64,000 nucleotides of DNA, taken from NCBI GenBank assembly GCA_041389065.1, contig JAWKSM010000003.1, positions 17,595-81,594 on the forward strand. Reading direction: 5' to 3'. This stretch comes from Minisyncoccota bacterium. GTDB lineage: Bacteria > Patescibacteriota > Minisyncoccia > Phycocordibacterales > CSBR16-119. Within the stretch, counting starts at the first letter, position 1; every line of letters starts with the position of its first letter. This document shows, piece after piece, positions 1 through 64,000 of the stretch. The position numbers were made by a program, and so were the translations under genes. The notes beneath the pieces were generated by a model. That model did not search any database. It had not been told where the DNA came from and saw only the letters and a program-made list of their open reading frames with translations.

Positions 1-342
1 TGGACCACCACAAAATTCTTTTGAAACTGCATTTCCATTTTCATCTTCGATAAAATACACAGAAACAATGTCTTCGTATTTCGCGCCAAAATTCCATTTC
101 CGCGCCGATTTTTTCGCTTCTTCTTTTGGCATTTCTCTTTTTACAACATTTAAATCTTTTTCTATATTTTCATTTACGATTTTCTCAACTTCCGACTTTT
201 CTTCGTCAGTCATTTTTTCGATCAAAAGAAAAATCTATTCCGAAGTCGTTCTTCGGTAATATTTGAACCACGTTGTTTAACTTCTGGACCCAAAACTTTT
301 TGAAGCGCCGCCAAAAGCAAGTGGTGAGCTGTGTGAGAAGTT
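1..342 (-). pseudogene. alaS: alanine--tRNA ligase, downstream part (HxxxH region); frame-broken as sequenced and runs off the window start
   Basis: Reverse translation of ~235-345 gives [34 protein letters not shown], the AlaRS HTAxHLL...LG..V.Q.GS motif. This frame is not continuous with 343..1677. Another shift occurs near ~235, after which the reading ends ...EFCGGP at the window edge. Confidence 0.75.
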
Positions 343-1629
343 TTACAATTTTTCCACTTGTTCCAGCCAAGCCACCTTTAAACTTTGCTCTCCACCAACG
401 CGAGATTTATCTTGGTGTTCTTTCATTTTTTGATTAAAAATTTCCAAATCAATAACTTCGCCTTTTTCACGAGCAAGTTCTTGCGTCATCTCTACAGGAA
501 AACCATATGATGTGAAAAGCAAAAATGCATCTCGCTCACCTTTTTCAAATTCTTTCAAACCTTTTTCTAAAGTATTCAAAAACTTATTTTCTTCTCCAGA
601 AATTACAGATTTTATATTTTCAGAATTTAACTCATAAACCTCTTTATACTTTTCACAAATAGAATCTACTAGACCCGAAATCGTTTCTAATCCTAATTTT
701 TTAGTATGCCTAATAGCCGCTCGAAGCAGTCTTCTTAAAATATATGCTCTCTCTGTATTGCCTGGCACCACTCCATCAGCAATCAAAAAACAAGAAGCTC
801 GCACGTGGTCAGCGATAATTCTTTTTGACTTTTCATCACCGTTTGAAATTTCTGCAAAAATATAATCAAACAAATCAGTATCATAAACACTTTCTTTTCC
901 ATTTACCACAGCTGTAATTCTTTCAAGACCCATTCCTGTATCGACATTTTTTTGAGAAAGTTTTCCGACAACTTTTCCATCACGACTTTCGTATTCCATA
1001 AACACATTGTTCCAAATCTCGATAACTTTTTCTTCTTTTTGTGCGCGCAAAAATTCATCGTGAGAAAGTTCGCCACAATTTCCTGTCACATCGTAAAAAA
1101 TTTCAGTATCTGGTCCACAAGGTCCGTTTTCTCCCGGACCCCACCAGTTGTCTTCTTTTCCTAGAAAATAAATTCTGTTTTCAGGAATCCCAGCTTTTAT
1201 CCAAATCTCTGCAGACTCTGTATCTTTTGGCGCGCTTTCGTCCCCCTCAAAACAAGTTATATAAAGTCGCGAGACGTCGAGCCCAAGACCAGAATTTTTA
1301 TCTGTTAAAAACTCAAAACTCCAAGCAATAGATTCTTCTTTAAAATAGTCTCCAAGAGACCAATTTCCAAGCATTTCGAAAAAAGTTAAGTGACGGTTGT
1401 CACCAATATCATCAATGTCACCCGTTCGAAGACATTTTTGTGCGCTTGCCAAACGAGTTCCCTCTGGATGTTTTTTTCCTAAAAGATATGGGACAAGTGG
1501 TTGCATCCCAGCAGTTGTAAAAAGCACCGAGTTGTCATTTTCTGGAATAAGAGAGGCCGAAGGGATTATTTTGTGTCCTTTTGATTCAAAGAATTTTAAG
1601 AATTTTTCGCGGATTTGATTACTTGTCAT
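343..1629 (-). CDS. alaS: alanine--tRNA ligase, N-terminal catalytic portion
   Basis: The ORF contains [19 protein letters not shown]...FTTAGMQP...[15 protein letters not shown], the class II AlaRS core. The internal ATG at 1629 fits better than the ORF start at 1677. The last ~15 codons look out of frame, because an alternate frame reads [14 protein letters not shown]. Confidence 0.9.
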
Positions 1630-1678
1630 ATTTTCCAAGTATAAATTAAAGAGTGAAGAATGAAAAGAGCCCAGCACT

Positions 1679-2719
1679 TTATGAAATTATCCCGCCGCCA
1701 ATACACTCTTCCCCGTCATAAACAACAACAGATTGCCCTGGCATACTTGATTTTTGATCTTCTTCGAAAACAACAAAGTCGCCGGAAATTTTACATTTTT
1801 GAAGCTTTTGCTGATAACGAATTCTTCCAAAATAAAACTTGCCTTCTTCTGGTTTTGTAATCCAATTTATATTTTCTAATTTTATTTTTTTATAATCTTT
1901 ATTTTCTTGAGAAAACTCTTTTTCAGAAACTGTGATTGTATTTTTCTCTAAGTCTCGAGAAACAATATACAAACGCCCATCTTCTGTCCCCTTTTTTGTA
2001 ATAGAAAATCCGTGTCTTTCACCTAAAGTAAAGAAAAGTGCCCCGTCATGAAAACCAACGACCTCACCATATTGATTTAAAACATCTCCTCTTTTTTTAG
2101 GAATATAGTGAGAAAGAAAATCTTTCATATCGATTGGACCCAAAAAACAAACTCCTTGAGAATCTTTTTTCTCTGCTGTAAACAAATCGTATTTTTCAGC
2201 AATTTTTCTAACTTTTGTTTTTTTCAATTCACCAATTGGAAAAATTATTTTTTCTAATTGATTTTCTTTTAAAGTCCAAAGAAAATAACTTTGATCTTTT
2301 GATTCGTCGATTCCTTTTAAGAGTTTTTTATTTTTTGTTCGCGCATAGTGACCAGTCGCAACAAAATCCGCGCCAAGCTCCAAAGCTTTTTTCAAAAATA
2401 CACCAAACTTAACTTCTTTGTTGCACATTACATCCGGATTCGGAGTTCTACCGGCACGGTATTCGTTTATCATATACATACCGACAAAATCTCTGTATTC
2501 TTTTTCTGCGTCTATTGTTAGAAACGGAACGCCAAGCTTTGCACAAATTCTCATTGCATCACGACGCTCTTCTTTCCAAGTACATTCAACAAAATCGGGT
2601 TGCCAAGTTTTTATAAAGCATCCAATAACGTTGTATCCTTTTTCTTTTAAAATAGCCAAAGAAACAGAGCTATCGACCCCGCCAGAAACCCCAACAAAAA
2701 CTGTTTCTTTTTTATTCAT
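1679..2719 (-). CDS. mnmA: tRNA 2-thiouridine(34) synthase
   Basis: N-terminal PP-loop VFVGVSGGVDSSV, followed by TGHYAR and typical MnmA length (346 aa). Confidence 0.95.
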   Translation of the reverse strand: MNKKETVFVGVSGGVDSSVSLAILKEKGYNVIGCFIKTWQPDFVECTWKEERRDAMRICAKLGVPFLTIDAEKEYRDFVGMYMINEYRAGRTPNPDVMCNKEVKFGVFLKKALELGADFVATGHYARTKNKKLLKGIDESKDQSYFLWTLKENQLEKIIFPIGELKKTKVRKIAEKYDLFTAEKKDSQGVCFLGPIDMKDFLSHYIPKKRGDVLNQYGEVVGFHDGALFFTLGERHGFSITKKGTEDGRLYIVSRDLEKNTITVSEKEFSQENKDYKKIKLENINWITKPEEGKFYFGRIRYQQKLQKCKISGDFVVFEEDQKSSMPGQSVVVYDGEECIGGGIIS

Positions 2720-2760
2720 AAATTTAGTTTAATTATTTTTAGAAAAAACACCAGAACAAA

Positions 2761-2782
2761 CCGCGCACCTTTCGGCGCGCGG
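2761..2782 (-). terminator. GC-rich hairpin downstream of the 2802..3461 gene
   Basis: CCGCGCACC-TTTC-GGCGCGCGG stem-loop. On the minus strand a T-rich tract follows it. Confidence 0.55.
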
Positions 2783-2801
2783 TATTGCGTTTCGCAGTGT
2801 T

Positions 2802-3461
2802 CTAGATGTGAAGAACCTTCCCTTCATCGACATACGAGTGGAGAAGATTCCTCGTTGGTTCAATCAAACCCTTCAAATCAACTCCTTGTCTTATCAGGAT
2901 CGAAGGGATTTTCGGGTATTTTCTAATGTGTTCTGCCTGACTTTCAGGGCCCGATTTTATTTGCACAGGAACAGATATCGTCTGCCTTCCGTGACTTCTG
3001 GTAGATCTGACATTAACAGTAAAATCGTATCTCTTCAGATCTTCCGGACATTTGGGAATTTCGATGTATGGATCGGCGGCAGCAACAGCCAACAGTAGTT
3101 CAAACGCCCTGTTCTCTGACCTGTTACCCTTAACTTGAGATTTGACATTTTTCATAACAAACCTCATGCAAACCTTGTGATGAAATTTCCATTCAAACCT
3201 TGAGACACCCACAATAAAATTAACCAATAGATTCGAACGATCCAGAGACTTTCTTTTCAATATTGGCCTGTGCCACATCTTGCTATTTAACTTTATAAAG
3301 TTAAATACAAATTTCTTGATACCAGCAATTGGTTCGTAGAAGTCGACGTTATAAATTATCTTATTTGGGCTCTCTTCAAATGAAATAGAACCCAGATGGC
3401 CGAACACACGTTCGAAGCTTCTTGAGTTTTTCATTTGGAACAGTTTTATATACAGTACCAA
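2802..3461 (-). CDS. hypothetical protein, GC-richer orphan; possible PD-(D/E)xK-like nuclease fold
   Basis: 219-aa ORF with an alternative ATG at 3434. Composition is visibly GC-richer than the neighbours. The C-terminal half has YDFTVNV...VPVQIKSG, a D...QxK pattern; this is only a weak motif-level hint. Confidence 0.5.
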   Translation of the reverse strand: MVLYIKLFQMKNSRSFERVFGHLGSISFEESPNKIIYNVDFYEPIAGIKKFVFNFIKLNSKMWHRPILKRKSLDRSNLLVNFIVGVSRFEWKFHHKVCMRFVMKNVKSQVKGNRSENRAFELLLAVAAADPYIEIPKCPEDLKRYDFTVNVRSTRSHGRQTISVPVQIKSGPESQAEHIRKYPKIPSILIRQGVDLKGLIEPTRNLLHSYVDEGKVLHI

Positions 3462-3479
3462 AAAAAATATTTATGTCAA

Positions 3480-4025
3480 TTACAGCTTCATTAACTTTTC
3501 GTAAACCAAAAAGGTTGCCTTTGCGTCAGCCAAAGCTGTGTGAGCTCTTTCGTTTGTTATTCCAAAATACTCGCAAAGCTTTTGAAGGCGAAACTTCTCT
3601 ACTTGAGGATTGTCGTGAAGTTTCGCATAAGCAACAGAAATAGTATCGAGTTTTGGATAGAACATTTTATTTTCTACACCAGTTTTTTTAAAAGCGTGCT
3701 CGATAAAAGAAAAATCAAAAGTAAGGTTGTGTGCAGTAAAAATCGCACCTTCTGTTTTGTCTGCAAAAATAGTCATCGCCTCTTTTAAAGTATTTGCAAA
3801 AACCCACTGACTTGGGTCATAGCCGTTTACTTTGAGCGCCTGTGGATCAGCGTCTTCAATTCTTTCTGGTTTTATTTTGAATTCAAATTCTTCAATAATC
3901 TCAAACTGATTTCCTTTATCTCCGACTTGTTTAACCAAAACAACACCGAGCTCTATAATCTCGTGCTTATCTGGATCAAAACCAGTTGTTTCAATATCAA
4001 CAAAAGCTAAATTGTGTTTTTTCAT
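3480..4025 (-). CDS. DnaQ-like 3'-5' exonuclease (DNA polymerase III epsilon family)
   Basis: The three Exo motifs are present: FVDIETTG (ExoI), AHNLTFDFSF (ExoII) and HTALADA (ExoIII). Confidence 0.85.
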   Translation of the reverse strand: MKKHNLAFVDIETTGFDPDKHEIIELGVVLVKQVGDKGNQFEIIEEFEFKIKPERIEDADPQALKVNGYDPSQWVFANTLKEAMTIFADKTEGAIFTAHNLTFDFSFIEHAFKKTGVENKMFYPKLDTISVAYAKLHDNPQVEKFRLQKLCEYFGITNERAHTALADAKATFLVYEKLMKL

Positions 4026-4027
4026 TT

Positions 4028-5017
4028 CTATCTTAAGTAATTATTTTTATTCTGAATATGCCCTGCGTGATCAACTGCATAATACACCTGACCTGAGTTA
4101 CTGTGCAAGTAAAAGAAATATGGCGAACTTATCGGATAAAGAGCAGCCCTGATTGCTTTTATACTTGGCGAACCTATTGGTCCCGGTGGAAGTCCATAAT
4201 TTTTATAAGTGTTGTAGTCGTGCTCCATAGCTAAATCATCTAAGGTTAATTTTGATGATGGCTTCCCGGTTATATATTTTAGCGTTGCATCAACTTGAAG
4301 TCTCATTTTTTTATCAATTCTTTTCCACAAAATTCCAGAAATTGTTTGTTGCTCTGAATAAATATTATAAGCTTCTTTTTGAATAATAGACGCCATTGTT
4401 ACAATTTCAGAAAGTGTTTTTCCAGATTTATCAATATCAGATAAAAGCGGCGCTATTTTAGAATCAAAATTTACAAGCATTCGATCAACCACGTCCGGCG
4501 CTTCTGCGGTGACAAAAAAGATATATGTGTCGGGGAAAAGGTAACCTTCTAAGTCTTTTGTTAGAAACAGAAAATCTTCTTCAGAAAAATTTAAAAGTTT
4601 TTCGTGGTAAATTTCTGCCATTTCTTCTCGAGTCGCACCTTCTGGAATTGAAATTCGAACAGAATCAATTCCATGAATTCCATTTATAATTCTGTGGGCA
4701 ACTTCGAAAACGGTTATTGGTCTTTCAAAAGAATAATCTCCGGCAACAATACTTTTATCTCCACCAAAAACAATCACAAAAGCGTCAAGAATTCTTGGGA
4801 ATTTAATCACACCTTTTTCTTTTAACATTTCCGAAACTTTCATAAGAGAGCTTCCCTTTTCTATTTCAATTATTTCACCTTTTGGAAAATTTGACGGGGC
4901 GGTAAACAAAACACTAAGTGCTAAAACAACAACCAAAAACAAAAGCCCTAAAAAGATTACAATTTTTTGGTGAAAAGATATTTTACTTTTTGGTTTTTGA
5001 TAATTTAAATTTTGCAT
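4028..5017 (-). CDS. mltG: endolytic murein transglycosylase MltG/YceG family
   Basis: N-terminal TM segment, then YNTYKNYGLPPGPIGSPS, the YceG signature. Confidence 0.85.
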   Translation of the reverse strand: MQNLNYQKPKSKISFHQKIVIFLGLLFLVVVLALSVLFTAPSNFPKGEIIEIEKGSSLMKVSEMLKEKGVIKFPRILDAFVIVFGGDKSIVAGDYSFERPITVFEVAHRIINGIHGIDSVRISIPEGATREEMAEIYHEKLLNFSEEDFLFLTKDLEGYLFPDTYIFFVTAEAPDVVDRMLVNFDSKIAPLLSDIDKSGKTLSEIVTMASIIQKEAYNIYSEQQTISGILWKRIDKKMRLQVDATLKYITGKPSSKLTLDDLAMEHDYNTYKNYGLPPGPIGSPSIKAIRAALYPISSPYFFYLHSNSGQVYYAVDHAGHIQNKNNYLR

Positions 5018-5023
5018 AAATAG

Positions 5024-6253
5024 CTAAATTGGCAAGTTTGTCGGAGGTTCTGATTTGTTTGATTCAATTCTACCCAAGCTTGGAGTTTCAGACACACGAC
5101 CAGGAAAGTGGAAAATCGTCGCGAGCTCTTCTGAAGTAAGAACAAAGTGCGGACGAACATATGGAGGATAGAACCATGATCTTTGTGCATATGCATCGAG
5201 CATTTCTCTTTTTTTCTTCACTGTTTTATTTCCAGAAGGGTCTTGCCAAGGGTAATCAAAGGCTGTTGTGTTATCTGGCTTAAAACCATTTAAAGTAAAA
5301 GAATTATATTGCTTCATTATTCCAGTCAAACCCGTAATGTTCATTCCATCAAAATATTCTTTTGGAGAAAGATATATCGCCCTAATTCCGCAATCAAAAC
5401 CTTGCTTGTTTAAAGTTCTGTTTATCGCGGCCATTGCGAGCTTATCTTCTTCTGTCATTGCCAAGCGTTTAAACTGATCGTCTCCTGTTGGCTCAAATTT
5501 TTCTTTCAATTCTTTAAGAATATCTTTTGTCTTTTGTTGATAGTCAGAATACCCACCCATAAGTCCAGGCTTTCTATATGTCCACTTTGAAACACGAACT
5601 ATAATCTGAAACCAGACTTGTTCGTTTGGACCAATTCCACCCATCCATTCTATCATTGGCGTTATTGGGTCGATTCTTTGATTTTCTTCTGTTGAGCCAA
5701 TGGCTTTGTCGAGCCCGTAGTCTGTGTAAGTTTTGATCGGATATGGATCTTCTTTTGTTAATTTAAATTCAGTTCCAAAAAGCGCCCATTCTCTTTTATG
5801 CATATCAGCGATTGCTTCTTCAACATAATCTTCTGCTTCAAAAATTTCAGCCTGGGGATACTGCGCATAAATCTGAGATTCAATCACCCGACGAAAACCA
5901 ACTGGTGTACGAACCAAGAAATGAATTTCACCACCCAAAGAAACAATCTCTAAAGAAAACCAATTTATAACCCGACCTTGCCAATATTTTTGATAGTTGT
6001 TAGCAACACCACCACCCTGAGAAAGTGCGTTTGAAAGAGCAAGCTCCATCGCAGCCGGAGATTTAAAAACTTCTTTTGGAACTTTTATTTCAAGCAAAAC
6101 CCACTTAACACCAGAAAGCCAATCTTCTCTTACATAATTAACCCAAAGTTTCCAACCAAGAAAAACCAAGACAAGAGGCAACCAAAAACGAGCGCTACCG
6201 AAAATGATAGTCGGAATTCTTTCAAATGTTGCTAGAAAAATATCAGTCTCCAT
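5024..6253 (-). CDS. conserved hypothetical membrane protein
   Basis: 409-aa ORF with an N-terminal TM (FWLPLVLVFLGWKLW) followed by a large soluble domain. I recognise no catalytic motif. Confidence 0.6.
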   Translation of the reverse strand: METDIFLATFERIPTIIFGSARFWLPLVLVFLGWKLWVNYVREDWLSGVKWVLLEIKVPKEVFKSPAAMELALSNALSQGGGVANNYQKYWQGRVINWFSLEIVSLGGEIHFLVRTPVGFRRVIESQIYAQYPQAEIFEAEDYVEEAIADMHKREWALFGTEFKLTKEDPYPIKTYTDYGLDKAIGSTEENQRIDPITPMIEWMGGIGPNEQVWFQIIVRVSKWTYRKPGLMGGYSDYQQKTKDILKELKEKFEPTGDDQFKRLAMTEEDKLAMAAINRTLNKQGFDCGIRAIYLSPKEYFDGMNITGLTGIMKQYNSFTLNGFKPDNTTAFDYPWQDPSGNKTVKKKREMLDAYAQRSWFYPPYVRPHFVLTSEELATIFHFPGRVSETPSLGRIESNKSEPPTNLPI

Positions 6254-6271
6254 ACTTTATTACACTTTTTA

Positions 6272-6787
6272 TTATATCTTATCTTCTTCTGTCTTCTTCA
6301 CTATCGTAACTGGAATTGTTGTCGTTTTTTCATTACTACTAAAATTTTTAAATACAAAATTTACTTTACCTTCTTCGATAGGCAAATTGTTTATCGTGAA
6401 ATGAAATTGTGTAGAAACAGGAGACGGTCCACCTTGCTTTTTAGGAACAAGAAAAGGTCTTCCAACAAGATTATTTTCGGAATCGTAAATTTCAAGCTTT
6501 GCAACATAATTCAAAAAAGGTTCCCAACCACAACCACTTATATATCCAGAAACCTCCAAAGGCAAAGAAACTTCAGAATCAATTTGTGGACTTGTAACAG
6601 AAATTCCGCAGTAAAGCTCTGAAGTGTCTACTGTCGCCACGGGAATCACGGGGTTGTTTTCTATTTTTGAGTTTGTGAAAATAAAAAGCAAAAAACCAAA
6701 AAGCACCACGATAAGAAGTATCAGAAAGAGCTCGATAGTTATAAGTGTTTTTTTCACATAAATATTATACAACAAAATTCCCCACAA
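6272..6787 (-). CDS. membrane-anchored hypothetical protein, possible Ig-like (Gmad2-type) ectodomain
   Basis: N-terminal TM, then ISVTSPQIDSEVSLPLEVSGYISG...LEIYDSENNLVG, which resembles a bacterial Ig-like fold. The assignment is weak. Confidence 0.45.
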   Translation of the reverse strand: MWGILLYNIYVKKTLITIELFLILLIVVLFGFLLFIFTNSKIENNPVIPVATVDTSELYCGISVTSPQIDSEVSLPLEVSGYISGCGWEPFLNYVAKLEIYDSENNLVGRPFLVPKKQGGPSPVSTQFHFTINNLPIEEGKVNFVFKNFSSNEKTTTIPVTIVKKTEEDKI

Positions 6788-6811
6788 GCCTGTGGGGAAT
6801 TTTGCGTTATT

Positions 6812-7747
6812 TTATTTTAAAACTGTGTATTTTCCGTCTGGAAGTTTTTTGAAGAATTTTGAGTTTTGTAGATTTACTAGAATTGTGTTTCTTTTTAGAA
6901 ATCTTTCTTTCAAAACAGCATCAACGACTTCGTCTTTTGTCATTGGACCGTTTGCAACCAAAATATCTTTGATCACGTCTCTCACGATTCCAGGTTTGTA
7001 TCCCCATTCTCTAAGAGCGTATTTTCCTCGTCCAACTAAAACGAATCTTGGATCTTTGATAAGTTCGTTGTGAGTTGTCGCTGCCAAAGTTTTCTTACCG
7101 AAAGTTTTTGTGATAGCTTCTGCAACTTCTTTAAAGTGCATTGGTTCTCCGTGTTTTCTCAAAACCAAGAAAGTGTAATCTTTAACTCCTCGAGTTTTTA
7201 CATTTTTTGATTCTGCTCTTCCCCATTCGTTTAGAGGGTTTTTTGCAATCTTCTTAGAAATTCGCAGCCATCGTCTTAGAATTTCTTCATCTCGGTATTC
7301 ATCTGAAACTTCTTTGATGTGTCCCAAAAATCGGCTAATCATTTCATTTTCAACAACAAGTTCATCAGCACTTAGAGATTTGTAAAGATTTTTAAGTGCA
7401 TTGTGGATTGATTCAACAGCATCGTTTTCTACAGCCCATCGTGTTTTAAAGTTATCGTCTTCTTTGTGTTGAGTAAAAGCATCTCCAAGTACAAGGTAGA
7501 AGTTAATATGATTTTGAACAGACTTATCGTCTGAAATGTGCTCCAATAATTCACTTTCGTGAACAACAGAACCAAGAGAATGGATCAAATCTTTTAATTC
7601 TTCAAAAACAGCTTCTTCAGACTTCATTGCGTCTGATTTTCTAATAGAAGCAAGAGCTGCGTTTTCGATTTGTCTTACTCGCTCTCTTGTGATGCCATAT
7701 TTTTGTCCAATAGCCTCAAGAGTTTTTCTCTTTGTATCATCGCCCAA
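6812..7747 (-). CDS. sigma-70 region-4-like HTH plus HARE-HTH domain DNA-binding protein
   Basis: LEAIGQKYGITRERVRQIENAAL matches sigma region 4.2. The C-terminus has HGEPMHFKEVAEAI...DPRFVLVGRGKYALREWGY, a HARE-HTH/RpoE-N-like segment. The real start is probably near 7850, reached through a frame break at about 7828. Confidence 0.7.
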   Translation of the reverse strand: MGDDTKRKTLEAIGQKYGITRERVRQIENAALASIRKSDAMKSEEAVFEELKDLIHSLGSVVHESELLEHISDDKSVQNHINFYLVLGDAFTQHKEDDNFKTRWAVENDAVESIHNALKNLYKSLSADELVVENEMISRFLGHIKEVSDEYRDEEILRRWLRISKKIAKNPLNEWGRAESKNVKTRGVKDYTFLVLRKHGEPMHFKEVAEAITKTFGKKTLAATTHNELIKDPRFVLVGRGKYALREWGYKPGIVRDVIKDILVANGPMTKDEVVDAVLKERFLKRNTILVNLQNSKFFKKLPDGKYTVLK

Positions 7748-7916
7748 ACCATATCGATTTGAGATAATATAAGCGATCTGTCTTTTAGGACAGACAAGAG
7801 CTTTTTGCTTGTATTCTTTGGTCTAAATGAAATAATTGCCATAAATATTAACTTTTACTATAAGATTTCATTATTCTATCATTAATACAATTTTATGTCA
7901 AATATTTGTGTGGGTT

Positions 7917-9030
7917 TTAAAAAAGATTCGTAATATCACGAAAAGTGATGAAAATCATGAGAGCGATGAGGGCGATAAAACCAACTGAGTTTAACGTGTT
8001 GGTTATTTTAGGAGAAATCCTTCCACCTTTTATTTTTTCGATAATTAAAAACAAAATTCTACCACCATCGAGCGCCGGAAAAGGTAATGTAAGTTTATTA
8101 CACCACAAGATTTATAGAAATGAGCGCAACAAACATCAAAAGATAAACGATTCCTAAATTGCTCGCATCGCCAACCAAAGAAACTATCCCGACAGGTCCA
8201 GTTAAATTTGATACATCCGGGCTCCTACCTTTAAAAGCATCGACAATCAAATTCCAAAGCCCGGCAGTAATTTGCCAAATCATATCGCCCGCAACTTTAA
8301 ACTTATACCCTTTGAAAACGGCGGCTTGTAAATTCCAACTTTTGAATTCCAACCCCACAGCTTGTTTACCTCTCGATTTCAAAATCTCCATAATATAAAT
8401 ATTTTTTCATAACATTTCCATCTCTTTATATCAAGCTCGATGATGTCGCCCTCTTTACATTTTCAAATGATCATCTGTCAGTGAATCAAAAAGAGGCTCC
8501 TGCCAAGTTACAGATCTGATACTGTCACCAACAGAAATACCTGCGTCATCAGCCGGAGAATCTTTTACAACTTCTGTGATTATGTTTTGAACATTAATAA
8601 TATTAATCACCTTCATATGAAGAATCGACAGAAGAAGGCAGACCGATAAAAACAGAAACCAGGATTACGAACCAAGCAAAATAAAATTAAAAAGCGGGAC
8701 CAGCGAACATAACGCTAGCTTGGGCAAATTTTGACTTGCTTGTCAGAGCAACACTTTTGTTTTCACCGTTTAAAGATTCACTTGCCCGAACTTCTTCAGC
8801 GGGCAGATCATCTGGATCTTCACCAAAAATTTTTACAAATCCCCCAAAAGGAATCCAGTTTAAAGTAAAAAGTGTTCCTTTTTCTAAACAAAAAATCCCT
8901 TTGCACGCGGAGGATAACCTAAGCCAAACTCATCGACCCTAATTCCCCATTTTTTTGCAACAATAAAATGACCGTATTCGTGAACGATTATCAAAACTGC
9001 AAGTATTAGTATGAAAATTATTACAGACAT
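7917..9030 (-). pseudogene. rseP: RIP (site-2) zinc metalloprotease RseP; multiply frame-broken as sequenced
   Basis: N-terminus AVLIIVHEYGHFIVAKKWG carries the HExxH motif (8940-9030). A PDZ-like piece, EVVKDSPADDAGISVGDSI, lies at ~8460-8640. C-terminal fragments read GPVGIVSL... and FPALDGGRILF.... Confidence 0.8.
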
Positions 9031-9033
9031 TAT

Positions 9034-9582
9034 TTAATAAGAACCATAGATTCTTTTGACCAAAATATCTTCAAGAATCTTGTTTGTATCGTCGACTTGT
9101 TTTTGAACTTCTGCTTTTGCAAACTTAATATCATCTTCCGATGTTCCACCTTCTCCTTCTTTTTGCATCAATATCTTTCATTGCTGATTCTCTTCTTTCT
9201 CTACAGAAACACGAGCGTCTTCTAGTTTGCCTTTTAAAACTTTTACAAGCTTCTCTCTTGTCTCTCCTGTGAGCTGAGGGAAAATTACTCGCAACCCTGC
9301 GTCGTCTGTTGCAACAGAAAGACCAATATCAGAAGCGATAATTCCATTTTCGATTTCTTTAGCTGACTTTATCCCAAGGAACAACTCGAAGAGTTTTAGG
9401 ATCTTCTATAGAAATAGAAGCGACGTTTTTAATAGGTTGACGTGTTCCATAAGAGTCAACTGTGATTCCGTCCATAGAACAGATGGATTTGCCTGACCAG
9501 TATAAAGAAGAATATTCTTTTTTAAGCCAATCTGTGACTTTTACCAGGTTCTCTTCTTTAAAAAATATTTGAATTGTATACC
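9034..9582 (-). pseudogene. frr: ribosome recycling factor; frame-broken as sequenced
   Basis: Fragments read SMDGITVDSYGTRQPIKNV, GLRVIFPQLTGETREKLVKVLKGKLEDARVSV and KAEVQKQVDDTNKILEDIL, spread over different frames. Confidence 0.8.
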
Positions 9583-9604
9583 ATAAAAATATAGTAACAA
9601 GATT

Positions 9605-10310
9605 TTAAAGAAAAGAATATAGCAGCCCACGTGCCAAAATCCTAAAAAGTCAACGCCAACGTCTCCAAAAGATTTTTTGACCGACGCACCTTGGTCGTGA
9701 ACATAGTCTTTAATTTTCCAAATAAGTTGCGAATATCGAACTCTTCCTGTTTTCTTTTTTTGAAACTAACTTTCTAATTCATTCAAAAATAAAACCACGT
9801 AAACTTTTAACGAAGTTGTATTTTCTTCTTTTTTTAAACTTTTTAATTATTTTTGAAACAATCGATAATCTTTCTTTCTTTCTCTTTACTCAAAAAATCT
9901 TTCGCAAGTTTTTCTAATTCTGTTTTTTCTGACAAACTTTCTGTTTTTAAAATAAAAGTCTCGATTTTAAGGTATCAATCAAAATAGAGGTTATTGGAGT
10001 AACAATAAAAAAATGAACGTTTGGCGTCGGCTCTTCCAAAACTTTCAAAAGTGCATTTTGTTAATTCTCTTGAAAAATATTTTGTAGAAATTAAAATTAT
10101 TTTTTTGCCTTCCCAGAAAAGATTTTTGAGATTGAAACTTTTCACCTCTGGCGTCTTCAATACTGAAAGTGTCTGTTTCTTTTAAGAAAGTCAGGGTTGC
10201 CGGAAGTTTTAAATCCAAAGCTTTCCAGAACAGAAATAATTTCCGGCAAAAGAGAAAGTTCCGACTCAATCAAATAAGCGATGTAAATTTTTATTATCGA
10301 GTGTAAACAT
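9605..10310 (-). pseudogene. holB: DNA polymerase III delta-prime-like subunit; frame-broken as sequenced
   Basis: Reverse translation gives NALLKVLEEPTPNVHFFIVTPITSILIDTLKSRL, the clamp-loader sensor region. It is flanked by out-of-frame pieces. Confidence 0.7.
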
Positions 10311-10319
10311 AATTAACGT

Positions 10320-11327
10320 TTAGCACACCGAACGTTTGTATGTATCCAAGTGCTCCAAGGCAATACCGGTTCCTTTTACAACACAGAAAGCGGATCGTCG
10401 GCAAGTCTCGCCTACTCCCAGTTCTTCGGTAAACAAGTTCTGGTAAATTTCTTGAAGCATCGAAGATCCTCCCGTCATGATTATCCCTTGATCAATTATA
10501 TCACTTGCCAGCTCTGGAGGAGTTTCTTGCAAACATCTTTAATAGCTTTTATGATAAGTTTCAATTCTTTGTCGATCGCTTGAACGATTTCGCTCTGTTG
10601 TAATTCTGGGCAGTTCTTGTAGCAAACCTTGAACAAAATCTCGTCCTTTAATAGTCGCCACCAAAGCGGCCTCTTCCAAAGTTATCGCTGAACCAATTTT
10701 AATTTTCACCTGTTCTGCAGTTCGGTCGCCAATAGCCAAGTTAAAAGTTTTTTTAATATAGTCGGCGATAGCATGATCGATTTTGTTTCCAGCACACTTC
10801 ACTGAATTTGCCGCAACAATACCGCCAAGAGAAATAACCGCCACGTCTGTTGTTCCACCGCCAATATCCACCACCATGTGACCTTTCGATTCGTGAATTG
10901 GAATTCCGGCACCAATAGCCGCCAAGATTGGCTCTTTAACAACATATGCATTTTTCGCACCAGCTTTGATCGCTGCTTCAACCACCGCTCGACGTTCTGT
11001 CGAAGTCACGCCCGCCGGAACAGAAATCATCACTTCTGGTTTTATAATATTGAAACCAAGCGCTTTATTCATAAAATATCGAAGCATGGCTTCTGTCACA
11101 CGATAATCAGCAATAACACCATCTTTCATCGGACGATACGCGATAATATTTTCTGGAGTTCGTCCAATCATTTGCTTTGCCTCAAGACCAATAGCGAGAA
11201 TTTTATTATCTTGCTCAGACACAGCCACAACAGCCGGCTCGTTTAAAACAATTCCTTTTCCAGGAACAAAAACAAGCGTATTTGCAGTCCCAAGATCTAT
11301 TCCTAATTTCTTGCTAAAAAATCCCAT
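10320..11327 (-). CDS. mreB: rod shape-determining protein MreB, with local frame breaks in the C-terminal third
   Basis: LGIDLGTANTLVF...VVDIGGGTTDVAVISLGG is the actin-fold core. The C-terminus TPPELASDIIDQGIIMTGGSS lies in a second ORF (10320..10532). Between them an alternate frame reads SEIVQAIDKELKLIIKAIKDV. Confidence 0.9.
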
Positions 11328-11417
11328 AAGTTAAAGGATTATAGCATTTTTATATTTACCCGAAAGCTCTTGACAATAAATAAAATTACGATGATTATTT
11401 TGTGTTAAAATTTAAAT

Positions 11418-12326
11418 ATGTTTCCTGAAGATAAAGAAAGAAGTCAAAAATTTATAGATACTTTAAATGAATTTGGTTTTACTAAAAAAGATATTGGTAT
11501 AGCTATTATTGATTTAAAAGAAAAAGAGCCGAAAATTTTTGGTTACAATTTTGATAAATTTATTTACCCAGCTTCTGTTTATAAAATTTTCATTGGCGCA
11601 GAGGTTCTCAGAAAAATTGATATTAGAGAATTTTCACTTGATCAAATAATTGAAATCAAAGCTCCAAACGATGTCGACAAAGATATTAATCTTTTTCCTG
11701 GCGATACACGTAAACTTTTAAAATCTGGAGAAAAATTTTCTATAAATTATTTACTTGATTTAATGCTTTCGCGAAGCGACAACACCGCTTCAAATGTTCT
11801 AATAGATTTAGTGGGAAGAGAAAATATAAATAAAAATATAATTCAAAAATACAACTGGGGCGGGAGTGAAGTTACAAGAAAATTTATAAGCAGAGAAAAA
11901 GAAGAAGAAAAATATCGACACTCTGAATCAACAAAAACATCAGCGAGACATGTCGCAGAATTTTTCTATTTAGTAGAAAAAGAAGAACTTATTTCGCCAT
12001 TTGTTTCAAATAAATTAAAGGAATATATGTTGAATTGGAATAAACATGGAAAACAAGGCTTGTCTCTTTCAGAATATACTTCATATTTTAGAAAAGGTGG
12101 ATGGTTTGAAACAAATCTTTATAAAAAAAATATTTTACCTACAGTTAAAAATATTTTTACAAAAGGCTGGGCACTAATACGTTGGAGCCATGATACAGGA
12201 GTGATAAAAGGTAAAAATTCTCACTATGTTGTTTCTGTGTTTACTATTAGCAAGCAAGTAAATCCATACAAACAATTCCCTATGGAAAAACTAGCGAGGC
12301 TGATTTTTAATTTTATGAAAAAATAG
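11418..12326 (+). CDS. class A beta-lactamase-like serine hydrolase
   Basis: SVYK (SxxK), SRSDNTASN (SDN) and KGGW (KTG-like) motifs occur in the canonical order. Confidence 0.7.
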   Translation: MFPEDKERSQKFIDTLNEFGFTKKDIGIAIIDLKEKEPKIFGYNFDKFIYPASVYKIFIGAEVLRKIDIREFSLDQIIEIKAPNDVDKDINLFPGDTRKLLKSGEKFSINYLLDLMLSRSDNTASNVLIDLVGRENINKNIIQKYNWGGSEVTRKFISREKEEEKYRHSESTKTSARHVAEFFYLVEKEELISPFVSNKLKEYMLNWNKHGKQGLSLSEYTSYFRKGGWFETNLYKKNILPTVKNIFTKGWALIRWSHDTGVIKGKNSHYVVSVFTISKQVNPYKQFPMEKLARLIFNFMKK

Positions 12327-12387
12327 CACATATACAAAAAACCATGTTTGTGTTAGATTTTTAAACGGACCAAACAAGCAAGACATC

Positions 12388-12741
12388 ATGATGCAAACAG
12401 CACTAACCCCGAACAAAGGACTCTCAGACAGCTCCTATGTATCCATGGGTATGAAAATTGAAGTTCCCAATTTCGAGATTATAACAAGTACAAACTCTGA
12501 TAAGTACAGAAGTATATCTGGGGTAAAAGATCTTGTTTTTGAATGGAAGAACGAAGACAATCAACACACCAAGACAAAACACTACGGTGAGATTGATAGG
12601 CACGTCACTTCAGCTCTTTTGAGAAATAACCTTTTTCACTATTACAACAGGATTGGCATAATATTTAAGGAAACCAAACTAAAAGAAAAGGGTGCCAAAA
12701 CGGAATACATCACGATAATAGAAATATGCGTTCGTGCATAA
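12388..12741 (+). CDS. hypothetical protein (small orphan)
   Basis: 117-aa ORF followed by a strong hairpin. I recognise no motif. Confidence 0.4.
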   Translation: MMQTALTPNKGLSDSSYVSMGMKIEVPNFEIITSTNSDKYRSISGVKDLVFEWKNEDNQHTKTKHYGEIDRHVTSALLRNNLFHYYNRIGIIFKETKLKEKGAKTEYITIIEICVRA

Positions 12742-12770
12742 ACGCCAGCGAAGAGCTGATAAGGAGAACA

Positions 12771-12791
12771 GATGCGCCCGAGGGGCGCATC
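12771..12791. terminator. bidirectional intrinsic terminator between convergent genes
   Basis: GATGCGCCC-GAG-GGGCGCATC hairpin followed by TTCTTTTT. It sits between the 12388 gene (+) and murA (-). Confidence 0.7.
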
Positions 12792-12797
12792 TTCTTT

Positions 12798-14120
12798 TTA
12801 ACTAATTTCTGCACCAAGAGCAGAAAGTCTTTCCACTATTTTTTCATAACCTCTGTGAATTTGACTTGCATTGTTTATTACACTTTCACCGTTTGCAGAA
12901 AGAGCGGCTATCAAAAGTGCCATTCCGGCACGAATATCGGGTGATGCCATATTCAAGCCAATCAAATCATTTTTTCTATTGTTTCCAATCACCGTAACTT
13001 CTTGGTGATGTGACATAACAATTTCTGCACCCATTTGATTTAAAACATCACAGAAAAGTAAACGTCTGTCGAACATACGTTGACGGAAAGTCACAGAACC
13101 TTTTGCAAAAACACTCATAACAATAAGACTACTAATATGGTCTGGAGAAAGTCCTGGCCATTTATCATCATAAATAACTCTTATACTTTTTCCACGAGCC
13201 GAAGGTGTTTGAATCGAGAATTCTTTATGTTCTGGAATAAAAAGTCCGTCTTCCCTTTCTTCTATTTTAGTGCCAAGTTTTTGAAAAATTATATTTGCAA
13301 TATCTCCAAGATGAGAAAGTTTAGCACCCTCAATCAAAATCCCATCACCGCAAACAACTGCCAAAGAAATAAGACTTCCAATTTCTATCATGTCGGGCAA
13401 AAGTTCGTGTTCTGTTCCAGAAAGTTTTTCTACTGATTTTATTTTAAGTAAATTTGTTCCAGCCCCAGAAATATTTGCACCCATTTTGTTTAACATTTTA
13501 CAAAGTTGCTCTATATATGGCTCACAAGCTGAGTTGAAAATTTCTAATTCATGTGGAGATTCTTTTTGTAAAACACTTGCAAGTATTACGTTTGCTGTTC
13601 CTGTAACCGAAGCCTCACGAAGTGTTATTCTTTTTGAATTTATTTTTTTAAATTCAATTTTTTGCAAATCAACTTCTTTTTGGAAAGTTGCGCCAATATC
13701 AACAAAACCTCGCAAGTGAGTTGTAACAGGACGAACACCAATCTTGTCTCCACCAGGCTCTTGAAGATAGCCTAGACCAAAACGTCCAAGCATGGCACCT
13801 GCAACCATGAGTGATCCTCGAAGCTTAGAAAAAGAATTGGAGAATTCCTTTGTTTGCATTTTAGAAACATCAATTCCGGAAGAATCAAAAATATACTCTC
13901 CGGGTGAAAAGTTTTCTATTTTTACACCAATAATTTTTAAAATATCAAAAAGATTTCTAATATCTAAAATATCTGGAATATTTTTTATTGTAACTTTTTC
14001 AGAAGTCAAAAGAGCCCCGGCGATAACTTGAAAGGCTTCGTTTTTTGCACCTTGTGGGCGGATTTTTCCTTTTAATTTTTTACCGCCAACTATTTTTAAA
14101 CTATCTTTAAAATCTTGCAT
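12798..14120 (-). CDS. murA: UDP-N-acetylglucosamine 1-carboxyvinyltransferase
   Basis: LKIVGGKKLKGKIRPQGAKNEA...; EPSP/MurA fold length. I prefer the start at the ATG at 14120, because the ORF's 5' extension overlaps the upstream gene. Confidence 0.9.
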   Translation of the reverse strand: MQDFKDSLKIVGGKKLKGKIRPQGAKNEAFQVIAGALLTSEKVTIKNIPDILDIRNLFDILKIIGVKIENFSPGEYIFDSSGIDVSKMQTKEFSNSFSKLRGSLMVAGAMLGRFGLGYLQEPGGDKIGVRPVTTHLRGFVDIGATFQKEVDLQKIEFKKINSKRITLREASVTGTANVILASVLQKESPHELEIFNSACEPYIEQLCKMLNKMGANISGAGTNLLKIKSVEKLSGTEHELLPDMIEIGSLISLAVVCGDGILIEGAKLSHLGDIANIIFQKLGTKIEEREDGLFIPEHKEFSIQTPSARGKSIRVIYDDKWPGLSPDHISSLIVMSVFAKGSVTFRQRMFDRRLLFCDVLNQMGAEIVMSHHQEVTVIGNNRKNDLIGLNMASPDIRAGMALLIAALSANGESVINNASQIHRGYEKIVERLSALGAEIS

Positions 14121-14121
14121 T

Positions 14122-14883
14122 TTACTTTTTAAAACTAAAGTATTTTTTAATGTCGTTTTCGTTTTCTTTTTTGAATTTTTCAAATTCTTCAACGCTTTTT
14201 ATATTTTCGCTTAAATTCGCACTTTTTTGAAGACCTAAAACTTTTGCAGGATCGATAACGATAATATTTCCCTTTTCATCACGAAATTCAAGTTGAAGAT
14301 GAAGATGCACGTGAACACCTTCTGAAATCCCAGAACTTCCCATCCCGCCCAAAACATCTGTTTTTTTAATTTCAATACTTGGATAATGATTAAAACTAAT
14401 TTGCCTTAACATTTTTTGATATGAAGAAAATTTCACCGCAGTGTTTTTCAAATGCATATAAATAGAATAAAGTTTGAAACCATCTTCTGTTACAACATTT
14501 GGATGAGAAAGAAAAACATAATTTCCGTTTACAAGACCAAAACCAGAATATTCTAAAATCCCATCCAAAATTGGAGTCACCTGAGTTTTTGACTTATCAC
14601 TAATATCAAGTCCTAGATGAAAATAATTTGGTTCAAGTTTTATCGGATGAAAACGAAAACCAAAATATCCAAAATATGGATTTATTTTTTCTTGTGCATC
14701 CAAAACAGGAAAAGAAAAATCAAATCGTGAAGTTAGAGCTCCATAAAAAGCTTCCCAAAATTCATTATATTCTTCGTCTGGAACCAAGTGTTTGTCTTTT
14801 CCAGCATCAGCCCCGGGGCGACTTTTAACTCTTTCAAAATGGCAGGTAAAAATTTCATTGGTCAATTTTAGCATAAATGTCAA
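14122..14883 (-). CDS. M23 family metallopeptidase
   Basis: HLGLDI (HxxxD) and GVHVHLHLQ (HxH) motifs. Confidence 0.8.
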   Translation of the reverse strand: MTFMLKLTNEIFTCHFERVKSRPGADAGKDKHLVPDEEYNEFWEAFYGALTSRFDFSFPVLDAQEKINPYFGYFGFRFHPIKLEPNYFHLGLDISDKSKTQVTPILDGILEYSGFGLVNGNYVFLSHPNVVTEDGFKLYSIYMHLKNTAVKFSSYQKMLRQISFNHYPSIEIKKTDVLGGMGSSGISEGVHVHLHLQLEFRDEKGNIIVIDPAKVLGLQKSANLSENIKSVEEFEKFKKENENDIKKYFSFKK

Positions 14884-14921
14884 TCTGTCTAAAACAATTT
14901 ATTTAATGCTAAAATGCAGGT

Positions 14922-16803
14922 ATGAAGATAGTTACTATTGTCCCGTTTGTAAAAGCTTTAAATGCAGAAAAATTAACATATTTTTCTGGCAAAGAAATAT
15001 CTGTGGGAGACATTGTAACTGCGCCCCTCAGGAACAAAGAAATCGAAGGAATGGTTTTGCAAGTCGAAGATATTAGCGCCCAAAAGGGTGATATAAAAGA
15101 AGCGGATTTTAATCTAAAAAAAATAATAAAAATAAAAGGAAGTTCTGTCTTTCTTCCATCTTTTTTAAAATCGTGCGATTTGTAAAAGACTATTTTGTCG
15201 CCAGCACCGGACAAGTTTTAAATACTCTTGTGCCATCTTTACTTTTTACAAACTATCAAGAAATAAATAAAAAAAGTGTTAATGATCATGTTCGTGGACC
15301 ACTCGCCAGAGAAAAATATTCTTTTCAAGCGCCGACAGAAGACAGGCTCGTTATTTTCAAAACATATATTCGAGAATCTTTTGCAAAAAAAGAATCTGTG
15401 TATTTGTGCTTTCCAAATATAAGCGACGCAAAATATTTTTACGAATCTCTTCAAAAAGGAATTCGAAGAATATTCTTTTTTAATCCACGGCGGCTCTTCA
15501 AAAAAAGAATTTATAGAAAAATATAATAAAATAGTCGATAGCGAACACCCTGTTGTTATTTTCTCGACGCCGAGCTTCTTTTTTGTACCGAGAAATGATT
15601 TTGGAACAATAATAATAGAAAGAGAAAGTTCTGGTGGATATGTTTCTCTTCAAAAACCATACTTAGATGCTCGAATTTTTGCCGAAGCTCTTTCATATGA
15701 ACAAAATACAAAAATAATTTTTGCAGATTCAATCTTGCGAACAGAAACGATTTGGAAAACAAGAACTGGAGAGCTTTCAGAATTTCGTCCATTACTAGAC
15801 TTCCAGAAAAAAGAAGAGGAGGAAATAATTGACATGAAAGAAAACAAAAACAAAAGACTTTCAAATTATTTCAAAAAAGTTTTTTCAAAAAATTAAACAA
15901 ACAATGCAAAACGGAAGCAGAATATTTTTATTCACGCTTCGAAAGGGCTATGCGACAACAACAATCTGCAACGACTGCGGGACTGTTGTCACTGAAAACG
16001 GCGAACCAGTTATTTTATACGAAGACCGAGAAAAAGGAATTAGATATTTCAAAACAATAAAAACCAAAAAATCAGCGCTGAAAAACTTTGTGAAAATTGC
16101 GGGTGGATGGAATTTAGCGACTCTCGGAATTGGAACTCAGAAAGTTTATGAAGAGGTTTTAAAAATTGCCGAAAAAGAAAGAGTTTTTTTGATGGACAAA
16201 GAAACTGTAAAATCAGAAAAAGATGCTGAAAAGATAATGAAGGCGTTTGAAAGTACGCCAGGATCAATTTTGATTGGAACTGAACTTGCTTTTTTCTATG
16301 CAAAACAAGAAATTGAAAATGTGGCTGTTATTTCTTTTGATAGTCTTTTCAATATTCCAAACTACAACATTTACGAAAAAATTATTGATCTGATTGTTCT
16401 ATTAAATTCATACACAAAAAAGAGTCTTTTGGTTCAAACACGAAATCCTGATGAAAAAGTTTTACTCTCATATAAAAAACAGAAATCTTTTACAATTTTA
16501 CAAAGACGATATTGAAAATAGAAAAAAATATAACTATCCGCCTTTTTATACAATTATAAAAGTCGGTTGCGTTGGAAATTTAGAAGAAAAAGAAAATATA
16601 AAAGAATATTTAAACGAATCATATAAAGATTACAAACCGATAATCCAAGAAACCAGGACCGGAAAACAGAGTTCACTGTCACAATGATAATCAAAATTGA
16701 ACGAAGTTTGTGGTCAAATCAAATACTCTCACCAGACGGAAAACAAGACAAAGAACTGTTTAAAAAACTAAGGTCTCTTCCTCTTATTGGTCTATTTGGA
16801 TAA
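14922..16803 (+). pseudogene. priA: primosomal protein N' (PriA-like); multiply frame-broken as sequenced
   Basis: The N-terminal fragment reads SVGDIVTAPLRNKEIEGMVL. Later fragments read ICNDCGTVV..., GTQKVYEEV, ILIGTELAF and NYPPFYTIIKV, spread over at least five ORF pieces in three frames. Confidence 0.7.
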
Positions 16804-16879
16804 ACCCAGTTCAGCTTTTGTAATACCCACTATTTGGGCCTTGCATTAGTTAAGATACTATGTTAATCTTTCGAAACAT

Positions 16880-17101
16880 ATGGCAAAAGCATTACTACAA
16901 GTAGCAAAACAAGGAGAAAATAGCGCAAGTTTAATGCGTCGATTTTCACGTAAAGCAGCGGATTCTGGTTTAGTTAAGAAAGTTCGATCACTTAGATACG
17001 CAGAAAGAAAAACTATCAGCATTCGTACTAAAGAAAAACGCTTTGAAAAGAATTGGAAAAACAAGCAGAACGAGAACATCTGCAAAAAATGGGTAAAATA
17101 A
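16880..17101 (+). CDS. rpsU: 30S ribosomal protein S21
   Basis: SLMRRFSRKAADSGLVKKVRSLRYAERK matches the S21 RRFKR...YEKP pattern. The C-terminal frame is uncertain. Confidence 0.65.
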   Translation: MAKALLQVAKQGENSASLMRRFSRKAADSGLVKKVRSLRYAERKTISIRTKEKRFEKNWKNKQNENICKKWVK

Positions 17102-17165
17102 AGTAATGGAAACTAAAGAGGCTAAAAATTCGATAATAAAAGAATGACAAAAGGCAAGCTCAAGC

Positions 17166-17510
17166 TTGCCTTTTGTTCGTATAAAAAATGAAATTCTTGG
17201 AAAAGAATATTCTTTGAGTATTGTTTTTGTTGATATCAAAACAATCGAAAGTTTGAGTAAACAATTTAAAGGAAATAAAGATCATAAAAATATTTTAAGC
17301 TTCCCTTTAGACAAAGACACAGGAGAAATTATTTTAAATCTCGGGACAATAAGAACAGAAGCAAAGAATTTTGATAAAAAATATTTAGAATATTTGGGGT
17401 TTTTAGTTATCCACGGAATGCTGCATTTGAAGGGAATGACACATGGTAGTAAAATGGAAGCGAGGAAAGTTTGTAAAGATGTTTCATCTTTAATTTTTTC
17501 TTTGTTTTAA
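17166..17510 (+). CDS. ybeY: rRNA maturation endoribonuclease YbeY
   Basis: HGMLHLKGMTH is the HxxxHxxGxxH zinc motif. The start is a non-ATG (TTG) codon and is uncertain. Confidence 0.8.
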   Translation: MPFVRIKNEILGKEYSLSIVFVDIKTIESLSKQFKGNKDHKNILSFPLDKDTGEIILNLGTIRTEAKNFDKKYLEYLGFLVIHGMLHLKGMTHGSKMEARKVCKDVSSLIFSLF

Positions 17511-17516
17511 ATTTCA

Positions 17517-18680
17517 ATGTCAAAAAATATAACAGTTGGAATTGATCTTGGAAGTCACTTGGTAAAAGTGATGGTTGTTGAGCATTTGAAAGAAAGAGAT
17601 AAAAAAACTTCTAGAATTATCGGCACAGGAAAATCTGAAGCCAGAGGAATTAAAAACGGCTACATAAATCAACCAGAAGAAGTGGTTCGAAGTATAATGA
17701 AGGCTTTGCGTGAAGCAGAACACAGATCAGGAATAAAAATACGCCAAGCAACTTTGGCTGTTGGTGGAGTAAGCCTTGAATCTAAGCTCGCAAAAGGAAC
17801 AGCGATAATTTCTCGCGCAGACAACGAAGTTTCTTCTCTCGATGTTCAAAACGCCGTCAGAGAAAGTGAGCAAGGTCTCAAACTTTTAAATAGACACGTT
17901 ATAGACTCTATTCCCTACGTTTACAAACTCGATGGAAAAGATTTATTTGGAAGACCAGAAGGACTTCGTGGAGTAAAACTCGAAGTTACAAGTCTTTTTG
18001 TAACTTGTATAAATCAACATTTGGAAGCTTTGGTAAATTCTGTAAACAATGCAGGCGTGGATGTTGTGGACGTAATAGCAGCGCCGCTCGCATCGAGTGT
18101 GGCTGTTTTGTCGGCTCAGCAAAAAACAGCAGGTTGTATTTTGGTTGATATTGGTTCTGAAACCGTTTCTCTTTCTGTTTTTGAAGATGGAGATATTATT
18201 TCGATAAAAGTTCTTCCTCTTGGTGGAATGGATATAACAAAAGATTTGGCACTTGGGCTTAAAATAAGTTTGGACGAAGCAGAGAAAATTAAAAAAGGAG
18301 AAATTACTGGAAACTTTAGTCAAAGAGAAGTTGAAGAAATTGCCGAAGCTAGAATTACAGAATTTTTTGAAATTATTCAAAAGTTTTTGAAAAAGATAAA
18401 CAAAGATGGAAGATTGGCCGGTGGGGCTATTATTGTCGGCGGTGCAACAAACAACGAAATGACAGAAAGAATTGCAAAAGATATTTTAAATTTACCTATC
18501 ACAATGGCGGGATCTATTGGTTCTGGAGTTTTGAAAGATCCTGCTTGGTATGTTGTTTATGGGCTTTGTATGTCTGGAAAATATAATCAAGGCCATAACA
18601 GCTACTCAAACCCTTTTGTAAAAATAATGAAATCAATTGGAGATTTTTTCAAAAATATCGCAAAACAACTAATGCCATAA
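17517..18680 (+). CDS. ftsA: cell division protein FtsA
   Basis: Actin-like ATPase: VGIDLGSHLVKV...ILVDIGSETVSLSVF. It lies immediately upstream of ftsZ. Confidence 0.9.
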   Translation: MSKNITVGIDLGSHLVKVMVVEHLKERDKKTSRIIGTGKSEARGIKNGYINQPEEVVRSIMKALREAEHRSGIKIRQATLAVGGVSLESKLAKGTAIISRADNEVSSLDVQNAVRESEQGLKLLNRHVIDSIPYVYKLDGKDLFGRPEGLRGVKLEVTSLFVTCINQHLEALVNSVNNAGVDVVDVIAAPLASSVAVLSAQQKTAGCILVDIGSETVSLSVFEDGDIISIKVLPLGGMDITKDLALGLKISLDEAEKIKKGEITGNFSQREVEEIAEARITEFFEIIQKFLKKINKDGRLAGGAIIVGGATNNEMTERIAKDILNLPITMAGSIGSGVLKDPAWYVVYGLCMSGKYNQGHNSYSNPFVKIMKSIGDFFKNIAKQLMP

Positions 18681-18749
18681 AGCAGCTTTTAGCCTTTAGA
18701 AGTTAGCTTTTTAGTAAAAGAGCGCGGGCCTGACCGCGCTCTATATTTA

Positions 18750-18789
18750 ATATCTAAATTCTATCGATATATCGACAGAATTTAGATAT
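18750..18789. repeat. 40-nt near-perfect palindrome with a TCGATATATCGA apex (family member)
   Basis: ATATCTAAATTCTATCGATATATCGACAGAATTTAGATAT, with one mismatched pair. It lies in the ftsA-ftsZ spacer. Confidence 0.9.
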
Positions 18790-18924
18790 GGGCATTTTAG
18801 AAGCCCGGCGCCCCTTTCTCACTAAAAACATACAAAAACAACAAACCTGTCAACCCTTTCCCCTATTTTGCCTTTTCTGGTATTATGTTTGAACACGATT
18901 ATTACTAGAAATTCGAATTCACAT

Positions 18925-20146
18925 ATGGCAAAAATTACAACTGATGTCGAAACATTTGCGAGAATAAAGGTTGTTGGTGTTGGTGGTTCAGGATGCAACG
19001 CGGTAAATCACATGATTGCTTCTAAAGTTAAAGAAGTTGGCTTTATCGTGATGAATACTGATACCCAAGACTTACACAAATCTCTTGCAGAAAGAAAATC
19101 CACTTAGGAAAAATTTAACAAAAGGTTTGGGAGCTGGAATGAATCCAGAGATTGGAAAGAAGGCTGCTGAAGAAACAAAATCAGAAATTCAAGATATCTT
19201 GAAAGGTACTGATATGGTTTTTATCGCTTGTGGTATGGGTGGTGGAACAGGAACAGGTGCAGCGCCAATAGTTGCAAGAGCTGCAAAAGAACAAGGAATC
19301 TTAACTGTTGCCGTTGTTACAAAACCATTTTTTTTCGAAGGGCAACACAGACTTCGACTTGCAGAACAAGGAATCAAAGAACTTGAAAAAGAAGTTGATG
19401 CAATAGTTATAATTCCAAACGACAGACTTTCTGCAATCACAGAAAAAGAAACAACTCTGAAAGACGCATTTGCCATGTGCGACGACATTTTGCGACAAGC
19501 TGTTGAAGGAATTTCAGACCTCATCACAACTCCAGGTATTATCAACGTCGACTTTGCCGATATTAAAGCTATTATGTCAGACGCTGGTTCAGCTCTTATG
19601 GGAATCGGAAGAGCGGCCGGAGACAACAGAGCAGAAGAAGCTGCCCTTCGAGCAATCAACTCACCACTACTTGAAATATCTATCAACGGCGCACGAGGAG
19701 TTTTGTTCTCTGTTGCTGGTGGTGACGATCTTGGACTTCAAGAAGTTCAATCAGCCGCAAAGATTATTACAGAATCAATCGACAAAGATGCTCGTGTTAT
19801 TTTCGGAACAACTCGCGACGAAAAACTAAAGAAAGGAGAAATCCAAATTACAGTTATTGCGACTGGCTTCCCTACTGGAAGTCCTAAAAAAACAATCACT
19901 CAATCTCAAAACGAAGTTAATATCCAAAAACAACTAAGTTCACTGAAAGAAGAAACTAAAGATGAGGTTATAACAAAACCGAAAAAAGGAATTGAAGAAT
20001 TCGAACTGGACGATATAATGCCAGCAAAACATTCAAAAGATCCTATTGAAATTATCGATGGTGACGCCTTCGATGATGACGAAGATGAAGACGACGACAA
20101 AGATGACTGGAGCGCAGTCCCAGCATTCCTTAGAAGGAAGAAATAA
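18925..20146 (+). CDS. ftsZ: cell division protein FtsZ, with two 1-nt frame breaks near 19090-19110
   Basis: [12 protein letters not shown]...MNTD in ORF 18868..19107 and [11 protein letters not shown]...[12 protein letters not shown] in ORF 19085..20146. The middle frame reads KIHLGK between two A-runs. Confidence 0.95.
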
Positions 20147-20183
20147 GATAGCTGTTAGTGGTTAGGCTTTAGCCACTAGCCAA

Positions 20184-20207
20184 GAAAACCGCCTCACGGC
20201 GGTTTTC
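20184..20207 (+). terminator. intrinsic terminator after ftsZ
   Basis: GAAAACCGCC-TCAC-GGCGGTTTTC followed by TTT. Confidence 0.7.
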
Positions 20208-20270
20208 TTTATATTGACAATTTGTGTTTTTAAGATTAAATTAATATTAAACGAACCAAAACCTTCACAA

Positions 20271-20671
20271 ATGAAAAACCCGATTTTATCCTTACTAATA
20301 CAGGTGGTGATGACAATAATCGCCGTCTTTATCCTCTTGTTTACGCTTAATCAGCTTGATAATCAAAAAAAGAAGTTCAGCGCCTACACAAAAAGAACCA
20401 AGAACTTCAGAATGAGCTGAACCTGTGTGCGGTGAAAAAAGTCGCCACTACTGGTCGCGTGACCGCGGTAAAAGAAAATGGTTTCAACGGTGGTTACGGA
20501 GATATGGTGGGCCCATCTCTTGACACGATCTTTAATCAAATCCAGTACAGATATGACGTCCTATTGGGTAAAAGAAATGGATCTGTGAGAGTTTCCCCGG
20601 GATTAGTATTGCACCGCTACGGTAGAGCATATATTTACGAGGCTGTTGACGACAAGCTCTACGGAAACTGA
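20271..20671 (+). CDS. small TM plus coiled-coil protein, split into two ORFs at an A7 run
   Basis: MKNPILSLLIQVVMTIIAVFILLF is a TM segment. One extra A in the run at 20365-20371 would fuse it in frame to EVQRLHKKNQELQNELN...VKKVATTGRV (ORF 20432..20671). Confidence 0.5.
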
Positions 20672-20698
20672 AGTCATTAAACCGGCCCTGACAACGCA

Positions 20699-20722
20699 GA
20701 ACCCCGCACACCAGCGGGGTTC
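20699..20722 (+). terminator. intrinsic terminator
   Basis: GAACCCCGC-ACACCA-GCGGGGTTC followed by TTTT. Confidence 0.75.
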
Positions 20723-20798
20723 TTTTCGTTTATGCTATAATACAAAAGTTATAATTTAAATAAGCTAAAGGCCAAAAGCTGAAAGCTAAAATCTAACA

Positions 20799-21722
20799 AT
20801 GTTTGATTTAATAATTATCGGTGGCGGACCAGCTGCCGCTTCAGGGGCGGTTTACGCAGCAAGAAAACAACTAAAAACATTACTTATCGCAGGAGAATTT
20901 GGAGGACAATCTGTTGTTTCAGACAAAATTTTTAACTGGATAGGAACTCCGGAAATCTCTGGACAAGACTTGGCGAAAAGTTTTAAAGAACACGTAAAAT
21001 ATTACGAGGGAGAATTTTTGCAAATCAAAGAAGGTTCTTTGGTAGAAAGTGTTTTGAAAAACGACGACGGATTTTCTGTGAAAACAAACAAAGGAGAATC
21101 TTTTGAAACGAAGACTGTTCTTGTTGCATCTGGAAGCTCTCGAAGAAAATTACCTAATTCTGTTTCAAAAGCTGACGAACTTGAACACAAAGGACTCACT
21201 TACTGCGCAACTTGCGATGGTCCACTTTTCTCTGGGATGGATGTCGTAGTTTTGGGCGGAGGAAATGCGGGCTTTGAAACAGCAGCACAACTTTTAGCTT
21301 ATACAAAAAGTGTGACATTAATACACCGAAGCGCTGAATTTAAGGCTGACAAGATTACAGTGGATAAAGTTTTAAGTCACCCAAACATGACTGGAATTCT
21401 GAACGCAGAGGTTACAGAAATATTGGGAGATAAATTTGTTTCTGGAATTAAATTTAAAGTAGACGGCGAAGAAAAAATTCTAGACGCAAAAGGTATTTTT
21501 GTTGAGATTGGACAAATTCCAAATACAAATTTCCTAGAAGGCGTTTTAACTTTAGACGAATACAAGAGAGTTAAAATTGACCCTTGGAGAAAATCTTCTG
21601 AAGTTCCAGGCATCTGGGCGGCAGGAGATTGTACAAATATCCTCTATCATCAAAACAACATTGCTGCCGGAGACGCCGTGACAGCAATTGAAGATATTTA
21701 TATGTATCTTCATACAAAATAA
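20799..21722 (+). CDS. trxB: thioredoxin-disulfide reductase
   Basis: IIIGGGPAAASGA (FAD-binding), the CATCDG redox centre, and VLGGGNAGFE (NADPH-binding). Confidence 0.9.
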   Translation: MFDLIIIGGGPAAASGAVYAARKQLKTLLIAGEFGGQSVVSDKIFNWIGTPEISGQDLAKSFKEHVKYYEGEFLQIKEGSLVESVLKNDDGFSVKTNKGESFETKTVLVASGSSRRKLPNSVSKADELEHKGLTYCATCDGPLFSGMDVVVLGGGNAGFETAAQLLAYTKSVTLIHRSAEFKADKITVDKVLSHPNMTGILNAEVTEILGDKFVSGIKFKVDGEEKILDAKGIFVEIGQIPNTNFLEGVLTLDEYKRVKIDPWRKSSEVPGIWAAGDCTNILYHQNNIAAGDAVTAIEDIYMYLHTK

Positions 21723-21724
21723 AA

Positions 21725-22642
21725 TTACTTTTTGTAGTATTTATTTTTGATATCCAAAAGTGCAGAATTTAAATCTTCAAATTTAAAAATAAAACCTGAT
21801 TTTTTAATTTTTGAAGAATCAATTCTCTGTCCTCCCAAAAGCGCATTTGCAAATTCCCCTTTTACAATCTTTGCAACAAAAGCTGGAACAAAAAGTGTAA
21901 AATAAAATCCGAAAACTTTTTGAATGCTTCTCATAAAAGTTTTTTGGTTTATTGGATTACCCGCGCTTGTATTATACGCGCCAGACATTTTTTCATTTTC
22001 AAGTGCAAAAATATATTGCGATACCAAATCTTCCACATGAACCCACGGCATGTATTGTGATCCACTTCCAAAATATCCGCCAAAACCAATCTTAAAAAGA
22101 TTAATCATTTCTGCCAAAATTCCACCACGACCCAAAACGTGCGATGTTCGAAGTGCCACAACTCTTGCACCGAGCTTTTCAAAATTAAAGGCTTCTTTCT
22201 CCCAATCAACACAAATCTTTGCCAAAAAATCCTCGCCCGAGGGAGAATTTTCAGAAAGAAGCATATCTTTCCCATCCCCATAAAAACCAACAGCCGAAGC
22301 AGAAACAAAAACTTCTGGTTTTAAGTTTTCTTTTTCAAAAGATTTCAACGAGTTTTTTGTTGTCTCGATCCTACTATCTCGCAAAATCTTTTTATATTCT
22401 TTTGTCCATTTTCCTGAAATCGGTGCGCCGGCAAGATTTACAACAGCATAAACACCCTCTAAAACTTCTCTTGATATAAGTTCTTTATCAAGCGCTATTT
22501 TATAAAATTTTACCCTTTCATTTTTGGGTGGAGCAATATCTATCACAGAAACTTCATAACCTTTTTCCAAAAGCTTTTCTGACAAAACACTTCCCACAAA
22601 CCCCGACCCACCGGTTATTAAAATCTTTTTCATTAAAAACAT
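21725..22642 (-). CDS. NAD-dependent epimerase/dehydratase family protein (YfcH-like)
   Basis: ILITGGSGFVGS Rossmann motif. The C-terminal GGQRIDSSKIKKSGFIFKF resembles the YfcH-type tail. I chose the start at an internal ATG. Confidence 0.7.
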   Translation of the reverse strand: MFLMKKILITGGSGFVGSVLSEKLLEKGYEVSVIDIAPPKNERVKFYKIALDKELISREVLEGVYAVVNLAGAPISGKWTKEYKKILRDSRIETTKNSLKSFEKENLKPEVFVSASAVGFYGDGKDMLLSENSPSGEDFLAKICVDWEKEAFNFEKLGARVVALRTSHVLGRGGILAEMINLFKIGFGGYFGSGSQYMPWVHVEDLVSQYIFALENEKMSGAYNTSAGNPINQKTFMRSIQKVFGFYFTLFVPAFVAKIVKGEFANALLGGQRIDSSKIKKSGFIFKFEDLNSALLDIKNKYYKK

Positions 22643-22712
22643 TTTACCACGCACGAAAATTAAAACGAAAGAACCCCGCGACATGCGTCGCGGGGTTCTC
22701 AATAGGATCTCA

Positions 22713-23135
22713 TCAATCTAGCTCACCCAAAATCCCACAGATGAGACCAAACCACACAAAACCGAATATTAACCCAAGCTGAATAGCAAAGGTAATGTCA
22801 AAAGTTTCAACAAGGGCATTCTGAAACACAAGTTCTAAAAAGAAGAACGCCACCCCAGCCACCAGACCCAGGGTTAGTCCGTAAACCAAACCATAAGTGC
22901 CACGATAAGGCTTTAGCGGCCTCTTAATGAAAAACCGCATCAAGCTAATAGCAACCACGGAGGATGATATGTATGCACATACAGCCCAACCAATTATCGA
23001 TACAATACTTTCTTTATTAGTGGAAGCACTCTTGAAGTATTCAACAAACCATATCGTAAACCAGAGTGCTAATGCGGCAATCGCGAGAAACACGATGTTT
23101 ACCTGAGAAGTACGAGTGAGCTGCTTGGTGTTCAT
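22713..23135 (-). CDS. hypothetical integral membrane protein
   Basis: 140 aa with four hydrophobic segments. Confidence 0.5.
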   Translation of the reverse strand: MNTKQLTRTSQVNIVFLAIAALALWFTIWFVEYFKSASTNKESIVSIIGWAVCAYISSSVVAISLMRFFIKRPLKPYRGTYGLVYGLTLGLVAGVAFFFLELVFQNALVETFDITFAIQLGLIFGFVWFGLICGILGELD

Positions 23136-23200
23136 TTTTATTTTTTTGTGTTTAGCTTCTGGCTAAACTGTTGTACTTTGATTCTAAAAAAATTGTACTA

Positions 23201-24625
23201 TTATTTAACCCAAGTTTCAATATACCCCTTAACATCAAACTTCCCTTCACATCCGCCACGAGACATATATCGCACTGTTCCAAAAATTGGTCGCGGAAAC
23301 CAGGCTCTGTCATGAACCCCACCAATAGACCAAGCAATCCCTGCGTACCCATTTGGGTCACGTCCGTCGAGTTCATATTTGTCATTTAGATAAATCGCAA
23401 TCTTCATCGCGTCTTCAGGCGACTTTGTCCATTCCAAAATTTTCTTCGCCCAATACATTCGCATATATCCGTGCATTTTTCCTGTCTTTACCATTTGTAT
23501 TTGTGCGGCGTTCCAAAGATCATCGTGAGTCTTTCCTTCTTCAAACTGCTTTTTAGTATAAATATATTCCCTTTTATCTTTCTCGCCTTTTTCTAAAGAT
23601 TTTTTCGCCCAACCAGGAAAACATTTTGTGTTGTCGTAATCTTTATCATAAAAACAAAAGTTATCAGAAAGTTCACGACGAACAACAAGCTCTTCGAGAA
23701 ACGCCCCAGCGTGGTCTATTAGTGTTAATTTTCTACCTTCGGGAACTTTTGCTTTGTTTTTTGTGTGATGAATTATTTCTGTAATATTTTTCTTAGCAAT
23801 TTTTACCACTTCGAGCGCAACTCTTTGCGGAGCCACCATTCCGTAGTGTAGATAAGGCGAAAGATTTGACTGTGCGTTTTCATTTGGGTCATTTCGAAGC
23901 TCTGCGTAATTGTGAATTCCGTCTTTTAAAAATTTCTTTAGAATTTTATGTGCTCCGTCTTCTCCTGCCTCCGCCCAAGAAATTTCAGAAAGCGCACTTT
24001 CTATCTTCTTTTTATTTAAAAGTTTTTCAAAATCATCGCCTTTTACCCTTTCTTTTAAATCATATTTTGAAGAAGAAAGTTTCGGGAATTCGTCCAAAAA
24101 TTCTGGAAGAAGTTTGTGAATTTTTGGACGAATAGTATACGCCCCGTATTCTTTTTTATTTGATACGATCCAAGCTGGAACAATATTGTGCGCATCCACG
24201 CCAAAAAAAGCGACTTTTAAATTTTTGCGAACGTATTCATTCCAAGATCTCGGCAACTTTAGCGGGTAGAAATCTGTAACAACAGCTCCGGCAGAAATCT
24301 TCTCTGCAAAATCCTTCACAAGCTTTCCGCTTTCTTTTCCATTTTTATCCACCAAAACAAAAAATGAAATATTCTTCTTTGCCAAATCTTCTTTGATTTT
24401 TTGCAACGTAGAAATTTTAAAAGCAAGCTGTCTATTTTGCCCGCCCAAAAATCCTGGAACCAAATTATATACAACAACAACTGAGACTTTTCGTTCGTCT
24501 GCTAAACTTTTTGCATACAAAAAAGACCAATTATCTTGGACTCGCATTTCACGATTCATCCAATACAAAACTGGTCCTTTTGAAATTTCTTTATTATTTA
24601 ATTTTAATACACGTTTTTCATTCAT
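23201..24625 (-). CDS. phr: deoxyribodipyrimidine photolyase (class II type)
   Basis: MRMYWAKKILEW...DGRDPNGYAGIAWSIGGVHDRAW...RYMS is the class II CPD photolyase C-terminal signature. Confidence 0.85.
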   Translation of the reverse strand: MNEKRVLKLNNKEISKGPVLYWMNREMRVQDNWSFLYAKSLADERKVSVVVVYNLVPGFLGGQNRQLAFKISTLQKIKEDLAKKNISFFVLVDKNGKESGKLVKDFAEKISAGAVVTDFYPLKLPRSWNEYVRKNLKVAFFGVDAHNIVPAWIVSNKKEYGAYTIRPKIHKLLPEFLDEFPKLSSSKYDLKERVKGDDFEKLLNKKKIESALSEISWAEAGEDGAHKILKKFLKDGIHNYAELRNDPNENAQSNLSPYLHYGMVAPQRVALEVVKIAKKNITEIIHHTKNKAKVPEGRKLTLIDHAGAFLEELVVRRELSDNFCFYDKDYDNTKCFPGWAKKSLEKGEKDKREYIYTKKQFEEGKTHDDLWNAAQIQMVKTGKMHGYMRMYWAKKILEWTKSPEDAMKIAIYLNDKYELDGRDPNGYAGIAWSIGGVHDRAWFPRPIFGTVRYMSRGGCEGKFDVKGYIETWVK

Positions 24626-24626
24626 T

Positions 24627-25139
24627 TTAGAAATTATCTGGCAGACAGAAATTATTTATTGCGGATCTTGTGTTTGGTCCAACAATACCATCCACCAAAA
24701 GTTTGCTCTCCTCTTGGCGACCACCATTTAAAACTGATTGCAATCTTTTCACACCAATTTCAGTCAAAGGTCCAAAAATTCCATCTATTGGCCCCGAAGC
24801 CTCGAAATATTCGGCCTTGAAAAGATTATTTACAAAACCTTGAAGCTTGGAAACTTCTGTAACAACACCCTTGTTGTATGAACTATACAATCCGTCTTTG
24901 TCTTTTGTCTTCATAAAATCTACAAAAAGTGCATTGTCACAAATATTATACGGACTATTTTCCGACTTAAACATTGCTGGAAATCTTTCAACAATTTTAT
25001 AAGCTTCTTCGTATTTACCCATTTCTACAAGATTTCTAAATCGTGCATATGCAGTTGTGCCCGTCGAAGTTCCGCCAGAAGAAACACTGCATTCGTCAGT
25101 ATTAAAAGTTTTATCTTCTCCATATCTATACACCATCAT
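24627..25139 (-). CDS. peptidoglycan-binding domain ORF; probably the C-terminus of the upstream NHL-repeat protein
   Basis: DGIFGPLTEIGVKRLQ...DGIVGPNTRSAIN is PG_binding_1-like. Its N-terminus (VYRYGEDKTFNTDEC) continues the TTYHYR..YG..TF module, which is interrupted by a stop at 25140. Confidence 0.7.
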   Translation of the reverse strand: MMVYRYGEDKTFNTDECSVSSGGTSTGTTAYARFRNLVEMGKYEEAYKIVERFPAMFKSENSPYNICDNALFVDFMKTKDKDGLYSSYNKGVVTEVSKLQGFVNNLFKAEYFEASGPIDGIFGPLTEIGVKRLQSVLNGGRQEESKLLVDGIVGPNTRSAINNFCLPDNF

Positions 25140-27450
25140 AATTTATCGACCAAAAGATCGATAATGATAAGTTGTACCACAATTAACAGTATGCAGACAT
25201 ACTAAAACCTAAGTTAAATTTTTGAACCCTAGTATTTCCAGTATCTACAACATACATGTTTCCCAGAGAATCAATATCCATACCCCACGGAGAACTGAAT
25301 TCTCCATCACTGGCTGAACCACCAGAACCGAATTGTGATCAATAATTTCCATCTGAATCAAATTTTTGAATACGGTTATTATTTGAATCCGTAACATATA
25401 TATCACCTGATAACCTATCGAAATATCATAAGGACCATTAAATTCTCCATCTTCTGAACCAGATGAAGAGCCGAATTCAGATGACAATGTAATTTCCATC
25501 TGAGTCGAATTTTTGAATCGCGTACTATTACCAGTATCTACGACATATATATTATCAGAAGAATCAATTACAATTTCAGAAGGAATGCTAAACTGCCCAT
25601 CACCAGATCCATTTGAACCAAACTGTGAAATATAGTTTCCATCTGAGTCGAATTTTTGAACCGACTAGTTATCTGAATCCACTACATAAATATTTCCCAA
25701 ATTGAATCAATATCCATACCCCAAGGAGTAACAAACTGTCCGTCGCCAGATCCAGACGACCCAAATTGTGAGATATAATTTCCATCTGAGTCGAATTTTT
25801 GAACGCGATTACCAGCATAATCCACCACATAAAGATTACCCAATGAATCAATTTCAATATCTATTGGACCATCAGATTCTCCATCACCTGAGCCGAACAG
25901 AGCCGAACTGTGAAATATAATTTCCATCTGAGTCGAATTTTTGAATATTTAAATTACTATAATCAACTACATATAAATTATTTTCAGAATCAACTTTTAT
26001 ATCAATTGGATAATTAAACTGCCCATCACCAGAACCAGTGAACCAAAAACTGTAAAAAAGTCAGGAGTTACCAACTTCAGAGTAACGTCTTCGACCATAA
26101 CTTATTGTTTCTCCAAACTGAAAACCGTAACTTCATACATCTGAAAGGAAATTTAGAAATATCCATTTAAAGTCGGCAGAACTCTGGTTAGTGTTTGTCG
26201 CATCGAGAGTGCCAACCTCTGGCACCACACAAGAAAGAGTGCTGAAAGTTTCATCATCTCCATAACCTGTTCCAGTGTCGTTTGTGGCAAAGGCGCGATA
26301 ATGGTATGTAGTACCACAAGTTAGAGAAAGAGTTGAAATATTAAAACTTAAATTAAATTTTTGCACACGACCATTATTACTGAAACATAGACATTTCCCG
26401 AATTATCAACTTCAATACCTTAGGAATTGAAGATACCCGTCCATCGCCAGATCCAGACGACCCAAATTGTGAGATGTAGTTTCCATCTGAATCGAATTTT
26501 TGAACGCGGTTATTAGCAGAATCTGTCACATAAATATCACCAAAAACACTGTCTATAGATAGTCTTTGTGGACTATTAAACTGCCCATCACCAGACCCAG
26601 ACGACCCAAATTGTGAAATGTAGTTTCCGTCTGAGTCGAATTTTTGAATGCGATTATTAGCAGAATCAACAACATAAATATTTCCTGATGAATCAAAATC
26701 AAACCCTACAGGAAAACTAAACTGCCCGTTACCTGAACCATTTGAACCAAATTGCGAGATGTAATTTCCATCTGAATCGAATTTTTGAATTCTGTGATTA
26801 CCCGCATCGGTCACATAAATATCGCCTGATTCATCAAACAAAATGTCCCAGGGATCATTTAGCTGTCCATCACCAGAGCCACCAGAACCGAACTGCGAAA
26901 TATAATTTCCGTCTGAATCAAATTTTTGAATTCTATTATTACCTGAATCAACAACATAAATATTTCCCAATGAATCTAAGATCCCTAAGGTGATGCAGTA
27001 GCTGACCTACTTGAAATTGTCCATCGCCAGAACCAAAGGTTCCAAATTGTGAGATGTAGTTTCCATCTGAGTCAAATTTTTGAACACGGTTAAGGTATGC
27101 ATCTATGGCATAAAAATTTCCCGAAGAATCTATGACTATATCATAAGGAAAACTAAACTGCCCGTTACCTGAACCAAATGATCCTATTTTTGAAATATAA
27201 ACATATTCAATTTCATCTCCAGTTAAGTGTTGCCGTAACTTGCCGTTAGTCCATATTCATAGCCAACCTGAGTAATATTAGAATCTCCAACGTTTGATAT
27301 GATTGCATTTAACTGGGCAGATGTTTTTGTTATAGGGGTGGCTGAACTCGTGATAATTACTGGTATTATTGCAGACGAAACAAAAACTTTCTTGTATAAA
27401 AATACAGAAGAAAAAATAAGTACCAATAATACTATATGTTTTACACGCAT
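25140..27450 (-). pseudogene. secreted NHL-repeat beta-propeller protein with Fn3-like modules; heavily frame-broken as sequenced
   Basis: The signal-like N-terminus MRVKHIVLLVLIFSSVF starts at 27450. More than ten copies of GNIYV.D..NNRIQKFDSDGNYISQFGS.GSGDGQF occur across all three frames. TCGTTYHYRAFATNDTGTGYG modules lie at ~26133-26366 and ~25150-25200. Confidence 0.8.
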
Positions 27451-27531
27451 TATTCATATATTTTACAACATTTAAAAGATTTTCTTTAGAGTTTTTTAAA
27501 GAAAATGTGGATAGCAAAAATTATCCTGTAT

Positions 27532-28035
27532 TTAAATTTTACAAAGATTTTTATTCTCCTCGTCTAGCGGCCTCGATAACAGCAACATCGATTTTTGCAT
27601 TGTCATCATTGCGTCAAAAACACGCTTTGATTCTTCCCCGCCGGCGCTCATTCCTTCTGTCAGAGCGCGTGGAGTAATTTGCCAAGAAACACCCCATTTA
27701 TCTTTACACCAACCACAAGCGCTTTCTTGCCCGCCATTTTCTACAATAGCATTCCAATATTTATCAGTTTCTTCTTGATCTTCTGTCGCAATCTGAAAAG
27801 AAAAAGCTTCGCTTTGTTTAAAAGTAGAACCACCATTTAGACCAACACAAGGAACTCCGCAAACTGTAAAATTTACAGTCAGAGCGTCGCCCTTCTTACC
27901 TCCTGGAAAATCTGACGGCGCATAAAAAATATTTTTTACTTCACTATCAGGAAAAATTGATGAATAAAATTTTGCCGCCTCCTCTGCGTCTTTTTCAAAC
28001 CAAAGACAAATCGTATTTTTATTTTGTATTTTCAT
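27532..28035 (-). CDS. VOC/glyoxalase-superfamily protein (PhnB / 3-demethylubiquinone methyltransferase-like domain)
   Basis: ICLWFEKDAEEAAKFYSSIF...CGWCKDKWGVSWQITP. The C-terminus is frameshifted in an A-run, because the alternate frame reads QKIDVAVIEAARRGE*. Confidence 0.7.
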   Translation of the reverse strand: MKIQNKNTICLWFEKDAEEAAKFYSSIFPDSEVKNIFYAPSDFPGGKKGDALTVNFTVCGVPCVGLNGGSTFKQSEAFSFQIATEDQEETDKYWNAIVENGGQESACGWCKDKWGVSWQITPRALTEGMSAGGEESKRVFDAMMTMQKSMLLLSRPLDEENKNLCKI

Positions 28036-28258
28036 GGGCTTATTATATCAGGTTTTGGGTTTTTAATTGTTAGCCGTCTCGAGCTAGAACCTTTTTATTC
28101 ATTACCCCATAAGATTATTTATTACCTTTTCAAGATATCACAAACACTACTCGGCGAGTATGCAATAAAACTATTAGTCTGCATAGACCTATTCCATTTC
28201 TCTGTGGTTTGTGTAATATAAAGTTCAGAAACACTGAACACAATTAAAACAACATAGC

Positions 28259-28966
28259 ATGGAAACCACGATTAAACCTTTTGACATCGAGGCAATGGCT
28301 AAGGACCTTGAAATTCCAATATGGGAGATCAAGGCACAGCTAGGATTGCCTCCTGACGATGGTCGCGAAGCATTTACAATAGGGGAAGCTCAAAGTGCTG
28401 TCGCTAGAAGCCAGCCTGGATCAAATGAACGGGATATGGCAATGAACAAATGGATCGATCTGTGCACTACAGCCGATGAAATCCAGGAAGCTTTCAATAG
28501 CACACCTGAGGAATCTAAGGCTCGAGCAAGAGCATTAGATAAATGGATCCGCCTTTGTACCACGGTTCCTGATATCAGTAGAGCACACCACAATTCTGTT
28601 CCGGACTCCGAAGAGCGCAGAGCTGCATTCGAGAAATGGCTCAGTCTTTGCACTGAGGTTCACGAGGCTCAAGATGCAAGCACTCAATATCCAATTGGAT
28701 CTGAAGAACGTGAGATGGCATACAAGAGGTGGATTGAGCTTTGTAATAATCCCACTAGCGCCAAGAAAGCTCATGACAAGATGCCGCTTGGAACTAAAGT
28801 CCGTGCTTTAGCACTAGAAAGATGGGAGGAACTTTCGACGGCTGAAGTAGAGGGTGCAACCGAGTTCCTCGAGGTTAAGCATGCTTACGCAAAGATGCCT
28901 CCAGATTGCAAGGCTAGGAGCGTAGCAATGAAGAAACTTGCACGTTTCTACGGCTACACCGAGTAA
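28259..28966 (+). CDS. hypothetical helical-repeat protein (GC-rich island)
   Basis: Five tandem units of about 31 aa have the pattern R..A..KWI.LCT........A....P..SEE. I recognise no known family. Confidence 0.6.
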   Translation: METTIKPFDIEAMAKDLEIPIWEIKAQLGLPPDDGREAFTIGEAQSAVARSQPGSNERDMAMNKWIDLCTTADEIQEAFNSTPEESKARARALDKWIRLCTTVPDISRAHHNSVPDSEERRAAFEKWLSLCTEVHEAQDASTQYPIGSEEREMAYKRWIELCNNPTSAKKAHDKMPLGTKVRALALERWEELSTAEVEGATEFLEVKHAYAKMPPDCKARSVAMKKLARFYGYTE

Positions 28967-28986
28967 GGCAACACCTGCTCGAACGA

Positions 28987-29009
28987 AGAGCCGCCCAATG
29001 GGTGGCTCT
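28987..29009 (+). terminator. intrinsic terminator
   Basis: AGAGCCGCCC-AAT-GGGTGGCTCT followed by TTTTTG. Confidence 0.75.
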
Positions 29010-29233
29010 TTTTGTTTCCTTAATTTTCTCTATCATTTACTTTTATTCTCCTGATAATTTAAATCTTACAGATACAAAAACAGCCCCCAAAGGAGCTATT
29101 TTTTATGCTTCTAGCACTAGCTGTTGAAGGTGAACCAAGCACTTGGTTTTCAGAACTAATAGGAAGCTATCCTTTAATTAAGACAAGTATTGCTGATTTT
29201 CAGGGTTTGAGTTTGGTCCTGGCTTAAAGCAAA

Positions 29234-29261
29234 ACAGGCGCCTCCTTTCGGAAGCGCCTGT
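29234..29261 (-). terminator. intrinsic terminator of the 29266 gene
   Basis: ACAGGCGCCTCC-TTTC-GGAAGCGCCTGT, with an A-run on the plus side (a T-run on the minus strand). Confidence 0.7.
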
Positions 29262-29265
29262 CATT

Positions 29266-29916
29266 TTACTTGCTTACTCGTGGACGCACGAACACGAACT
29301 CATCCGTTTCGTAGCCTCGATACTCCTTGTTTCCTGGTCCATGCTTCAGAGCCTTCTTGAAGCCGTAGCATGTTACCAGAAGCACCGCGTTCATCTCGGT
29401 AGTGGCATCAAATATATCCTGGGTGGCCACCACAAGGGTTTCCCCTTCTGCAGGATAGTTGTGTTGTGGGCAGATCCGCAGACCTGTCTCACTTGGACAA
29501 CACTTGAGACCGAGCTCCTTCGCTCGAGCGAATACTTCTCCGAGAGATGCATCGGTTGCGAGCCCCAGGTTCTCCTTGGTTGCTAAGACAAGATCTATCA
29601 TCCTTGTCTCAACATCAAGTCCGATACCTGTTTGTATCAACTCCAGTGTCTTGGCATTAACATACCAGTTGGATGCTTCTAAGGCATGAAGAATGCCACG
29701 AAAATCGCTTACGCCGCCGACCATCAGGGTCATGAACGTGGCGGAATGGTATCTAATTCGCTCTACGATCACGTAAGTCCCTGTCAGCAGTCCTCGTATT
29801 TGTTCCTTCTTGAGTTGGTTGAGGAACTTAAGCCATTCAAAAAGGCTAAACTGCCAAACATCCCACTTCGCCCATTTGGCAAACATAGTGCCTAGGGTTT
29901 TGATCTCTGTGCTCAT
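29266..29916 (-). CDS. hypothetical protein (GC-rich island)
   Basis: The ORF is 226 aa from the GTG at 29946; the ATG at 29916 is more plausible. No motif recognised. Confidence 0.55.
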   Translation of the reverse strand: MSTEIKTLGTMFAKWAKWDVWQFSLFEWLKFLNQLKKEQIRGLLTGTYVIVERIRYHSATFMTLMVGGVSDFRGILHALEASNWYVNAKTLELIQTGIGLDVETRMIDLVLATKENLGLATDASLGEVFARAKELGLKCCPSETGLRICPQHNYPAEGETLVVATQDIFDATTEMNAVLLVTCYGFKKALKHGPGNKEYRGYETDEFVFVRPRVSK

Positions 29917-30169
29917 CGATCTTGGTTTTATGCTAGCGGGCCTCACTACAAGCGTAGGTTTGCCATAGCCAGGAAAGGCCTAAAATAAGCCTCTTTTGGC
30001 TATGGCAAAGCAAGTAACTTATAAAAGAAATCTGGTGTGATATTACTATTTAATTTTAGATTAGTCAAGTATTTGTTACCCTGAGTCATTACTCGGAAAC
30101 CCACGGTTTTCCGACGGCTTCGCCTGCCTTCCTCCACGGAAAAACAAATGATGTCCCGACCCCTTTCGT

Positions 30170-30245
30170 CCCCGTAGGGTCACAGCTTCTTGACAGTAAA
30201 AATCGCCTTAATGGCGATTTTTACTGAAGCTGTGACCCTACGGGG
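30170..30245. repeat. nested inverted repeat that includes an antisense copy of the tRNA-Glu 3' end
   Basis: CCCCGTAGGGTCACAGCTTC (30170-30189) is the reverse complement of 30226-30245, which covers the last 13 nt of tRNA-Glu plus 7 nt of trailer. The inner hairpin is AGTAAAAATCGCC-TTAAT-GGCGATTTTTACT. Confidence 0.9.
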
Positions 30246-30304
30246 AATCGAACCCCGATTCTCACATTGAAAACGTGATGTCCTAACCGTTAGACGATAG
30301 GGCC
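30233..30304 (-). tRNA. tRNA-Glu (UUC)
   Basis: GGCCCTATCGTCTAACGGTTAGGAC... The anticodon loop is TTTTCAA and the T-loop is GGTTCGATTCC. The acceptor stem pairs over 7 bp with one G-U. CCA is not encoded. Confidence 0.9.
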
Positions 30305-31029
30305 ATTTATTAAATTGGAAACGAGAAAAGTATATCATTTTTTTATTTTGTGGCAAGAAAAGTGCCCTCGTCGATTACAGCGGGGCAGAGTTGGGTTAAT
30401 GGTTTCTTAAACCAAAACCTTTGAACGTTTCTTCGTAAGCCTCACGGGAGACAGTAGCTCACATCGAACAAGGCTTTTGTTGTGGATCACAACACGAACA
30501 GCGCGAATGTTATTCATCTTGATCTCGGCGCCGTTATAGAAAATGCGTGACCTCTTATCAACATAGAAGATAGATGCCATACCAGCATTATGCGTCGATC
30601 AAGTGAAATCAGGGGATCGTCTTCGCGATCCAACAAGTCCATTGTATATTGATGGCGAGAAGTGAATATTTGGACATTGTCGAGATATCATATCCATTTC
30701 AGCAGACGGAGGGAGTGCACTTTGGCTTGAGGCTGATACACGATGAAGGACCTCAGGTTCCTTCAACTTTTGCGAGTTAAACTTGTTGAGTAGCCCGGCG
30801 TGCCGTGACGTAACCCTTTGAAAGATACACTACTTCTTTAGGTTGCATGTTGGTTGGTTTGTTTTGGTGAACTTCCAGAATATAAACTACCATTTTTTCA
30901 AATTAAGTCAAATAGATTGAGTTTATAAAAATAATGTTGTATCTTTATAAAATAATTGCACGGTTAGACTCTCCGCTCGTAATAAGTTTTACGTTCGGGC
31001 AAGAATTGGTAGACTAACCGTAAAATAAT

Positions 31030-31102
31030 GCGCGGTTAGCTCAGTTGGTAGAGCGACTCATTGACGTTGAGTAGGCCAGGGGTTCGAATCCCTTATCGCG
31101 CA
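31030..31102 (+). tRNA. tRNA-Val (GAC)
   Basis: GCGCGGTTAGCTCAGTTGGTAGAGC... The anticodon arm is ACTCA-TTGACGT-TGAGT and the T-arm is AGGGGTTCGAATCCCTT. Confidence 0.9.
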
Positions 31103-31187
31103 CATAAAATAGTTTAACCAGAACACGCAGTGTTCTGGTCTTAATTTTAAACACATGGTTTTTCAAATATAGCTTTATACTATAGAC

Positions 31188-31853
31188 ATGACGGCTTTTG
31201 CGCTCAAACTAATAGCAATAATAACCATGACAATAGACCATGTCGGGTTTTTATTTTTTCCAGAATCTCTGACACTACGAATAATTGGCAGAATCTCCTT
31301 CCCTATTTTTGCATTTCTTATCGCAGAAGGTTTTATAAAAACAAGTAGTGTAAAAAAATATTTAGGAAGACTGACAATCTTTGCGCTCATCTCACAAATA
31401 CCTTTTGGATATTTTGAAAGTTTTGGCGGAAATGTTGGTTTTCATTTAAATATTTTGTTCACCCTAGCTTTGGGAGTTTTGATTTTAGCTCTAGTAAATG
31501 AAACAAGGAAAACTTTTTTAAAAATTTTAATAATTTTGGGTGGCGCAGCTTTAGCGCATTTTGGATCTTTTTCTTACGGAGCTTATGGAATATTTTCAAT
31601 ACTTGGAAGCTATCTTTTCTTGGCAAAAAACAGAAAGCAAGGGGTAGTCGCGCTTTCGGTTCTTCCATTTTTAGAAACCGTAAGACTTTTTTTAGAAAAA
31701 ATATTTTTCCTACAATTTTTTGCGATTTTAAGTTTAATTCCAATTTATTTTTACAACGGCGAACACGGTGCGAGATTATCTAAATGGGTTTTCTATTGTT
31801 TCTATCCGCTTCATATGATTATTTTATCTGTGATTTTTGTAGTTTGGTTTTAA
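31188..31853 (+). CDS. TraX family membrane protein
   Basis: LKLIAIITMTIDHVGFLFFP is a TraX-type N-terminus, and the protein is polytopic. Confidence 0.75.
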   Translation: MTAFALKLIAIITMTIDHVGFLFFPESLTLRIIGRISFPIFAFLIAEGFIKTSSVKKYLGRLTIFALISQIPFGYFESFGGNVGFHLNILFTLALGVLILALVNETRKTFLKILIILGGAALAHFGSFSYGAYGIFSILGSYLFLAKNRKQGVVALSVLPFLETVRLFLEKIFFLQFFAILSLIPIYFYNGEHGARLSKWVFYCFYPLHMIILSVIFVVWF

Positions 31854-31892
31854 TTGCTGAAAAACAAGAAAACTGATAATCTCCAAATATCT

Positions 31893-32993
31893 ATGAAAAT
31901 CTTATCAATAGAAACAAGCTGTGACGAAACAGCAATATCTATTATCGAAGCAAAGGGTGAAATAAATTCACCTTCTTTTGAAGTTTTGTCTGACGAAATA
32001 ATTTCTCAAGTAAATCTACATCAAGAGTTTGGCGGAGTTTATCCAAGCTTGGCAAAAAGAGAACACGCAAAAAACCTTCCTATAATTTTAGAAAAAACTC
32101 TAAAGGATGCAGATTTTTTTGTTTCTGGAAAAACTGAAATTTCAAAAGATGAGATTTTAAAGATTTTAGAAAGAGAACCAGAAATGGCAGAAAATCTTTG
32201 GAAGATAATTTCTTGTATAGAAAAACCAGAGATTGAATATATTGCTGTGACAGCTGGACCAGGACTCGAGCCAGCGCTTTGGGTTGGGATAACTTTTGCA
32301 AAAGCTTTGGCGCATGCTTGGAAAATCCCCTTGATCCCAGTAAACCACATGGAAGGTCACATTCTTTCTTTTTTGTTACAAGACACAGAAAACAAAATTA
32401 GCCAAAAACAAATTGAATTCCCCGCTCTTTCACTTTTAATTTCCGGAGGGCACACGGAATTAATTCTTGTAAAAGATTGGACGAAATATGAAAAAATCGG
32501 ACAAACAGTCGACGATGCAGTCGGAGAAGCTTTTGACAAAGTTGCGAGAATTTTAGGATTGCCATATCCTGGTGGACCAGAAATTTCAAAACTTGCAGAA
32601 CTTGGAAAAGAAAATGAAAAAATAAAACTTCCAAGACCAATGATAAAAACAAACGACTTTAACTTTTCTTTTTCAGGTTTGAAAACTGCAGTTCTTTATC
32701 TTGTCCGAGATCTTGGAGAAATTTCAGAACAAGACAAAAAAGATATTGCACGAGAATTTGAAACGGCTGTTGGAGATGTTTTTGTGCACAAAATTAAAAA
32801 CGCAATTAAAAAATATGGAGTTAAAGAACTCATAATCGGTGGTGGAGTTTCTGCAAACAAATATCTAAGAGAAAGACTGGCAAATGATTTAGATGTTGAA
32901 GTTTTGCTTCCATCAAAAAAACTAAGCACTGACAATTCGATAATGATCGGAATTGCCGGATATTTTAAAATAATTTCCAACCCAAAAAAATAG
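31893..32993 (+). CDS. tsaD: tRNA N6-adenosine threonylcarbamoyltransferase
   Basis: MKILSIETSCDETAISII...PVNHMEGHI...LLISGGHTEL. I chose the internal ATG at 31893. Confidence 0.9.
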   Translation: MKILSIETSCDETAISIIEAKGEINSPSFEVLSDEIISQVNLHQEFGGVYPSLAKREHAKNLPIILEKTLKDADFFVSGKTEISKDEILKILEREPEMAENLWKIISCIEKPEIEYIAVTAGPGLEPALWVGITFAKALAHAWKIPLIPVNHMEGHILSFLLQDTENKISQKQIEFPALSLLISGGHTELILVKDWTKYEKIGQTVDDAVGEAFDKVARILGLPYPGGPEISKLAELGKENEKIKLPRPMIKTNDFNFSFSGLKTAVLYLVRDLGEISEQDKKDIAREFETAVGDVFVHKIKNAIKKYGVKELIIGGGVSANKYLRERLANDLDVEVLLPSKKLSTDNSIMIGIAGYFKIISNPKK

Positions 32994-33043
32994 AGGGCCC
33001 GGACAGTGTCCGAGCCCTCCCGAATTGGTCGGTTGACCAAGGT

Positions 33044-34012
33044 CTATAGAAGCCACCCAAGAGAATTGCGTCGTCTGCCTTTGATGATAGCCCCAGCCTC
33101 CGAGCTTGTTGTAACTTCGAAAGTCATTCGAGGTTCTTCAAAGTTCACAACGCTGAAGCTGGCTGGCAAGTTGTCCACCAAAGCGACCTCAGGACTAACA
33201 ATCACCGCCCCAAGCTCTTCTTGCATTTTGACAAGCTTTGCAAGACCCAAAACGTGCTCGTGTATCATCTTGTCTGTATCCTCGGGAATCGCTTCACGAA
33301 AGCAAGCCTCAAAGTATCGACCCCGGGCACAGATGCATTAAGGAAGGATGCTATATATGCAGCACTCAGGTCGCTCCCTTCTCTTTCATAAGAGAAGTTT
33401 TTTGAACGCTTGATAAATGACCCGCAAGAAAACCTTGTATTACAAATATTTTGGACCCTTTTCAGGATATCGAATTCGTAGAAATGATCTCTTGTTTCAA
33501 TTCTTGATAATTTTTCATTAATAGAAACGTCGAAATACTCGTCTTCACTCGAAGAGAATATGATCTTTCGAGCGTCAACGATGTGAACCCTTCCCCTTTT
33601 GTAGCGAGATCTTCAGAAAGCGGAAAACTATTGCTTGGGAAAAATCCTCTCCCATCGCAACAATCTCAGCATAGATCTTTTTATCAGCATCACCATTTTG
33701 TCGAAGCTGATTGAGAAGAAACTTTGCGCGATCTTCCTTCTCGGCAAAGAATTCCCTCATGTCTTGATCATAGATCTTGAGGCCCTTAACCACACCCTTA
33801 TGGAATTCCAGAAAATCCTTGATGAAAGAATCGAAAGATGCACCTTCGACAATCTTCACTAAAGTATTCGTCATTCCATAAAAGGCAGATACGACGATAA
33901 TGGTGTTGCCGCCATACAACTTGTGTAGTTGCTTATATGTTTTTAACAGGGTCAATAAGTCCTCTGCGGTGCGAATGCATCCACCACCGAACTTGATTAT
34001 GTTAAAGTGCAT
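33044..34012 (-). pseudogene. aspartokinase-like (amino-acid kinase family) gene; GC-rich and frame-broken
   Basis: The N-terminus IIKFGGGCIRTAEDL...IIVVSAFYGMTNTL is the amino-acid kinase signature. Downstream fragments read REGSDLSAAYIASFLNA and GAVIVSPEVA in other frames. Confidence 0.65.
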
Positions 34013-34107
34013 GAGTTCTCGTGTTTTCGTTTAATAATGAGATTACAACATTTACAATAGAAGTCAAATGAGTTTTAAAATAGGCGCTTTTGTGCTATAT
34101 TTTCCAA

Positions 34108-36279
34108 ATGAACGAAAAATTTCTAAAGCCCTACAACCCAAAAGAAACTGAAGATAAAATTTACAAAATCTGGGAAAATTCTGGCTTTTTTAATCCTGAT
34201 AATTTACCAGGTGAAAGAAAAGAGACCTTTTCGATTGTGCTTCCACCTCCAAACGTCACTGGAACACTTCACACAGGACACGCTTCAATGCTCGCAATAG
34301 AAGATACGATTGTTCGATTTGAAAGAATGAGTGGCAAAAAAACACTCTGGCTTCCAGGAACAGACCACGCTGCAATAGCGACTCAATCAAAAGTTGAAAA
34401 AATTTTAGAAAAAGAAGGAATTAAAAAAAGTGAAATTGGTCGCGAAGAATTTTTAAAGCATGTTGAAAAATTTGCACAAGATTCTCATGACACAATAGTT
34501 TCTCAATGTAAAAAAATGGGATCGTCTCTTGATTGGTCACGAGAAGCTTTTACGCTCGATGAAACCCGTCACAAGGCAGTTTTTCTAGCTTTCAAAAAAA
34601 TGTATGAAGCTGGTCTTATTTATAGAAAACACAGAATTGTAAACTGGGATCCAAAAGGACAAACAACTATTTCCGACGATGAAGTAATTCGAGAAAACAG
34701 AAAGGGAAAAATGTATACTTTTAAATATTCTCATGACTTCCCTTTCCCAATTGCAACAACTCGTCCAGAAACAAAACTTGGCGATACTGCTGTGGCCGTT
34801 CACCCAGACGACGCTCGATACAAAGAATTTATTGGAAAAGAATATTCTTTTGATTTTGCTGGTGAACCGGTGACCGTAAAAATTATTGGAGACAATGCTG
34901 TGGACCCTGAGTTTGGAGTTGGGGCTCTTGGTGTTACTCCAGCACACTCACAAATAGACTGGGAAATTGCACAAAGACACAACCTTCCTGTAAAACAGGT
35001 TATAAATGAATATGGTAAATTGACTGTCGGAATGGAAGGTGTAAAAGATACCAAAGTTGAAGTAGCTCGAGCAAAAGTTGTTGAGTGGCTTCGTGAACAA
35101 AATCTTTTGATTGAAGAAAAAGAAATAGATCAAAGTGTGGGAACAGCAGAGCGAACAGGAGCTGTTATTGAACCACTTCCAAAAATGCAATGGTGGATTG
35201 ATGTAAATAAACCAATAAAAGATAACAAGTCTTTAAAAGATTTAATGCTTGAAAAAGTAAAAGATGGTCAAATTGAAATTCTTCCTGAAAGATTTGAGAA
35301 AACATATTTTCACTGGATTGAAAATTTGCGTGATTGGAACATTTCTCGGCAGATTTGGTATGGACACAGAATTCCGGCTTGGTACCAGTCCACTGAAGAT
35401 GGTCGGACAAATAACGATGAAGAAATTAAAATATCTTTAACTTCACCTGGCGAAAATTGGAAACAAGATGAAGACACCTTAGACACTTGGTTTTCTTCTG
35501 GACTTTGGACTTTCTCAACCCTACTGGACCCTGAAAATTACGTTGAAGATTTAAAAGAATGGCTGAAAAAATCTCCTGACAATATTTACCATCCTACAAA
35601 CCTTCTTGAAACTGGTTACGATATTATCTTTTTCTGGGTTGCCAGAATGATATTAATGACGACTTTTCTAGTTGATGAAATCCCCTTCAAAACTGTTTAT
35701 CTGCACGGACTAGTTCGCGACAAACAAGGAAGAAAAATGTCGAAATCTTTGGGAAATATTGTAGACCCGCTGGATTTGATAAATTCTTTTGGTGCTGATG
35801 CTCTTAGAATGTCTTTGATAGTTGGTGTTGGACCAGGGCAAGACAACAACTTGAGCGAAGACAAGGTAAAAGCCTACTCAAAATTTGCCAACAAAATTTG
35901 GAACGCGACGCGCTTTGTTTTGGAAAACACAGCTGACTTTGATGAATCGAAAAAGCCAAACCTTGAGTCAAGACACGAAGAATATATAAACGAATGGAAA
36001 AATCTTGTAAAAGAAGTTACAAAAGAAATGGAAGAATACAAACTTTATTTGGTTGGAGAAAAACTTTATCACTTTTTCTGGCATCGTTTTGCCGATGTAA
36101 TAATCGAGGATTGTAAAAAAGATTTAAACGATTCTTCAAAATACACCTTAATTTACTTACTAAAAGAACAACTAAAAGCGCTTCATCCTTTTATGCCTTT
36201 TGTGACAGAAGAAATCTGGGGACTTATCCACGATGAAAAACCGGAAAAATTGCTTATAATTGAAGCATGGCCGGCGTAG
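34108..36279 (+). CDS. valS: valine--tRNA ligase (short form, no long C-terminal coiled coil)
   Basis: PPPNVTGTLHTGH (HIGH motif), KMSKSLGN (KMSKS motif), and a TRPET-like TRPETKLGDTA segment. Confidence 0.95.
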   Translation: MNEKFLKPYNPKETEDKIYKIWENSGFFNPDNLPGERKETFSIVLPPPNVTGTLHTGHASMLAIEDTIVRFERMSGKKTLWLPGTDHAAIATQSKVEKILEKEGIKKSEIGREEFLKHVEKFAQDSHDTIVSQCKKMGSSLDWSREAFTLDETRHKAVFLAFKKMYEAGLIYRKHRIVNWDPKGQTTISDDEVIRENRKGKMYTFKYSHDFPFPIATTRPETKLGDTAVAVHPDDARYKEFIGKEYSFDFAGEPVTVKIIGDNAVDPEFGVGALGVTPAHSQIDWEIAQRHNLPVKQVINEYGKLTVGMEGVKDTKVEVARAKVVEWLREQNLLIEEKEIDQSVGTAERTGAVIEPLPKMQWWIDVNKPIKDNKSLKDLMLEKVKDGQIEILPERFEKTYFHWIENLRDWNISRQIWYGHRIPAWYQSTEDGRTNNDEEIKISLTSPGENWKQDEDTLDTWFSSGLWTFSTLLDPENYVEDLKEWLKKSPDNIYHPTNLLETGYDIIFFWVARMILMTTFLVDEIPFKTVYLHGLVRDKQGRKMSKSLGNIVDPLDLINSFGADALRMSLIVGVGPGQDNNLSEDKVKAYSKFANKIWNATRFVLENTADFDESKKPNLESRHEEYINEWKNLVKEVTKEMEEYKLYLVGEKLYHFFWHRFADVIIEDCKKDLNDSSKYTLIYLLKEQLKALHPFMPFVTEEIWGLIHDEKPEKLLIIEAWPA

Positions 36280-36950
36280 GTTTCAAGACTATCTTTTTTG
36301 CACTTATAGGAGGAATAATACCAGCACTTTTGTGGCTGTGGTTTTGGCTTCGTGAAGACAGTCAAAAACCAGAACCAAAAATCCTACTTCTTCTAACTTT
36401 TCTAATCGGAATGATTTCGGTTCTTGTTGTTTTGCCGATCCAAAAACTCTTCATCGGAATGAATTTAAACGAAACTGTTCTGACCATCATTTGGGCAAGT
36501 ATCGAAGAAATAATAAAGTTTGGAGCTGTTTGGGTTATTGCACTCAGTAGTAGTTCGGCAGACGAACCAATCGACTTTGCAATGTATATGATAATTGGAG
36601 CACTTGGTTTTGCCGCTCTTGAAAATGCATTGTTTTTGATCGACCCAATAGACTTGGGAGAATCTACAGTTGCACTCATCACCGGAAACCTTCGTTTTCT
36701 TGGCGCAATGCTTTTACACGCTGTTTCTTCAGCTTCTATTGGTATAATGCTCGGTCTTTCTTTCTATCGCGGATGGTTTTCGAGAAAAATTTACTTTTTA
36801 ATTGGTTTAGGAGGCGCAATCACCTTGCATAGCACATTTAATTTTCTTATAATTAACAATAACGGAAGTTTACTGAATGTCTTTAGCATGCTGTGGGTTG
36901 TAACGATTATAGTTTTACTTATGTTCGAGCAACTTCGAAGAATGTCGTAA
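36267..36950 (+). CDS. prsW: PrsW family intramembrane metalloprotease
   Basis: Polytopic protein with an EEIIKFG (EExxK) motif and a later LLHAVSSASIG segment. Confidence 0.7.
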   Translation: MAGVGFKTIFFALIGGIIPALLWLWFWLREDSQKPEPKILLLLTFLIGMISVLVVLPIQKLFIGMNLNETVLTIIWASIEEIIKFGAVWVIALSSSSADEPIDFAMYMIIGALGFAALENALFLIDPIDLGESTVALITGNLRFLGAMLLHAVSSASIGIMLGLSFYRGWFSRKIYFLIGLGGAITLHSTFNFLIINNNGSLLNVFSMLWVVTIIVLLMFEQLRRMS

Positions 36951-36980
36951 AGAATTTATAAATTTTATTTTTGATAATCT

Positions 36981-37490
36981 ATGTTTAAAAAGAGATCTTT
37001 TTTTGAAAAACTAACTGGCGGACTTTCACTTCGTGATTACGATGAAGATGTTTTCGACGAAGAAGATGATTTTGAAACCGAAGACGAAATTGAAACAAAA
37101 AAAGAATCTCGAAAAGTTCCTGTAACAAACGAAAAAGAATGGATCGAGGAAGAAGAACAAATTGGAGAACTTTCTGTCGATGTTTATCAAACAAATAGCG
37201 ATATTGTGGTTCAAGCAATGGTTGCTGGAGTTCGTCCAGAAGATTTAAACGTAGATATCACAAGAGACACAGTAACAATCTCAGGAAGTCGAAAAGAAAG
37301 CAAGACAGTAAAAGACGACGAATACTTTACACAAGAACTTTATTGGGGATCTTTTTCAAGAACTATAGCGTTGCCGGAAGAAGTTGATCCAGATGAAGCA
37401 GAAGCGACAGAAAAACACGGATTGCTTGTTCTCAAACTCCCAAAGATAGACAAGAACAGACAAACAAAATTGAAGATTAAGTCTATATAA
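36981..37490 (+). CDS. Hsp20/alpha-crystallin small heat-shock protein
   Basis: DVYQTNSDIVVQAMVAGVRPEDLNVDI...GSFSRTIALPEEVD...HGLLVLKLPK is an alpha-crystallin domain. Confidence 0.85.
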   Translation: MFKKRSFFEKLTGGLSLRDYDEDVFDEEDDFETEDEIETKKESRKVPVTNEKEWIEEEEQIGELSVDVYQTNSDIVVQAMVAGVRPEDLNVDITRDTVTISGSRKESKTVKDDEYFTQELYWGSFSRTIALPEEVDPDEAEATEKHGLLVLKLPKIDKNRQTKLKIKSI

Positions 37491-37497
37491 ACGAATA

Positions 37498-37522
37498 GAA
37501 GCCCTCCTGTTTGGAGGGCTTC
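37498..37522. terminator. bidirectional terminator between convergent genes
   Basis: GAAGCCCTCC-TGTTT-GGAGGGCTTC. Confidence 0.7.
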
Positions 37523-37542
37523 TTCGATGGTAGTGTGCATGA

Positions 37543-38052
37543 TCAGGCTTCGGCATATTGCCACTGGAGCAGTTCAAGCATTGAGACGCTCGGGTCTTGG
37601 ACATGTAGCATATATGCGGTGCATACTTCTTCAAGCTTGTAATCACGAGCAACGAGTGTACGCGCTACATCATCAGGAACGCCTGCCATACAGGCAAGAA
37701 TAGCCTTAGCACGATTCTCAATCGGCCCGCGCATTGCATCAATCCTTATCCAAAGTTCACGGTCACGGAAGACACGATGAGTTGGAACTCCAGTCTCAAG
37801 ACCAAAAATGACTTGAGCAAGATGATGGAGATGGCACATCTCCAAAATCGACCCATCCAAAGTGGTCGTGTCAACGGTATCCATACCCGATGACTTAATC
37901 GTGATGATGCGCGGAGTGAAACCGGCAAGTTGAACATCTTGCCAGTTCAAGTGCTGAATGAAACGCACAAGAGCCTTATCAAGAGTCGTTTTGCCACACA
38001 GAGTGTCAGTGGGTTTACCGCCACGGATACGATCTTCAGTATATGTGATCAT
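37543..38052 (-). CDS. hypothetical protein (GC-rich orphan)
   Basis: 169-aa ORF with GC-richer composition and no recognised motif. Confidence 0.55.
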   Translation of the reverse strand: MITYTEDRIRGGKPTDTLCGKTTLDKALVRFIQHLNWQDVQLAGFTPRIITIKSSGMDTVDTTTLDGSILEMCHLHHLAQVIFGLETGVPTHRVFRDRELWIRIDAMRGPIENRAKAILACMAGVPDDVARTLVARDYKLEEVCTAYMLHVQDPSVSMLELLQWQYAEA

Positions 38053-38158
38053 GGAAGGTACTTGTTTTGGTTGACTTGTATAATATCATAATATAAATAA
38101 AAAGTCAATAGTATTTATAAAAAAATAACCTCAAGCAAAGAGGCTATTTTTTATGTTG

Positions 38159-38230
38159 TGCTCAGAGCCAGGTTCGAACTGGCGACCCTTCCTCTTCAGG
38201 GGAATGCTCTACCAACTGAGCTATCTGAGC
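38159..38230 (-). tRNA. tRNA-Phe (GAA)
   Basis: GCTCAGATAGCTCAGTTGGTAGAGCA... The anticodon loop is CTGAAGA and the T-arm is GCCAGTTCGAACCTGGC. One C-A mismatch and a 4-nt variable region suggest a possible indel. Confidence 0.8.
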
Positions 38231-38311
38231 AGATTCGCTTTGACGGGCTTCGGACCTATCTCCGCGTTGGTATAAGAGAGATTTTAAACGAAAACGAGGA
38301 AATAATCAACT

Positions 38312-38569
38312 CTAGAAAGGCAACCTGTCACGAGCCTCTTGTAGCTCGTCTAAAGATGTCCTGGCGCTCTCATACGAATCTCTAAGCTGGTTTACGTAAG
38401 GCATAATAAATCTATAAGCCATAACAAGAAGTGCTACATATATCAACAACTTTAAAAATCGCCAAAAAGCAGCTCTTTTTTGTGCACCTCGCATCTTTCG
38501 AAGCATTTCGTTGTTTTCCCTAGAAAGCCTAAGTGTCTCTCTCAACATTTTTTCTTGATCTTGATCCAT
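38312..38569 (-). CDS. small hypothetical membrane protein
   Basis: 85 aa with a central TM, FWRFLKLLIYVALLVMAYRFI. Confidence 0.5.
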   Translation of the reverse strand: MDQDQEKMLRETLRLSRENNEMLRKMRGAQKRAAFWRFLKLLIYVALLVMAYRFIMPYVNQLRDSYESARTSLDELQEARDRLPF

Positions 38570-38597
38570 GAAAATATTTTACCATAAAATCCTCTTG

Positions 38598-38679
38598 TGC
38601 CCCCACTCCGAATCGAACGGGGATCTATTCCTTCCGCCTTCGCTAAAGACCACGGACGGACAAGTAGGATTATGTAATG
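38598..38679 (-). other. orphan tRNA 3'-half-like element (T-arm plus acceptor strand, no matching 5' half)
   Basis: The minus strand ends ...GATCCCCGTTCGATTCGGAGTGGGGGCA. The upstream 50 nt contain no GCCCCCA acceptor partner and no cloverleaf. Confidence 0.5.
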
Positions 38680-38751
38680 TGTCCCTAGCAGGAATCGAAC
38701 CTACAATTACTCCTTAGGACGGAGTCGTTATATCCATTTAACTACAGGGAC
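38680..38751 (-). tRNA. tRNA-Arg (CCU)
   Basis: GTCCCTGTAGTTAAATGGATATAAC... The anticodon arm is ACTCC-GTCCTAA-GGAGT and the T-arm is GTAGGTTCGATTCCTGC. Confidence 0.9.
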
Positions 38752-38819
38752 AATTTATACGCACTAAAGGCGATAGGTGCATTTTACATTCTATCGAAAG
38801 AAAAAACTAGTAATAAAAA

Positions 38820-38840
38820 GGGCGCGCCTCCGGCGCGCCC
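38820..38840. terminator. bidirectional intrinsic terminator
   Basis: GGGCGCGC-CTCCG-GCGCGCCC flanked by AAAA and TTTTT. Confidence 0.75.
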
Positions 38841-38846
38841 TTTTTA

Positions 38847-39080
38847 TTACATCCCCAAAAGTTCTTTAATCTTTCCTTCATCAAAACCAATCACCATTTC
38901 CCCATCGATAAAGATTACCGGAACACCCATTTGTCCAGAGCGTTCTATCACCTCGCCTCTTTTTACTTCATCTTTTGAAACATCATAATCAGTAAAAGCA
39001 ACATTATTTGCTGTAAAAAAATCTTTTGCCATATGACAAAAATGACATGTTGGTGTTGAGTAAATTTCTACATTTTTCAT
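38847..39080 (-). CDS. glutaredoxin-like protein (NrdH/Grx family)
   Basis: VEIYSTPTCHFCHMAKDFF carries the CxxC motif, and GVPVIFIDGEMVIGFD follows. Confidence 0.85.
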   Translation of the reverse strand: MKNVEIYSTPTCHFCHMAKDFFTANNVAFTDYDVSKDEVKRGEVIERSGQMGVPVIFIDGEMVIGFDEGKIKELLGM

Positions 39081-39159
39081 GAAAATCAAGACGACGAGAT
39101 ATTAACTCTGGCGTCATATTAACTAGTAAGTTTTTCTATAATATCACAAAATTATTTTT

Positions 39160-39537
39160 TTAAAAAATATTTTTGATAAAGTTAAAAAATCCTCTATTCT
39201 CTTCACTTTTTTCTGACTTATCGCCTTCTTCTGCGTCTATTACGATAATAGATTTTTCTCCTGCTTTTATAATTCCGAACTTTTCACGAAGAGATTTTTC
39301 AACCCCAAAAGGCGTATTCATATCGTTTAAAGAATTTTTCAGATCAGCTTCTTGATCTTCTAATTTTTGTAACTCACTTTCTACTTGGCGAGTTTTTTCT
39401 TTTGCAACTCTACTTTTTTTATATGTTGATATGGCGCTATAAGAAAAAAGAACCAAAAGAGAAATTAAAACAACGTAAGAAAAAGGATTTCTTATAACTT
39501 TATTTATCCATCTCTCTTTCCTTATGTGTCTATCCAT
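39160..39537 (-). CDS. septum formation initiator (FtsB/DivIC-like)
   Basis: One TM, then the coiled coil EKTRQVESELQKLEDQEADLKN and SLREKFGIIKAGEKSI. Confidence 0.65.
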   Translation of the reverse strand: MDRHIRKERWINKVIRNPFSYVVLISLLVLFSYSAISTYKKSRVAKEKTRQVESELQKLEDQEADLKNSLNDMNTPFGVEKSLREKFGIIKAGEKSIIVIDAEEGDKSEKSEENRGFFNFIKNIF

Positions 39538-39567
39538 AAATTATATTATAGTATATAATTTCAAAAT

Positions 39568-39678
39568 ATGATTTTTAATCCTAAACACAAGAAAAAAATC
39601 CAAAGAATTTGGGCTGTTATTTCATTTTTAGTGATAATCAGCTTTATATTCCTTTACGCGCCTTCTTTGTTTCAATAG
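39568..39678 (+). CDS. possible 36-aa membrane peptide
   Basis: ATG...TAG encodes MIFNPKHKKKIQRIWAVISFLVIISFIFLYAPSLFQ. A TATAAT-like box lies just upstream. It is below the ORF-track cutoff. Confidence 0.3.
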   Translation: MIFNPKHKKKIQRIWAVISFLVIISFIFLYAPSLFQ

Positions 39679-39679
39679 A

Positions 39680-41482
39680 CTAATTTCCGTCTCCTGATTT
39701 CATCATCTTCAAGAAAACATCTTGAGGAATATTTACTTTACCCATTCCCGCCATTTTCTTTTTACCTTTCTTTTGTTTTTCTCGGAGCTTCATTTTTCTA
39801 GTAATGTCTCCACCGTACATGTGCTGAGTCACATCTTTTCTAAAAGCTTTAACGGTCGCAGAAGCAATTATTCTTCCCAAAGCTTTTCCTTGGATTTTCA
39901 TTTCAAACATTTGTCTTGGCAAAATTTTATGCAATTTTTCTACAGCTTTTTCGGCTTCTTCATTTGCTCGACGTCTTGATATTACTCGACAAAAAGCTAA
40001 AACAGGTTCATCTGCAACCAAAATATCCAAACGAGTTACGTCGGCTGGTCTATCATCTGCAATCTCGTAAGAAATAGAAGCATATCCAGAAGAAGTACTT
40101 TTTAAATTGTCGAAAAAGTTTCTCATAAGTTCACGAAGTGGCATTTCAACAGAAAGCGAAGTTCTGTCTCCAAAATTTTCAATCTCTTTTGCCTCACCTT
40201 CGTGTTCAAAAAGAAGTTGCATAATAGCACCAACATATTCAGTTGGAGAAATTATCTTAAGCAAAACCCAAGGCTCTAAAACCTGTGTTGTCTCGCCGTC
40301 ATTTGGAAAATGGTGTGGCGAATAAATCATCTCTTCTTTTCCGTTTTTGTATTTTACTTTGTATGTAATAGACGGAGTTGTTACAACCAAAGAAAGATTA
40401 AATTCTCTTTTTATTCTTTCAGTAATAATTTCAAGGTGAAGCATTCCCAAAAACCCACATCGAAAACCACGCCCAAGCGCTCCAGAAGATTCTTCTTCAT
40501 AGGTAAGCGAAGAATCAGAGAGTTTTAATTTTCCAAGAGAAGCTTTCAGTTCTTCAAAATCATCTTGGCTTTCTGGATAAAGTGAAGCCCAAACAACCGG
40601 CGAAGGATTCATATACCCAGGCAAAGCTGGCAGAACTTTTTTCTCAAGAGTTATGGTGTCTCCAACAGAAGCAACACCCGGCTTTTTAATCCCAGTCACA
40701 ATATATCCAATCTCTCCAGCAGATATTTTTTCTCTGGCAACAGGATCAGGAGAAAAAGTTCCAACCTCAAGAGAGATAAATTTCTCATTAGCACCATGGA
40801 ATTTCAAAGAAGTGTTTTTTGTAATTTCTCCATCGATTACACGAACATAAACAATCACACCTTTGTGGTTTGAATATTCAAAATCAAAAACAAGAGCTCT
40901 AAATCCATCAGAGTCTGGCAAAAGCTCTTTTGGTGGCGGAATTTCTTTTACAACACGTTCTAAAAGTTCCGGAACACCTTCACCTGTTTTTCCAGAAACG
41001 CACATAACTGAATCTTCAGAGACCCCCAAAAGAAGCGCGACTTCTGTTTTCACTTCGTCTACTCGTGCCAAGGGCGAATCAATTTTTGACAAAACTGGAA
41101 TAATTTTTAAACCTCCTTTTTGAGCCATACCGAGCGTCGTAAAAGTTTGAGCTTGTACACCTTGAGTCGAATCAACCAAAAGTATCGAACCCTCCACAGC
41201 TTTTAGCGCACGAGAAACCTCGTAAGAGAAGTCGATGTGCCCTGGAGTATCGATAAGGTTTAAAACATAATCTTTTCCTTCAGACTTGAAGTTCATTCGA
41301 ACTGGTTGCATTTTTATCGTAATACCGCGTTCTTGTTCAAGCTCCATTTTGTCCAAAACCTGAGCGCGCATTTTTCGAGCTTCAATCGTGTTTGTAACCT
41401 CAAGCATTCGATCTGCTAGAGTCGATTTTCCGTGATCAATATGGGCGATAATTGAGAAATTTCTTATATTTTCTAGATTCAT
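39680..41482 (-). CDS. lepA: elongation factor 4
   Basis: IIAHIDHGKSTLADR...DTPGHIDF, the LepA-specific C-terminal domain, and 600 aa. Confidence 0.95.
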   Translation of the reverse strand: MNLENIRNFSIIAHIDHGKSTLADRMLEVTNTIEARKMRAQVLDKMELEQERGITIKMQPVRMNFKSEGKDYVLNLIDTPGHIDFSYEVSRALKAVEGSILLVDSTQGVQAQTFTTLGMAQKGGLKIIPVLSKIDSPLARVDEVKTEVALLLGVSEDSVMCVSGKTGEGVPELLERVVKEIPPPKELLPDSDGFRALVFDFEYSNHKGVIVYVRVIDGEITKNTSLKFHGANEKFISLEVGTFSPDPVAREKISAGEIGYIVTGIKKPGVASVGDTITLEKKVLPALPGYMNPSPVVWASLYPESQDDFEELKASLGKLKLSDSSLTYEEESSGALGRGFRCGFLGMLHLEIITERIKREFNLSLVVTTPSITYKVKYKNGKEEMIYSPHHFPNDGETTQVLEPWVLLKIISPTEYVGAIMQLLFEHEGEAKEIENFGDRTSLSVEMPLRELMRNFFDNLKSTSSGYASISYEIADDRPADVTRLDILVADEPVLAFCRVISRRRANEEAEKAVEKLHKILPRQMFEMKIQGKALGRIIASATVKAFRKDVTQHMYGGDITRKMKLREKQKKGKKKMAGMGKVNIPQDVFLKMMKSGDGN

Positions 41483-41576
41483 AAGATATTACAGATATTA
41501 CCAGAGAAATGTAAAAAGAAAAGCGATTTTGGCCCTGGACTTCTATTTTTTATTTTTTCTGGCATAATTTGCCTAT

Positions 41577-43046
41577 ATGCCAAATATTCAAGATATTTTC
41601 GATTCATTTCCTAAAAAAATGACCTTGTCAGAAGGTGATAAAAATTGGATTACAAAAGCGTTCAATTTTGCAGAAAAATCACACAAGGGACAAACAAGAG
41701 CAAGCGGTGAACCATATTTCAACCACGTTTTTGAAGTTGCAAAAACTTTAGCAAAACTTGGAATGGATGCAAAAACGGTTGTGGCGGGAATTTTGCACGA
41801 CACAATAGAAGACACTCCAGCAACAGAAGAAGATATCGAAGAAGAATTTGGAAAAGAAGTTTTGTTTTTGGTAAATGGTGTTACAAAACTTGGAACTCTA
41901 AAATACAGAGGACGTGAAAGACACGTTGAATCTTTAAGAAAGTTTTTTATAGCGATGGCAGAAGATGTCAGAGTTATTATCATCAAACTTGCTGACAGAC
42001 TTCACAATGTCTCAACTTTAAAATATCTAAAACCAGAAAAAGCAAAACGAATAGCGCTCGAAACTATCGAGATCCACGCGCCACTTGCCAACAGACTTGG
42101 TATGTGGAAATTAAAAGGTCAGCTTGAAGACTTTGCCTTCCCTTTTGCTTTTCCAAAAGAAGCCGAAGACTTGGATAAAATTTTAAAAACAAAAAGCAAA
42201 GCAGATCAAAAATATCTTGACCAAGTTTATAAATCTTTGCAAAAAGAACTTGTAAAAAACAACGTAAAGACAATCGAGATAAGTTATCGAGTAAAAGGTT
42301 TGTATAGTTTATACAAAAAACTTCAAGATAAAAATATGGATATAGACAAGATTTTTGATCTTGTTGCACTTCGAGTTATTGTGCCGACTGTGGAAGATTG
42401 CTACAGAGTTCTTGGGATTATTCATGGATCTTGGACACCAATCCCTGGAAGGATAAAAGATTTTATCGCTCTTCCAAAACCAAACGGATACAAAAGTCTT
42501 CACACAACAATCTTCACAGGAAATGGTGGAATTGCGGAAATTCAAATCAGAACGCCGGAAATGCACGAACAAGCCGAACACGGAGTTGCTTCATATTTTG
42601 CTTATAAGGAAAATGTCTTTGACGGAAATGAAGGAAATTCAAGTCTTGGTTGGATTGAACAATTTAAAGAATTACAAAAAAATGTTTCGAACCCAGACAA
42701 CTTTTTGAAAAATCTAAAAATTGATTTCTTTTCAAAAAGAATTTTCGTTTTCACGCCACAAGGTGATGTTATTGATCTTCCAGATGAATCAAACGCTATC
42801 GACCTGGCATATGCTGTTCACTCAGATATTGGAAATCACATAACTGGCGCGAGAATAAATGGAAAATTTACGAGTATGTATACCAAGTTAAAAAACGGAG
42901 ATATTGTTGAAATTGATACAAGCGACAAGTCACATCCAACAAGTAAATGGCTCGACACAGCAAAAACAACTCTAGCAAGACGACATATTAAAAAATATCT
43001 CGACGACAATAGTTTGATAAACAAATTTATGAACAAGTTTAAATAG
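41577..43046 (+). CDS. rel: bifunctional (p)ppGpp synthetase/hydrolase (RelA/SpoT homolog)
   Basis: HD domain (HDTIEDT), synthetase region (ALRVIV...YKSLHTTI...EIQIRT), and TGS domain (FVFTPQGDVIDLP). Confidence 0.9.
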   Translation: MPNIQDIFDSFPKKMTLSEGDKNWITKAFNFAEKSHKGQTRASGEPYFNHVFEVAKTLAKLGMDAKTVVAGILHDTIEDTPATEEDIEEEFGKEVLFLVNGVTKLGTLKYRGRERHVESLRKFFIAMAEDVRVIIIKLADRLHNVSTLKYLKPEKAKRIALETIEIHAPLANRLGMWKLKGQLEDFAFPFAFPKEAEDLDKILKTKSKADQKYLDQVYKSLQKELVKNNVKTIEISYRVKGLYSLYKKLQDKNMDIDKIFDLVALRVIVPTVEDCYRVLGIIHGSWTPIPGRIKDFIALPKPNGYKSLHTTIFTGNGGIAEIQIRTPEMHEQAEHGVASYFAYKENVFDGNEGNSSLGWIEQFKELQKNVSNPDNFLKNLKIDFFSKRIFVFTPQGDVIDLPDESNAIDLAYAVHSDIGNHITGARINGKFTSMYTKLKNGDIVEIDTSDKSHPTSKWLDTAKTTLARRHIKKYLDDNSLINKFMNKFK

Positions 43047-43085
43047 AGCTTACCCTGGGGTAAGCTCTATTTATATACAGAGGAG

Positions 43086-43538
43086 TCACCTCCTCATTGG
43101 TTCATCTAGTATCTCCTTGAAGTATGGCAGATCTCTCGTTTCTACAACAATACCACTTTCTTCATAGGGGCGCTTTTCTTCCGGATATAACGGAAGTGCG
43201 GACAATAAGTACATCAACTCATCTGGCATGGACTTGCGTGTAGCCAACACACCATCAAAGTATGAAAGATCGAAATCAAGATCGTTCAGCACCTTCATAA
43301 CCGCTTCATGTTTCTCCAGACTAAAAAGTCGGAAATGCACGGGAGAAACGGTGTGGAAATAGAATCCCTCTGGAGATATTAGGATTCTATCATCATACCC
43401 ATCACAGAGCATGATTCTGTCCTTCCTTCCAGCCTCCAAGTGATACATTGCTCCACCATCACGGTATTTGATATCAAGAGCATTACAGATAGAGTAAATA
43501 TCTCCCGCGGAAACAGAAATCAGGCTTCTCTTTTTCAT
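43086..43538 (-). CDS. hypothetical protein (GC-rich orphan)
   Basis: 150-aa ORF with GC-richer composition and no recognised motif. Confidence 0.55.
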   Translation of the reverse strand: MKKRSLISVSAGDIYSICNALDIKYRDGGAMYHLEAGRKDRIMLCDGYDDRILISPEGFYFHTVSPVHFRLFSLEKHEAVMKVLNDLDFDLSYFDGVLATRKSMPDELMYLLSALPLYPEEKRPYEESGIVVETRDLPYFKEILDEPMRR

Positions 43539-43647
43539 GACGTTAAGGTTTGTCTTGTTTAGGCTAAAGATTATATTTATTAAGCAATTTTGTCAATAAT
43601 TACAGAGCCGGCGCAAAGAGGGTGCGCGCCTTTTAAAGTTTAAAAAC

Positions 43648-44727
43648 CTAAACAGAAAAATTTGAAATATTATACAAATCTGCATCTTCTTCGGATTTTT
43701 CAATTTCTTCTTTTGATCTGTCGTCTAAAAGCTCAATTTCTTTTTCTTCAGATTCTGGCTCTTGTTCAAGTGGAGTATTTTCTGTCGCGCTTTCAGAAGA
43801 GTTCAGGACCTCAGAATCTTGGGAAACTTCAGAGTTTTGTGGACTTTCCACTTCTGTCTTTGCAATATGATTCTGCAGAAGATGGTTTTTCCCAAGACTT
43901 GGTTTTGACTGAATTGTCTCTAAAATTGTTCGAAGATCTTCTTCCGAAAAGAAATCAATTGTAATTTTTCCGCCACCTTCTTTTTTATTTATATAAACTC
44001 TTGTTCCCAAAGTTTCTTGAAGCTTGTTTTGCATTTCTTCAATCTCTGGGTCTGGCAATGTGTCTTTTTTGCGAACACGGTCTGTGGCAATCTCTCTCGC
44101 AATTCTTTCTGCTTCACGAACGGTTATTTTCTTGTAAACAATCTCTTTAAACAAAACAGCTTGTTCATCTGGACGATCCGAGAGCATTAGAAGAGGTCTT
44201 GTATGACCTTCACTAATTTTCCCTTGACTAAGTCCGTCTAAAATCTCTTGAGGCATTTGAAGAAGTCTCAAAGAGTTTGAAACATATTCTCGACTCTTCC
44301 CCACTTTTTTCCCAATTTCTTTGTGAGATAAATTAAATTCTGTGTGAAGTCTCAAAAAAGAACGCGCTCTGTCTATTGGATTTAGATCTTCACGTTGCAA
44401 GTTTTCGATAATAGCAAGTTCAAGCTTCATCATCGGGTCTTGATCTTTTCGAATAACTGCAGGAACTTGTAAAAGCCCAGCAAGCTTTGAAGCTCGAAGC
44501 CTTCTTTCTCCGGCAATAAGTTCGTATTCCACAGCAATTCCGCCGTCTGGTTTTTCGTGCTCGACTCTAGTAACAACAAGTGGCTGCAAAACTCCGTATT
44601 GGCGAATAGAATCTGCCAAATCTTTTAGTCTTGCTTCATCAAATTCACGTCTTGGTTGATAAGGGTTTGGATTAATTTTTTGAACATCAATAAAAAATAT
44701 TGAATCGCTGTATAATTCTGATTGCAT
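43648..44727 (-). CDS. parB: chromosome partitioning protein ParB/Spo0J with an acidic C-terminal tail
   Basis: GVLQPLVV...LIAGERRLRASKLAG is the ParB box, followed by an HTH and a Glu/Ser-rich tail. Confidence 0.9.
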   Translation of the reverse strand: MQSELYSDSIFFIDVQKINPNPYQPRREFDEARLKDLADSIRQYGVLQPLVVTRVEHEKPDGGIAVEYELIAGERRLRASKLAGLLQVPAVIRKDQDPMMKLELAIIENLQREDLNPIDRARSFLRLHTEFNLSHKEIGKKVGKSREYVSNSLRLLQMPQEILDGLSQGKISEGHTRPLLMLSDRPDEQAVLFKEIVYKKITVREAERIAREIATDRVRKKDTLPDPEIEEMQNKLQETLGTRVYINKKEGGGKITIDFFSEEDLRTILETIQSKPSLGKNHLLQNHIAKTEVESPQNSEVSQDSEVLNSSESATENTPLEQEPESEEKEIELLDDRSKEEIEKSEEDADLYNISNFSV

Positions 44728-44834
44728 GTTGATATTTTAACATAAAAGAAGGTTTGATTAAATTGGGGATTCTTTGTGAAAGATGCAAAATAAAAAGCCA
44801 AAACGCTAACCGCATTTTGGTCTAATATTTTATG

Positions 44835-44922
44835 TGCCGGAAGAGAGAATCGAACTCTCACATCTTGCGATACACGATTTTGAGTTGCGTCTACCGCTGT
44901 ATTCAAATTGCGCCATTCCGGC
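44835..44922 (-). pseudogene. degenerate tRNA-Leu(CAA) paralog (D-loop insertion, broken anticodon stem)
   Basis: The 3' 54 nt are identical to the neighbouring tRNA-Leu. The 5' part reads GCCGGAATGGCG-CAATTTGAATACAGC-GGTAGACGCAA, so the 5' strand of the anticodon stem is lost. Confidence 0.7.
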
Positions 44923-44944
44923 AATTTAACGATTTTTTAATTTG

Positions 44945-45026
44945 TGCCGGAAGAGAGAATCGAACTCTCACATCTTGCGATACACGATTTTGAGTCGTGC
45001 GCGTCTACCAATTCCGCCATTCCGGC
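44945..45026 (-). tRNA. tRNA-Leu (CAA)
   Basis: GCCGGAATGGCGGAATTGGTAGACGCG... The anticodon arm is CACGA-CTCAAAA-TCGTG. It has a long variable arm and the T-arm GAGAGTTCGATTCTCTC. Confidence 0.9.
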
Positions 45027-45096
45027 AACACCTTATTAAATTTTGATTAACAAAACAATATTACTTTAAGTTTAGGTTATTGTCTAGAAAAAAGTA

Positions 45097-45124
45097 GGGC
45101 TCGGTCACCTGCGTAACCGAGCCC
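45097..45124 (-). terminator. intrinsic terminator on the minus strand
   Basis: GGGCTCGGT-(10-nt loop)-ACCGAGCCC, followed on the minus strand by CTACTTTTTT. Confidence 0.7.
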
Positions 45125-45327
45125 CTGACACCATGTGAACTAAACCACCAAACCACAAAACACACGGCATCGAGTACGACGTACCTGAGGCCTAGCCGTA
45201 CCTGTGCTTTTCCTCATCAGCAATTGCCCTGTTCTCGGTCTTACCGAAAGCAATCACCAACCTGGAAGAAGCGTTTCTCTTTCACAAGATTACAAATATA
45301 TCGAAATAAAGTCAAGTAAAAACATAA

Positions 45328-45354
45328 GCACCCACGCAATTCTTGCGTGGGTGC
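45328..45354 (-). terminator. 12-bp perfect hairpin; candidate minus-strand terminator or processing site
   Basis: GCACCCACGCAA-TTC-TTGCGTGGGTGC. On the minus strand TTATGTTTTTA follows. Confidence 0.5.
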
Positions 45355-45831
45355 TCTTCCGTCGACATGAAGTCGACAAGGTTTCGCCAGGTGTGTGGTA
45401 ACACTCTGCGGAGACCTTATTACGGATGTGTAGGTGGTAGAATGACCACCAAGGCATTTGGCACCTTACAGGGCGCCCCCATAAAAAATGTACGACTTGT
45501 TGTTTGAACAATAAATGATCAGCCTCATCTTGAAAACGTAATAACCAGAGAAAACACCGGCTTGCACACAGACAGCAGGTTTGTACTTGATAAGTTTGCT
45601 GCGGTCGTGCACTTACTTTGTTTTTCGAACTGGCGAGAACAATCCAGACCCGGTAAAGGTTTGTTAGTGACGTCGTCTTAGTGAGCGTTTGCTCGAGCGA
45701 CCCATTTCACTTCATTTTTTCGGGTTTGTGTTCTGCTGGAGATCTTGATGAAGAGATCAAATCGGTTCGAATCAATTATTTCATATTTGTCTGACATTTG
45801 TCAAGCACTTTAAAATCTGTATTATAAAAAC

Positions 45832-46659
45832 ATGTTAAAACCCAAGATATACGTAGTTTGTGGACCAACAGCCACAGGAAAATCAGATCACGCTGTAGAA
45901 CTCGCACTTAAAGTAAACGGCGAAATTATTTCCGCCGATTCTCGCCAGGTCTATCGCGGGATGGATATTGGAAGCGGGAAAATAATCGAGGAAGAAATGA
46001 AAGGCGTTCCTCACCATATGCTGAATATAAAAAACCCAGATGAAGATTTTTCTGTCGAAGAATTCCAAAGACTATCTTTTGAAAAAATTGAAGATATTGT
46101 CTCTCGCGGAAAAACTCCAATACTTTGCGGCGGTACAGGTTTCTATATCCAATCAATCACAGAGAATATAATTTTTGAAAATATTCCAAAAAACCAAAAA
46201 CTCCGAGACGAACTCGAAGAAAAAAGTGTCGAAGAGCTTAAAGAAACTTTAGCTAAATTCCCTATCGAAAAAGGTGCAAAAGTAGACACAGAAAACAAAC
46301 GCCGACTGATCCGTGCAATAGAAATCGGCACGCACATGGGAAAAATTGCCTGCATTAAAAAGGGTCCGGAAAAATACGACTTTGAATTTATCTACCTCGA
46401 CTTCCCTGACGAAGTTTTAAAGGAAAGAATAAATATTCGTCTTCAAAAAAGATTTGAAGCTGGAATGATAGACGAAGTTAGAAATCTTCATGAAAAGGGT
46501 CTAAGTTGGAAAAAACTCGAAGACTTTGGTTTGGAATACAAATACATCGCAGAATTTCTGCAAAACAAAATTTCCGAAAAAGACCTCCACGAAATCCTAA
46601 AAACAAAAATCTGGCAATATGCGAAAAGACAGAGGACGTGGTTTAAGAAATATTTATAA
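45832..46659 (+). CDS. miaA: tRNA dimethylallyltransferase
   Basis: VVCGPTATGKS (P-loop) and ISADSRQVYRGMDIGSGK. Confidence 0.9.
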   Translation: MLKPKIYVVCGPTATGKSDHAVELALKVNGEIISADSRQVYRGMDIGSGKIIEEEMKGVPHHMLNIKNPDEDFSVEEFQRLSFEKIEDIVSRGKTPILCGGTGFYIQSITENIIFENIPKNQKLRDELEEKSVEELKETLAKFPIEKGAKVDTENKRRLIRAIEIGTHMGKIACIKKGPEKYDFEFIYLDFPDEVLKERINIRLQKRFEAGMIDEVRNLHEKGLSWKKLEDFGLEYKYIAEFLQNKISEKDLHEILKTKIWQYAKRQRTWFKKYL

Positions 46660-47119
46660 AATATTTTTCTTTTTTTATAATTTTATTAATTTGATTGGCG
46701 GCAAAAGAAAGATCTTTGATTGATGGCAAATCTTTATATCCCCTCAATATTGATAATATAAAATCATCCTTAAAATATTCCATTGATTTATTTTTAAAAT
46801 ATGGGTTTATCTTTTCTATAGGATTAAGCACTTTTTGTTCTAAATTAAGATTATTAATTTTATTATATTCTTTTACTAATTTAATTAAATCGTGTCCGAA
46901 ATTTTTTATTTTCTTTTTAGAATAACCCTTAGAAAGTAAAATTGATTTCAAACCAAGCTCTATAGATACACATAATAAATAAAAATTTACTATGTGTATC
47001 TCAGTTTTAGGGTGATAATTATTAGAAGACCCCAAGAAATCTTCTGAAAGCCTGGCAAGTGCATAAGGAACGATATTTAAACGAACTACTGGCATTTTTA
47101 AAATAACATCCTTTTTCAT
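46643..47119 (-). CDS. HEPN-like domain protein
   Basis: All-helical, 158 aa. LLCVSIELGLKSILLSKGYSKKKIKNFGHDLIKLVKEY resembles the HEPN pattern E.aLKa.l...G....k..HdL..L. No canonical Rx4-6H motif is present. Confidence 0.5.
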   Translation of the reverse strand: MKKDVILKMPVVRLNIVPYALARLSEDFLGSSNNYHPKTEIHIVNFYLLCVSIELGLKSILLSKGYSKKKIKNFGHDLIKLVKEYNKINNLNLEQKVLNPIEKINPYFKNKSMEYFKDDFILSILRGYKDLPSIKDLSFAANQINKIIKKEKYFINIS

Positions 47120-47131
47120 ACTATATAGAAA

Positions 47132-47416
47132 TTACACCTTTAAGTACTCTTTTTGAAATCTTTTTATTGCCTCTTTTGTTTTAAGTATAATTATAGCCAC
47201 AACATCCTCTTCTCTTTTAAAAGATAGAGATATCTCAGGTTTTATATTAAAAAATCTAGCAATCTTCATAGATCTTATAGTCTCTCTATAATTCGAGTCT
47301 TCTGACAAAACAAAAACCATTGAAGATAGAACTTTAGCTTCTAGTGATTCATCATCTTTTGGATTGTTTTTACCGTTTAAAATAAAGTGTTCGTAATCTA
47401 CGTCAACCTCCCTCAA
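47132..47416 (-). CDS. small hypothetical protein upstream of the HEPN-like gene
   Basis: 94-aa ORF that is very AT-rich. The start is uncertain: a TTG lies inside a GAGGGAGG-like stretch. Confidence 0.35.
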   Translation of the reverse strand: MREVDVDYEHFILNGKNNPKDDESLEAKVLSSMVFVLSEDSNYRETIRSMKIARFFNIKPEISLSFKREEDVVAIIILKTKEAIKRFQKEYLKV

Positions 47417-47551
47417 TCTATAAATTAAATAAACTCTTGAACAAAATGCGGAATATTTTACTTTAATAAAAACATAAAATTACAAAATAATACTATATTT
47501 CATAATTGGTATATACATAGCATTTGATTTTTGAATACTTATAAATCTTTG

Positions 47552-47630
47552 CGGGCGATGGAAGAATCGAACTCCTGCCAGCGGTTTTGGAGACCGCTGT
47601 TCTACCAATAATTTTCAAAACTAATCGCCT
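47552..47630 (-). tRNA. tRNA-Trp (CCA) with an enlarged D-loop
   Basis: The anticodon arm GCGGT-CTCCAAA-ACCGC is perfect. The D region TAGTTTTGAAAATTATTGGTAGAAC is about 7 nt longer than usual. The 1-72 pair is A-C and the T-stem is imperfect. Confidence 0.65.
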
Positions 47631-48015
47631 ATGGCCCTTCTTGCAAAAATTGCATAGCAAAAAACTCCATAAGTCGGACCCCGATCAACAGACTTTCTCT
47701 GTTGATCTAAAATTCAAAGAACAAGTTATAAAATGATACAACAAAAATAAGAAAAATTTTAGGTAGAATTTAAAATCTCTTGGGATTTTTTTGATTATTT
47801 TTTAGCTTGTGCGAGGTTACGTGTTTTCGTGTTTTGTCGTATTTACGTAAAGTTTTAGCTTATCAGATTTTTGCTTCTTGTTTTTTACAGTCCCGATTAT
47901 GTGCTTTGACTGGTCGCTCTTACCTCATTAGTGTATCTCTTTTGTGACATAGTATTTTCTTTAATTACAAAAGGCATATTATCATAGAAATATAAATTCT
48001 CTTATGTAAGTCCTG

Positions 48016-48453
48016 TTAAAGTATGATGTAGATCAAAATTGGCAACATCCAAGTCGTGAAAAAATCTATCAAAGTTTTGTGGGGTTTTTGGTTGTAATAA
48101 TGAGGATGAAAGTAAAATTCTTGAACCGCCAAAGAAAGAACAACCAAAATCAGAAATGCCAAGCCGTTGAAAAAACTAAGATGGATGAACATCAGGTGCG
48201 CGACCAGAACAAGCAGTACAGAGCCCAGGAAGTGAAAAACTTGTTGCCAAAAAAGAAGTTTTGGAGATTGTAAGGAATACGTCACCAAATTTATTTTTGT
48301 TATATCGGCAAGATACTTGTAAGCTTTCTCGCCTGTTAAAATTTTTCCGTCTTGTGTTTTTTCGTTGAACGGATAAAGTCTTTCCGGAAAAGTTATTAGA
48401 TAGTCGTAGAATTTTTTAAGAGCGCTCCACATATTAAGAATTTTTTCTTCCAT
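48016..48453 (-). CDS. hypothetical membrane protein
   Basis: 145 aa with three or four hydrophobic segments in the C-terminal half. Confidence 0.5.
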   Translation of the reverse strand: MEEKILNMWSALKKFYDYLITFPERLYPFNEKTQDGKILTGEKAYKYLADITKINLVTYSLQSPKLLFWQQVFHFLGSVLLVLVAHLMFIHLSFFNGLAFLILVVLSLAVQEFYFHPHYYNQKPHKTLIDFFTTWMLPILIYIIL

Positions 48454-49175
48454 TCGTAAGCCACTATAGCGGCAGAAACAGAAGCGTTTAGAGATTCGAC
48501 ATCACGTTCCCATTGGAATTCTTAACACATAATCACAAGATTTACCGACAGAATCACGCAAACCTTTGACCTTCATTTCCGACAACAATAGCCATTGGAG
48601 AATCGTATTTTTCATCCCAGACACTTTTCCCCTCCAGAAGAATCGAGCCCTGCAACCCAAAATTTATTTTCCTTTAGTTTTTTAATAGCGTCGTTAATAT
48701 TTGAAACGATTATAATCGGAACTTTAGTGATTGTCCCTGCAGAAGTTTTGAAACTGTTCCGTTGACCGGAGCTTGGCGGTGTTTAGAAAGTATAACTCCA
48801 GAGGCGCCAGACGCAGCCGCAACACGGATAACAGCACCTACGTTGTGCGGATCTTCAAGTTCGTCCATAACAAACACAAGAGGATTTGTTTCAGGATCCA
48901 AAGTTTCAACCCAGTCATGAAATCCACGCCTTTAAATTCTTAGCTCAGCTACGACACCTTGATCGTTTACATCACCAACCAAAGATTCAAGTTTGTTTTT
49001 TGGAGATTTGATAAAAGGAATTTTGTGCTTTCGAACATAGTTTTTAAGCTCTTCAAAAACTTCATCTTTTACGGCATCGTGAACAACAACCTGCGATACG
49101 TTTTTCGGGTCGCAAAAAGAGCCTCTTCAACAGGCTTTCTTCCGTAGATATAGAAATCCTGATTTCTTTATACAT
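48440..49175 (-). pseudogene. rlmB: SpoU/TrmH-family rRNA 2'-O-methyltransferase (RlmB-like); frame-broken as sequenced
   Basis: Fragments read IYIYGRKPVEEALF, DQGVVAE, ELEDPHNVGAVIRVAAASGASGVIL and ESLNASVSAAIVAYEW, spread over several frames. The ends are approximate. Confidence 0.7.
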
Positions 49176-49254
49176 AACGACACAATACAGAAAAATTTGT
49201 TTTTTTGGCAAGGTATCATTGAAATACAATTTTATTGTTATTGTATGAAAGTTC

Positions 49255-49337
49255 GCGTCGGTGGCGGAGTGGTCAATCGCAATTGACTGTAAATCAATCG
49301 CCTTCGGGCTACGCAGGTTCGAATCCTGCTCGGCGCA
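49255..49337 (+). tRNA. tRNA-Tyr (GUA)
   Basis: GCGTCGGTGGCGGAGTGGTCAATCGC... The anticodon arm is ATTGA-CTGTAAA-TCAAT. It has a long variable arm and the T-arm GCAGGTTCGAATCCTGC. Confidence 0.9.
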
Positions 49338-49349
49338 TAAAATAAAAAA

Positions 49350-49375
49350 GAAGGCCGCGCGTAAGGGCGGCCTTC
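49350..49375. terminator. bidirectional intrinsic terminator
   Basis: GAAGGCCGC-(8-nt loop)-GCGGCCTTC flanked by AAAAAA and TTTTT. Confidence 0.75.
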
Positions 49376-49402
49376 TTTTTATTTCACTTTATAGTCTCTA
49401 AA

Positions 49403-50152
49403 TCAACCTCTGTCGAATTCTATTAGCTGTTTTGATCTGAGGTCATAGTGAGCTCTTGAATATGGATTTTCTGACCACTCTAATTTAAATGGATTTAGTT
49501 GATACAAATAAACTGCAGATTTTAGCGGACGGCCCGGATAAATGGTAAAGAACCCATTTTTGCTGATTTTCAATATATTCATTTGGAAGTTTAACTTTTC
49601 CATGACTAAGCAGATAAAACATCAAAGTCTTCTTCTAGGTAAAAATTCAAATTGATTCTCCCCCATTTCTCTACCATAGATATCGCAATCATCTTTTATA
49701 TATTTCTGAAACTTTTCATCCTTCTCATATATATCTTTTACTTGTCTTAGAAGAAAATCAAAATCTCTTGTCCCAACATAAAGCTGATTCCAAACCATAT
49801 AATTAAAACCATGTTGAATCTGAAAATCAAGATTATTTTTTTCAACGATTTTTTGAAAAGCATTCTTATGTTGAATAACCTGATGCATAAATGACTTTTT
49901 TAACTCCGGAGCTGGTTTGTCTGAATATAAATACAAAAAATCTCCGTAAATTAAATTAAGTCCTAAAAGAGGCTTGCTAACTTTTGAAGGGTGAAAAATC
50001 CTAACGTAATCAATACAATTTTCAGCTGATTGACCTCCTCCTCCTTGGAAATCTAACTTATTCATCGACAACCCAAACAAAAGCAAACCCTTCTCCGCCG
50101 GAAGCTTATTAATATCGAAGAAAACATTTTTTTCGTCTTTTGGATTACTCAT
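49403..50152 (-). CDS. hypothetical ~250-aa protein interrupted by an in-frame TGA or local indels
   Basis: ORFs 49622..50152 and 49403..49603 are in the same frame, separated by a TGA. Alternate frames across the junction read NFYLEEDFDVL and LLSHGKVKLPNEYIENQQKW. Confidence 0.55.
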
Positions 50153-50158
50153 TTTAAA

Positions 50159-52849
50159 TTAAATAGAAACTTTGCTAGAAACCTTAGCCACTTTTCTTCT
50201 TCGCGAATTTTTCATAACAGTCACAGTCAGTTCCCCAGCTTTTTCATCGACAACAACCTTGTCACTCGCTCCGACATCATCACCGATTATTTTCGAAGCA
50301 ATTGGATTTAGGATTTTTGTTTGAATTAATCTGTTTAAAGGTCGCGCGCCGTATTTTGGATCGTAACCTTCACGTCCCAAATAAACCAAAGCCTTGTCTG
50401 TAACAGAAAGAATTATTCCTTTTTCAAGAAGTCTCTCAGAAACTTTTTCAACTCTAATCTTTACAATATCGGCGATAACTTCAGGAGAAAGCACGTCGAA
50501 AACAATAATCTCATCGAGTCTGTTTAAGAATTCTGGTCGGAAATGGTTTTTCAAAGCTTCCATGACTTTGTCTTTTGTATTATTGTATTCGTCTTTGTCT
50601 GAGTTGTCAGAAAAACCAATTCGCTCCATCTTGTCGATAAACTGCGAACCAATATTTGAAGTCAAAATAATAACTGTGTTTTTGAAATTCACAACTCTTC
50701 CCTTTCCATCAGTAAGTCGGCCGTCGTCTAGAACTTGAAGCAAGATATTGAAAACTTCTGGATGAGCTTTTTCTATCTCGTCGAAAAGAATTACTGAGTA
50801 TGGTCGGTGTCGAACAGCTTCTGTCAGCTGACCAGCTTCGTCGTGCCCCACGTATCCTGGCGGTGAACCAATAAGTTTCGACACACTGTGTCGCTCCATG
50901 TATTCTGACATGTCGACTCGTATCAAAGCTTTGTCATCGTTGAACATAAATTCTGCCAAAGTTTTTGTCAGCTCTGTTTTTCCAACTCCTGTCGGACCAA
51001 GCAAAATAAATGAACCGATTGGTTTGTTAGGATCAGAAATTCCAGCTCGGTTTCGGCGAATAGTATCTGAGATTTTTACAATTGCTTCTTTTTGACCGAC
51101 AACACGCTTTGCAAGTTCGTCTTCCATTCGAGCGAGCTTCTTTCGTTCTTCTTCAAGCATTCGAGAAAGCGGAATACCAGTCCATCGTGACACAACATGT
51201 GCAATATCCTCTTCGTTAATCTCTTCACGCAAAACTCTTCGAGACTTTTGAAGTTTCTTTAGTCGCGCCATTTTTTTATCAAGTTCTTTTTGTAGAAACG
51301 GAATTTTTCCATATCGAATCTCCGCAGCGCGTCCCAGGTCTGCTTGTGTTTCTGCTGTCTCAGCCTCAAAACGAAGTGTTTCAAGTTTTGATTTTATATC
51401 TTTAATTTCAGAAAGAGTGTCTTTTTCGTTTTTCCATTTAAGTTCGATTTCTTTTGTTTTTTCTCGAAGTTCAGCTATTTCTTTTGAAATTTCTTTCATT
51501 CTTTCTTTTGCGTTTTGTGAAGAAGAAGTTTTGTTTTCCAAGTCTTTCGACAAAGCTTCTTTTTCAATTTCAAGACGCATTATTTTTCTGTGCGCGTCTT
51601 CCAAAACTTCCGGTTTGTTTTCAAGTTCCATTCTAAGAGCTGAAGAAGCTTCATCGATCAAGTCCACAGCTTTGTCTGGTAAAAATCTACTTGTTAAATA
51701 TCTTGTACTCAAATCCACGGCAGTCAAAATCGCGTCGTCTGTGATTCGCACTCCGTGATACAGTTCGTATTTTTCTTTCAAACCTCGAAGTATGGCTACT
51801 GTGTCGTCACGCGTTGGTTCTTCAACATAAACAGGTTGGAAACGACGAGCCAGCGCTGCGTCTTTTTCAATGTGCTTTTGATATTCTTTTGTTGTGGTTG
51901 CACCAATAGCGCGAAGTTCACCGCGAGCAAGCGCCGGCTTTAAAAGTTGCGCAGCGTCCAAAGAACCGTCAGAACTCCCCGCTCCGACAATCATGTGGAT
52001 TTCATCGATGAAAAGAATAACTTTTCCTTCTGACTTTTCAATTTCTTTCATTATTCCTTTTAGACGCTCTTCAAATTCACCTCTGTATTTTGTTCCAGCG
52101 ATAAGCGAACCAACATCCAAAGAAACAAGTTCTTTGTTTTTTAAAGAATCAGAAACGTCACCCTTTGCAATTCGCACTGCCAAACCTTCCACGACAGCAG
52201 TTTTTCCGACACCGGGTTCACCGATAAGTATTGGATTATTTTTTGTTCTTCGAGAAAGAATTTGCATTATTCTCATAATCTCAGAATCACGACCAATAAC
52301 AGGATCGAGTTTGTCTTCTTTTGCCATTGCTGTCAGGTTTCTTGTATATTTTGAAAGAAGTCGAAATTGAGCTTTTACAGAAGAAGATTTTCCATCTTCG
52401 TGTCGCAACTCTTCAAGAGCTTTCATAACTTCCTTTTTATCAATCTTGAATTGACTTAAAATTTCTTTCATTTCGCCTTGAACATCTAGCGTTGCGATAA
52501 ATAGGTGTTCAGTCGAAACAAATTCGTCTTTTAGAGACTTTGCTATTTTACTTGCGTTTTCAATAACGCTCGCCAAATCTGGCGTAAGGTAAAGTTGAAA
52601 AGAAGGAGAAACTGTCGAAGCATTTTCTGGCGGATCGATACTTTCGATAACATGAGAACTCAGAAGTATTGTATCGACTTCAAGTTTTTCCAAAATAGAC
52701 AAAACCATTGATTCATCCTGCAAAAGAAGTGCAGCGAAAAGGTGTGAAGAGTTTACGTGATTTTGTCCACGCTCAACAGCCAATTCATGCGCTCGACGAA
52801 TTGCGTCTTTTGCTTTTGTTGTGAAGTTGTGAAATGGAGGTTGTTGCAT
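50159..52849 (-). CDS. clpB: ATP-dependent chaperone ClpB
   Basis: Two AAA+ modules (GEPGVGKTA and GPTGVGKTE) are separated by a long coiled-coil M-domain. A Clp_N N-terminus is present. 896 aa. Confidence 0.95.
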   Translation of the reverse strand: MQQPPFHNFTTKAKDAIRRAHELAVERGQNHVNSSHLFAALLLQDESMVLSILEKLEVDTILLSSHVIESIDPPENASTVSPSFQLYLTPDLASVIENASKIAKSLKDEFVSTEHLFIATLDVQGEMKEILSQFKIDKKEVMKALEELRHEDGKSSSVKAQFRLLSKYTRNLTAMAKEDKLDPVIGRDSEIMRIMQILSRRTKNNPILIGEPGVGKTAVVEGLAVRIAKGDVSDSLKNKELVSLDVGSLIAGTKYRGEFEERLKGIMKEIEKSEGKVILFIDEIHMIVGAGSSDGSLDAAQLLKPALARGELRAIGATTTKEYQKHIEKDAALARRFQPVYVEEPTRDDTVAILRGLKEKYELYHGVRITDDAILTAVDLSTRYLTSRFLPDKAVDLIDEASSALRMELENKPEVLEDAHRKIMRLEIEKEALSKDLENKTSSSQNAKERMKEISKEIAELREKTKEIELKWKNEKDTLSEIKDIKSKLETLRFEAETAETQADLGRAAEIRYGKIPFLQKELDKKMARLKKLQKSRRVLREEINEEDIAHVVSRWTGIPLSRMLEEERKKLARMEDELAKRVVGQKEAIVKISDTIRRNRAGISDPNKPIGSFILLGPTGVGKTELTKTLAEFMFNDDKALIRVDMSEYMERHSVSKLIGSPPGYVGHDEAGQLTEAVRHRPYSVILFDEIEKAHPEVFNILLQVLDDGRLTDGKGRVVNFKNTVIILTSNIGSQFIDKMERIGFSDNSDKDEYNNTKDKVMEALKNHFRPEFLNRLDEIIVFDVLSPEVIADIVKIRVEKVSERLLEKGIILSVTDKALVYLGREGYDPKYGARPLNRLIQTKILNPIASKIIGDDVGASDKVVVDEKAGELTVTVMKNSRRRKVAKVSSKVSI

Positions 52850-53281
52850 ATAAAATTATTTACAAACGTATAATAACACGAAAAAGGTTTGCGGTCAAAT
52901 TAGTGAGTTTCAGGAGTGTTTGTTTTATTTTAACATATAAATTATATCTTTTCTTTCTTCTTAATAAGAAAGAAACAAAGAATCAAGACCTAATTAAATA
53001 TTGCTTAAAATAATAGATTTTAAGCCAATAAAATGATGAACTCGCTATAGAAAGAAGTGCCCCGCACTTCTTTCCCTAACTCAAACAGCATCATTTTCTA
53101 AGGCAAAATACTATTATTTTTGGGTCGCAATATTTAAAACGGTCATAAGATTTTAATTTAAGTGCCAAAAGCATTGAAAAAGGGTTTGTTAGCTTGACAA
53201 ATATTTTATTATATGCTACTATATATATAGAACCTTGAAACGAACCTTCTCGCGAAAGCGAGCATAATCCCCCTTACCATC

Positions 53282-53533
53282 ATGGGCACGAACGAGAAAT
53301 TTTTCTGGGTAATTAGTGATGTCGACCTGAATTCAATGTACGACATCCAGGGACCTAAAATTGGAACTTGTAATGTTTTTATTGGTACCGTTGAAGAGAT
53401 AATCGCATCTTCTACTGGACCAATACATCACACTTCCGACCAGAAGCCAGTTAGGTGCTATGATTCCAGTTTCAAAGAACGCGATGACATGACAATTCGC
53501 GTTATTGAATCTCTGGGGACCCATCTATGTTAA
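53282..53533 (+). CDS. hypothetical protein (GC-rich island)
   Basis: 83-aa ORF preceded by a TTGACA-N17-TACTAT-like promoter at about 53197-53225. Confidence 0.45.
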   Translation: MGTNEKFFWVISDVDLNSMYDIQGPKIGTCNVFIGTVEEIIASSTGPIHHTSDQKPVRCYDSSFKERDDMTIRVIESLGTHLC

Positions 53534-53739
53534 GTGGTAAGCCCAAGAGAAGAGGTTGGGGTCACCTAAGACCAAAGCTCGTCGTGAGACGAACAACCTA
53601 AAGTAGACAAGGCCAAGGCCTTGTCTCTACTTTTGAGGACTTGAAGTGATTCGAGTTTTCAAAGAGTGGAAACGCTCAGTTCTTTTCAACATAAACCCTA
53701 GATTCTGCAATTCTGCAGAATCTTAAACCCCTTTTCACC

Positions 53740-54207
53740 ATGAACTCACCCTCAAGCAAACTGCAAGAAATGGCCAATGCACCCAAGCCCGATGTTGAAG
53801 CAATTTACATCGAATGGGGCAAGCTTTTCGCCAAACTGAAGATCGTGAGCGGTCTTTTCTGCTCGATAGAGACAGTTTGCGACAAGTTGAAGATGTTCTG
53901 CCCGGACGAAGACCCTGAGAGCGATCAAGATGTCTTTCAGGTGTTGCTTTACCCAACCGTGAAGGATGTGGTTGAGCATAGTGATACAGACAATCTTCTC
54001 TATTGCTGTTTCTATTCCGACGGCACCGCCAAGATCGGCAATGAAGAAGACGAGAATCTATGTCAGGCGATGCGGGATTTCAGAGACACTTTCTATGTTG
54101 AGGGTAAGGCCTGTATGACGTGGGAAGAGTTGGCTCGTGAGCTATTCAAGCTTGAGAAGCTTATGCTCTCACAAGTTCCGGAAGTTCCGAGCGACCTGAG
54201 GCCCTAG
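53740..54207 (+). CDS. hypothetical acidic protein (GC-rich island)
   Basis: 155-aa ORF rich in Asp, Glu and Cys, with no recognised motif. A strong hairpin follows it. Confidence 0.5.
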   Translation: MNSPSSKLQEMANAPKPDVEAIYIEWGKLFAKLKIVSGLFCSIETVCDKLKMFCPDEDPESDQDVFQVLLYPTVKDVVEHSDTDNLLYCCFYSDGTAKIGNEEDENLCQAMRDFRDTFYVEGKACMTWEELARELFKLEKLMLSQVPEVPSDLRP

Positions 54208-54248
54208 GGCTTCATGAACACTGAGTTGACGAATGCTTGTCAGCTCGA

Positions 54249-54276
54249 AAAGCCCCGTGCAATCGCGCGGGGCTTT
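54249..54276. terminator. bidirectional intrinsic terminator
   Basis: AAAGCCCCG...CGGGGCTTT with TTTTT downstream. It lies between convergent genes. Confidence 0.7.
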
Positions 54277-54318
54277 TTCATTTTTAATATTCGTTAAATC
54301 TTAATTCCTAAATCTTTT

Positions 54319-55548
54319 TTACACCGTCCGCTTTGGAAAATTTTTATATTTCTCGAGAATTTCTTTTATTGCTTTTAGAAGATAGTCTAGATCAGATTTT
54401 GTTGTGTCTTTGCCGAGAGTGATACGTAGGCCGCCGATTCGCGCATCTTCGTTTGGATAGATTTCTGAAATAACAGAAGACTCGTCGCCGGCGGATTCGT
54501 TGCAAGCTGATTTTGAAGAAACAGATATTCCCTTCGCGTCGAGCTCAAAAACCAGAAGCTCGCTTTCAAAGTTTTTAATCGTAATGTTTATATTATTTGG
54601 TGTTCGCTCTTCCCTGCTTCCGTTTATACGGATTATCTCGCCGAAAATCTCGCCCGACTTTTTGAAAAAATAATCTTGCAAGTTTTTTAATCTTGCCGAT
54701 TCGTCTTCTCTTTCAAGCGCTACGAGCTCGACAGCTTTTGTAAATCCGGAAATAGAAACCAAGTCTTCTGTTCCAGCACGAAGTCCACGCTCTTGTGATC
54801 CACCAAAAACTATCGGCGAAATTGGTGTGCCTTTTCTGACATAAAGAAGAGCTACGCCTTTTGGTCCGTAGATTTTTGAAGAGTTAAAAGTGAGGAGGTC
54901 AACAGGAAAAGCATTCATTTCTATTTCTGCAAAAGCAAAAGACTGCGACGCATCTGTGTGAAGTAATGGATAGACTGATTTCGCGTCGCCTTTTTCAAAC
55001 TTTTTAAAATGACGAATTGTTTTTGAAATTTCTTTTATATCTTGGATTGTTCCGATTTCGTTGTGAGCGTGAATTATAGAAACCAAAACAGTTTCTTCTT
55101 TTAAAAGATTTTTAAGTTCTTTTAAATTCACGAAACCTTTTTCATCAACAGAAATATACGACACTTCAACAAGGCCTTCTTTTTCTAAAGCAGAAAAAGT
55201 TTCCAAAACAGCCGAGTGCTCTATCTTTGAAGTTATTATGTGTGGTTTTACACCTTTATTGTTTTGAAGAAAATTATTTACAACTCCTCTTATCGCCAGG
55301 TTTATACTTTCTGTTCCAGTAGCGGTGAAAATGATTTCGTCGGCGCGCGACCGCAGGGAGCGCGCTATTCTTTCCCGACATAAAGACAAAAACTTCTTCG
55401 CTTCTAAACCATCTTTATGCAAAGATCCAGGATTGGCAAAAAACCGAAAAGCTTTTTGCATTTCTTTTATTACCTCTTCTCGGACAGGGGTTGCAGCCGC
55501 ATAGTCCAAGTAAATATTATTTTTTTCTTTTTTAAACAATGAAAACAT
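54319..55548 (-). CDS. cysteine desulfurase (class V aminotransferase, NifS/IscS-like)
   Basis: IYLDYAAATP..., a PLP-lysine context of FNSSKIYGPKG, and SSKSACNE at the active-site Cys loop. I chose the internal ATG at 55548. Confidence 0.85.
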   Translation of the reverse strand: MFSLFKKEKNNIYLDYAAATPVREEVIKEMQKAFRFFANPGSLHKDGLEAKKFLSLCRERIARSLRSRADEIIFTATGTESINLAIRGVVNNFLQNNKGVKPHIITSKIEHSAVLETFSALEKEGLVEVSYISVDEKGFVNLKELKNLLKEETVLVSIIHAHNEIGTIQDIKEISKTIRHFKKFEKGDAKSVYPLLHTDASQSFAFAEIEMNAFPVDLLTFNSSKIYGPKGVALLYVRKGTPISPIVFGGSQERGLRAGTEDLVSISGFTKAVELVALEREDESARLKNLQDYFFKKSGEIFGEIIRINGSREERTPNNINITIKNFESELLVFELDAKGISVSSKSACNESAGDESSVISEIYPNEDARIGGLRITLGKDTTKSDLDYLLKAIKEILEKYKNFPKRTV

Positions 55549-55585
55549 CTTGCAAAGTCTTTTTTCTATTATATAATTTCCCAAT

Positions 55586-56035
55586 ATGGAACAAAATCTC
55601 ATTTATCTTATCGGCTTTCTTATTATCCTTGTTATTGGACTTATTGCAATGCTTGTAAAGATGAACAACAGACTAAACAAACTTCTCGAAGGCAAAAATG
55701 CAAAAACCTTAGAAGACACTCTAATTCAAATTATTGATGAAATAAAAAGAATGAACGGCGCGCAAATCACGACAGATTCTTTGATTAAAGACATTAACAA
55801 AAGATTGAAAACAAGTCTAACAGGTGTTGGAATTGTAAGATTCAACCCTTTCGCTCATTCTGGCGGAAATCAAAGTTTTGCAATAGCGATGTTAAACGAA
55901 CACGGCACTGGAGTTATAATCTCGACTTTATACGGAAGAGAAAAAACAAGTATTTTTGCAAAACCAATCTCAAAATACAAATCTGAATTTGAATTAACAA
56001 AAGAAGAATCAGAAGCTTTAGAAAAAGCGAGTTAA
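55586..56035 (+). CDS. DUF4446-like membrane-anchored protein
   Basis: N-terminal TM, then GIVRFNPFAHSGGNQSFAIAMLNEHGTGVIISTLYGREKTSIFAKPI. Confidence 0.6.
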   Translation: MEQNLIYLIGFLIILVIGLIAMLVKMNNRLNKLLEGKNAKTLEDTLIQIIDEIKRMNGAQITTDSLIKDINKRLKTSLTGVGIVRFNPFAHSGGNQSFAIAMLNEHGTGVIISTLYGREKTSIFAKPISKYKSEFELTKEESEALEKAS

Positions 56036-56111
56036 TTTCAAAATCTATCCAAAAATCTTCGAACGCACAAATAAGTAGCATTTTTTTATTTTTTACTGTA
56101 TAAAGAAGATT

Positions 56112-57641
56112 ATGTCAAAAGACTCTTCAAAAAATTTGGTGGAGAGACCGCCTGTTGTGGCGGTTATGGGACACGTTGATCATGGAAAATCAACGCTTTT
56201 AGACTATATCCGAAAGACAAATATTGTGGCCGGTGAGGCTGGTGGGATCACTCAACACATTTCAGCTTACGAAGTTAGTCACAAAAACCCTGACGGACAA
56301 ATAAAAAGAATAACTTTTCTAGACACTCCTGGTCACGCTGCTTTTTCAAACATGCGAGCACGTGGAGCTCAGGCGGCAGATATCGCCGTGCTTATCGTTG
56401 CCGCAGACGACGGCGTGAACAAACAAACTCTGGAAGCGTATCAAAGTATTGTTGAAAGCAAAACTCCTTTTGTTGTAGCAATAAACAAAATAGACAAAAA
56501 CGGCGCAGATGTTCAAAGAACAAAAAACTCTCTTGTAGAAGCTGGAATATACATCGAAGGATATGGTGGAAATATTTCATGCGTGGAAATTTCTGCAAAA
56601 AACGGAACCGGTATAGACAACCTTCTTGAAACTATTTTGCTGACTGCAGAACTTGAAGAACTTGTTGGAGACAAGAACAAAAATGCAACAGGTTTGGTTA
56701 TTGAATCTGACATGGACGAAAAAAGAGGAATCTCGGCATCTCTTGTTATCAAAGATGGAGTTTTAAAACGTGGAATGTATGTTGTTGTGAACGATTCTAT
56801 TTCTGCAACAAAGATTTTTGAAGATTCTCACGGAAAAAGTGTTGATGAGGCAATGTTCTCTTCCCCAATCCGCGTAACTGGCTTTTCTTCTTCTTTAAAA
56901 ATTCTTGGCTTAACAAAAATTCCAAGAATTGGAGAAACTTTCTATTCTTTCCAAACAAAAAAAGAAGCTGAAAACTTTATCGAAGAAATGAAAGACCTAC
57001 ACGGAGAAAATAACTCTGGAGAAAATCATGTTAGAGAAAATATGATTCCTGTTATTCTAAAAACAGATGTTGCTGGAACTGGCGAAGCAATTGAAGCAGA
57101 AATTAAAAATATTGTTTGCGATGACACCTGTTTTAAAATTATTCGAAAAGGTGTTGGTGATATTACTGAATCTGATCTGACTTTTGCTAACGCCGACAAA
57201 GGTGTGATAATAATTGGATTTAACGTAAAAACAGAAAGAACTGCAATGGATGCAAACGAACAAATCGGCGCGACAATAAAAACATTTAGTATTATCTACG
57301 AACTTACGGATTGGCTAAAAAACGAATTTGAAAAAAGAAAACCTAAAAAAGATGTTTATGAAATAAAAGGAAAAGTAAAAGTTCTTAAGTTTTTTTCAAA
57401 AACAAAAAACAGTCAACTGATCGGCGGAAGAGTTATTGAAGGTTCAATCAAAAAAGGTGCACACGTTAGAATAATGAGAAACGAAGAAGAAGTAATGCGG
57501 GCAAAAATTGAAGGATTGCAACAAAATAGAAGTGAAGTTTCTGAAGTAAAAGAAGGACTTGAATTTGGTTGTATAATAGAAGCAAAAGGAGATCTTTTGC
57601 CTGGCGATATTATCGAATCTTTTGAAGTTGTATCTAAGTAA
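56112..57641 (+). CDS. infB: translation initiation factor IF-2 (short N-terminus)
   Basis: RPPVVAVMGHVDHGKSTLLD...DTPGHAAF...NKID, followed by the IF-2 C-terminal domains. Confidence 0.95.
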   Translation: MSKDSSKNLVERPPVVAVMGHVDHGKSTLLDYIRKTNIVAGEAGGITQHISAYEVSHKNPDGQIKRITFLDTPGHAAFSNMRARGAQAADIAVLIVAADDGVNKQTLEAYQSIVESKTPFVVAINKIDKNGADVQRTKNSLVEAGIYIEGYGGNISCVEISAKNGTGIDNLLETILLTAELEELVGDKNKNATGLVIESDMDEKRGISASLVIKDGVLKRGMYVVVNDSISATKIFEDSHGKSVDEAMFSSPIRVTGFSSSLKILGLTKIPRIGETFYSFQTKKEAENFIEEMKDLHGENNSGENHVRENMIPVILKTDVAGTGEAIEAEIKNIVCDDTCFKIIRKGVGDITESDLTFANADKGVIIIGFNVKTERTAMDANEQIGATIKTFSIIYELTDWLKNEFEKRKPKKDVYEIKGKVKVLKFFSKTKNSQLIGGRVIEGSIKKGAHVRIMRNEEEVMRAKIEGLQQNRSEVSEVKEGLEFGCIIEAKGDLLPGDIIESFEVVSK

Positions 57642-57642
57642 T

Positions 57643-57975
57643 ATGTCTTTTAGAAAAGAAAAAGTAAATAACGAGATAAAAGAGGTTGTGGCAAACTTTC
57701 TTGAAAAAGAAGGAAACAATCTTTCTTTAATCACGGTTACATCTGTCGACGTTTCTCCTGATTTAAAGAATGCGAAAATTTTAATTTCTGTTTTGCCTGA
57801 AAATAAAGAGAAGGCAGCTTTAGATTTTTGTAAAAGAAAAAGAAGTGAAATAAAAAATGAAATAAAGAAAAAAATGAATCTTAGAGTGATTCCTTTTGTT
57901 GATATTGAAATTGACATGGGAGAAAAAAACAGACAAAAAATTCACGACCTACTTTTAGAAGAAGGTTTAGGGTAA
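57643..57975 (+). CDS. rbfA: ribosome-binding factor A
   Basis: It lies immediately after infB, and ITVTSVDVSPDLKNAKILISV is the RbfA core. Start at the ATG at 57643. Confidence 0.85.
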   Translation: MSFRKEKVNNEIKEVVANFLEKEGNNLSLITVTSVDVSPDLKNAKILISVLPENKEKAALDFCKRKRSEIKNEIKKKMNLRVIPFVDIEIDMGEKNRQKIHDLLLEEGLG

Positions 57976-58110
57976 AATATACCCCGAGGTTTTATTTCGA
58001 CCGGCATCGAAATTTTCGCGTAGGATAAAGTTCACCTTACACAAAACCTTAGCGGATAAAAACCACGCTAGAGTAGGAAGTTTAGAAAGTTTGTGTAAAA
58101 TTAAATAATC

Positions 58111-58182
58111 GGCTGGGTGGCGAAGTGGTAACGCTGCGGTCTGCAAAACCGCCATGCACGGGTTCAATTCCCGTCCCAGCCT
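58111..58182 (+). tRNA. tRNA-Cys (GCA)
   Basis: GGCTGGGTGGCGAAGTGGTAACGC... The anticodon arm is GCGGT-CTGCAAA-ACCGC and the T-arm is ACGGGTTCAATTCCCGT. Confidence 0.9.
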
Positions 58183-58217
58183 CAAAAAGATGTCTTAAAT
58201 AGGATAATAAAAAGAGC

Positions 58218-58249
58218 GCAAATTGTGTCGATATATCGACATAATTTGC
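58218..58249. repeat. 32-nt palindrome with a TCGATATATCGA apex (family member)
   Basis: GCAAATTGTGTCGATATATCGACATAATTTGC has one mismatched pair. Weaker symmetry extends to about 58208-58259 (AAAAAGAG.../...TTCTTTTT). Confidence 0.9.
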
Positions 58250-58274
58250 ATTCTTTTTATTTAAATATTTTATG

Positions 58275-58356
58275 TGCCCAGAGTGGGGGTCGAACCCACA
58301 TCCCTTTCGAGACACGATTTTAAGTCGTGCGCGTATACCAATTCCGCCATCCGGGC
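58275..58356 (-). tRNA. tRNA-Leu (UAA)
   Basis: GCCCGGATGGCGGAATTGGTATACGCG... The anticodon arm is CACGA-CTTAAAA-TCGTG. It has a long variable arm and the T-arm TGGGTTCGACCCCCA. Confidence 0.9.
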
Positions 58357-58408
58357 ATGTAACTATTATTTATTTTTTAATCAACATTTAAATACTATCA
58401 AAAAATAT

Positions 58409-58450
58409 CCCGCCGCGTATACCTCTGTATTTAATTTGCGCCATCCGGTT
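58409..58450 (-). other. tRNA-Leu 5'-half-like remnant with a D-loop insertion
   Basis: The minus strand reads AACCGGATGGCG-CAAATTAAATACAGA-GGTATACGCGGCGGG and then ATATTTTTTG. No anticodon arm or T-arm follows. Confidence 0.6.
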
Positions 58451-58460
58451 ATTTATATTG

Positions 58461-58536
58461 TGGTCCTCTCGGTAGGGATCGAACCTACGACCGTCTCCTT
58501 AAGAGGGAGCTGCTCTACCAACTGAGCTACGAGAGG
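58461..58536 (-). tRNA. tRNA-Lys (CUU), CCA encoded
   Basis: CCTCTCGTAGCTCAGTTGGTAGAGCA... The anticodon loop is CTCTTAA, the T-arm is GTAGGTTCGATCCCTAC, and the 3' end is CGAGAGGACCA. Confidence 0.85.
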
Positions 58537-58566
58537 TAGCTAAAATTACAAAACAAAGTTCTGTTG

Positions 58567-58648
58567 TGCCCAGGAGAGGACTCGAACCTCCACGGATTGC
58601 TCCATTGGTTCCTAAGACCAACGCGGCTACCAATTACGCCACCTGGGC
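58567..58648 (-). tRNA. tRNA-Leu (UAG)
   Basis: GCCCAGGTGGCGTAATTGGTAGCCGCG... The anticodon arm is TTGGT-CTTAGGA-ACCAA. It has a long variable arm and the T-arm GGAGGTTCGAGTCCTCT. Confidence 0.9.
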
Positions 58649-58724
58649 ATTGTCGGGTGACAAAAGGATATTAACATATCTTTTTAATTTTGTCTTGTCT
58701 TTTTCCCAAAATTTAATCTTTCCC

Positions 58725-58750
58725 AATTCTATCGATATATCGATAGAATT
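58725..58750. repeat. 26-nt perfect palindrome with a TCGATATATCGA apex (family member)
   Basis: AATTCTATCGATATATCGATAGAATT ends 1 nt before the stop codon of the 58752..59165 gene. Confidence 0.95.
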
Positions 58751-58751
58751 T

Positions 58752-59165
58752 TTATCTTTTTTTATCCATATCGTTCAACCAAGCCCACCTCCCTTTTCCA
58801 GCATATGCTGGCATACCTGCAAGCAAAATCTTTTCTAATATTTTAATAACTTTAACATCTTCTTTTTTCTTAGATAAGGCTAAATTTTTAATCATATTAT
58901 ACTTACCCAATGCAATATCTTCTTGAAACCTCAGAACCGTAGATGTGCTAACTTTTAAATTTTTAGAGATACGATATCTTGAAAAACCTTTTGTTATCAA
59001 AATAATAATCGCGAGCCTTTTCGCAAGCATAACAAACTCCGTCTCTGTAAAAAGTTCTTGTATTAAAAAATTCTTGTTATCGGATCTAGTCAAAGCAAAA
59101 AGTAAATCCTTCTTCATCTTTTTCATCAATTTTTCATTTATTTTATTTTTCGAGACATGGGGCAT
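58752..59165 (-). CDS. TrpR/YerC-YecD-like helix-turn-helix regulator
   Basis: ELFTETEFVMLAKRLAIIILITKGFSRYRISKNLKVSTSTVLRF matches the Trp-repressor-like pattern LT..E...la.R..i...L..G.s...I...l.vs..TI.R. Confidence 0.7.
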   Translation of the reverse strand: MPHVSKNKINEKLMKKMKKDLLFALTRSDNKNFLIQELFTETEFVMLAKRLAIIILITKGFSRYRISKNLKVSTSTVLRFQEDIALGKYNMIKNLALSKKKEDVKVIKILEKILLAGMPAYAGKGRWAWLNDMDKKR

Positions 59166-59178
59166 ATTTTTATTATAA

Positions 59179-59210
59179 CCTAATTATGTCGATATATCGA
59201 CATAATTAGG
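59179..59210. repeat. 32-nt perfect palindrome with a TCGATATATCGA apex (family member)
   Basis: CCTAATTATGTCGATATATCGACATAATTAGG begins 14 nt upstream of the regulator's start codon. Confidence 0.95.
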
Positions 59211-59240
59211 ATATTACTTAATACTAAAATTTATTATCTT

Positions 59241-59300
59241 GTCAAAAAAATATATGAAATTGTATCGATATATCGATACAATTTCATATATTTTTTTGAC
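59241..59300. promoter_or_regulatory. 60-nt perfect palindrome with a TCGATATATCGA apex and TTGAC(A) at both ends
   Basis: GTCAAAAAAATATATGAAATTGTATCGATA|TATCGATACAATTTCATATATTTTTTTGAC. With flanking bases, each outer end reads TTGACA facing outward, followed 16-17 nt later by TATAAG (right) or TATTAA (left). Confidence 0.85.
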
Positions 59301-59362
59301 AGTTAACGTATTTATTTTATAAGAAATTTTAATTTAACCCTTTATTTTCAACGTATTTTAAC

Positions 59363-59392
59363 TTGACAAATACGTATATTTTGTGATATAAT
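59363..59392 (+). promoter_or_regulatory. near-consensus sigma-70-type promoter for the SPFH-like operon
   Basis: TTGACA (59363-59368), an 18-nt spacer, then TG-A-TATAAT (59384-59392). Confidence 0.65.
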
Positions 59393-59471
59393 ATAATAGA
59401 AGACTAGGAGTACTCGCCCACGGCGACGAAAGAAGTCTGTTCATTCACAAAACAACCAAACTACATAGACC

Positions 59472-60650
59472 ATGGAAGCCCTGCTAACATTAGTTTTTTT
59501 AATACTGCTAGTAGTGGCAGTATTTCTTGCACCTGTAGCCCTTTCAAGGGGTTACATTTTCAGAGGATGGCTTCTAAATGACCATTTTCTGATACAGGAG
59601 AACAACGGAAGCTTCGCCGGAATGAAGTTACGTTCTGATACTCACAGCTTTCGAGGTGGACGTGATCCTGTAAATAAATGGGAAATCGTCGAAAGACCGA
59701 CCAAGATGACATGGTGGGAAAAAACCACTGGAACATTCGAGGTCGGTGTGTGGCCAATAGCGCAAGCAAAGAAGGTCTACGTACCCTTGAACAGGCTTGA
59801 TGTTATTAGACCCACCAACCCGAAAGATGCAATTCAGTACTTCATTGACACGGTCACGGTTGAATACCGAGGTGTGCCCAGATCTCTAAAGCATGCATTC
59901 CAAACCAGGCCTGTTGAAACTATGGGAGACCGAAACGGTCAATGCAAGATAGGAGAAACGACCAACCTTGTTGCCCTGGTTACTGAAATACTGTCAGTAG
60001 ACTTTGAGATCTATAACCCGTATCTCGCAATAATGCGAATACAAGAAGCTGCAGGTGTTGTGAATTTTATGCAACACCTCAATGAAACGCTTCAAAGTGT
60101 TGCTCGGGAGATAACTGCAAAGTTCACTTACGAGCAGATCATTAAGGCTACTGTTGAAGGAAACGATGGCAACGCGGATACGAAGTTTGGCGATAAGTTC
60201 AAGGAAATGGCAAACGGAGCTCTAGCCAAGTACGGTATCAGGATCACAAACGTCGATCTGGTGGACCATTTCCTGGATCCGGAATCTGAACAAGACCTAC
60301 TTGCATCCCAAAGAGAAAAGATGAAGGCGGAAGCTAACATCATTAATGCTGAAGGAAGCAAGAGGGTTAAGGAGCTGAATGCTCATGGAGATGCCGCGGT
60401 GCTACGCACTATCATGAAAGAAGCAAAAGGAGACCCGAATATAGTTCTTGCAGAACTTGAAAGGCGTGGTAGAACCGACGCTGCAAGATTTGCAGGAGAG
60501 AAGTTTCAAGGTGAATTCCTAACGCTGAGCTTTGGCGGACCAAACTCTGGGCAACCAGGTCCAACGCCAGCAGTAACGGTCGGCGCTGTTAGCCCAAAAG
60601 AAAAAAAGGGTGATCAAAACAAGCAACAAGAAAAGAAAAAGAGATCATGA
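59472..60650 (+). CDS. SPFH/band-7-like membrane protein (GC-rich)
   Basis: N-terminal TM. The middle LVALVTEILSVDFEIYNPY...ITAKFTYEQIIK...AKYGIRITNVDLVD...ASQREKMKAEANIINAEG resembles an SPFH core plus a coiled coil. The tail is rich in Gly, Pro and Lys. Confidence 0.55.
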   Translation: MEALLTLVFLILLVVAVFLAPVALSRGYIFRGWLLNDHFLIQENNGSFAGMKLRSDTHSFRGGRDPVNKWEIVERPTKMTWWEKTTGTFEVGVWPIAQAKKVYVPLNRLDVIRPTNPKDAIQYFIDTVTVEYRGVPRSLKHAFQTRPVETMGDRNGQCKIGETTNLVALVTEILSVDFEIYNPYLAIMRIQEAAGVVNFMQHLNETLQSVAREITAKFTYEQIIKATVEGNDGNADTKFGDKFKEMANGALAKYGIRITNVDLVDHFLDPESEQDLLASQREKMKAEANIINAEGSKRVKELNAHGDAAVLRTIMKEAKGDPNIVLAELERRGRTDAARFAGEKFQGEFLTLSFGGPNSGQPGPTPAVTVGAVSPKEKKGDQNKQQEKKKRS

Positions 60651-61207
60651 TTACCTTCTTCATCATCGGCATAGCGGTATTAACGCTTGTCGTGGTAGCC
60701 TCTGTATTCACAATTGTGAAAAATAGAGGGGTAAAGAGCAGCGATGTGGCGCCATCAAAGAAAGCTTCGGGCGGAGGGTCCATGATCTTCTGGCCGTTGT
60801 CACGTCTTGGTGTCGCGTGCTTAACAGCAGGATTAGCAATCTTCTGCTGGTGGGCCTGGTATGAGATGAAGGACAGTGGTCACATGCACAAAGGAATGAT
60901 GATAGCCGACGGCACAGGGCTGAAGGTATCGAAACTCCCGAAAGGCGGTGACAAGTCTAAACTCGACCGGTATCAATACCCTCAGAAAGCAGACATGGGT
61001 AGGCTCGAGGGCTTCCTGGTTCCACCAGGAGTTGAGCTCGTCGTGGTACCTCTTAAGATGACACCCGACGGTTCATATCAGCCCAGCGATTTCACTCCAT
61101 CGTTTACCTACACCAACCAGAAGCTCAGTTCTGACTACTGGAAGACTGTACTGGAGGTATACACTTTATATCTGGAAGCAATTCCAAAGATAAAGAAGCG
61201 ACCGTAG
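60647..61207 (+). CDS. hypothetical membrane protein, translationally coupled to the SPFH-like gene
   Basis: ATGA start/stop overlap. Two TM segments are followed by a ~100-aa soluble domain, which could be an NfeD-type partner. This is unproven. Confidence 0.5.
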   Translation: MITFFIIGIAVLTLVVVASVFTIVKNRGVKSSDVAPSKKASGGGSMIFWPLSRLGVACLTAGLAIFCWWAWYEMKDSGHMHKGMMIADGTGLKVSKLPKGGDKSKLDRYQYPQKADMGRLEGFLVPPGVELVVVPLKMTPDGSYQPSDFTPSFTYTNQKLSSDYWKTVLEVYTLYLEAIPKIKKRP

Positions 61208-61275
61208 TCACAAAAGTGGTTAAACACTGATGTGGTTTGGCACACTGCTCCAGCAAAGCAGTATAACGACACAGA

Positions 61276-61299
61276 AGGCTCGCCCCACAGGGCGGGCCT
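61276..61299 (+). terminator. intrinsic terminator of the SPFH-like operon
   Basis: AGGCTCGCCC-CACA-GGGCGGGCCT followed by TTTTT. Confidence 0.75.
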
Positions 61300-61342
61300 T
61301 TTTCTTTTATTTATTTTTAAACTTTTCATTTTAAGACAAAAC

Positions 61343-61366
61343 AAAAACCGCCCGAAGGCGGTTTTT
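61343..61366. terminator. bidirectional intrinsic terminator
   Basis: AAAAACCGCC-CGAA-GGCGGTTTTT. Confidence 0.75.
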
Positions 61367-61370
61367 GTTT

Positions 61371-61694
61371 TTACTCTCCTAGTGACGGAAGATTTACTTC
61401 TCCGGTCTGTGGATTGATTTGATTTTCTATACCCAAGGTTCCTAATATGAGTTGCATTATGAAAAATACAGATCCCATAATAGCCATACCTATTAATCCC
61501 CAAATTATATGCTGTTTACCTTTCTCCCTGCCATCAGCACTACTTGAATCTCGAATGAATTCAAATACACCGTAGACAAAGTAGATGGCCGCAATGGCAA
61601 ACATGAGGGTGATAAGAGGGTTAATAAGTACTTTATTAACCTTTCGTATCGTATCATCAACAGATGCGTAAGCAGTAAAAATGAATGGCCACAT
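61371..61694 (-). CDS. TrbC/VirB2-like (type IV secretion pilin-like) small membrane protein, paralog 1
   Basis: NPLITLMFAIAAIYFVYGVFEFIRDSSSADGREKGKQHIIWGLIGMAIMGSVFFI has a TM, a short charged loop, then a second TM. Confidence 0.65.
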   Translation of the reverse strand: MWPFIFTAYASVDDTIRKVNKVLINPLITLMFAIAAIYFVYGVFEFIRDSSSADGREKGKQHIIWGLIGMAIMGSVFFIMQLILGTLGIENQINPQTGEVNLPSLGE

Positions 61695-61702
61695 ATTACG
61701 TA

Positions 61703-62146
61703 TTAAGGACAGTTAGGTTCATTCCATTGGGTTGCTCCGGTAAGAGGATCGACCCCAACAATAATACAAGAACTTGAGTTTTGAACACTGGTTCCCCCTT
61801 GGTTAACACCGAATGTAGAGTTAAGTATTGCAACAAGCCCCCAGATAGAAACGATTACGAAAAGACCTACAATACCTGAGATAATCATTGTTCTACCCTC
61901 TGCTTGTTTTTCATTATCACTTGCTGTTACATATTTAATAACACCAGCAATAACATATATAACTGCAAGAGTAATCAAAATTGGAATAACAATATTTAAG
62001 ATTCCACCCACCACCGCTAATATATTAAACACTGTAGGACCTCCAATATTTGTACCACCTGGAACAACGGGTTCATTTTGAGCAAGCGTCATCAACGGAG
62101 AAGCTAATAAGCCAACTACTCCAAAAGTTTTTATTAATCTATTCAT
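61703..62146 (-). CDS. TrbC/VirB2-like pilin-like protein, paralog 2
   Basis: A signal peptide is followed by ILITLAVIYVIAGVIKYVTASDNEKQAEGRTMIISGIVGLFVIVSIWGL. A Cys-containing C-terminal tail follows. Confidence 0.65.
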   Translation of the reverse strand: MNRLIKTFGVVGLLASPLMTLAQNEPVVPGGTNIGGPTVFNILAVVGGILNIVIPILITLAVIYVIAGVIKYVTASDNEKQAEGRTMIISGIVGLFVIVSIWGLVAILNSTFGVNQGGTSVQNSSSCIIVGVDPLTGATQWNEPNCP

Positions 62147-62230
62147 AGATATAAAAATTTATAAAAAATAATCTAATAATATGCGACCTAAATAAGCTTT
62201 AGGGCTGAATATATTATACCACCTAGTCAA

Positions 62231-62653
62231 CTATTGCGACTCTTGAAGCTGTGGAATAAAGGTAGTGTTGCCTATTCCAAAAGTTCCCTGTAAAACCCCC
62301 ACAAGACCCCAAACAGAAACAATCACAAAAAGACCTACTAATCCATATATTATCAGATTGGTTCCCTCTTCTCTGGCCGAACTGTCATCTCCTTTACTAA
62401 TATATTTTATAACACCGACAATAAACACGATCACGGATATAGATATTAGAAGTGGCCAAACAGATTTTTTTAAAATACAAACAGCTAGATCAAAAATATC
62501 TGCAACACTTCCAATATCAGCAGGGCAACCATTTGTGTTATTACTTGTATTGTAATTAACATTAACAACTGGCTGCGCCAAAGCAAAATTTGCAAAAGGC
62601 ATACTCACCGCAACCACCATAATAATTTGTAATAAAAAATTTTTTATCTTCAT
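62231..62653 (-). CDS. TrbC/VirB2-like pilin-like protein, paralog 3
   Basis: A signal peptide is followed by LLISISVIVFIVGVIKYISKGDDSSAREEGTNLIIYGLVGLFVIVSVWGL. Confidence 0.65.
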   Translation of the reverse strand: MKIKNFLLQIIMVVAVSMPFANFALAQPVVNVNYNTSNNTNGCPADIGSVADIFDLAVCILKKSVWPLLISISVIVFIVGVIKYISKGDDSSAREEGTNLIIYGLVGLFVIVSVWGLVGVLQGTFGIGNTTFIPQLQESQ

Positions 62654-62660
62654 ATTTTAA

Positions 62661-63533
62661 CTAACTAATAAAATTAATAATTGTTTGTACGTAAACCAAA
62701 TTCAACTCGTCAAATGTTCCCTTTAAAACTTTTACTATCGTCCAAGCGCTGAGCAGTATCAAAACTCCGACCACAACCCAGAGCAAGTTTGTTTTTGCGG
62801 ACTCTAGCTCTTTTTCATTTCCTCGAGCCATAACAAGTCTAAGCCCAGAATAAACCAAGAATATTACCATCACCGGAATTCCTATCTTAAGTAAAGCATT
62901 TAAAAGTCCAATTACAAAACCGTTTAAATCAGTAACATTGAGCGGGTTTTGAAAAACAGCCTGTGGCCAGCCAGCAGTTGTTGCGGTGCCGTTTGGATCT
63001 GTTGCATTACCCCCTCCTGGGTTATTATTTCCATCTGTTGGTGGATTGTTGTTTCCACCATCAGACGGAGGGTTGTTGTTGCCTCCTGGCTGCCCTGGAG
63101 AGACTGAAGTTACAAGAACTGAAGTTGTAGGAAATAAGTTTACAGTTTGTGGCGCAAGTCTGAAAAGGAAATAATAATTTGTGCCTGGCAAAAATTGCTG
63201 AGATGAACCAGAAATAGTACCAAAAAAACTATTAGAAGATGAGAAGTTGTTTAAAGTTGGATCTTGGTGGCCCAGAAACCAGTTATTAAATGAAATATTT
63301 GGATCATTTATATCTGGCGGCGGAGTGTCGTAAACATTAAAGAAAACGCCTACGTCTTGAATATTTACACTCTCTAAAGAAAGATTGCCTGAAACATCGG
63401 CGGTTATTTGACCACTATCCTCTTCAAAAACAGCATTTGGTCCTACAGAAAAAGATGCTGATTGAGCATATGAAAAAGATGGAAATAGAAGAACGAAGAT
63501 TGGTATTATTAAAATTTTATAAAAAAACTTCAT
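62661..63533 (-). CDS. TrbC/VirB2-like pilin-like protein with a ~190-aa N-terminal ectodomain, paralog 4
   Basis: A signal peptide and a variable domain are followed by a GGNNNPPSDGGNNNPPTDGNNNPGGG linker. The C-terminus is NPLNVTDLNGFVIGLLNALLKIGIPVMVIFLVYSGLRLVMARGNEKELESAKTNLLWVVVG. Confidence 0.65.
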   Translation of the reverse strand: MKFFYKILIIPIFVLLFPSFSYAQSASFSVGPNAVFEEDSGQITADVSGNLSLESVNIQDVGVFFNVYDTPPPDINDPNISFNNWFLGHQDPTLNNFSSSNSFFGTISGSSQQFLPGTNYYFLFRLAPQTVNLFPTTSVLVTSVSPGQPGGNNNPPSDGGNNNPPTDGNNNPGGGNATDPNGTATTAGWPQAVFQNPLNVTDLNGFVIGLLNALLKIGIPVMVIFLVYSGLRLVMARGNEKELESAKTNLLWVVVGVLILLSAWTIVKVLKGTFDELNLVYVQTIINFIS

Positions 63534-63535
63534 AT

Positions 63536-64000
63536 TTAAACAAGATAATGACTAATCATAGCAATACTTTCTATTGTTTCTTTTATAAGTTTTGCAAAAA
63601 TCCAAGCGCCAAGAAGTATCGCACCACCGATAACAGCATAGGTGAAAGCATTTCGCGCAGTTTCAAGTTGGGCTGTATCCCCTCTTGCGGTCACAAATAA
63701 AAGACCAGAATAAATAATTGCAATTGCAATAATTGGAATACCAATTTTAATTGCGAAAGTGATCACCTTTTCAATAAAACTAACCAAAGTCATATTGCTA
63801 TCCCCTATTGGATTTTGAATATTTATGTCGATTTCTTCACCGGATATTCCTATAGGATTGGTGTTGGCGCCACTATTATTTGTTGTAGAATTTTGCTGAG
63901 TTAAATCTGCTGGCCAGGTTGATTGATATGTAATTTGAGTTACATATTGCCAATTTCTATCATCACACTCATTTACAGAACAATTATATTTTAGATTTGA
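63536..64000 (-). CDS. TrbC/VirB2-like pilin-like protein with an N-terminal ectodomain, paralog 5 (5' end beyond the window)
   Basis: The frame stays open to the window edge. The C-terminus is NPIGDSNMTLVSFIEKVITFAIKIGIPIIAIAIIYSGLLFVTARGDTAQLETARNAFTYAVIGG. Confidence 0.65.
   Translation of the reverse strand, partial: SNLKYNCSVNECDDRNWQYVTQITYQSTWPADLTQQNSTTNNSGANTNPIGISGEEIDINIQNPIGDSNMTLVSFIEKVITFAIKIGIPIIAIAIIYSGLLFVTARGDTAQLETARNAFTYAVIGGAILLGAWIFAKLIKETIESIAMISHYLV

Follow-up and report, generated by a model that had tools for sequence, protein, structure and literature searches.

Among described non-coding RNAs, the large GOLLD and ROOL RNAs often adjoin tRNA genes, and the G/U-rich seed of the small RNA (sRNA) GcvB reportedly pairs with C/A-rich mRNA elements in Enterobacteria. 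6S RNA (SsrS), a fast-evolving RNA encoded by a stand-alone gene with its own promoter and terminator, folds as a single rod with a central bubble, and RNase P RNA is essential, single-copy and conserved. Regulatory and structured RNAs appear to have been little studied in Patescibacteria (CPR), whose genomes are small and compact. Here, we describe the spacer between a tRNA-Leu(CAA) gene and miaA (45027-45831) in a 64-kb stretch of DNA from a Minisyncoccota bacterium (hereafter, the window), which carries two candidate RNA units, RNA1 and sRNA2. The MiaA relatives place this genome in Patescibacteria, within a Paceibacteria-like group.

The RNA1 candidate is like GOLLD and ROOL in being several hundred nucleotides long, ORF-free, located beside tRNA genes and strain-variable, but it differs from them in having no Rfam match at E<=10, no prophage context and no homologues from which an ornate structure could be demonstrated. 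sRNA2 resembles GcvB in being a ~200-nt sRNA gene with its own promoter and terminator, in which the most conserved single-stranded element is a G/U-rich string, UGGUUUGGUGG, held in a loop; unlike GcvB, with which it shares no sequence or Rfam similarity, it is hosted by a CPR bacterium. The size of sRNA2 is near that of 6S RNA, which it also resembles in its fast-evolving sequence and in being a predicted stand-alone gene, and the length of RNA1 is near that of RNase P RNA.

Rfam release 15 (4227 families) was searched on both strands at the gathering score and then at E<=10 with permissive filters. No match was obtained in 45027-45830 at either setting, and in the corresponding stretches of 14 related loci the matches were tRNAs and noise only. 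RNase P, tmRNA, SRP, 6S, GOLLD and ROOL are excluded as Rfam models define them, and no description of this locus was found in a literature search. Both RNA units most likely fall outside all described RNA families. They would nevertheless be of an ordinary kind, namely stand-alone bacterial sRNA genes, with sRNA2 a putative new family and RNA1 a putative new allele: each is an ORF-free segment enclosed by a predicted promoter and a predicted Rho-independent terminator, the arrangement by which such genes are recognized.

Organization of the miaA/tRNA-Leu spacer

We lean, if only moderately, towards reading the spacer as two minus-strand non-coding RNA genes, each with a sigma-70-type promoter and an intrinsic terminator. 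Both units would be transcribed from the minus strand, forming an island between the divergent miaA and a separately promoted tRNA-Leu(CAA), which is accompanied by a tRNA-like duplicate on the same strand as the RNA units. Transcription, transcript ends and regulatory function are, for both units, predictions from sequence. The features of the locus are listed below from miaA to the tRNA.

45832-46659, plus strand: miaA, divergent from the RNA units
45798-45825, plus strand: miaA promoter TTGTCA-16-TATTAT, from the consensus scan; conserved in L006
45804-45775, minus strand: RNA1 promoter TTGACA-18-AATAAT with an upstream TG, 11/12 matches in the consensus scan; -35 TTGACA at 45804-45799, TG-extended -10 AATAAT at 45780-45775
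45316-45768, minus strand: RNA1, the miaA-proximal unit, a predicted non-coding transcript of ~450 nt, with its start placed ~7 nt after the -10
45316-45356, minus strand: RNA1 intrinsic terminator, stem 45356-45326, U-rich tail 45325-45316
45315-45287, minus strand: putative sRNA2 promoter TTGACT-17-TAATCT, read from the sequence, just after the RNA1 terminator; -35 TTGACT at 45315-45310, -10 TAATCT at 45292-45287
45088-45283, minus strand: sRNA2, the tRNA-proximal unit, a predicted structured small RNA of ~195 nt
45088-45125, minus strand: sRNA2 intrinsic terminator, 13-bp stem 45125-45096 plus U6
45086-45058, minus strand: tRNA-Leu(CAA) promoter TAGACA-17-TAATAT, from the consensus scan, downstream of the sRNA2 terminator
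44944-45026, minus strand: tRNA-Leu(CAA), conserved anchor of the locus (Rfam, ARAGORN)

The positions of promoters and terminators delimit two units, RNA1 at ~45768-45316 and sRNA2 at ~45283-45088. This anatomy agrees with an earlier, sequence-only reading of the region, which had proposed RNAs of roughly 450 and 200 nt and had placed a TTGAC-type -35 box upstream of each. The same reading had pointed to two terminators on the minus strand; both were found, with stems that had been undercounted at 12 and 9 bp and that comprise 14 and 13 pairs. The RNA1 terminator is GC-rich, with perfect 13-nt arms (45327-45339 and 45343-45355) and the tail ATGTTTTTAC, and the arms of the sRNA2 terminator are 92% complementary and are followed by the tail ACTTTTTT. 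Six terminator-like sites were observed in the region against 1.4 +/- 1.3 in shuffled sequences, and a weak terminator-like site also lies inside RNA1, at 45562-45543. In the consensus scan, promoters and terminators of the RNA units were confined to the minus strand, and the GUAA-type loop (CCCUGUAAGG) is correct in sense when that strand is read.

The same 8 bp (CTTGACAA / TTGTCAAG) serve as the -35 element of the RNA1 promoter and of the divergent miaA promoter, and the RNA1 -35 block is kept in L039, L006, L048, L002, L044, L047, L004, L055 and L005. The miaA mRNA is probably leaderless, because the -10 of its promoter ends 6 nt before the ATG at 45832. For sRNA2, the hexamer pair scores under the threshold of the consensus scan and the -10, TAATCT, is weak. 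A CTTGACT box with an AT-rich -10 at 16-17 nt is also present in L039, L002, L044, L047, L058 and L014, and L006 retains the box with ambiguous spacing to its -10. The promoter block of the tRNA (CTAGACAAT ... AAAGTAAAAT) is kept in L006, L039, L002, L004 and L014.

The region had been described at the outset as GC-rich and as having no credible ORF. Its GC content is 0.43-0.50 across 45060-45830 (200-nt windows) vs 0.37 for the entire window, and drops to 0.21-0.30 just downstream of miaA; the enrichment is real in relative terms only. As for coding potential, four ORFs of at least 40 aa lie within 45060-45830, all of them short and overlapping in sense and antisense:

45204-45401, plus strand: short ORF
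45290-45511, minus strand: short ORF
45343-45507, plus strand: short ORF
45466-45612, minus strand: short ORF

A Pfam search with ten stop-free translations of at least 45 aa gave no match above noise, and phmmer with the longest stop-free frame (138 aa) gave 0 matches among 1.84 billion protein representatives. The description of the region as devoid of a credible ORF was upheld by these searches, which also found no decayed protein gene.

Two other identities were considered for the locus and rejected. An origin of replication or parS locus finds no parS-like site beside parB and no DnaA-box cluster, DnaA boxes being at chance level overall with zero within the region. Tandem repeats are absent from the region, so it does not match TIGR arrays.

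The same locus in related genomes

Loci were gathered from species-representative genomes, JGI metagenomes and public assemblies (MiaA homologues 77-95% identical), and ~14 distinct locus versions are represented, with MiaA 74-95% identical to that of the window. The gene order relA-parB-tRNA-Leu-spacer-miaA is retained in ~14 relatives, and in every version collected the spacer between miaA and tRNA-Leu is ORF-free and 360-1000 nt long. These spacers consist of two to four units each, on the strand that corresponds to the minus strand of the window, every unit being made up of a CTTGAC-type promoter, hairpins rich in GC and a strong terminator; many of the hairpins carry CGUAAG loops. In two relatives, an ahpC/peroxiredoxin gene is inserted between units. 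This modular organization in ~14 relatives is in line with the two units proposed for the window. Because the genomes are tiny, ~1 kb of ORF-free DNA kept clade-wide is unlikely to be idle.

sRNA2 as a conserved structured RNA

Homologues of sRNA2 were detected by nhmmer in L039, L006 and L014, and these were aligned with the window sequence. The RNAalifold consensus of this four-sequence alignment comprises a long hairpin, a short helix, a hairpin with a G/U loop, and the terminator. Upstream of the terminator, the elements in the window are as follows.

45216-45261, minus strand: long hairpin, arms 45261-45250 and 45227-45216
45174-45201, minus strand: middle helix GUACGGC / GUCGUAC around the conserved loop UAGGCCUCAGGUAC
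45138-45160, minus strand: apical, G/U-rich loop UUUUGUGGUUUGGUGGUUUAGUU on top of the closing stem CCGUGUG/CACAUGG

Across the four sequences, from which the tested structure was itself derived, 93.3% of cells pair, and both sides are changed in 12 of the 52 pairs; column shuffles gave 5.1 +/- 1.6 such pairs, with 0 of 500 reaching the observed value, and slid partners gave 1-4. The long hairpin (helix 1) has 19 pairs, six of them changed on both sides, with 93.8% of cells paired, and is flanked by two single-stranded strings that are conserved, GAGAACAGGG and GAUGAGGA. In the middle helix (helix 2), two of the eight pairs are changed on both sides and 96.9% of cells are paired, the arms reading GUACGGC/GUCGUAC in the window, GUGUGGU/GCCGCAC in L039 and UGUGGC/GUCACA in L014. 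The terminator (helix 5) has 13 pairs, 100% paired, three of which show compensatory changes.

The G/U apical loop contains the family motif UGGUUUGGUG(G), together with the G/U-rich string given above. The motif occurs in eight loci (the window, L006, L002, L044, L047, L058, L004 and the second L014 unit). It falls within a predicted hairpin loop of the window/L006 structure in the RNAalifold consensus and, judged by reading the sequences, in a loop of L058 and L014b too. A covariance model built from the 3' module of sRNA2 was run on the loci of the relatives, where it matched the syntenic slot of L058 (E 1.4e-3) and L044 (E 3e-3) and, marginally, that of L047 (E 0.03) and L002 (E 0.06), with zero matches in loci whose MiaA is at most 51% identical. 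The position of the family is syntenic, upstream of tRNA-Leu(CAA), with the motif in a predicted loop.

It is well supported by these comparisons that sRNA2 represents a conserved structured RNA family confined to the Paceibacteria-like clade, and its substitutions point to purifying selection accompanied by compensatory changes. Conservation and covariation among relatives, proposed earlier as a check on the whole region, are thus seen for the ~200-nt unit, in 12 of 52 pairs of four sequences; for the ~450-nt unit, only an identical contig gives a match. sRNA2 would constitute a concrete new family, whose structure can be tested and whose G/U-rich loop is conserved and exposed. A hammerhead was considered and rejected, as the sRNA2 string CUGAUGAG varies, reading CUUAUGAG in L039 and GGAUGAG in L014.

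sRNA2 also appears to be a mosaic between strains. L039 has the 5' half as in the window and a differing insert from the middle helix to the terminator. L006 has the 3' half as in the window and a shorter 5' module, and over the 127 nt of sRNA2 at 45077-45203 the window is 99% identical to L006, with flanking genes at 90-93%.

RNA1 and its replacement between strains

Among the fetched loci, the window shares RNA1 only with the identical Logan contig L001, which comes from SRR32608995, and nhmmer found no similarity to 45318-45795 in any other fetched relative. L039 and L006, whose MiaA proteins are 95% and 93% identical to that of the window, track the window through the shared -35 box, and identity stops at 45796. 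It restarts at 45317 (the sRNA2 promoter) in L039 and at 45203 (inside sRNA2) in L006, leaving 45318-45795 without similarity to the former and 45204-45795 without similarity to the latter. In both, the RNA1 slot is occupied by an unrelated unit of ~250 nt with its own -10 and terminator, the terminator being another sequence at the position equivalent to that of RNA1. Because the 3' domain of this ~250-nt type recurs across relatives (L002, L044, L047, L004 and, partly, L048), it is probably the ancestral type, and RNA1 of the window would be a derived allele.

The genes relA, parB and miaA are 90-93% identical between the window and L006, its nearest relative among those with long flanks. 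An unalignable stretch beside a 99%-identical one, within flanks of this similarity, indicates that RNA1 was replaced by recombination and did not drift. No flanking repeats were found around RNA1. The RNA1 slot has a clade-conserved promoter and position, while its predicted transcribed body is exchanged wholesale between near-identical strains; RNA1 itself would be a strain-specific structured RNA gained by recombination.

Since RNA1 has no homologue, it has no covariation support, and it is the anatomy of the unit and its position in the locus that make a non-coding RNA plausible. The conservation of promoter and slot argues that something is expressed there. In local alignments (26 comparisons), the L049 and L004 types resemble RNA1 weakly over its 3' third (z 3.2-3.6), which is to be taken as a lead only; a covariance model from L049 and L003, run with filters off, did not detect RNA1, and, with nhmmer equally empty, RNA1 as a diverged copy of the types found in relatives was rejected. 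Searches for RNA1 paralogues or antisense targets within the 64-kb window yielded short, chance-level matches only.

Modular exchange between near-identical strains is the less ordinary feature of this locus, which documents RNA genes exchanged as modules. If the exchange reflects selection and not neutral turnover, it would represent an unusual diversifying evolution acting on non-coding RNAs; if neutral, the locus would be an ordinary, previously unannotated pair of sRNA genes, of value for annotation.

Possible function of the two units

Tentatively, we favour regulatory RNAs that would act in trans or bind protein and that are encoded in a slot prone to recombination. sRNA2 might act in trans via its exposed G/U-rich loop, which could pair with C/A-rich RNA targets, following the seed logic of GcvB, or bind a protein. 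The GcvB seed idea is an analogy, and the 64-kb window gave no sign of target enrichment: the complement of the loop is in no excess there and, at the 64 translation-initiation regions of the window, is not enriched relative to shuffled seeds. Pairing of the loop with the co-resident RNA1 or RNA-X units was no better than in shuffles across eight loci.

Alternative explanations

A spacer that is mostly non-functional is the strongest competitor, though we regard it as unlikely. It would be a tRNA-adjacent hot spot of recombination or integration, in which RNA1 and perhaps the variable modules of sRNA2 are imported junk, and promoters and terminators are kept solely for driving or insulating miaA and the tRNA. 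The wholesale swapping of RNA1 could denote either diversifying selection or such tolerated junk, and RNA1 is indeed strain-unique and unalignable to the same-slot RNA of genomes ~92% identical in the flanks. Many relatives have partial or aberrant copies of tRNA-Leu at the borders of the locus, and copies of this kind are what recombination at tRNA genes typically leaves behind; further strain-specific islets lie nearby (43046-43638 and 46649-47548). Folding energies do little to separate the readings. The whole units reach z = -4.4 (RNA1) and -4.7 (sRNA2), with much of this accounted for by the terminators; without them, RNA1 gives -2.8 on the minus vs -3.5 on the plus strand and sRNA2 -1.6 vs -0.2, coding controls ranging from -2.3 to +0.7. 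The z values of the bodies are modest and not strand-specific, and thermodynamic folding by itself is weak evidence here.

What speaks for functional units, nonetheless, is that each relative retains its 360-1000 nt despite a compact CPR genome, that the RNA1 promoter is strongly conserved yet serves the expression of neither miaA nor the tRNA, that a strong terminator closes each unit, and that GC content exceeds the genome background. The signs of purifying selection and compensatory change in sRNA2 likewise fit poorly with imported junk. Neither an integrase nor terminal repeats were found; blastn in distant mode against phage and plasmid collections gave no similarity, and viral contigs scanned with two exact patterns gave no match. 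A mobile element or integrated island was rejected on these grounds. The region may still be an eroded element, as the sequence-only reading suggested, but neither terminal repeats nor remnants of a phage, plasmid or protein were found in it.

The spacer might alternatively serve as an expression slot dedicated to structured RNAs that are interchangeable and are swapped by recombination under conserved promoters, a view that we consider a decidedly doubtful extension of the two-gene reading. Such a slot would consist of a bidirectional promoter with a shared -35, a fixed position and one terminator per unit, into which RNA1 bodies and sRNA2 halves would be swapped among strains ~92% identical in the flanks. 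If true, this would mean that non-coding RNAs of an obligate symbiont are under diversifying selection, and the RNAs could possibly act as decoys, antitoxins or guides in phage-host or symbiont-host conflict.

The remaining alternatives are far weaker than the reading of two separate RNA genes. It is very improbable that the tRNA-Leu operon has this region as a long 5' leader or precursor that RNases remove. tRNA-Leu(CAA) and the tRNA-like duplicate do follow directly downstream on the same strand, but two strong intrinsic terminators separate the upstream promoter from the tRNA, a conserved promoter at 45086-45058 belongs to the tRNA itself, and in L048, L049, L056 and L003 the tRNA is opposite in strand to the RNA units.

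We give very little credence to the view that one unit is a highly divergent RNase P, 6S, SRP or tmRNA missed by Rfam models in CPR, which is already largely refuted. The ~450 nt of RNA1 would suit RNase P or tmRNA, the ~195 nt of sRNA2 would suit 6S, and none of these RNAs was found elsewhere in the 64-kb window with Rfam. The RNase P-like resemblance noticed earlier also exists: the string AGAAAACACCGGCTTG, at 45548-45563 on the plus strand, is loosely like ACAGAA..CGGCUUA and the 3' strand of RNase P helix P4. It is, however, isolated, it lies on the strand without promoter or terminator, no RNase P model scores there, and the region has no CR-I element of the GGAAAGUCC type. RNA1 is, moreover, absent even from the closest relatives, and a swap for unrelated sequence between strains with MiaA 93-95% identical would be unexpected of a housekeeping RNA. 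sRNA2, with its three hairpins and terminator, does not form the 6S rod with a central bubble. The Rfam searches of the window and of the spacers in relatives gave no family match at E<=10 on either strand, and ARAGORN finds no tmRNA in the window, which bears out the earlier observation of only partial resemblances to RNase P, tmRNA and SRP. The models searched capture helix P4 with CR-I, CR-IV and CR-V for RNase P and the helix 8 / domain IV motif for SRP, while tmRNA is defined by a tRNA-like domain (acceptor and T arm) and a reading frame for the tag peptide.

A small or decayed protein gene is hardly credible: minus-strand stop-free stretches reach 138 aa, and in some relatives gene callers have placed hypothetical ORFs of 101-173 aa in the corresponding spacer, but the Pfam and phmmer searches described above were empty, the frames are rich in Cys, Trp, His and Arg and are not preserved between relatives because of indels, the frame overlapping sRNA2 continues through its terminator, no ORF is called in this region of the identical contig L001, and the substitutions in sRNA2 are compensatory in helices and not of the third-codon-position type.

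Overlapping promoters at miaA

45798-45832, plus strand: miaA promoter and start region, with -35 TTGTCA and -10 TATTAT

The -10 element of this promoter ends 6 nt ahead of the miaA ATG, and thus the miaA mRNA, as judged from the sequence, is probably leaderless when translated. The same 8 bp serve both the miaA -35 and the -35 (TTGACA) of the divergent promoter of RNA1, the predicted RNA of about 450 nt in the miaA-tRNA-Leu(CAA) spacer, and the two promoters may compete through these common base pairs.

Additional units in the spacers of relatives

L014 1691-2287, minus strand: ahpC/peroxiredoxin-like gene, inserted between the RNA units

This gene is also found in the spacer of the related contig L004, and in both contigs the promoter of sRNA2, the smaller predicted RNA, sits within its 3' end. 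The L004 reading frame is split into several pieces and is therefore a pseudogene or an assembly error. Among the spacer units of L002 (3422-3605), L044, L047 and L049, a third RNA unit, RNA-X, was detected, which carries the conserved motif AUGGCCGAGAYNAAG-YYUGGGUMACACYAGR-CGGAG along with a terminator of its own and has no Rfam match. Related motifs occur in L056 and L058, and RNA-X is absent from the window.

An aberrant tRNA-Leu-like duplicate

44835-44922, minus strand: second, aberrant tRNA-Leu-like gene (Rfam, 30.8 bits)

Located 20 nt downstream of tRNA-Leu(CAA), this gene is identical to the genuine tRNA over its 3' 53 nt, has an enlarged D-loop (GGCGCAAUUUGAAUACAGCGGUAGACGC) and an anticodon stem without its 5' strand, and was not called by ARAGORN in the window scan. 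A tRNA-Leu-like gene occupies the equivalent place in L006 (the closest relative with long flanks), L002, L044, L047, L005 and L014; copies in relatives share the same odd D-region, are either full or 5'-truncated, and some lie upstream of the genuine tRNA. The gene may represent either a tRNA-like RNA that has been conserved or a scar left by recombination.

In many independent short-read assemblies of this locus (Logan contigs L039-L043 and L050-L054), the break falls at a common position some 550-650 nt upstream of miaA. Given that these broken contig ends read tRNA-Leu sequence, the near-identical tRNA-Leu duplicates may be the repeat that breaks the assemblies.

Variable islets and other ORF-poor stretches

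43046-43638: strain-specific insertion between relA and parB
43086-43538, minus strand: 150-aa ORF within this insertion
46643-47548: low-GC segment (0.21-0.30) downstream of miaA

The counterpart of the relA-parB insertion in L006 comprises only about 75 nt, and its 150-aa ORF had no match in Pfam or PADLOC. The segment downstream of miaA, in which two small ORFs (158 and 94 aa) without a family match were found, is a further variable islet flanking miaA, and each relative has different unknown genes in its place.

29947-31187, 48454-49621 and 8392-10538: other long stretches without ORFs of at least 80 aa
49345-49380: bidirectional terminator

These stretches, two of which surround tRNA genes (GC 0.39-0.42), may contain further unannotated RNAs or small genes.

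Follow-up and report, generated by a model that had tools for sequence, protein, structure and literature searches.

The operators described for TrpR-family regulators are 20-bp palindromes, TGTAcTnGTnnACnAgTACA in the case of TrpR and TGTAnTArnnnnyTnTTACA in that of proteobacterial HisR; about half of the hisR genes are autoregulated, and their motifs are lineage-specific 20-bp palindromes (PMC9413887). Transcription control in the CPR (Patescibacteria) is almost uncharted, since few of these organisms have been brought into culture and regulators are scarce in their genomes. A literature search returned nothing linking Saccharibacteria or Patescibacteria with a Trp repressor, and did not find CGATATATCG as a described motif. 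Here we analyse a 64,000-nucleotide stretch of Minisyncoccota DNA (the window), in which a gene for a small TrpR-family protein is framed by palindromes that recur elsewhere in the same stretch. Judged from sequence and comparative data, these palindromes are probably, at odds that we put at about 80%, the cognate double-stranded DNA operators of the protein encoded at 58752-59165.

The regulator and five palindromic sites

The regulator locus and the dispersed copies comprise the following features.

58752..59165, minus strand: 137-aa TrpR-family (PF01371) regulator gene, assigned from Pfam, homologue alignment, profile comparison with the PDB and an AF2 model
59172..59200, minus strand: predicted regulator promoter (consensus scan, 10/12 matches)
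58725..58750, no strand: 3' site, 26-nt perfect palindrome with its 20-bp core at 58728-58747 (TCTATCGATATATCGATAGA)
59179..59210, no strand: predicted proximal operator, 32-nt perfect palindrome with its 20-bp core at 59185-59204 (TATGTCGATATATCGACATA)
59240..59301, no strand: distal upstream site, 62-nt perfect palindrome with its 20-bp core at 59261-59280 (TGTATCGATATATCGATACA)
58218..58249, no strand: tRNA-junction site, 32-nt palindrome with one mismatch, between convergent tRNA-Cys (plus) and tRNA-Leu(taa) (minus)
18750..18789, no strand: ftsA-ftsZ intergenic site, 40-nt palindrome with one A/C mismatch beside the core
58274..58648, minus strand: tRNA-Leu(taa), tRNA-Lys(ctt) and tRNA-Leu(tag), downstream of the regulator
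59472..60650, plus strand: SPFH/Band-7 gene, divergent from the regulator, with synteny kept in L132-L136

The 137-aa open reading frame matches Pfam Trp_repressor with an E-value of 3.6e-7 (30.6 bits against a cut-off of 27), and PF01371 is assigned in precomputed annotation to 57 of its 57 homologues. A profile of the subfamily retrieves the solved YerC/HisR-type proteins (3frw, 3kor and 3g1c; E about 1e-8) and E. coli TrpR (E 0.006; 84% probability with hhalign); the first-pass annotation had called the gene TrpR/YerC-like. Against NCBIfam TIGR02531 (yecD_yerC) the protein scores 17.2 bits, below the cut-off of 42.2, and an exact-sequence look-up of the window protein gave no match. The AF2 model (pLDDT 81, pTM 0.70) supports the predicted TrpR-like all-helical fold, with a helix-turn-helix formed by helices D and E. 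Its best 19 matches in a Foldseek search of the PDB are all E. coli TrpR (probability up to 0.99, target-normalised TM-score 0.54-0.68), the weak E-values of these matches (0.1-1) reflecting that the model is of a single chain of an intertwined dimer. The recognition helix reads K71-V-S-T74-S75-T76-V-L78-R79. The subfamily is large (about 1,700 clusters at 50% identity, E ≤ 1e-10), its named members belong to the CPR/Patescibacteria, and it is characterized by an invariant MPHVS N terminus, a LLTxTExxMLAKRLAII motif and a C-terminal GxGRW.

The 12-nt core TCGATATATCGA occurs exactly five times in the 64 kb (at 18764, 58228, 58732, 59189 and 59265), three of these copies lying inside 600 bp; none is expected from composition, and the core is matched in none of 100 dinucleotide shuffles of the window. 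All five copies are intergenic and each sits within a longer palindrome. Permitting up to two mismatches adds only two matches, a chance-level number, and a PWM scan gives the five sites 39-41 bits and the next best position 3.2 bits, so that by both searches the window holds no weak or degenerate copies. The common core and the placement of three palindromes around the regulator are as the first-pass annotation had described them, and so are two of the three lengths that it gave (26, 32 and 60 nt), the third being in fact 62 nt. Its statement that every copy is self-complementary is exact for these three, the two dispersed copies carrying one mismatch each. However, its description of the arms outside the core as differing completely does not stand: a single 26-bp consensus, AATTnTr-TCGATATATCGA-yAnAATT, fits all five copies, and copy-specific sequence, which reaches 31 nt per arm, appears only beyond about ±13 from the centre. 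The shared left arm AATTnTr and right arm yAnAATT make the conserved unit about 26 bp long rather than 12, the dyad presumably recognised being one of 20-26 bp with TGTATCGATATATCGATACA as its central 20 bp. All five copies fold as very stable hairpins (z -6 to -12). At gathering score, Rfam 15 recovers only tRNAs from the window. The window has no GC-skew turning point, on which ground an association of the sites with an origin or terminus was rejected.

The 3' site lies 1 nt from the regulator stop codon, with tRNA-Leu(tag) about 75 nt further on and with no T-run and no -10 box downstream. On the other side of the gene, the proximal site begins 13-14 nt before the ATG; the distal site, 75 nt upstream of it, lies in the spacer that the regulator shares with the divergent SPFH gene. 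As a DNA hairpin the distal site reaches -28.6 kcal/mol (z -12), and its outer ends, TGTCA...TGACA, provide TTGACA, a -35-like hexamer, facing both directions. The SPFH gene has a strong promoter of its own (TTGACA-18-TATAAT at 59363-59392) and may itself be controlled through the two upstream sites, as a second target. A second upstream site is also found in other lineages (L068, L070, L071, L103, L107 and L129), and the cluster Cys-Leu-(regulator)-Lys-Leu is kept in related ones (L052, L053, L058, L107 and L117). The tRNA-junction site is part of a quasi-palindrome that spans about 58206-58261 and is flanked by A- and T-runs, so that this copy resembles a bidirectional intrinsic terminator; its orthologues are perfect palindromes of 58 nt in L132, L133, L134 and L052, and of 36 nt in L053. 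The ftsA-ftsZ site is preceded by a GC-rich terminator hairpin (18719-18741) and separated by about 155 nt from the ftsZ ATG downstream of it (18925); an orthologue with the same arms and the same mismatch occurs in the Saccharibacteria MAG CAZOPP (L044).

The proximal site overlaps the -35 element and the spacer of the predicted regulator promoter, whose -35 hexamer TCGATA (59200-59195) falls inside the operator core and is separated by a 17-nt spacer from a -10 box TATAAT (59177-59172). The gap between -10 box and ATG is only 6 nt, so the regulator mRNA is predicted to be leaderless. The promoter would often be leaderless in the homologous loci as well: 18 of 66 have a -10-like hexamer that starts at -12 relative to the ATG, most other offsets being represented one to three times and the next highest eight times; -10-like boxes follow 28 of 49 5' sites as against 7 of 48 3' sites. 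These counts agree with the prediction that the operator overlaps the regulator's own promoter, and because the proximal site covers the -35 element and the spacer, we propose that the regulator represses its own synthesis. As for TrpR, a symmetric dimer would be expected, each subunit reading through its recognition helix one half-site of the dyad T-nnnn-CGATA/TATCG-nnnn-A, which takes the form AATTnTrTCGATA/TATCGAyAnAATT in this genome. The copies in the ftsA-ftsZ spacer and the tRNA cluster, together with copies at truB in relatives, would then be further targets or roadblocks.

Conservation of the module and covariation of helix and half-site

The comparative set consists of 68 non-redundant homologous loci from a metagenome scan, with upstream counts made over 66. 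A perfect palindrome is present within 150 nt upstream of the regulator in 47 of 66 loci, within 150 nt past its stop codon in 46 of 68, and at both gene ends in 44 of 66. The centre of the upstream site falls between -9 and -46 relative to the ATG; a further 18 loci, all 18 of those inspected, have an imperfect upstream site at the expected place, and L113 has a perfect one at -17. Sites are 205 times as dense at the gene ends (104 in 20 kb) as in the flanks (9 in 358 kb), and arms of at least 13 nt are found in 41 of 69 palindromes where 1.4 are expected. Apart from the regulator locus, the remaining 63 kb of the window contain two copies, a number that together with the flank count extrapolates to about 25-30 per Mb. 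Copies occupy orthologous positions even where the regulators are only 60-67% identical, and the conserved synteny of the locus argues for vertical inheritance. In what we consider the best explanation, the site-gene-site module is ancestral to a large CPR subfamily.

The 20-bp dyad is kept in every lineage, and its symmetry passes through the exact centre in all lineage variants (ATATAT, GTATAC, AGCGCT and ATCGAT). Such unbroken central symmetry is required by a two-fold symmetric protein on duplex DNA and is not required by the loop of an RNA hairpin. The regulator-flanking sites are followed by a mean of 2.6-3.2 T in 8 nt (2.2 expected), and the share with at least five T in those 8 nt, read in the sense direction, is 4% for 3' sites and 12% for 5' sites. 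With no enrichment of T-runs, the identification of these sites as intrinsic terminators was rejected, the exception being the tRNA-Cys/tRNA-Leu copy and its orthologues with their flanking A and T runs. In 38 of the 61 loci, the 3' site is followed by a convergent gene, and several dispersed copies are likewise located at convergent gene junctions; given this orientation and the lack of a -10 peak after 3' sites, we rejected the idea that the 3' site serves a downstream promoter as its operator. The 3' site may instead act as a looping partner or as a transcriptional roadblock or insulator. The distance between 5' and 3' sites (419-532 bp) shows no signal of helical phasing (Rayleigh p 0.17-0.7), and DNA looping therefore gains no positive support.

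The half-site covaries with the helix residues T74 and S75, which are equivalent to Ile79 and Ala80 of TrpR. A Pro-Ser helix goes with the half-site ACGATA in 22 of 23 cases, Thr/Ile/Leu/Val-Ser with T/C/G-CGATA, x-Gln with ATGATA (9 of 9), Pro-Thr with ACAATA, CCAATA or CCAGTA (12 of 13), Pro-Val with ACAGTA, and Glu-Ala/Ser with TACAGC/TACATC. Within clades, Ser and Thr have been exchanged independently at least twice, and an intermediate (L098) has a hybrid site. This covariation is partly confounded by shared ancestry and serves as the one surrogate for physical binding of the site by the regulator, which proteins of the TrpR family usually accomplish together with an amino-acid co-repressor. 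Read as a recognition code, it would pair Ser with CG, Gln with TG and Thr with CA, with Pro or non-Pro setting the neighbouring base, and it predicts shifts of preference to TGATATATCA for S75Q, to CAATATATTG for S75T and to ACGATATATCGT for T74P. Together with the own-promoter placement across 68 lineages, half-sites that track the helix lend strong comparative support to the suggestion, already made in the first-pass annotation, that the palindromes are operators for the adjacent dimeric helix-turn-helix protein.

A 20-mer identical to that of the window is found once per genome in 34 Melainabacteria MAGs, at +1 of a canonical promoter that precedes a tandem-Trp leader peptide, with an uncharacterised 400-aa gene behind the leader. 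This layout of operator plus attenuator is that of the E. coli trp operon, and the pairing of 20-mer and leader points to an unrecognised tryptophan-controlled function. No TrpR-family gene was detected within 8 kb of these sites, either with the CPR-family HMM or with E. coli TrpR by phmmer, which makes the link between CPR and Melainabacteria circumstantial. Four Melainabacteria loci or leaders gave no Rfam 15 match at gathering score; RNAalifold returned a single 5-bp helix for the leader because the alignment is poor, and alternative pairings in it were noticed by eye only.

Arm growth and rival explanations

In strain L132, whose regulator is 99% identical, the distal site measures 28 nt, compared with 62 nt in the window. 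About 17 nt of one flank are swapped for an inverted copy of the other flank, and quasi-palindromes have also been perfected or have decayed between the two strains. Both kinds of change are signature products of quasipalindrome template-switch mutagenesis, reportedly described by Ripley in 1982 and by Dutra and Lovett in 2006, although here the process is deduced from a two-strain comparison and would explain the growth of arms, not the presence of the core. The first-pass annotation had read the covarying arms as a sign of selection for a hairpin. The palindromes do go beyond the symmetry that protein binding calls for, but selection is not established, since in this two-strain comparison gain and loss of arms by one-step inverted copying fits a mutational template switch at least as well. 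Extension past about 26 bp would thus form a second layer, most likely produced when the operator dyad seeds template-switch events ('quasipalindrome correction'); the extended arms may later be co-opted as hairpins at gene ends.

Sites that are all-or-none, over-symmetric and over-long are more typical of a repeat family or a structural element than of operators, and each of these alternatives was weighed. That the palindromes are nucleic-acid structures first, either RNA terminator or stabiliser hairpins or DNA cruciforms, to which the helix-turn-helix protein is irrelevant or secondary, would account for the stable hairpins at all five copies, for arms far longer than chance, for the many copies at gene ends and convergent junctions, and for the 3' element of L052, which retains its stem though its core has decayed. 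A consensus scan marks four of the five sites as terminator-like (five scan matches in total), and the tRNA-Cys/tRNA-Leu copy and its orthologues carry the A- and T-run flanks of bidirectional terminators. However, the palindromes flanking the regulator lack T-run enrichment, in keeping with the first-pass view that they are neither simple duplications nor ordinary AT-rich terminators, and ordinary terminators in the window, such as that at 18719-18741, look different. The proximal site, being upstream of the predicted transcription start, would moreover be absent from the regulator mRNA. A strictly dyad-symmetric centre whose 12-20 conserved base pairs change with the recognition helix is not expected of a protein-independent hairpin, and we regard this explanation as improbable.

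A REP/REPIN-like family, in which the protein would mobilise or maintain the repeats as do RAYT genes flanked by theirs, is less probable still. The resemblance lies in a single-copy gene tightly flanked by cognate hairpin-forming palindromes, in further copies that are intergenic or near gene ends, all-or-none and near-identical within the genome, and in flanks that turn over fast between strains. It fails at the protein, a 137-aa TrpR-fold product that matches helix-turn-helix families alone and has no HUH/Y1, DDE or recombinase catalytic domain, and at the repeats, which on the counts from window and flanks appear to be far fewer than REP elements with their tens to hundreds of dispersed copies per genome, have a dyad running through the centre and keep orthologous positions in a syntenic locus. 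We give the least credence to the idea that the sites belong to another protein (NrdR, a Xer/dif-type recombinase or a restriction-modification enzyme) and that the TrpR-like neighbour is incidental. NrdR boxes are 16 bp long, with an ATATAT centre and the consensus acaCwAtATaTwGtgt, which the central C-ATATAT-G of the window sites resembles; the core also holds two TCGA/ATCGAT sites (TaqI- and ClaI-type palindromes), and the single copy per Melainabacteria genome would suit such a reading. Against it stand the placement at both ends of a TrpR-like gene in 44 of the 66 loci and a half-site that covaries with the helix of that very protein, while none of the sites examined has an nrd, xer or restriction-modification gene next to it. 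Nor is a number of five in 64 kb, with three crowded into 600 bp, dif-like. On context and covariation, the NrdR box, dif, parS, attC and restriction-modification sites were rejected.

The operator reading can be extended, speculatively and with a good deal less confidence, to a CPR-wide 'boundary' system, in which the protein would sit on hairpin-prone palindromes at the ends of its own gene and at junctions such as convergent tRNAs, ftsA/ftsZ and rnhB/truB, in genomes with few regulators. Transcription units would be delimited by roadblock or insulation, possibly through cruciform extrusion, and the palindromes renewed by template switching, a continual lengthening and re-symmetrising that would make the operators resemble a slowly self-renewing repeat family. 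On the operator reading itself, a widespread small regulator would gain a cognate site, a residue-to-base code and a conserved gene architecture, and regulons might be read directly from any CPR genome by means of site and code. The locus would also offer a natural example of operators longer and more perfect than binding requires, with strain-level evidence on palindrome growth.

Relation to TrpR and HisR

The regulator and its sites share with E. coli TrpR the PF01371 family and fold, a 20-bp dyad operator with TGTA...TACA ends (window site TGTATCGATATATCGATACA), a predicted position of that operator over the regulator's own promoter, and covarying residues that map to the DNA-contacting Ile79 and Ala80. 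However, the inner half-site of the window is TCGATA and not CTAG-based, and the protein is about 30 aa longer, with its invariant MPHVS N terminus and GxGRW C-terminal tail. TrpR likewise offers no counterpart to the conserved second site directly past the stop codon or to perfect palindromes of up to 62 nt, and no trp genes are found near the window sites. HisR (YerC/YecD) of Firmicutes includes the nearest solved relatives by sequence and also has 20-bp palindromic motifs. Nevertheless, the window motif is unrelated to cacTTTAnnnnnnTAAAgtg, the motif that in this subfamily precedes his or histidine-transport genes, and the window protein is longer and scores below the yecD_yerC cut-off. In addition, the sites have tRNAs, the SPFH gene, ftsZ and truB as neighbours, and neither his genes nor histidine transporters.

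Five palindromes and a TrpR-family gene

The window contains exactly five copies of the 12-mer TCGATATATCGA (18764, 58228, 58732, 59189 and 59265), and none of 100 dinucleotide-preserving shuffles of it contains one; allowing two mismatches adds only two further hits, the chance level. A longer palindrome is centred on each copy, and three of the five lie around a regulator gene:

18750-18789: ftsA-ftsZ copy, 40-nt palindrome with one A/C mismatch
58218-58249: tRNA-Cys/tRNA-Leu copy, 32 nt with one mismatch, running on as a quasi-palindrome to about 58206-58261
58725-58750: 3' site, perfect palindrome of 26 nt
58752-59165 (-): regulator gene, 137 aa
59179-59210: proximal operator, perfect palindrome of 32 nt
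59240-59301: distal upstream site, perfect palindrome of 62 nt

The first-pass annotation had listed perfect palindromes of 26, 32 and 60 nt, of which the last is in fact 62 nt long, and had described the arms outside the core as completely different. The latter does not hold: all five copies match AATTnTr-TCGATATATCGA-yAnAATT, giving a conserved unit of ~26 bp with copy-specific sequence only beyond about ±13; the window's central 20-mer is TGTATCGATATATCGATACA. As single strands, all five form hairpins much stabler than those of shuffles (z -6 to -12). The sites are all-or-none, since with a weight matrix made from 13 distinct Saccharibacteria-type sites they score 39-41 bits, against 3.2 bits for the next best window position and a shuffle maximum of 10.2 bits.

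The gene amid the palindromes had been called a TrpR/YerC-like helix-turn-helix (HTH) regulator, and it matches Pfam Trp_repressor above the gathering score. PF01371 is carried by all 57 word-index homologues, the few with a source name being Patescibacteria, Saccharimonadales or Giovannonibacteria, except for one Xanthomonadales. The family alignment (A1) shows an invariant N-terminal MPHVS, a conserved LLTxTExxMLAKRLAII motif, a second HTH helix of the form V-S-x-x-T-V-x-R and a conserved C-terminal GxGRW. Its profile matches three 'putative Trp repressors' of YerC/HisR type with solved structures, 3frw, 3kor and 3g1c (E about 1e-8 to 1e-6), and, at E 0.006-0.02, E. coli TrpR. With E. coli TrpR, hhalign gives 84% probability and pairs K71-V-S-T74-S75-T76-V-L78-R79 of the regulator with G-A-G-I79-A80-T81-I-T83-R84, and all 19 best PDB fold matches of the AlphaFold model (pLDDT 81) are E. 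coli TrpR. An exhaustive HMMER search returns 1,700 cluster representatives (50% identity) at E 1e-10 or better, the best 150 being mostly 128-157 aa long (full range 115-195). The regulator scores under the NCBIfam yecD_yerC cut-off, which makes it a distinct subfamily within the TrpR family.

The window (GC content about 36%) shares its gene order, comprising T4SS-pilin genes, SPFH operon, regulator, tRNAs, rbfA and infB, with metagenomic locus L132, whose regulator is 99% identical, and with L133-L136 (67% identity). The T4SS_pilin (PF18895) matches form a conserved run of 5-6 genes on the far side of the SPFH operon, itself oriented divergently to the regulator (past about 61.4 kb in the window; L132:1-3803; also L133-L136). 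The regulator sits inside a tRNA cluster, Cys(gca), Leu(taa), [regulator], Lys(ctt), Leu(tag) (tRNAs at 58111-58648), conserved in L052, L053, L058, L107 and L117; in L107 and L117 regulator and tRNAs are all co-directional, as if the gene sat within a tRNA operon, and a GC-rich clade has in place of the cluster a divergent tRNA-Ser(gga) about 80-100 nt upstream. Beside the homologue in L104 (948-1025), ARAGORN predicts a tRNA whose anticodon has four bases (taca). Elsewhere in the window, 44835-44922(-), adjoining tRNA-Leu(caa), matches the Rfam tRNA family at 30.8 bits (threshold 29) with no ARAGORN call. In L044, a MAG that bears the label Candidatus Saccharibacteria, the orthologous counterpart of the ftsA-ftsZ copy matches it in both arms and in the mismatch. 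From this ortholog, the shared gene order and the GC content, the analysis assigned the window to Saccharibacteria (CPR/Patescibacteria). In the window, ftsZ is seemingly split (18868-20146), its N-terminal 79 aa at 18868-19107 and the remainder at 19085-20146 in a different frame; the cause is a frameshift, or else an error of sequencing, around 19085-19107.

Site placement and the recognition helix

Of 80 loci yielded by a metagenome scan with the family alignment, 68 are non-redundant; regulator identity to the window's protein is 35-67%, and GC contents are 29-57%. Palindromes with ATATAT or a near variant at their centre flank the gene at nearly all of these loci, the 5' centre lying 9-46 nt before the ATG and the 3' centre 2-93 nt past the stop codon. 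Counting arms of 6 or more, a perfect palindrome lies within 150 nt upstream at 47/66 loci, within 150 nt downstream at 46/68 and at both ends at 44/66; where the upstream one is not perfect, an imperfect copy occupies the same place in all 18 cases inspected. Sites are 205-fold enriched beside gene ends (104 in 20 kb versus 9 in 358 kb of flanking DNA). The 20-bp site is common to the copies of one genome and differs among lineages (TATACCGATATATCGGTATA, TACTACGATATATCGTAGTA, TCATACGATATATCGTATGA, TCTTACGATATATCGTAAGA, TGGTATGATATATCATACCA, TGGTACAATATATTGTACCA, TACTACAGTATACTGTAGTA and TTAATACAGCGCTGTATTAA), and a GC-rich Kaiserbacteria genome (L012) carries the window's exact core 19 nt upstream of the homologue's ATG. 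In one clade (L064, L066, L078, L079, L081, L088 and L090) a perfect or near-perfect DnaA-box (TTATCCACA, TATCCACA or TTATCCCCA) lies about 10-20 nt upstream of the operator, abutting its left edge.

Half-sites at loci grouped by the two helix residues equivalent to TrpR Ile79 and Ala80; counts of loci are inflated by shared ancestry
Pro-Ser: ACGATA (22/23)
Thr/Ile/Leu/Val-Ser: T/C/G-CGATA, never A
Arg/Leu/Pro/His-Gln: ATGATA (9/9)
Pro-Thr: ACAATA, CCAATA or CCAGTA (12/13)
Pro-Val: ACAGTA (1)
Glu-Ala / Glu-Ser: TACAGC / TACATC (3)

At least twice within otherwise similar clades (the '...IPQHR...' clade; L112 versus L102, L115 and L131), Ser/Thr switches are paired with CG/CA switches, and L098 has a hybrid site. 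Direct base reading by the recognition helix would predict such a pattern. The dyad axis runs through the exact centre of every lineage variant (ATATAT, GTATAC, AGCGCT, ATCGAT), as is required by a two-fold symmetric dimer on duplex DNA and not by an RNA hairpin loop. Mainly because of the placement at gene ends and the covariation of helix and half-site, we consider it probable, at roughly 80%, that the palindromes are cognate DNA sites of the TrpR-like protein.

Promoter geometry, 3' sites and long arms

A consensus scan places the regulator's -35 (TCGATA) within the proximal core and, after a 17-nt spacer, a -10 (TATAAT) ending 6 nt before the ATG, predicting a leaderless mRNA and an operator-covered promoter. 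A -10-like hexamer starts at -12 from the ATG in 18/66 loci, against 1-3 at most offsets (maximum 8). Such boxes are common 8-30 nt beyond 5' sites (28 for 49 sites), at distances from the dyad that differ among lineages; beyond 3' sites in the sense direction they are rare (7 for 48). From this geometry autorepression would be the natural reading. On the antisense side of 3' sites (L052-L131), reading back into the gene, -10-like hexamers are frequent 8-30 nt away (24 for 48 sites), most of all at 22 nt; they could be an antisense promoter or related AT-rich C-terminal codons of one clade.

A plain operator does not account for the 3' site, the excess palindromy, the all-or-none site quality and the context of the dispersed copies. 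The 3' site is as conserved as the 5' one, and the gene after it is convergent in 38/61 loci. It lacks a following T-run (5 or more T are present among the 8 nt after it in only 4%), and helical phasing is absent from the distances between 5' and 3' sites, which are 419-532 bp. The 3' site might loop with the 5' one or act as a roadblock or insulator, each of these roles being far more tentative than the assignment of the sites to the protein. All 17 dispersed Saccharibacteria copies are intergenic, four of them between convergent genes and part of them promoter-proximal, those in front of truB, centred 29-37 nt from the start codon, being placed much as the regulator's own site is. The tRNA-Cys/tRNA-Leu copy, flanked by an A-run and a T-run like a bidirectional terminator, is conserved in L132, L133, L134, L052 and L053.

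Arms of 13 nt or more occur in 41/69 sites with a complete 20-bp dyad, where 1.4 are expected, and reach 31 nt. The fixed apex with covarying arms had been taken as a sign of selection on both a sequence and a symmetric or hairpin structure. The excess palindromy is real, yet arms alone do not prove selection for a hairpin, because mutation that starts from the operator dyad can yield them. Template-switch 'quasipalindrome' mutation, reportedly described by Ripley in 1982 and by Dutra and Lovett in 2006, is said to leave the signature of a flank replaced in one step by the inverted copy of the other. Comparison with L132 shows such one-step inverted copying: its flanking DNA is almost identical to the window's, yet the palindromes differ.

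Palindromes in the window and in L132
Distal upstream site: 62 nt; 28 nt
Proximal operator: 32 nt; 42 nt
3' site: 26 nt; 16 nt
tRNA-Cys site: quasi-palindrome with three mismatches; perfect 58-mer

In the window, the distal site carries the left flank's inverted copy in a place where the L132 sequence is unrelated; the left arm of the proximal site has gained TATAA in L132, a mirror image of the -10 side; the 3' sites differ by a single substitution. The long arms can thus have arisen by template switching seeded by the operator dyad. The tRNA-junction copy, perfect in four divergent genomes, is for that reason a candidate for a long form kept for function, though any particular role for long arms is held with much less confidence than the binding assignment. 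The ~45 nt between the upstream palindromes (window 59211-59239; columns 198-245 of alignment A2) are heavily diverged from L132 in an intergenic region otherwise nearly identical, and to the left of the distal palindrome the window has 32 nt inserted; this stretch is a local rearrangement hot spot.

Relation to known TrpR-type systems

The identical 20-mer TGTATCGATATATCGATACA is present as a single copy in each of 34 MAGs, most of which bear the label Gastranaerophilales or Melainabacteria (among L001-L051; for example L003:1445-1740). There it lies 3-6 nt past a canonical cTTGACA-17-TATACT/TATAAT promoter, at about +1, and is followed by a conserved leader ORF of 16-18 aa that contains tandem Trp and ends ...NLNRNWWRGLV, by alternative pairings whose variants are compensatory (AACTGCCC/GGGTAGTT), and by a ~400-aa conserved protein without a Pfam family; Rfam has no match to this leader. 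The arrangement mirrors the operator and tandem-Trp attenuator of E. coli trp, as if an operator and a Trp attenuator together controlled the ~400-aa gene, and independently suggests that the 20-mer is a TrpR-type operator. The link to the regulator sites of the CPR is circumstantial, because the 8-kb Melainabacteria loci contain no family member.

A canonical intrinsic terminator was rejected as the identity of the sites, as was a REP/RAYT system, given the absence of a transposase domain, the low copy number and the orthologous positions. Rfam has no family matching the palindromes, and no description of this CPR subfamily or its CGATATATCG-centred motif was found in the literature.

TrpR and HisR (YerC) sites are 20-bp palindromes that differ by lineage, with consensus TGTAcTnGTnnACnAgTACA for TrpR and TGTAnTArnnnnyTnTTACA for proteobacterial HisR; about half of hisR genes have a site in front of themselves, and TrpR contacts DNA through Arg69, Ile79, Ala80, Thr81, Thr83 and Arg84 (PMC9413887). 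The window's 20-mer is equal in length to these operators and has the same TGTA...TACA ends. The window system has the profile, fold, 20-bp dyad and predicted promoter overlap of the TrpR family, lies outside the HisR/YerC subfamily, and would work like a TrpR or HisR with an autoregulatory operator. New relative to these systems are the regulator subfamily, its recognition code, a gene flanked by conserved sites at both ends, and over-perfect, growing palindromes.

Follow-up and report, generated by a model that had tools for sequence, protein, structure and literature searches.

The 62-nt perfect palindrome TGTCAAAAAAATATATGAAATTGTATCGATATATCGATACAATTTCATATATTTTTTTGACA at positions 59240–59301 of a 64-kb stretch of DNA from a Minisyncoccota bacterium (64,000 nt, hereafter the window) is probably a lineage-specific auxiliary operator whose arms have recently been lengthened, with its 26-bp core probably serving as the operator of a TrpR-like autorepressor encoded next to it. 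The regulator gene lies 76–105 bp from the palindrome, and the core is predicted to be its operator. Comparison of homologous loci provides strong evidence for the core as the regulator's own putative operator and for autorepression of the gene. The preliminary description of this DNA had proposed one bound factor at the core, acting within a divergent promoter; the bound factor stands, being very probably the neighbouring regulator in view of the covariation between site and protein across 74 homologues, whereas the palindrome as a divergent promoter does not.

The palindrome equals its own reverse complement and thus reads alike on both strands. The two exact reverse-complement halves described earlier are confirmed, yet the element is 2 nt longer than the 60 nt claimed. 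Each outer end carries TTGACA pointing outward, as had been reported (59296–59301 on the plus strand and 59245–59240 on the minus strand), and TATAAG (59318–59323, plus) and TATTAA (59223–59218, minus) follow with a spacing of exactly 16 nt each. No other palindrome in the 64-kb window is as long, and the top five there are the five copies of one core. The fold z-score is −12.4 for RNA and −11.2 for DNA, the latter calculated for the extended segment 59205–59340, with 0 of 200 shuffles folding as well; the corresponding hairpin energies are −36.3 and −31.6 kcal/mol (the DNA value again for 59205–59340). The palindrome is non-random and far beyond chance. An imperfect outer extension with an asymmetric bulge, TAAAATTTATTAT / ATAAGAAATTTTA, is added by fold prediction and takes the structure to 59225–59331.

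The notion of a conserved core in the preliminary description holds, since TCGATATATCGA occurs five times in the window against 0.12 expected. Inside the palindrome, the 26-nt conserved core AATTGTATCGATATATCGATACAATT occupies 59258–59283, and the same core is found at 11 loci of five related metagenome-assembled genomes (MAGs). The 26-nt pattern AATTnTrTCGATATATCGAyAnAATT has five copies in the 64-kb window, each with 0 mismatches and with approximately none expected, centred at 18769, 58233, 58737, 59194, and 59270. Four of them fall inside 1.1 kb around the TrpR-like gene, and the fifth lies between ftsA and ftsZ. The predicted primary operator (site 4, O1) is a 32-nt perfect palindrome at 59179–59210, with its core at 59182–59207 and its centre 29 nt before the regulator ATG; the predicted downstream operator (site 3, O3; 58725–58750) begins 2 nt past the regulator stop codon; and the 62-nt palindrome (site 5, O2) has its centre 76 bp upstream of O1. 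Site 2 (58221–58246, within an imperfect palindrome at 58197–58270) is located approximately 500 bp downstream of the regulator gene, between convergent tRNA-Cys and tRNA-Leu genes, and is kept in four relatives (L012, L016, L017, and L025). Site 1 (18757–18782) comes directly after a GC-rich terminator hairpin between ftsA and ftsZ, and an orthologous site adjoins ftsA in L009. Weaker core sites with 1–3 mismatches were searched for within the 64-kb window and none was found; such a set of all-perfect sites without graded weaker ones is unusual for a regulon and counts against the operator reading.

The regulator gene (58752–59165, minus strand) encodes 137 amino acids and belongs to the MPHVSK... 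family. The protein matches the Pfam Trp_repressor model (PF01371) at 30.6 bits, with a cut-off of 27, and the family profile finds the PDB entries 3KOR, 3FRW, and 3G1C at E-values of 3e-7 to 1e-5 and TrpR at about 0.01–0.03. The AlphaFold (AF2) model has a pLDDT of 78, and its top Foldseek matches are all TrpR. Membership of the YerC/YecD (HisR) group is not indicated, TIGR02531 giving 17.2 bits against a cut-off of 42.2. Domain, profile, and structure searches returned TrpR and helix-turn-helix (HTH) matches only, with no nuclease or transposase domain. Matches to Cbp1 and to the transposase-type HTH_23 were rejected as far under their cut-offs. Family members are nearly invariant, at 31–66% identity to the window protein, in the MPHVS[KR] N-terminus (window residues 1–5) and in the C-terminal GMP...G-x-GRW (residues 118–127); the model has low confidence around the C-terminal motif, which may serve in ligand binding or oligomerisation. 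A search at E ≤ 1e-10 puts the family at no fewer than 1,587 clusters of 50% identity; its named members come from MAGs of Patescibacteria (CPR).

The evidence that ties the core to this protein comes from the recognition helix. Among the homologues, 43 of the 47 with Ser in the recognition helix have NCGATA sites and nine of the 11 with Gln have ATGATA sites; Thr is paired with ACAATA. At loci with the rare cores ACAGCGCT, ACAGTATACTGT, ACGATTAATCGT, and GTCAGTTAACTGAC, the upstream copy is the same as the downstream copy inside each locus. Factors of the TrpR family, including HisR/YerC, bind palindromes of approximately 20 bp with a lineage-specific consensus (PMC9413887).

When metagenomes were scanned with the family alignment, 340 relatives were found; 80 loci, with 74 distinct proteins, were retained. 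Nearly all of the 74 distinct homologues have a palindrome with the same core over the −35/spacer region and again just after the stop codon, and the loci that fail a strict bracket test contain imperfect versions of the palindrome. Homologues at 35–45% identity are set among unrelated genes, and each is flanked on both sides by its own sites; for four distant ones (38–44% identity), whose surroundings are SMC/RNase R, recA/efp, an acyl-CoA ligase region, and topA/dprA, the core sequence differs from locus to locus. The enrichment around the gene exceeds 100-fold, with two to four sites within ±250 nt of it against nine in 207 kb of flanks from 62 loci (4.3 per 100 kb). Family-wide, most upstream sites are centred between −35 and −12 relative to the ATG, the mode being −29/−30, and a second upstream site 55–166 bp from the first is also found in seven homologous loci (L022, L042, L044, L045, L059, L078, and L082).

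The position of the upstream site relative to the transcription signals is consistent with autorepression. In the window, the inner half-site of O1, TCGATA, is at the same time a −35-like hexamer 17 nt from TATAAT, so that the operator covers the −35/spacer; the predicted regulator promoter (59172–59200, minus strand) consists of TCGATA at 59200–59195, inside O1, and TATAAT at 59177–59172, which lies 6 nt from the ATG at 59165 and would yield a leaderless transcript. Of 72 loci, 28 have a TANNNT hexamer whose end is 6 nt ahead of the ATG and 52 have one that ends 3–11 nt ahead of it (16% at random positions), and a Shine–Dalgarno-like sequence upstream of the ATG was found in none of the 72; the family mRNAs are therefore predicted to be leaderless. 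From the arrangement of sites we infer binding, repression, and looping as follows. A dimer on O1 (59182–59207) would occlude RNA polymerase, so that the regulator gene represses itself, and O2, by cooperating with O1 and O3 in binding or looping, would most likely make this autorepression stronger. An effect of O2 on the SPFH operon, if there is one, would be secondary because the centre of the palindrome is approximately 129 bp upstream of the start of the conserved promoter.

The downstream operator is present in 20 of 25 loci with a co-directional next gene and in 26 of 36 with a convergent one, and from its presence with either orientation it is concluded that it forms part of the regulator gene's own arrangement rather than of a neighbour's promoter. 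It may serve in looping, as a roadblock, or to insulate the gene from transcription nearby. The distances between upstream and downstream operators (399–537 bp) were analysed for helical phasing, and no periodicity of 10–11.5 bp was found. As an observation on orientation, where the operator centre is asymmetric the post-stop copy is the reverse complement of the upstream copy in two loci (L072 and L080) and has the same orientation in four others (L041, L065, L076, and L079).

A different role for these inverted repeats would be at the RNA level, the palindrome forming a hairpin that acts as a bidirectional intrinsic terminator or insulator (A7-stem-T7). A terminator scan does flag the palindrome on both strands, together with sites 2, 3, and 4; elsewhere, A-runs and T-runs flank several copies that are found at the 3′ ends of genes or between convergent tRNAs, and the downstream copy in L012 retains pairing on the sense strand through two G-U wobbles. 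The palindrome itself, however, has only four G-C pairs among the 20 stem pairs counted and is placed between divergent genes instead of at the 3′ end of a transcription unit, and no predicted transcript crosses it, since it is upstream of both conserved promoters. The conserved apex sequence also tracks the recognition helix, which a terminator would not require. The post-stop sites were considered as intrinsic terminators and rejected as such, because T-runs are rare there, with only 8% family-wide followed by at least five T in 8 nt, no T-run enrichment, and no strand asymmetry. A search of 57900–59600 against Rfam 15 (E-value mode) passed only tRNAs, the best matches to the palindrome being hairpin look-alikes at 31.6 bits against a threshold of 100 and 28.2 against 65.3. 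The terminator explanation is thus very unlikely for the palindrome. With regard to site 2, long A-run/T-run arms were noted around the core between the convergent tRNAs in the window (58197–58270, imperfect), L025 (5903–5958), L012 (approximately 4250), and L016 (approximately 1688); this site is a perfect palindrome of 56–58 nt in L025 and L012 and resembles a bidirectional terminator built on an operator core.

The preliminary description interpreted the palindrome as a mirror-symmetric divergent promoter, its TTGACA ends acting as −35 elements for the SPFH operon and for the regulator gene while a central factor or a cruciform controls both units. This interpretation is largely wrong, and a divergent promoter at this position is unlikely. 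The boxes with their 16-nt spacings are present, and both pairs agree with sigma-70 promoters in having TTGACA at −35 and 16–18 nt to the −10 hexamer; a factor bound at the core would be centred approximately 60 bp upstream of either hypothetical start, the classical position of an activator, and TCGATA-16-TATATT occurs inside the palindrome in both directions with nine of 12 matches each. Neither −10 hexamer, however, combines A2 with T6, as TATAAG ends in G and TATTAA in A, and both are missing from the consensus scan because they have no conserved T at position 6. Promoter-like matches are also frequent in this AT-rich stretch (16 found against 6.1 expected). Weak promoter activity of the palindrome boxes is possible.

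Comparison with relatives bears on the same question. In the sister strain L025, whose regulator is 99% identical to that of the window and whose DNA is 92–97% (about 95%) identical, the position of the palindrome is occupied only by the 30-nt palindrome AAAATTGTATCGATATATCGATACAATTTT. The sequence TTGATA is found there on the SPFH side and nothing like TTGACA on the regulator side, and approximately 30 nt (about 59302–59333), which carry TATAAG in the window, are missing. The rightward boxes TTGACA-16-TATAAG (59296–59323, plus strand) are accordingly absent from L025, and the leftward boxes TTGACA-16-TATTAA (59218–59245, minus strand) belong to a stretch that is 44% different in it. Seven further relatives (L012, L014, L016, L017, L018, L136, and L137), with regulators approximately 58–67% identical, share the gene order of pilin-like genes, a gene for 225 amino acids, and SPFH, with the regulator, tRNAs, rbfA, and infB divergently; no counterpart of the palindrome was found at its position in these seven, and their divergent intergenic regions have a single core site, adjoining the regulator ATG. 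They keep two other promoters. The first is the SPFH-operon promoter (59363–59392, plus strand), found by the consensus scan as TTGACA-18-TATAAT with a TG extension and a match of 12 of 12; it is conserved in all seven and in L025, within a conserved block that matches 59334–59471 of the window (upstream element, SPFH promoter, and 5′UTR). The second is the TATAAT (59177–59172) 6 nt ahead of the regulator ATG. The operon comprises an SPFH/Band_7 gene (59472–60650, plus strand; Pfam PF01145, 38.5 bits) and an overlapping gene for a membrane protein of 186 amino acids (60647–61207, plus strand). The mirror-promoter interpretation of both units is not supported, because L025 and the other relatives are without its elements, other promoters are conserved, and the −10 hexamers have no T6.

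The difference between the two strains is concentrated in one arm. The window and L025 have 0 mismatches in 61 positions over 59150–59210, 19 in 43 over 59211–59254, four in 45 over 59255–59301, and 10 in 146 over 59334–59480, and on the regulator side, the arm bases that are changed in the window are exactly complementary to the SPFH-side arm, which is common to both strains. This pattern suggests templated conversion, of which it has the signature, by quasipalindrome template switching. Quasipalindrome template-switch mutation, a process connected with the names of Ripley and Lovett, reportedly perfects an imperfect inverted repeat through a cluster of changes in one arm, apparently in one step. 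The present case differs from that system in being read from two natural strains without an outgroup, and the insertion of approximately 30 nt on the other side would also have to be accounted for. We infer, with regard to direction and mechanism, that template switching from one arm to the other, as quasipalindrome correction or extension, brought the arms to perfect complementarity, probably recently, and that the same event would have produced the mirror-image TTGACA boxes as a by-product and not as a designed pair. The direction of the difference between the window and L025 is not polarisable because the more distant relatives are without site 5. An outside source of the strain-specific patches was looked for with a 9-mer search, which found none; the only matches were to the arm of the palindrome itself and to a local AACGTATTT repeat at 59305/59350. 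The unusual length and perfection of the palindrome copy would not be needed for function.

Symmetry beyond the core was also analysed across lineages. In all of them, two-fold symmetry is high to approximately 13 nt from the centre and reaches background by approximately 20 nt. In the clade of the window, 28 distinct sites (some orthologous and hence not fully independent) have complementary bases at the variable positions 7, 9, and 14–21 in 60–85% of cases, with three to four pair types, and column-preserving shuffles give 30–40% at the same arm positions, none of 500 reaching the observed value at positions 7, 9, 14–17, and 19. This covariation is not accounted for by protein contacts to a 26-bp site and must reflect a hairpin-related process or selection that pairs both arms. 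It could be taken as favouring a DNA cruciform or hairpin switch, in which extrusion driven by supercoiling would alter promoter geometry or factor binding, maybe together with the regulator; the ATATAT centre and the strongly favourable predicted DNA hairpin (−31.6 kcal/mol, z = −11) point in the same direction. Against such a switch, the decay of symmetry to background past approximately 13–20 nt in all lineages and the arms of just 15 nt in the sister strain have to be set, and template switching accounts for the symmetry without any function; the cruciform explanation is considered quite improbable.

Core sites also exist away from the regulator gene. In the five related MAGs, the 26-nt pattern was found at 11 further loci, all but one intergenic. 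The sites at ftsA|ftsZ and RNase HII|truB are kept at orthologous positions in two genomes, and other non-cassette neighbours include the gyrA 3′ end, the convergent ends of dnaJ and an ion-channel gene, a pseudouridine synthase gene, an IMPDH gene, and a DD-carboxypeptidase gene. The sole intragenic copy seen is in L001 (7923–7948), where it is read in frame as part of a GT4 glycosyltransferase gene (coding ...NCIDISIQFVGKK...). A functional theme was looked for among the genes at the non-cassette sites and none was found. Such sites often adjoin the 3′ end of a gene or separate two convergent genes, as at gyrA, dnaJ/ion channel, and tRNA-Cys/tRNA-Leu, positions at which a promoter would not be expected; this is the chief difficulty for the picture of a simple regulon. 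At ftsA|ftsZ, the GC-rich terminator hairpin AGAGCGCGGGCCTGACCGCGCTCT (18717–18745 in the window) comes directly before the core, and L009 has the same hairpin and core side by side. In the same region of the window, ftsZ starts at 18925 (MAKITT...) and meets a stop after 60 codons (18925–19110), the conserved protein resuming in another frame; the apparent frameshift, in an A-run near 19095–19110, may be an assembly error, a pseudogene, or slippage.

The distribution of solo sites raises the question of a selfish repeat of the REP/RAYT or MITE type, in which the gene and its two palindromes would be, or would once have been, mobile and the solo copies would be non-autonomous derivatives. The gene is bracketed by its own palindromes across lineages, as RAYT genes are by REPs, the cassette is found in different neighbourhoods in distant lineages, and the solo copies lie between genes, frequently at a 3′ end, and are of all-or-none quality. 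Several observations argue against this, making it highly improbable. The protein is an HTH protein of 130–145 amino acids without a nuclease or transposase domain, and the copy number is low, with one site in the approximately 62 kb of the window outside the regulator neighbourhood and 4.3 sites per 100 kb in the homologue flanks. The gene position is syntenic across regulators that are 58–99% identical, solo sites occupy orthologous positions (ftsA|ftsZ and RNase HII|truB), and a viral collection of 2.9 million contigs contained zero relatives of the regulator family. When the same collection was searched with the DNA motif, 30 single matches were obtained, estimated to be about what chance gives for a 16-mer at that size.

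A broader role was also hypothesized, in which MPHVS-type TrpR-like proteins would form a CPR-wide class of DNA-binding proteins acting beyond autoregulation, each gene being a self-insulated module within its own sites. Palindromes at gene ends elsewhere (convergent tRNAs, the gyrA 3′ end, and ftsA|ftsZ), whether protein-bound or hairpin-forming, would serve in these very small genomes as transcriptional roadblocks or boundary elements, and an extruded hairpin that is recognised or used would account for the arm covariation; this is regarded as rather doubtful. The autorepressor with its own operators remains the preferred interpretation, and several known systems resemble it in part. With E. 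coli TrpR/trpR it shares the small intertwined-dimer HTH protein of TrpR fold and a palindromic operator over its own promoter, with autorepression predicted here. The window protein is only marginally similar to E. coli TrpR and has, unlike it, an extra C-terminal part of approximately 40 amino acids with G-x-GRW and the invariant MPHVS N-terminus; the operator is approximately 26 bp long with a GATATATC centre, the mRNA is predicted to be leaderless, and a second operator follows the stop codon. HisR (YerC/YecD) of Firmicutes, represented by 3KOR, 3FRW, and 3G1C, is the closest relative of solved structure and has lineage-specific palindromic motifs of approximately 20 bp (PMC9413887). The sites of HisR are upstream of his genes, whereas the main predicted target here is the regulator's own gene, on both flanks, with no metabolic theme elsewhere.

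The resemblance to REP/RAYT elements consists in a single-copy gene flanked by palindromes that its product is thought to recognise, with more copies in intergenic regions. The present family differs in having no HUH/Y1 transposase domain, in probably tens of copies per genome and not hundreds, and in a repeat whose centre is conserved while the arms vary and whose positions are conserved between species. The auxiliary operators of lac, gal, and deo offer a further parallel, with a primary operator at the promoter and auxiliaries tens to hundreds of base pairs away, upstream and inside or after the gene; here, by comparison, tetramer formation is without support and the O1–O3 distances (399–537 bp) are without helical phasing. 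Full-text literature searches on the motif, the cassette architecture, and a CPR TrpR-like regulator found nothing relevant besides HisR.

The regulator family is large, is found in ultra-small CPR bacteria, and is apparently undescribed. Almost nothing is known of transcriptional control in CPR/Patescibacteria, for which this locus offers a concrete, predicted pairing of a regulator with its operator and a specificity code (Ser, Gln, or Thr with CG, TG, or CA) that can be read straight from genomes. The combination of an operator doubling as a −35 element, a leaderless mRNA, and a post-stop operator, as predicted here, is unusual for a bacterial repressor. The strain pair presents a natural case of the lengthening of a functional palindrome, apparently by templated mutation, and the promoter-like boxes that mirror copying can make advise caution in inferring function from symmetric hexamers.

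On the far side of the palindrome from the regulator, the SPFH regulatory block (59334–59471) consists of an upstream element (AACGTATTTTAAC...), the promoter TTGACA-18-TG-n-TATAAT, and a 5′UTR that has AGGAG and a small GC hairpin; eight relatives keep this block but not the rest of the intergenic region. Between the SPFH −35 and −10, an imperfect palindrome (59354–59393) is centred on ATACGTAT; it is identical in L025 and not kept in L012, and it could be a site for another factor. Adjoining the SPFH operon, 61371–63793 (minus strand) encodes five small membrane proteins with T4SS-pilin (PF18895) matches or a similar architecture, an arrangement that is syntenic in the relatives.

Follow-up and report, generated by a model that had tools for sequence, protein, structure and literature searches.

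A divergent SPFH gene and its two-TM partner form a hypervariable locus beside VirB2-like pilin genes in a CPR lineage

The window, by which we mean the whole 64-kb stretch of DNA that was analysed, comes from a Paceibacterota (CPR) genome and carries a two-gene operon on its plus strand. The first gene (59472-60650) encodes an SPFH/Band_7 protein of 392 aa and the second (60647-61207) a two-TM partner of 186 aa, and the two reading frames share a 4-nt ATGA overlap, exactly as the original prediction had described them. Stop/start overlaps or gaps of at most 2 nt were observed between the two genes in all loci compared, which are the locus of the window (W) and those of its relatives (L001-L017). 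The terminator that had been assigned to the operon was also located, at 61273-61312 on the plus strand, where a hairpin (61273-61302) with a 13-bp stem containing 8 GC pairs is followed by a T-run. A second GC hairpin, AAAAACCGCCCGAAGGCGGTTTTTGTTTT at 61344-61372, was read from the sequence with A and T runs on either side of it and probably terminates transcription of the convergent pilin genes. A tRNA cluster lies directly upstream in the window.

A sigma-70 promoter with an extended -10 element precedes the operon on the plus strand at 59363-59392 (TTGACA-18-TGaTATAAT). It had been called near-consensus but is in fact perfect, as all 12 of 12 positions agree with TTGACA-18-TGnTATAAT and the TG is present at -15/-14. 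No other perfect match occurs in the 64 kb, where 0.02 would be expected by chance even with one mismatch. All 13 of the distinct relatives among L001-L017 that reach this region have the same promoter architecture ahead of the SPFH gene, and expression of the operon is probably strong and constitutive. With the transcription start placed by the -10 box, the 5' leader would extend over 59399-59471 of the plus strand, with a hairpin at 59399-59439 (GAAGACUAGGAGUACUCGCC-CAC-GGCGACGAAAGAAGUCU) and then a CA-rich, G-poor tract that runs up to the ATG without a Shine-Dalgarno sequence. A 5' hairpin and a CA-rich leader follow the promoter in all relatives. The hairpin sequence is near-invariant in nine loci where the ORFs behind it are only 22-50% identical, and three other relatives have a different hairpin in the same place.

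The minimum free energy of the leader is unexceptional (z=0.28). Covariation was absent in RNAalifold because the stems are invariant, and therefore we do not claim the leader structure as proven. An Rfam search of the leader and the intergenic region returned no family, only spurious hairpin matches on AT-rich palindromes, and no relatives of the leader were found in viral contigs and a phage collection. Two candidate translation signals in the leader were rejected. An upstream ORF from an ATG inside GAAAGATGTC is not sustained, as W and L009 lack that ATG and neither the frame nor the stop is conserved. The AGGAG of the leader was dismissed as a Shine-Dalgarno sequence, lying ~60 nt from the start codon in a window where none of the 38 genes checked has such a sequence upstream. 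The conserved hairpin and CA-rich tract probably stabilise or regulate the mRNA.

The first gene had been proposed to encode an SPFH/band-7-like membrane protein, and profile searches agree with this assignment. The Pfam Band_7 model (PF01145) matches the protein with E=1.6e-9 and 38.5 bits, against a cutoff of 23.6, and it matches 13 of the 15 family members. The match is limited to profile positions 81-174, corresponding to residues 190-295; the SPFH domain carries large insertions that set it apart from E. coli QmcA, and therefore only its second half matches Pfam. The top matches of a PDB profile search were SPFH proteins only (HflC at 2.3e-5, PH stomatin, HflK, QmcA, stomatin and prohibitin), with best E-values of 2e-5 to 0.1 scattered across several SPFH subfamilies. 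Similarity to QmcA itself is marginal (HMMER E=0.014-0.35; hhalign E=8e-5), and no NCBIfam model matched the protein, which shows no close tie to stomatin/QmcA, flotillin, HflK/C or FloA. HMMER over 1.84 billion representatives gave 25 matches at E<1e-3 and 12 at E<1e-10, while a pattern scan of the proteins in GTDB genomes, based on the SPFH alignment, did not find relatives and none were found in viral contigs and the phage collection. Judged by its profile matches, the protein belongs to the SPFH (stomatin/prohibitin/flotillin/HflKC) superfamily, of which it is a very divergent representative restricted to one lineage.

The protein is laid out as an N-terminal TM anchor (residues ~3-24), an SPFH domain with insertions, a long helical region (~270-344) and a tail rich in Pro, Gly and Lys. 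The hydrophobic stretch at residues 3-24 is kept in all homologues, some of which have 2-4 TM helices. This conserved anchor backs the start at 59472 and corrects the NCBI annotation, whose start codon at M51 cuts the membrane anchor off. By the positive-inside rule, the SPFH and coiled-coil parts would lie in the cytoplasm. AlphaFold2 models built from 5-sequence alignments had a mean pLDDT of 43 for the SPFH protein and 45 for the partner, and therefore the fold searches made with them were taken as weak consistency checks only. The SPFH model contains strands, helices at 166-254 and a long helix at 270-344. Its top 28 Foldseek matches, which are all the significant ones, are all SPFH proteins, with TM scores of at most 0.6 on isolated SPFH domains, and the partner model gave nothing significant.

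SPFH proteins normally form ring or cage oligomers on membranes, and the window's protein may do the same. HflC is its best solved-structure match, over SPFH2 and CC1, and a short strand comes after the C-terminal helical region, like that of the cage-forming proteins. However, HflK and HflC (SPFH3) are paralogues of each other that lie on the periplasmic side and act together with FtsH, whereas the window locus has a single SPFH gene, its product predicted to be cytoplasmic, and no FtsH linkage.

The partner consists of two hydrophobic helices (residues ~2-24 and ~46-71) with a K/R-rich loop between them, followed by a beta-rich C-terminal domain of ~115 aa. The same order of TM1, loop, TM2 and C-domain was observed in eight divergent partners. 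The loops contain up to 13 K+R and are neutral or acidic in two variants, and 2-3 Cys are present in several of the ectodomains. From the charge distribution (the positive-inside rule) alone, the C-terminal domain is predicted to be extracytoplasmic and the loop cytoplasmic. The partner had been described as having no recognised motif, and this holds for Pfam, NCBIfam, PHROGs and PADLOC, where no family matched, and for a PDB search, which returned no match. We suppose that the SPFH protein and its partner interact.

The systems known that come closest to the pair are QmcA-YbbJ of E. coli (SPFH1/stomatin-type with NfeD) and FloT-YuaF and FloA-NfeD of the Firmicutes. As in these, the SPFH protein is N-terminally anchored, with a domain predicted to face the cytoplasm. 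In E. coli qmcA-ybbJ, too, an SPFH gene is followed by the gene for a small membrane partner with a 4-nt stop/start overlap, and the partner there likewise begins with TM helices and ends in a small domain, which in the window is beta-rich. The operon might be a housekeeping SPFH-NfeD pair, in which a cryptic, fast-drifting short NfeD would serve generic membrane protein quality control like FloA-NfeD or QmcA-YbbJ, the variability would be neutral drift with background recombination and the pilins would be coincidental. Short NfeD partners of SPFH2 proteins are indeed barely detectable by sequence, at ~21% identity (PMC2636767). However, none of the eight divergent partners matches Pfam NfeD (PF01957) even at E<=10, and hhalign of the partner against YbbJ gives a probability of 0.8%. 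Unlike YbbJ, the partner cannot be recognised as an NfeD protein, and the prediction for its soluble domain is outside the cell, across the membrane from the SPFH domain. A housekeeping pair of this type seems to us a serious but rather unlikely explanation, and the allele comparisons given below also speak against it.

A TrpR/YerC-like HTH regulator lies on the minus strand at 58752-59165, divergent from the SPFH operon. It matches Pfam Trp_repressor with E=3.6e-7 and 30.6 bits against a cutoff of 27 but reaches only 17 bits against 42 for NCBIfam yecD_yerC. Two palindromes that share the core TCGATATATCGA are found within 59175-59301, one (59175-59214) sitting at the promoter and start of the regulator and the other (59240-59301) forming a perfect palindrome of 62 nt; the core occurs five times where 0.12 occurrences are expected. 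They are probably operators of the TrpR-like protein. The regulator and the palindromes are present in W, L003, L006-8, L015 and L016 and are missing from L005 and L012/13. In L014, a tRNA lies directly upstream of the SPFH promoter in place of the regulator, and L001 probably has the same arrangement. Related palindromes are confined to loci with the regulator; they go with the regulator and not with the SPFH promoter. The TrpR-like regulator is a facultative neighbour that lies outside the conserved unit.

The two genes of the operon had been described as GC-richer than the backbone, and their base composition bears this out. The SPFH gene has a GC content of 0.456 and the partner gene 0.496, compared with 0.370 for the window, and their GC3 values are 0.425 and 0.578, compared with a window gene mean of 0.31 (sd 0.096). 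The pair forms the longest GC-rich island of the window, where other such islands also exist. Elevated GC was observed in all alleles, the pair having 0.42-0.53 in every relative against 0.30-0.40 in the flanks. High conservation or expression as the source of the high GC found no support, as the other GC-rich patches of the window are Pfam-less orphans and not genes of the ribosomal type.

The original prediction had taken the regulator, the palindromes and the SPFH pair together as one self-contained, probably acquired module. The elevated GC, the tRNA cluster immediately upstream and the divergent orientation of regulator and operon would all suit a single horizontally acquired island. The regulator, however, has a GC content of 0.30 and is AT-rich like the backbone, unlike the SPFH pair, and several relatives keep the pair without the regulator or palindromes. 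Even a relative with an IF-2 of just 80% identity has the pair at this site. Among the surrounding ORFs and called genes we saw no integrase gene, none of the direct repeats in the 64-kb window touches 59472-61207, and relatives in phage or viral contigs were not found. We regard a single acquired island as very improbable. What stands of the proposed unit is the co-conservation of the SPFH gene and its partner in every relative; the regulator drops out of it. The pair is compositionally distinct from the backbone, but its site is occupied in all relatives and it is the coding cassette that moves, by allelic replacement.

On the other side of the operon, and convergent with it, five VirB2-like pilin genes were found on the minus strand (61371-61694, 61703-62146, 62231-62653, 62661-63533 and 63536-63793), in line with the predicted position of the operon between a regulator and five pilin-like genes. 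Four of the five reach the cutoff of 26.6 bits for PF18895 (T4SS_pilin), scoring 26.6-38.8, and the first (61371-61694) stays below it at 22.9. The stretches examined beside the array showed no virB4. Patescibacteria are known to have VirB2 arrays whose members vary strongly (PMC12102498), and a VirB2-like array is essential in Ca. Southlakia epibionticum (PMC10633639). The window's five-gene array is of the same kind and its members are very variable, whereas no SPFH/two-TM pair is mentioned in either study.

The SPFH gene and its two-TM partner were observed at this site in every relative found, and the site was never empty or occupied by an unrelated system. The pilin array adjoins the pair, and is convergent with it, in nine lineages (W, L001/2, L003, L005, L006-8, L009, L011 and L015), which are all the lineages with enough downstream sequence. 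The constant neighbour of the pair is the pilin array and not the regulator; in L005 the array is kept and the upstream context is different. The SPFH pair may be functionally linked with the pilins. We also noticed that the adjacency may be an inherited gene order in one narrow clade, L005 being the sole rearranged context.

Comparison of W with L003, a near-identical strain, shows how the pair varies. The backbones of these two loci differ by a dS of 0.09-0.21, IF-2 is ~99.6% identical at the amino acid level (2 of 509 residues differ) and pilin1 is 100% identical, and the SPFH body is only 49-50% identical. In blastn, identity ends at 59477 and returns at ~60502, with breakpoints at codon 3 and ~codon 347, and L003 has another allele class over the swapped tract of the SPFH body (59481-60510, plus strand). 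Codons 1-343 have a saturated pS of 0.81 and a dN of 0.52; dN/dS is not computable for swapped tracts because dS is saturated. In the partner, residues 1-76 are identical between the two loci and residues 77-175 have a dS of 0.74 and a dN of 0.14. An identical N-terminal half of the partner is thus found beside SPFH bodies of ~50% identity, arguing against tight co-adaptation.

Other pairs of loci differ in the same mosaic manner. Between W and L001 the SPFH gene has a dS of 0.49 and the pilins 0.85-1.8, whereas between L001 and L015 pilin1 is 100% identical, the SPFH protein 22% and the partner 40%. As an example of the combinations observed, SPFH type A occurs with partner type 1 in W and with partner type 2 in L001, and partner type 2 is paired with an unrelated SPFH type in L015. 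Alleles are incongruent with their flanks, and SPFH and partner types reassort. As read from these alignments, the SPFH locus has undergone mosaic allele replacement. In-place neutral drift, as the housekeeping explanation would have it, cannot saturate dS over ~1 kb with a flank dS of 0-0.2, nor can it yield alleles that are incongruent with the flanks. Mutagenesis by a DGR was considered separately and rejected, as the repeat search found no template/variable repeat pair in the window. Cultured CPR bacteria are naturally competent (PMC10187176), and therefore recombinational exchange is plausible.

All comparison loci are metagenome assemblies, some of them short-k Logan assemblies, in which chimeras can form at conserved segments. 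The mosaicism could accordingly be an artefact of contigs that are chimeric at the conserved promoter, leader and tail segments, and the breakpoints do coincide with conserved segments. However, the incongruence recurs in independent NCBI, ENA, JGI and Logan assemblies and in several locus pairs. The L003 leader differs from that of W at several positions, which means that its upstream part is not simply W sequence. Moreover, a foreign allele must still have near-identical flanks in some genome, which leads to the same biological conclusion. An assembly artefact is therefore scarcely credible as the explanation.

A fixed site of atypical GC whose deeply diverged alleles reassort also resembles a defence hot spot. 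In such a setting the operon would be an anti-phage or superinfection-exclusion cassette, its membrane-associated SPFH protein would be a sensor or effector, and an arms race with CPR phages would diversify this protein and its partner, and the tiny, lineage-restricted family and the probable strong and constitutive expression would be in keeping with it. The PADLOC models, however, match neither protein, and no effector-type domain (nuclease, TIR or pore-former) was detected. A literature search found no SPFH-based anti-phage system, phage homologues were not found and, as described above, the site holds this pair in all relatives. We consider a defence function of this kind improbable.

Capsule and O-antigen loci and pilin expression sites are cassette-type polymorphic surface loci that lie between conserved genes. 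The SPFH locus resembles them in its fixed site, its conserved flanks that recombination could use, its diverged alleles that are incongruent with the backbone, and its atypical GC. It differs in its cargo, which is a cytoplasmic scaffold with a small membrane protein and not glycan-synthesis genes or a pilin, and in its lack of silent donor copies within the 64 kb; such donor cassettes were rejected after a tblastn search of the window with both proteins gave no match to any.

We lean towards the reading, which we hold to be probable though far from secure, that the locus encodes a lineage-restricted cytoplasmic SPFH scaffold and a surface-exposed variable partner that are exchanged by homologous recombination at a fixed, pilin-adjacent site. 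The extended -10 consensus promoter would drive the operon, and the SPFH protein and its two-TM partner would be co-translated. A single N-terminal helix would anchor the SPFH protein with its SPFH and coiled-coil parts on the cytoplasmic side, where the K/R-rich loop of the partner would be within reach of the scaffold, while the variable C-domain of ~115 aa would be displayed on the cell surface. Together with the abutting VirB2-like pilin array, the operon would constitute one cell-surface locus at a fixed chromosomal site. Homologous recombination between strains and species would move the SPFH body independently of the partner ectodomain, and both independently of some pilin domains. It would be anchored in the conserved promoter and leader, in pilin1, and in the SPFH tail together with the N-terminus of the partner. 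The expected outcome would be deeply diverged allele classes that reassort, and diversifying or frequency-dependent selection by phages or hosts on the envelope module may maintain these classes. It should be mentioned that diversifying selection would not obviously be expected to act on an SPFH domain in the cytoplasm.

A broader extension of this reading is speculative and, taken as a whole, unlikely. In an episymbiotic CPR lineage, the locus might act as the expression site of envelope modules that form a balanced polymorphism. A promoter that is strong and invariant and a leader RNA that binds a protein or the ribosome, which would be an undescribed motif, would then serve interchangeable cassettes of SPFH cage and surface partner, which would work with the pilins in strain-specific recognition of hosts or phages. 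Frequency-dependent selection would preserve the allele classes across species, and natural transformation would move them.

Every domain of life has SPFH scaffolds, but what they do in bacteria is poorly defined, and as a rule they are seen as slow housekeeping organisers of membranes. The SPFH gene described here behaves instead like a hypervariable surface locus, beside pilin arrays that are thought to mediate contact between CPR bacteria and their hosts. This hypervariability is new in this analysis, and strain-level allele swapping of this kind for SPFH genes is not described in PMC2636767 or PMC13086221. The conserved leader is a candidate cis-regulatory RNA in an organism without a Shine-Dalgarno sequence at any of the window genes checked. 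If confirmed, these observations would connect an SPFH scaffold with the variable interface that ultrasmall episymbionts have in their envelope, and CPR populations would gain a concrete example of cassette exchange.

The SPFH pair is encoded in a Candidatus Paceibacterota (CPR/Patescibacteria) MAG by two plus-strand ORFs, an SPFH gene of 392 aa (59472-60650) and a partner gene of 186 aa (60647-61207), joined by an ATGA overlap. The operon is preceded at 59363-59392 by a TTGACA-18-TATAAT promoter with a TG extension (score 12/12), the sole perfect copy of this pattern within 64 kb, and ends in a GC-rich hairpin with a T-run at 61273-61302. A Trp_repressor/YerC-like HTH gene (58752-59165, minus strand) lies divergently upstream and five minus-strand genes with PF18895 T4SS_pilin matches (61371-63793) lie downstream. 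The GC content of the SPFH and partner genes is 0.456 and 0.496 respectively against 0.370 for the window, and their GC3 is 0.425 and 0.578, where the mean over genes is 0.31 (sd 0.096). The original prediction had described all of these features, raised GC included, and was found to be accurate. NCBI names the identical proteins 'SPFH domain-containing protein' and 'hypothetical protein R3B39_02220', and starts the former at Met51 (342 aa), leaving out 59472-59621. We consider 59472 the better start because the Met51 start loses a TM anchor kept in all homologues. The last ~12 residues of the window's partner (~61178-61207) read ...YLEAIPKIKKRP before the stop whereas the closest homologues end in ...YLGSNSKDKEATVVTKVVKH, apparently through a 1-nt indel which is either a real frameshift or a MAG sequencing error.

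Pfam Band_7 covers residues 190-295 of the SPFH protein (E=1.6e-9, over the gathering score), which bears out the predicted family, with only the second half of the profile matched. Set by hand against the usual SPFH pattern, the first half also seems to be there, broken up by insertions; examples are 'FLIQENNGSF', which follows the anchor, and 'VDFEIYNPYLAIMRI', which would be the canonical strand ahead of the helices. A profile of the 15-member family matched HflC (2.3e-5), P. horikoshii stomatin, HflK, QmcA, human stomatin and prohibitin in the PDB, and hhalign against E. coli QmcA gave E=8e-5, while NCBIfam, PHROG and PADLOC models gave no match to the protein. When the family profile was run exhaustively with HMMER against 1.84 billion cluster representatives, just 25 proteins fell below E=1e-3, 12 of them below 1e-10. 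The matches, the lack of a named-subfamily model and the tiny family together identify a genuine but highly divergent, lineage-restricted SPFH branch outside all named subfamilies. AlphaFold2, run on each protein, gave low-confidence models (mean pLDDT 43 for SPFH and 45 for the partner) from alignments that were shallow for want of homologues. All significant structure-search matches of the SPFH model were SPFH structures, which agrees with the assignment, and the partner model had no matches; neither outcome is taken as proof.

No library family was matched by the partner even when eight mutually divergent partners were scanned at E<=10, NfeD included, as expected from the claim that it carries no recognisable motif. 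No relative was found among solved structures, and hhalign against E. coli YbbJ detected no similarity (probability 0.8%). A rival explanation is a cryptic SPFH-NfeD housekeeping pair, given that the operon layout is identical to that of E. coli qmcA-ybbJ and that NfeD partners are notoriously difficult to detect (PMC2636767). All partners are built alike: TM1 lies at the very N-terminus, a usually K/R-rich loop of 30-50 residues connects it to TM2, and the C-terminal domain has 115-130 residues and often 2-3 cysteines. By the positive-inside rule the loop is predicted to be cytoplasmic and the C-terminal domain extracellular. The SPFH domain is predicted to be in the cytoplasm because its anchor has acidic residues before it and basic residues after it, and because two- or four-TM relatives have K-rich N-termini.

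Contexts were gathered for relatives (loci L001-L017; W is the window's own) across every level of divergence. Wherever sequence suffices, a partner of about 190-225 aa was found directly 3' of the SPFH gene with an overlap or gap of <=2 nt, so that the two genes are co-conserved as proposed. The pair is convergent with the PF18895 pilin array in 9/9 lineages with enough downstream sequence (W, L001/2, L003, L005, L006-8, L009, L011, L015), and SBP, methyltransferase and gyrA often come after the array. DUF4446, IF-2, RbfA and tRNAs lie upstream in most loci; L005 differs, and is the sole rearrangement through which the pair-pilin link persists. The TrpR-like gene was observed in W, L003, L006-8, L015 and L016, and a tRNA with a terminator lies directly 5' of the SPFH promoter in L014 and probably also in L001. 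Palindromes of the ATCGATA/TATCGAT type are confined to loci with the regulator, located at its own start, and are most simply its putative operators. Regulator, palindromes and pair had been proposed as one unit; however, the regulator and palindromes are missing from relatives that keep the pair (L005, L012/13). The trio is therefore not a unit, and the conserved neighbourhood is the pair plus the pilin array. The five window palindromes (18750-18789, 58214-58253, 58725-58750, 59175-59214, 59240-59301) share the 26-nt consensus AATTnTrTCGATATATCGAyAnAATT. One precedes ftsZ (start near 18926), a hint of a small regulon that takes in cell division.

In Patescibacteria, arrays of 2-11 variable VirB2-like pilins have been described (PMC12102498), and in Ca. 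Southlakia such an array is essential (PMC10633639); an adjacent SPFH gene is mentioned in neither paper. The first pilin (pilin1, 61371-61694, minus strand), which scores under the Pfam cutoff for PF18895, has 100% aa identity in the comparison of W with L003, and likewise of L001 with L015, whereas the neighbouring pilins and the SPFH pair are strongly divergent. It may anchor recombination on the 3' side or be constrained by a role of its own. In the 290-aa pilin4 (62661-63533, minus strand), an NNNPP(S/T)DGG low-complexity repeat lies in a long N-terminal extension.

The promoter TTGACAAA...TGnTATAAT is common to all relatives. In nine loci (W, with its leader at 59399-59471, L001, L003, L006, L009, L012, L014, L015 and L016) it is followed by a near-invariant ~40-nt segment, GAAGACUAGGAGUACUCGC-loop-GCGAnGAAAGAuGUCU, which folds into a two-stem hairpin with a loop-E-like internal loop (AGUA opposite GAA), and a CA-rich tract lies between hairpin and ATG. 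The L005 hairpin has a similar shape but a different sequence, and L010, L011 and L017 carry ACGACUnnACGUCGU instead. The segment occurs once in the window and varies far less than the downstream proteins, which share 22-50% identity. No Rfam family matches it, its folding energy is unremarkable, and no covariation was found because the stems do not vary. Shine-Dalgarno sequences were found in 0/38 window genes checked, and TATAAT lies within ~10 nt of the start codon in several, which suggests that leaderless or SD-independent translation is widespread. A structured leader of ~72 nt is therefore unusual for this genome; it may be an mRNA-stabilising or regulatory 5' element and is a candidate for a new cis-regulatory or stabilising RNA.

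L003, an ENA contig, comes from a strain near-identical to W, with ~99.6% aa identity in IF-2 (2/509 residues differ), ~99% in RbfA and TrpR, and backbone dS of 0.09-0.21 (0 for pilin1) and dN<=0.006. Their SPFH proteins are only 49-50% identical. Blastn identity ends 6 nt past the ATG (59477) and resumes near 60502-60510 (~codon 347), and the tract between these breakpoints has pS 0.81 (saturated) and dN 0.52; the SPFH tail and partner codons 1-76 are identical, synonymous sites too. Divergence returns in the predicted partner ectodomain (dS 0.74, dN 0.14), and the variable part of pilin4 (dS 0.51, dN 0.33, 62% identity) forms a second mosaic tract of the locus. The saturated synonymous divergence means that the SPFH alleles are old and imported, rather than products of rapid evolution in place. 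Between W and L001 the SPFH genes share 86% nt identity (dS 0.49) and the flanking pilins ~70% (dS 0.85-1.8), and the partners have only 27% identity. L001 and L015 have flanks of 85-92% nt identity and SPFH proteins of 22% identity with no nucleotide match, and the same pattern was observed for L015 and L012. SPFH and partner types assort freely: SPFH type A is joined to partner type 1 in W and to type 2 in L001, and partner type 2 is paired with an unrelated SPFH type in L015. Chimeric contigs could in principle create such mosaics, as every comparator is a metagenomic contig, but the pattern recurs in independent NCBI, ENA, JGI and Logan assemblies and an artefact is thus unlikely as a general explanation.

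The pair has a GC content of 0.42-0.53 against 0.30-0.40 for its flanks in every lineage. In a rival reading, that of the original prediction, the regulator, palindromes and SPFH pair are a probably acquired module; the pair is indeed compositionally distinct, but its raised GC marks a standing cassette pool and not one recent import. A recombination hot spot with GC-biased gene conversion may be one cause. We found no TR/VR repeats, no silent copies of the pair within 64 kb and no phage relatives, and the ORFs and called genes surrounding the pair included no integrase. The simplest exchange mechanism is homologous recombination, for which pilin1, the SPFH tail together with the N-terminus of the partner, and the conserved promoter and leader would serve as anchors; cultured CPR bacteria have been shown to be naturally competent (PMC10187176). 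Further GC-rich islands (44-50% GC; 28200-30850, 32850-33500, 37350-38100, 53250-54500) encode Pfam-less orphan proteins, one of them (28259-28966) with internal '...KWIxLCTT...' repeats, and may be further variable or exchanged genes. Separately, an NHL-type repeat array at 25209-27181 (minus strand; period ~143 nt, YVxDxxNxRIQKFDxxGxxxxxFGSxGSGxGQF) has a reading frame broken into pieces, either because it is a pseudogene or through an assembly or frameshift error inside the repeats.

SPFH operons with small membrane partners are of a known kind and SPFH lateral transfer is documented (PMC2636767, PMC13086221). In the searched literature we found no description of a divergent CPR-restricted SPFH branch, its association throughout with a two-TM partner other than NfeD and with a VirB2-like pilin array, a conserved promoter and leader expression site for such a pair, or strain-level SPFH cassette swapping. 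At this locus a consensus promoter and conserved leader precede the co-encoded SPFH-family membrane protein and two-TM partner; the site is fixed, adjoins the pilin array and shows modular allele replacement. We regard these anatomical and evolutionary findings as solid.

The mechanism of the pair we can only infer, and a defence or exclusion cassette is a rival reading of it. The SPFH protein would form a cytoplasm-facing oligomeric scaffold, like QmcA, flotillin and stomatin, that encloses or organises the TM helices and basic loop of the partner. The weakest point of this proposal is the reason for strong polymorphism in a cytoplasmic scaffold; hitch-hiking is not enough to explain it, since between W and L003 the SPFH body moved by itself. 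The partner would show its variable domain on the surface of a monoderm cell. The module would therewith contribute, together with the VirB2-like pilins, to one variable envelope interface, on which phages or host cells may exert diversifying or frequency-dependent selection.
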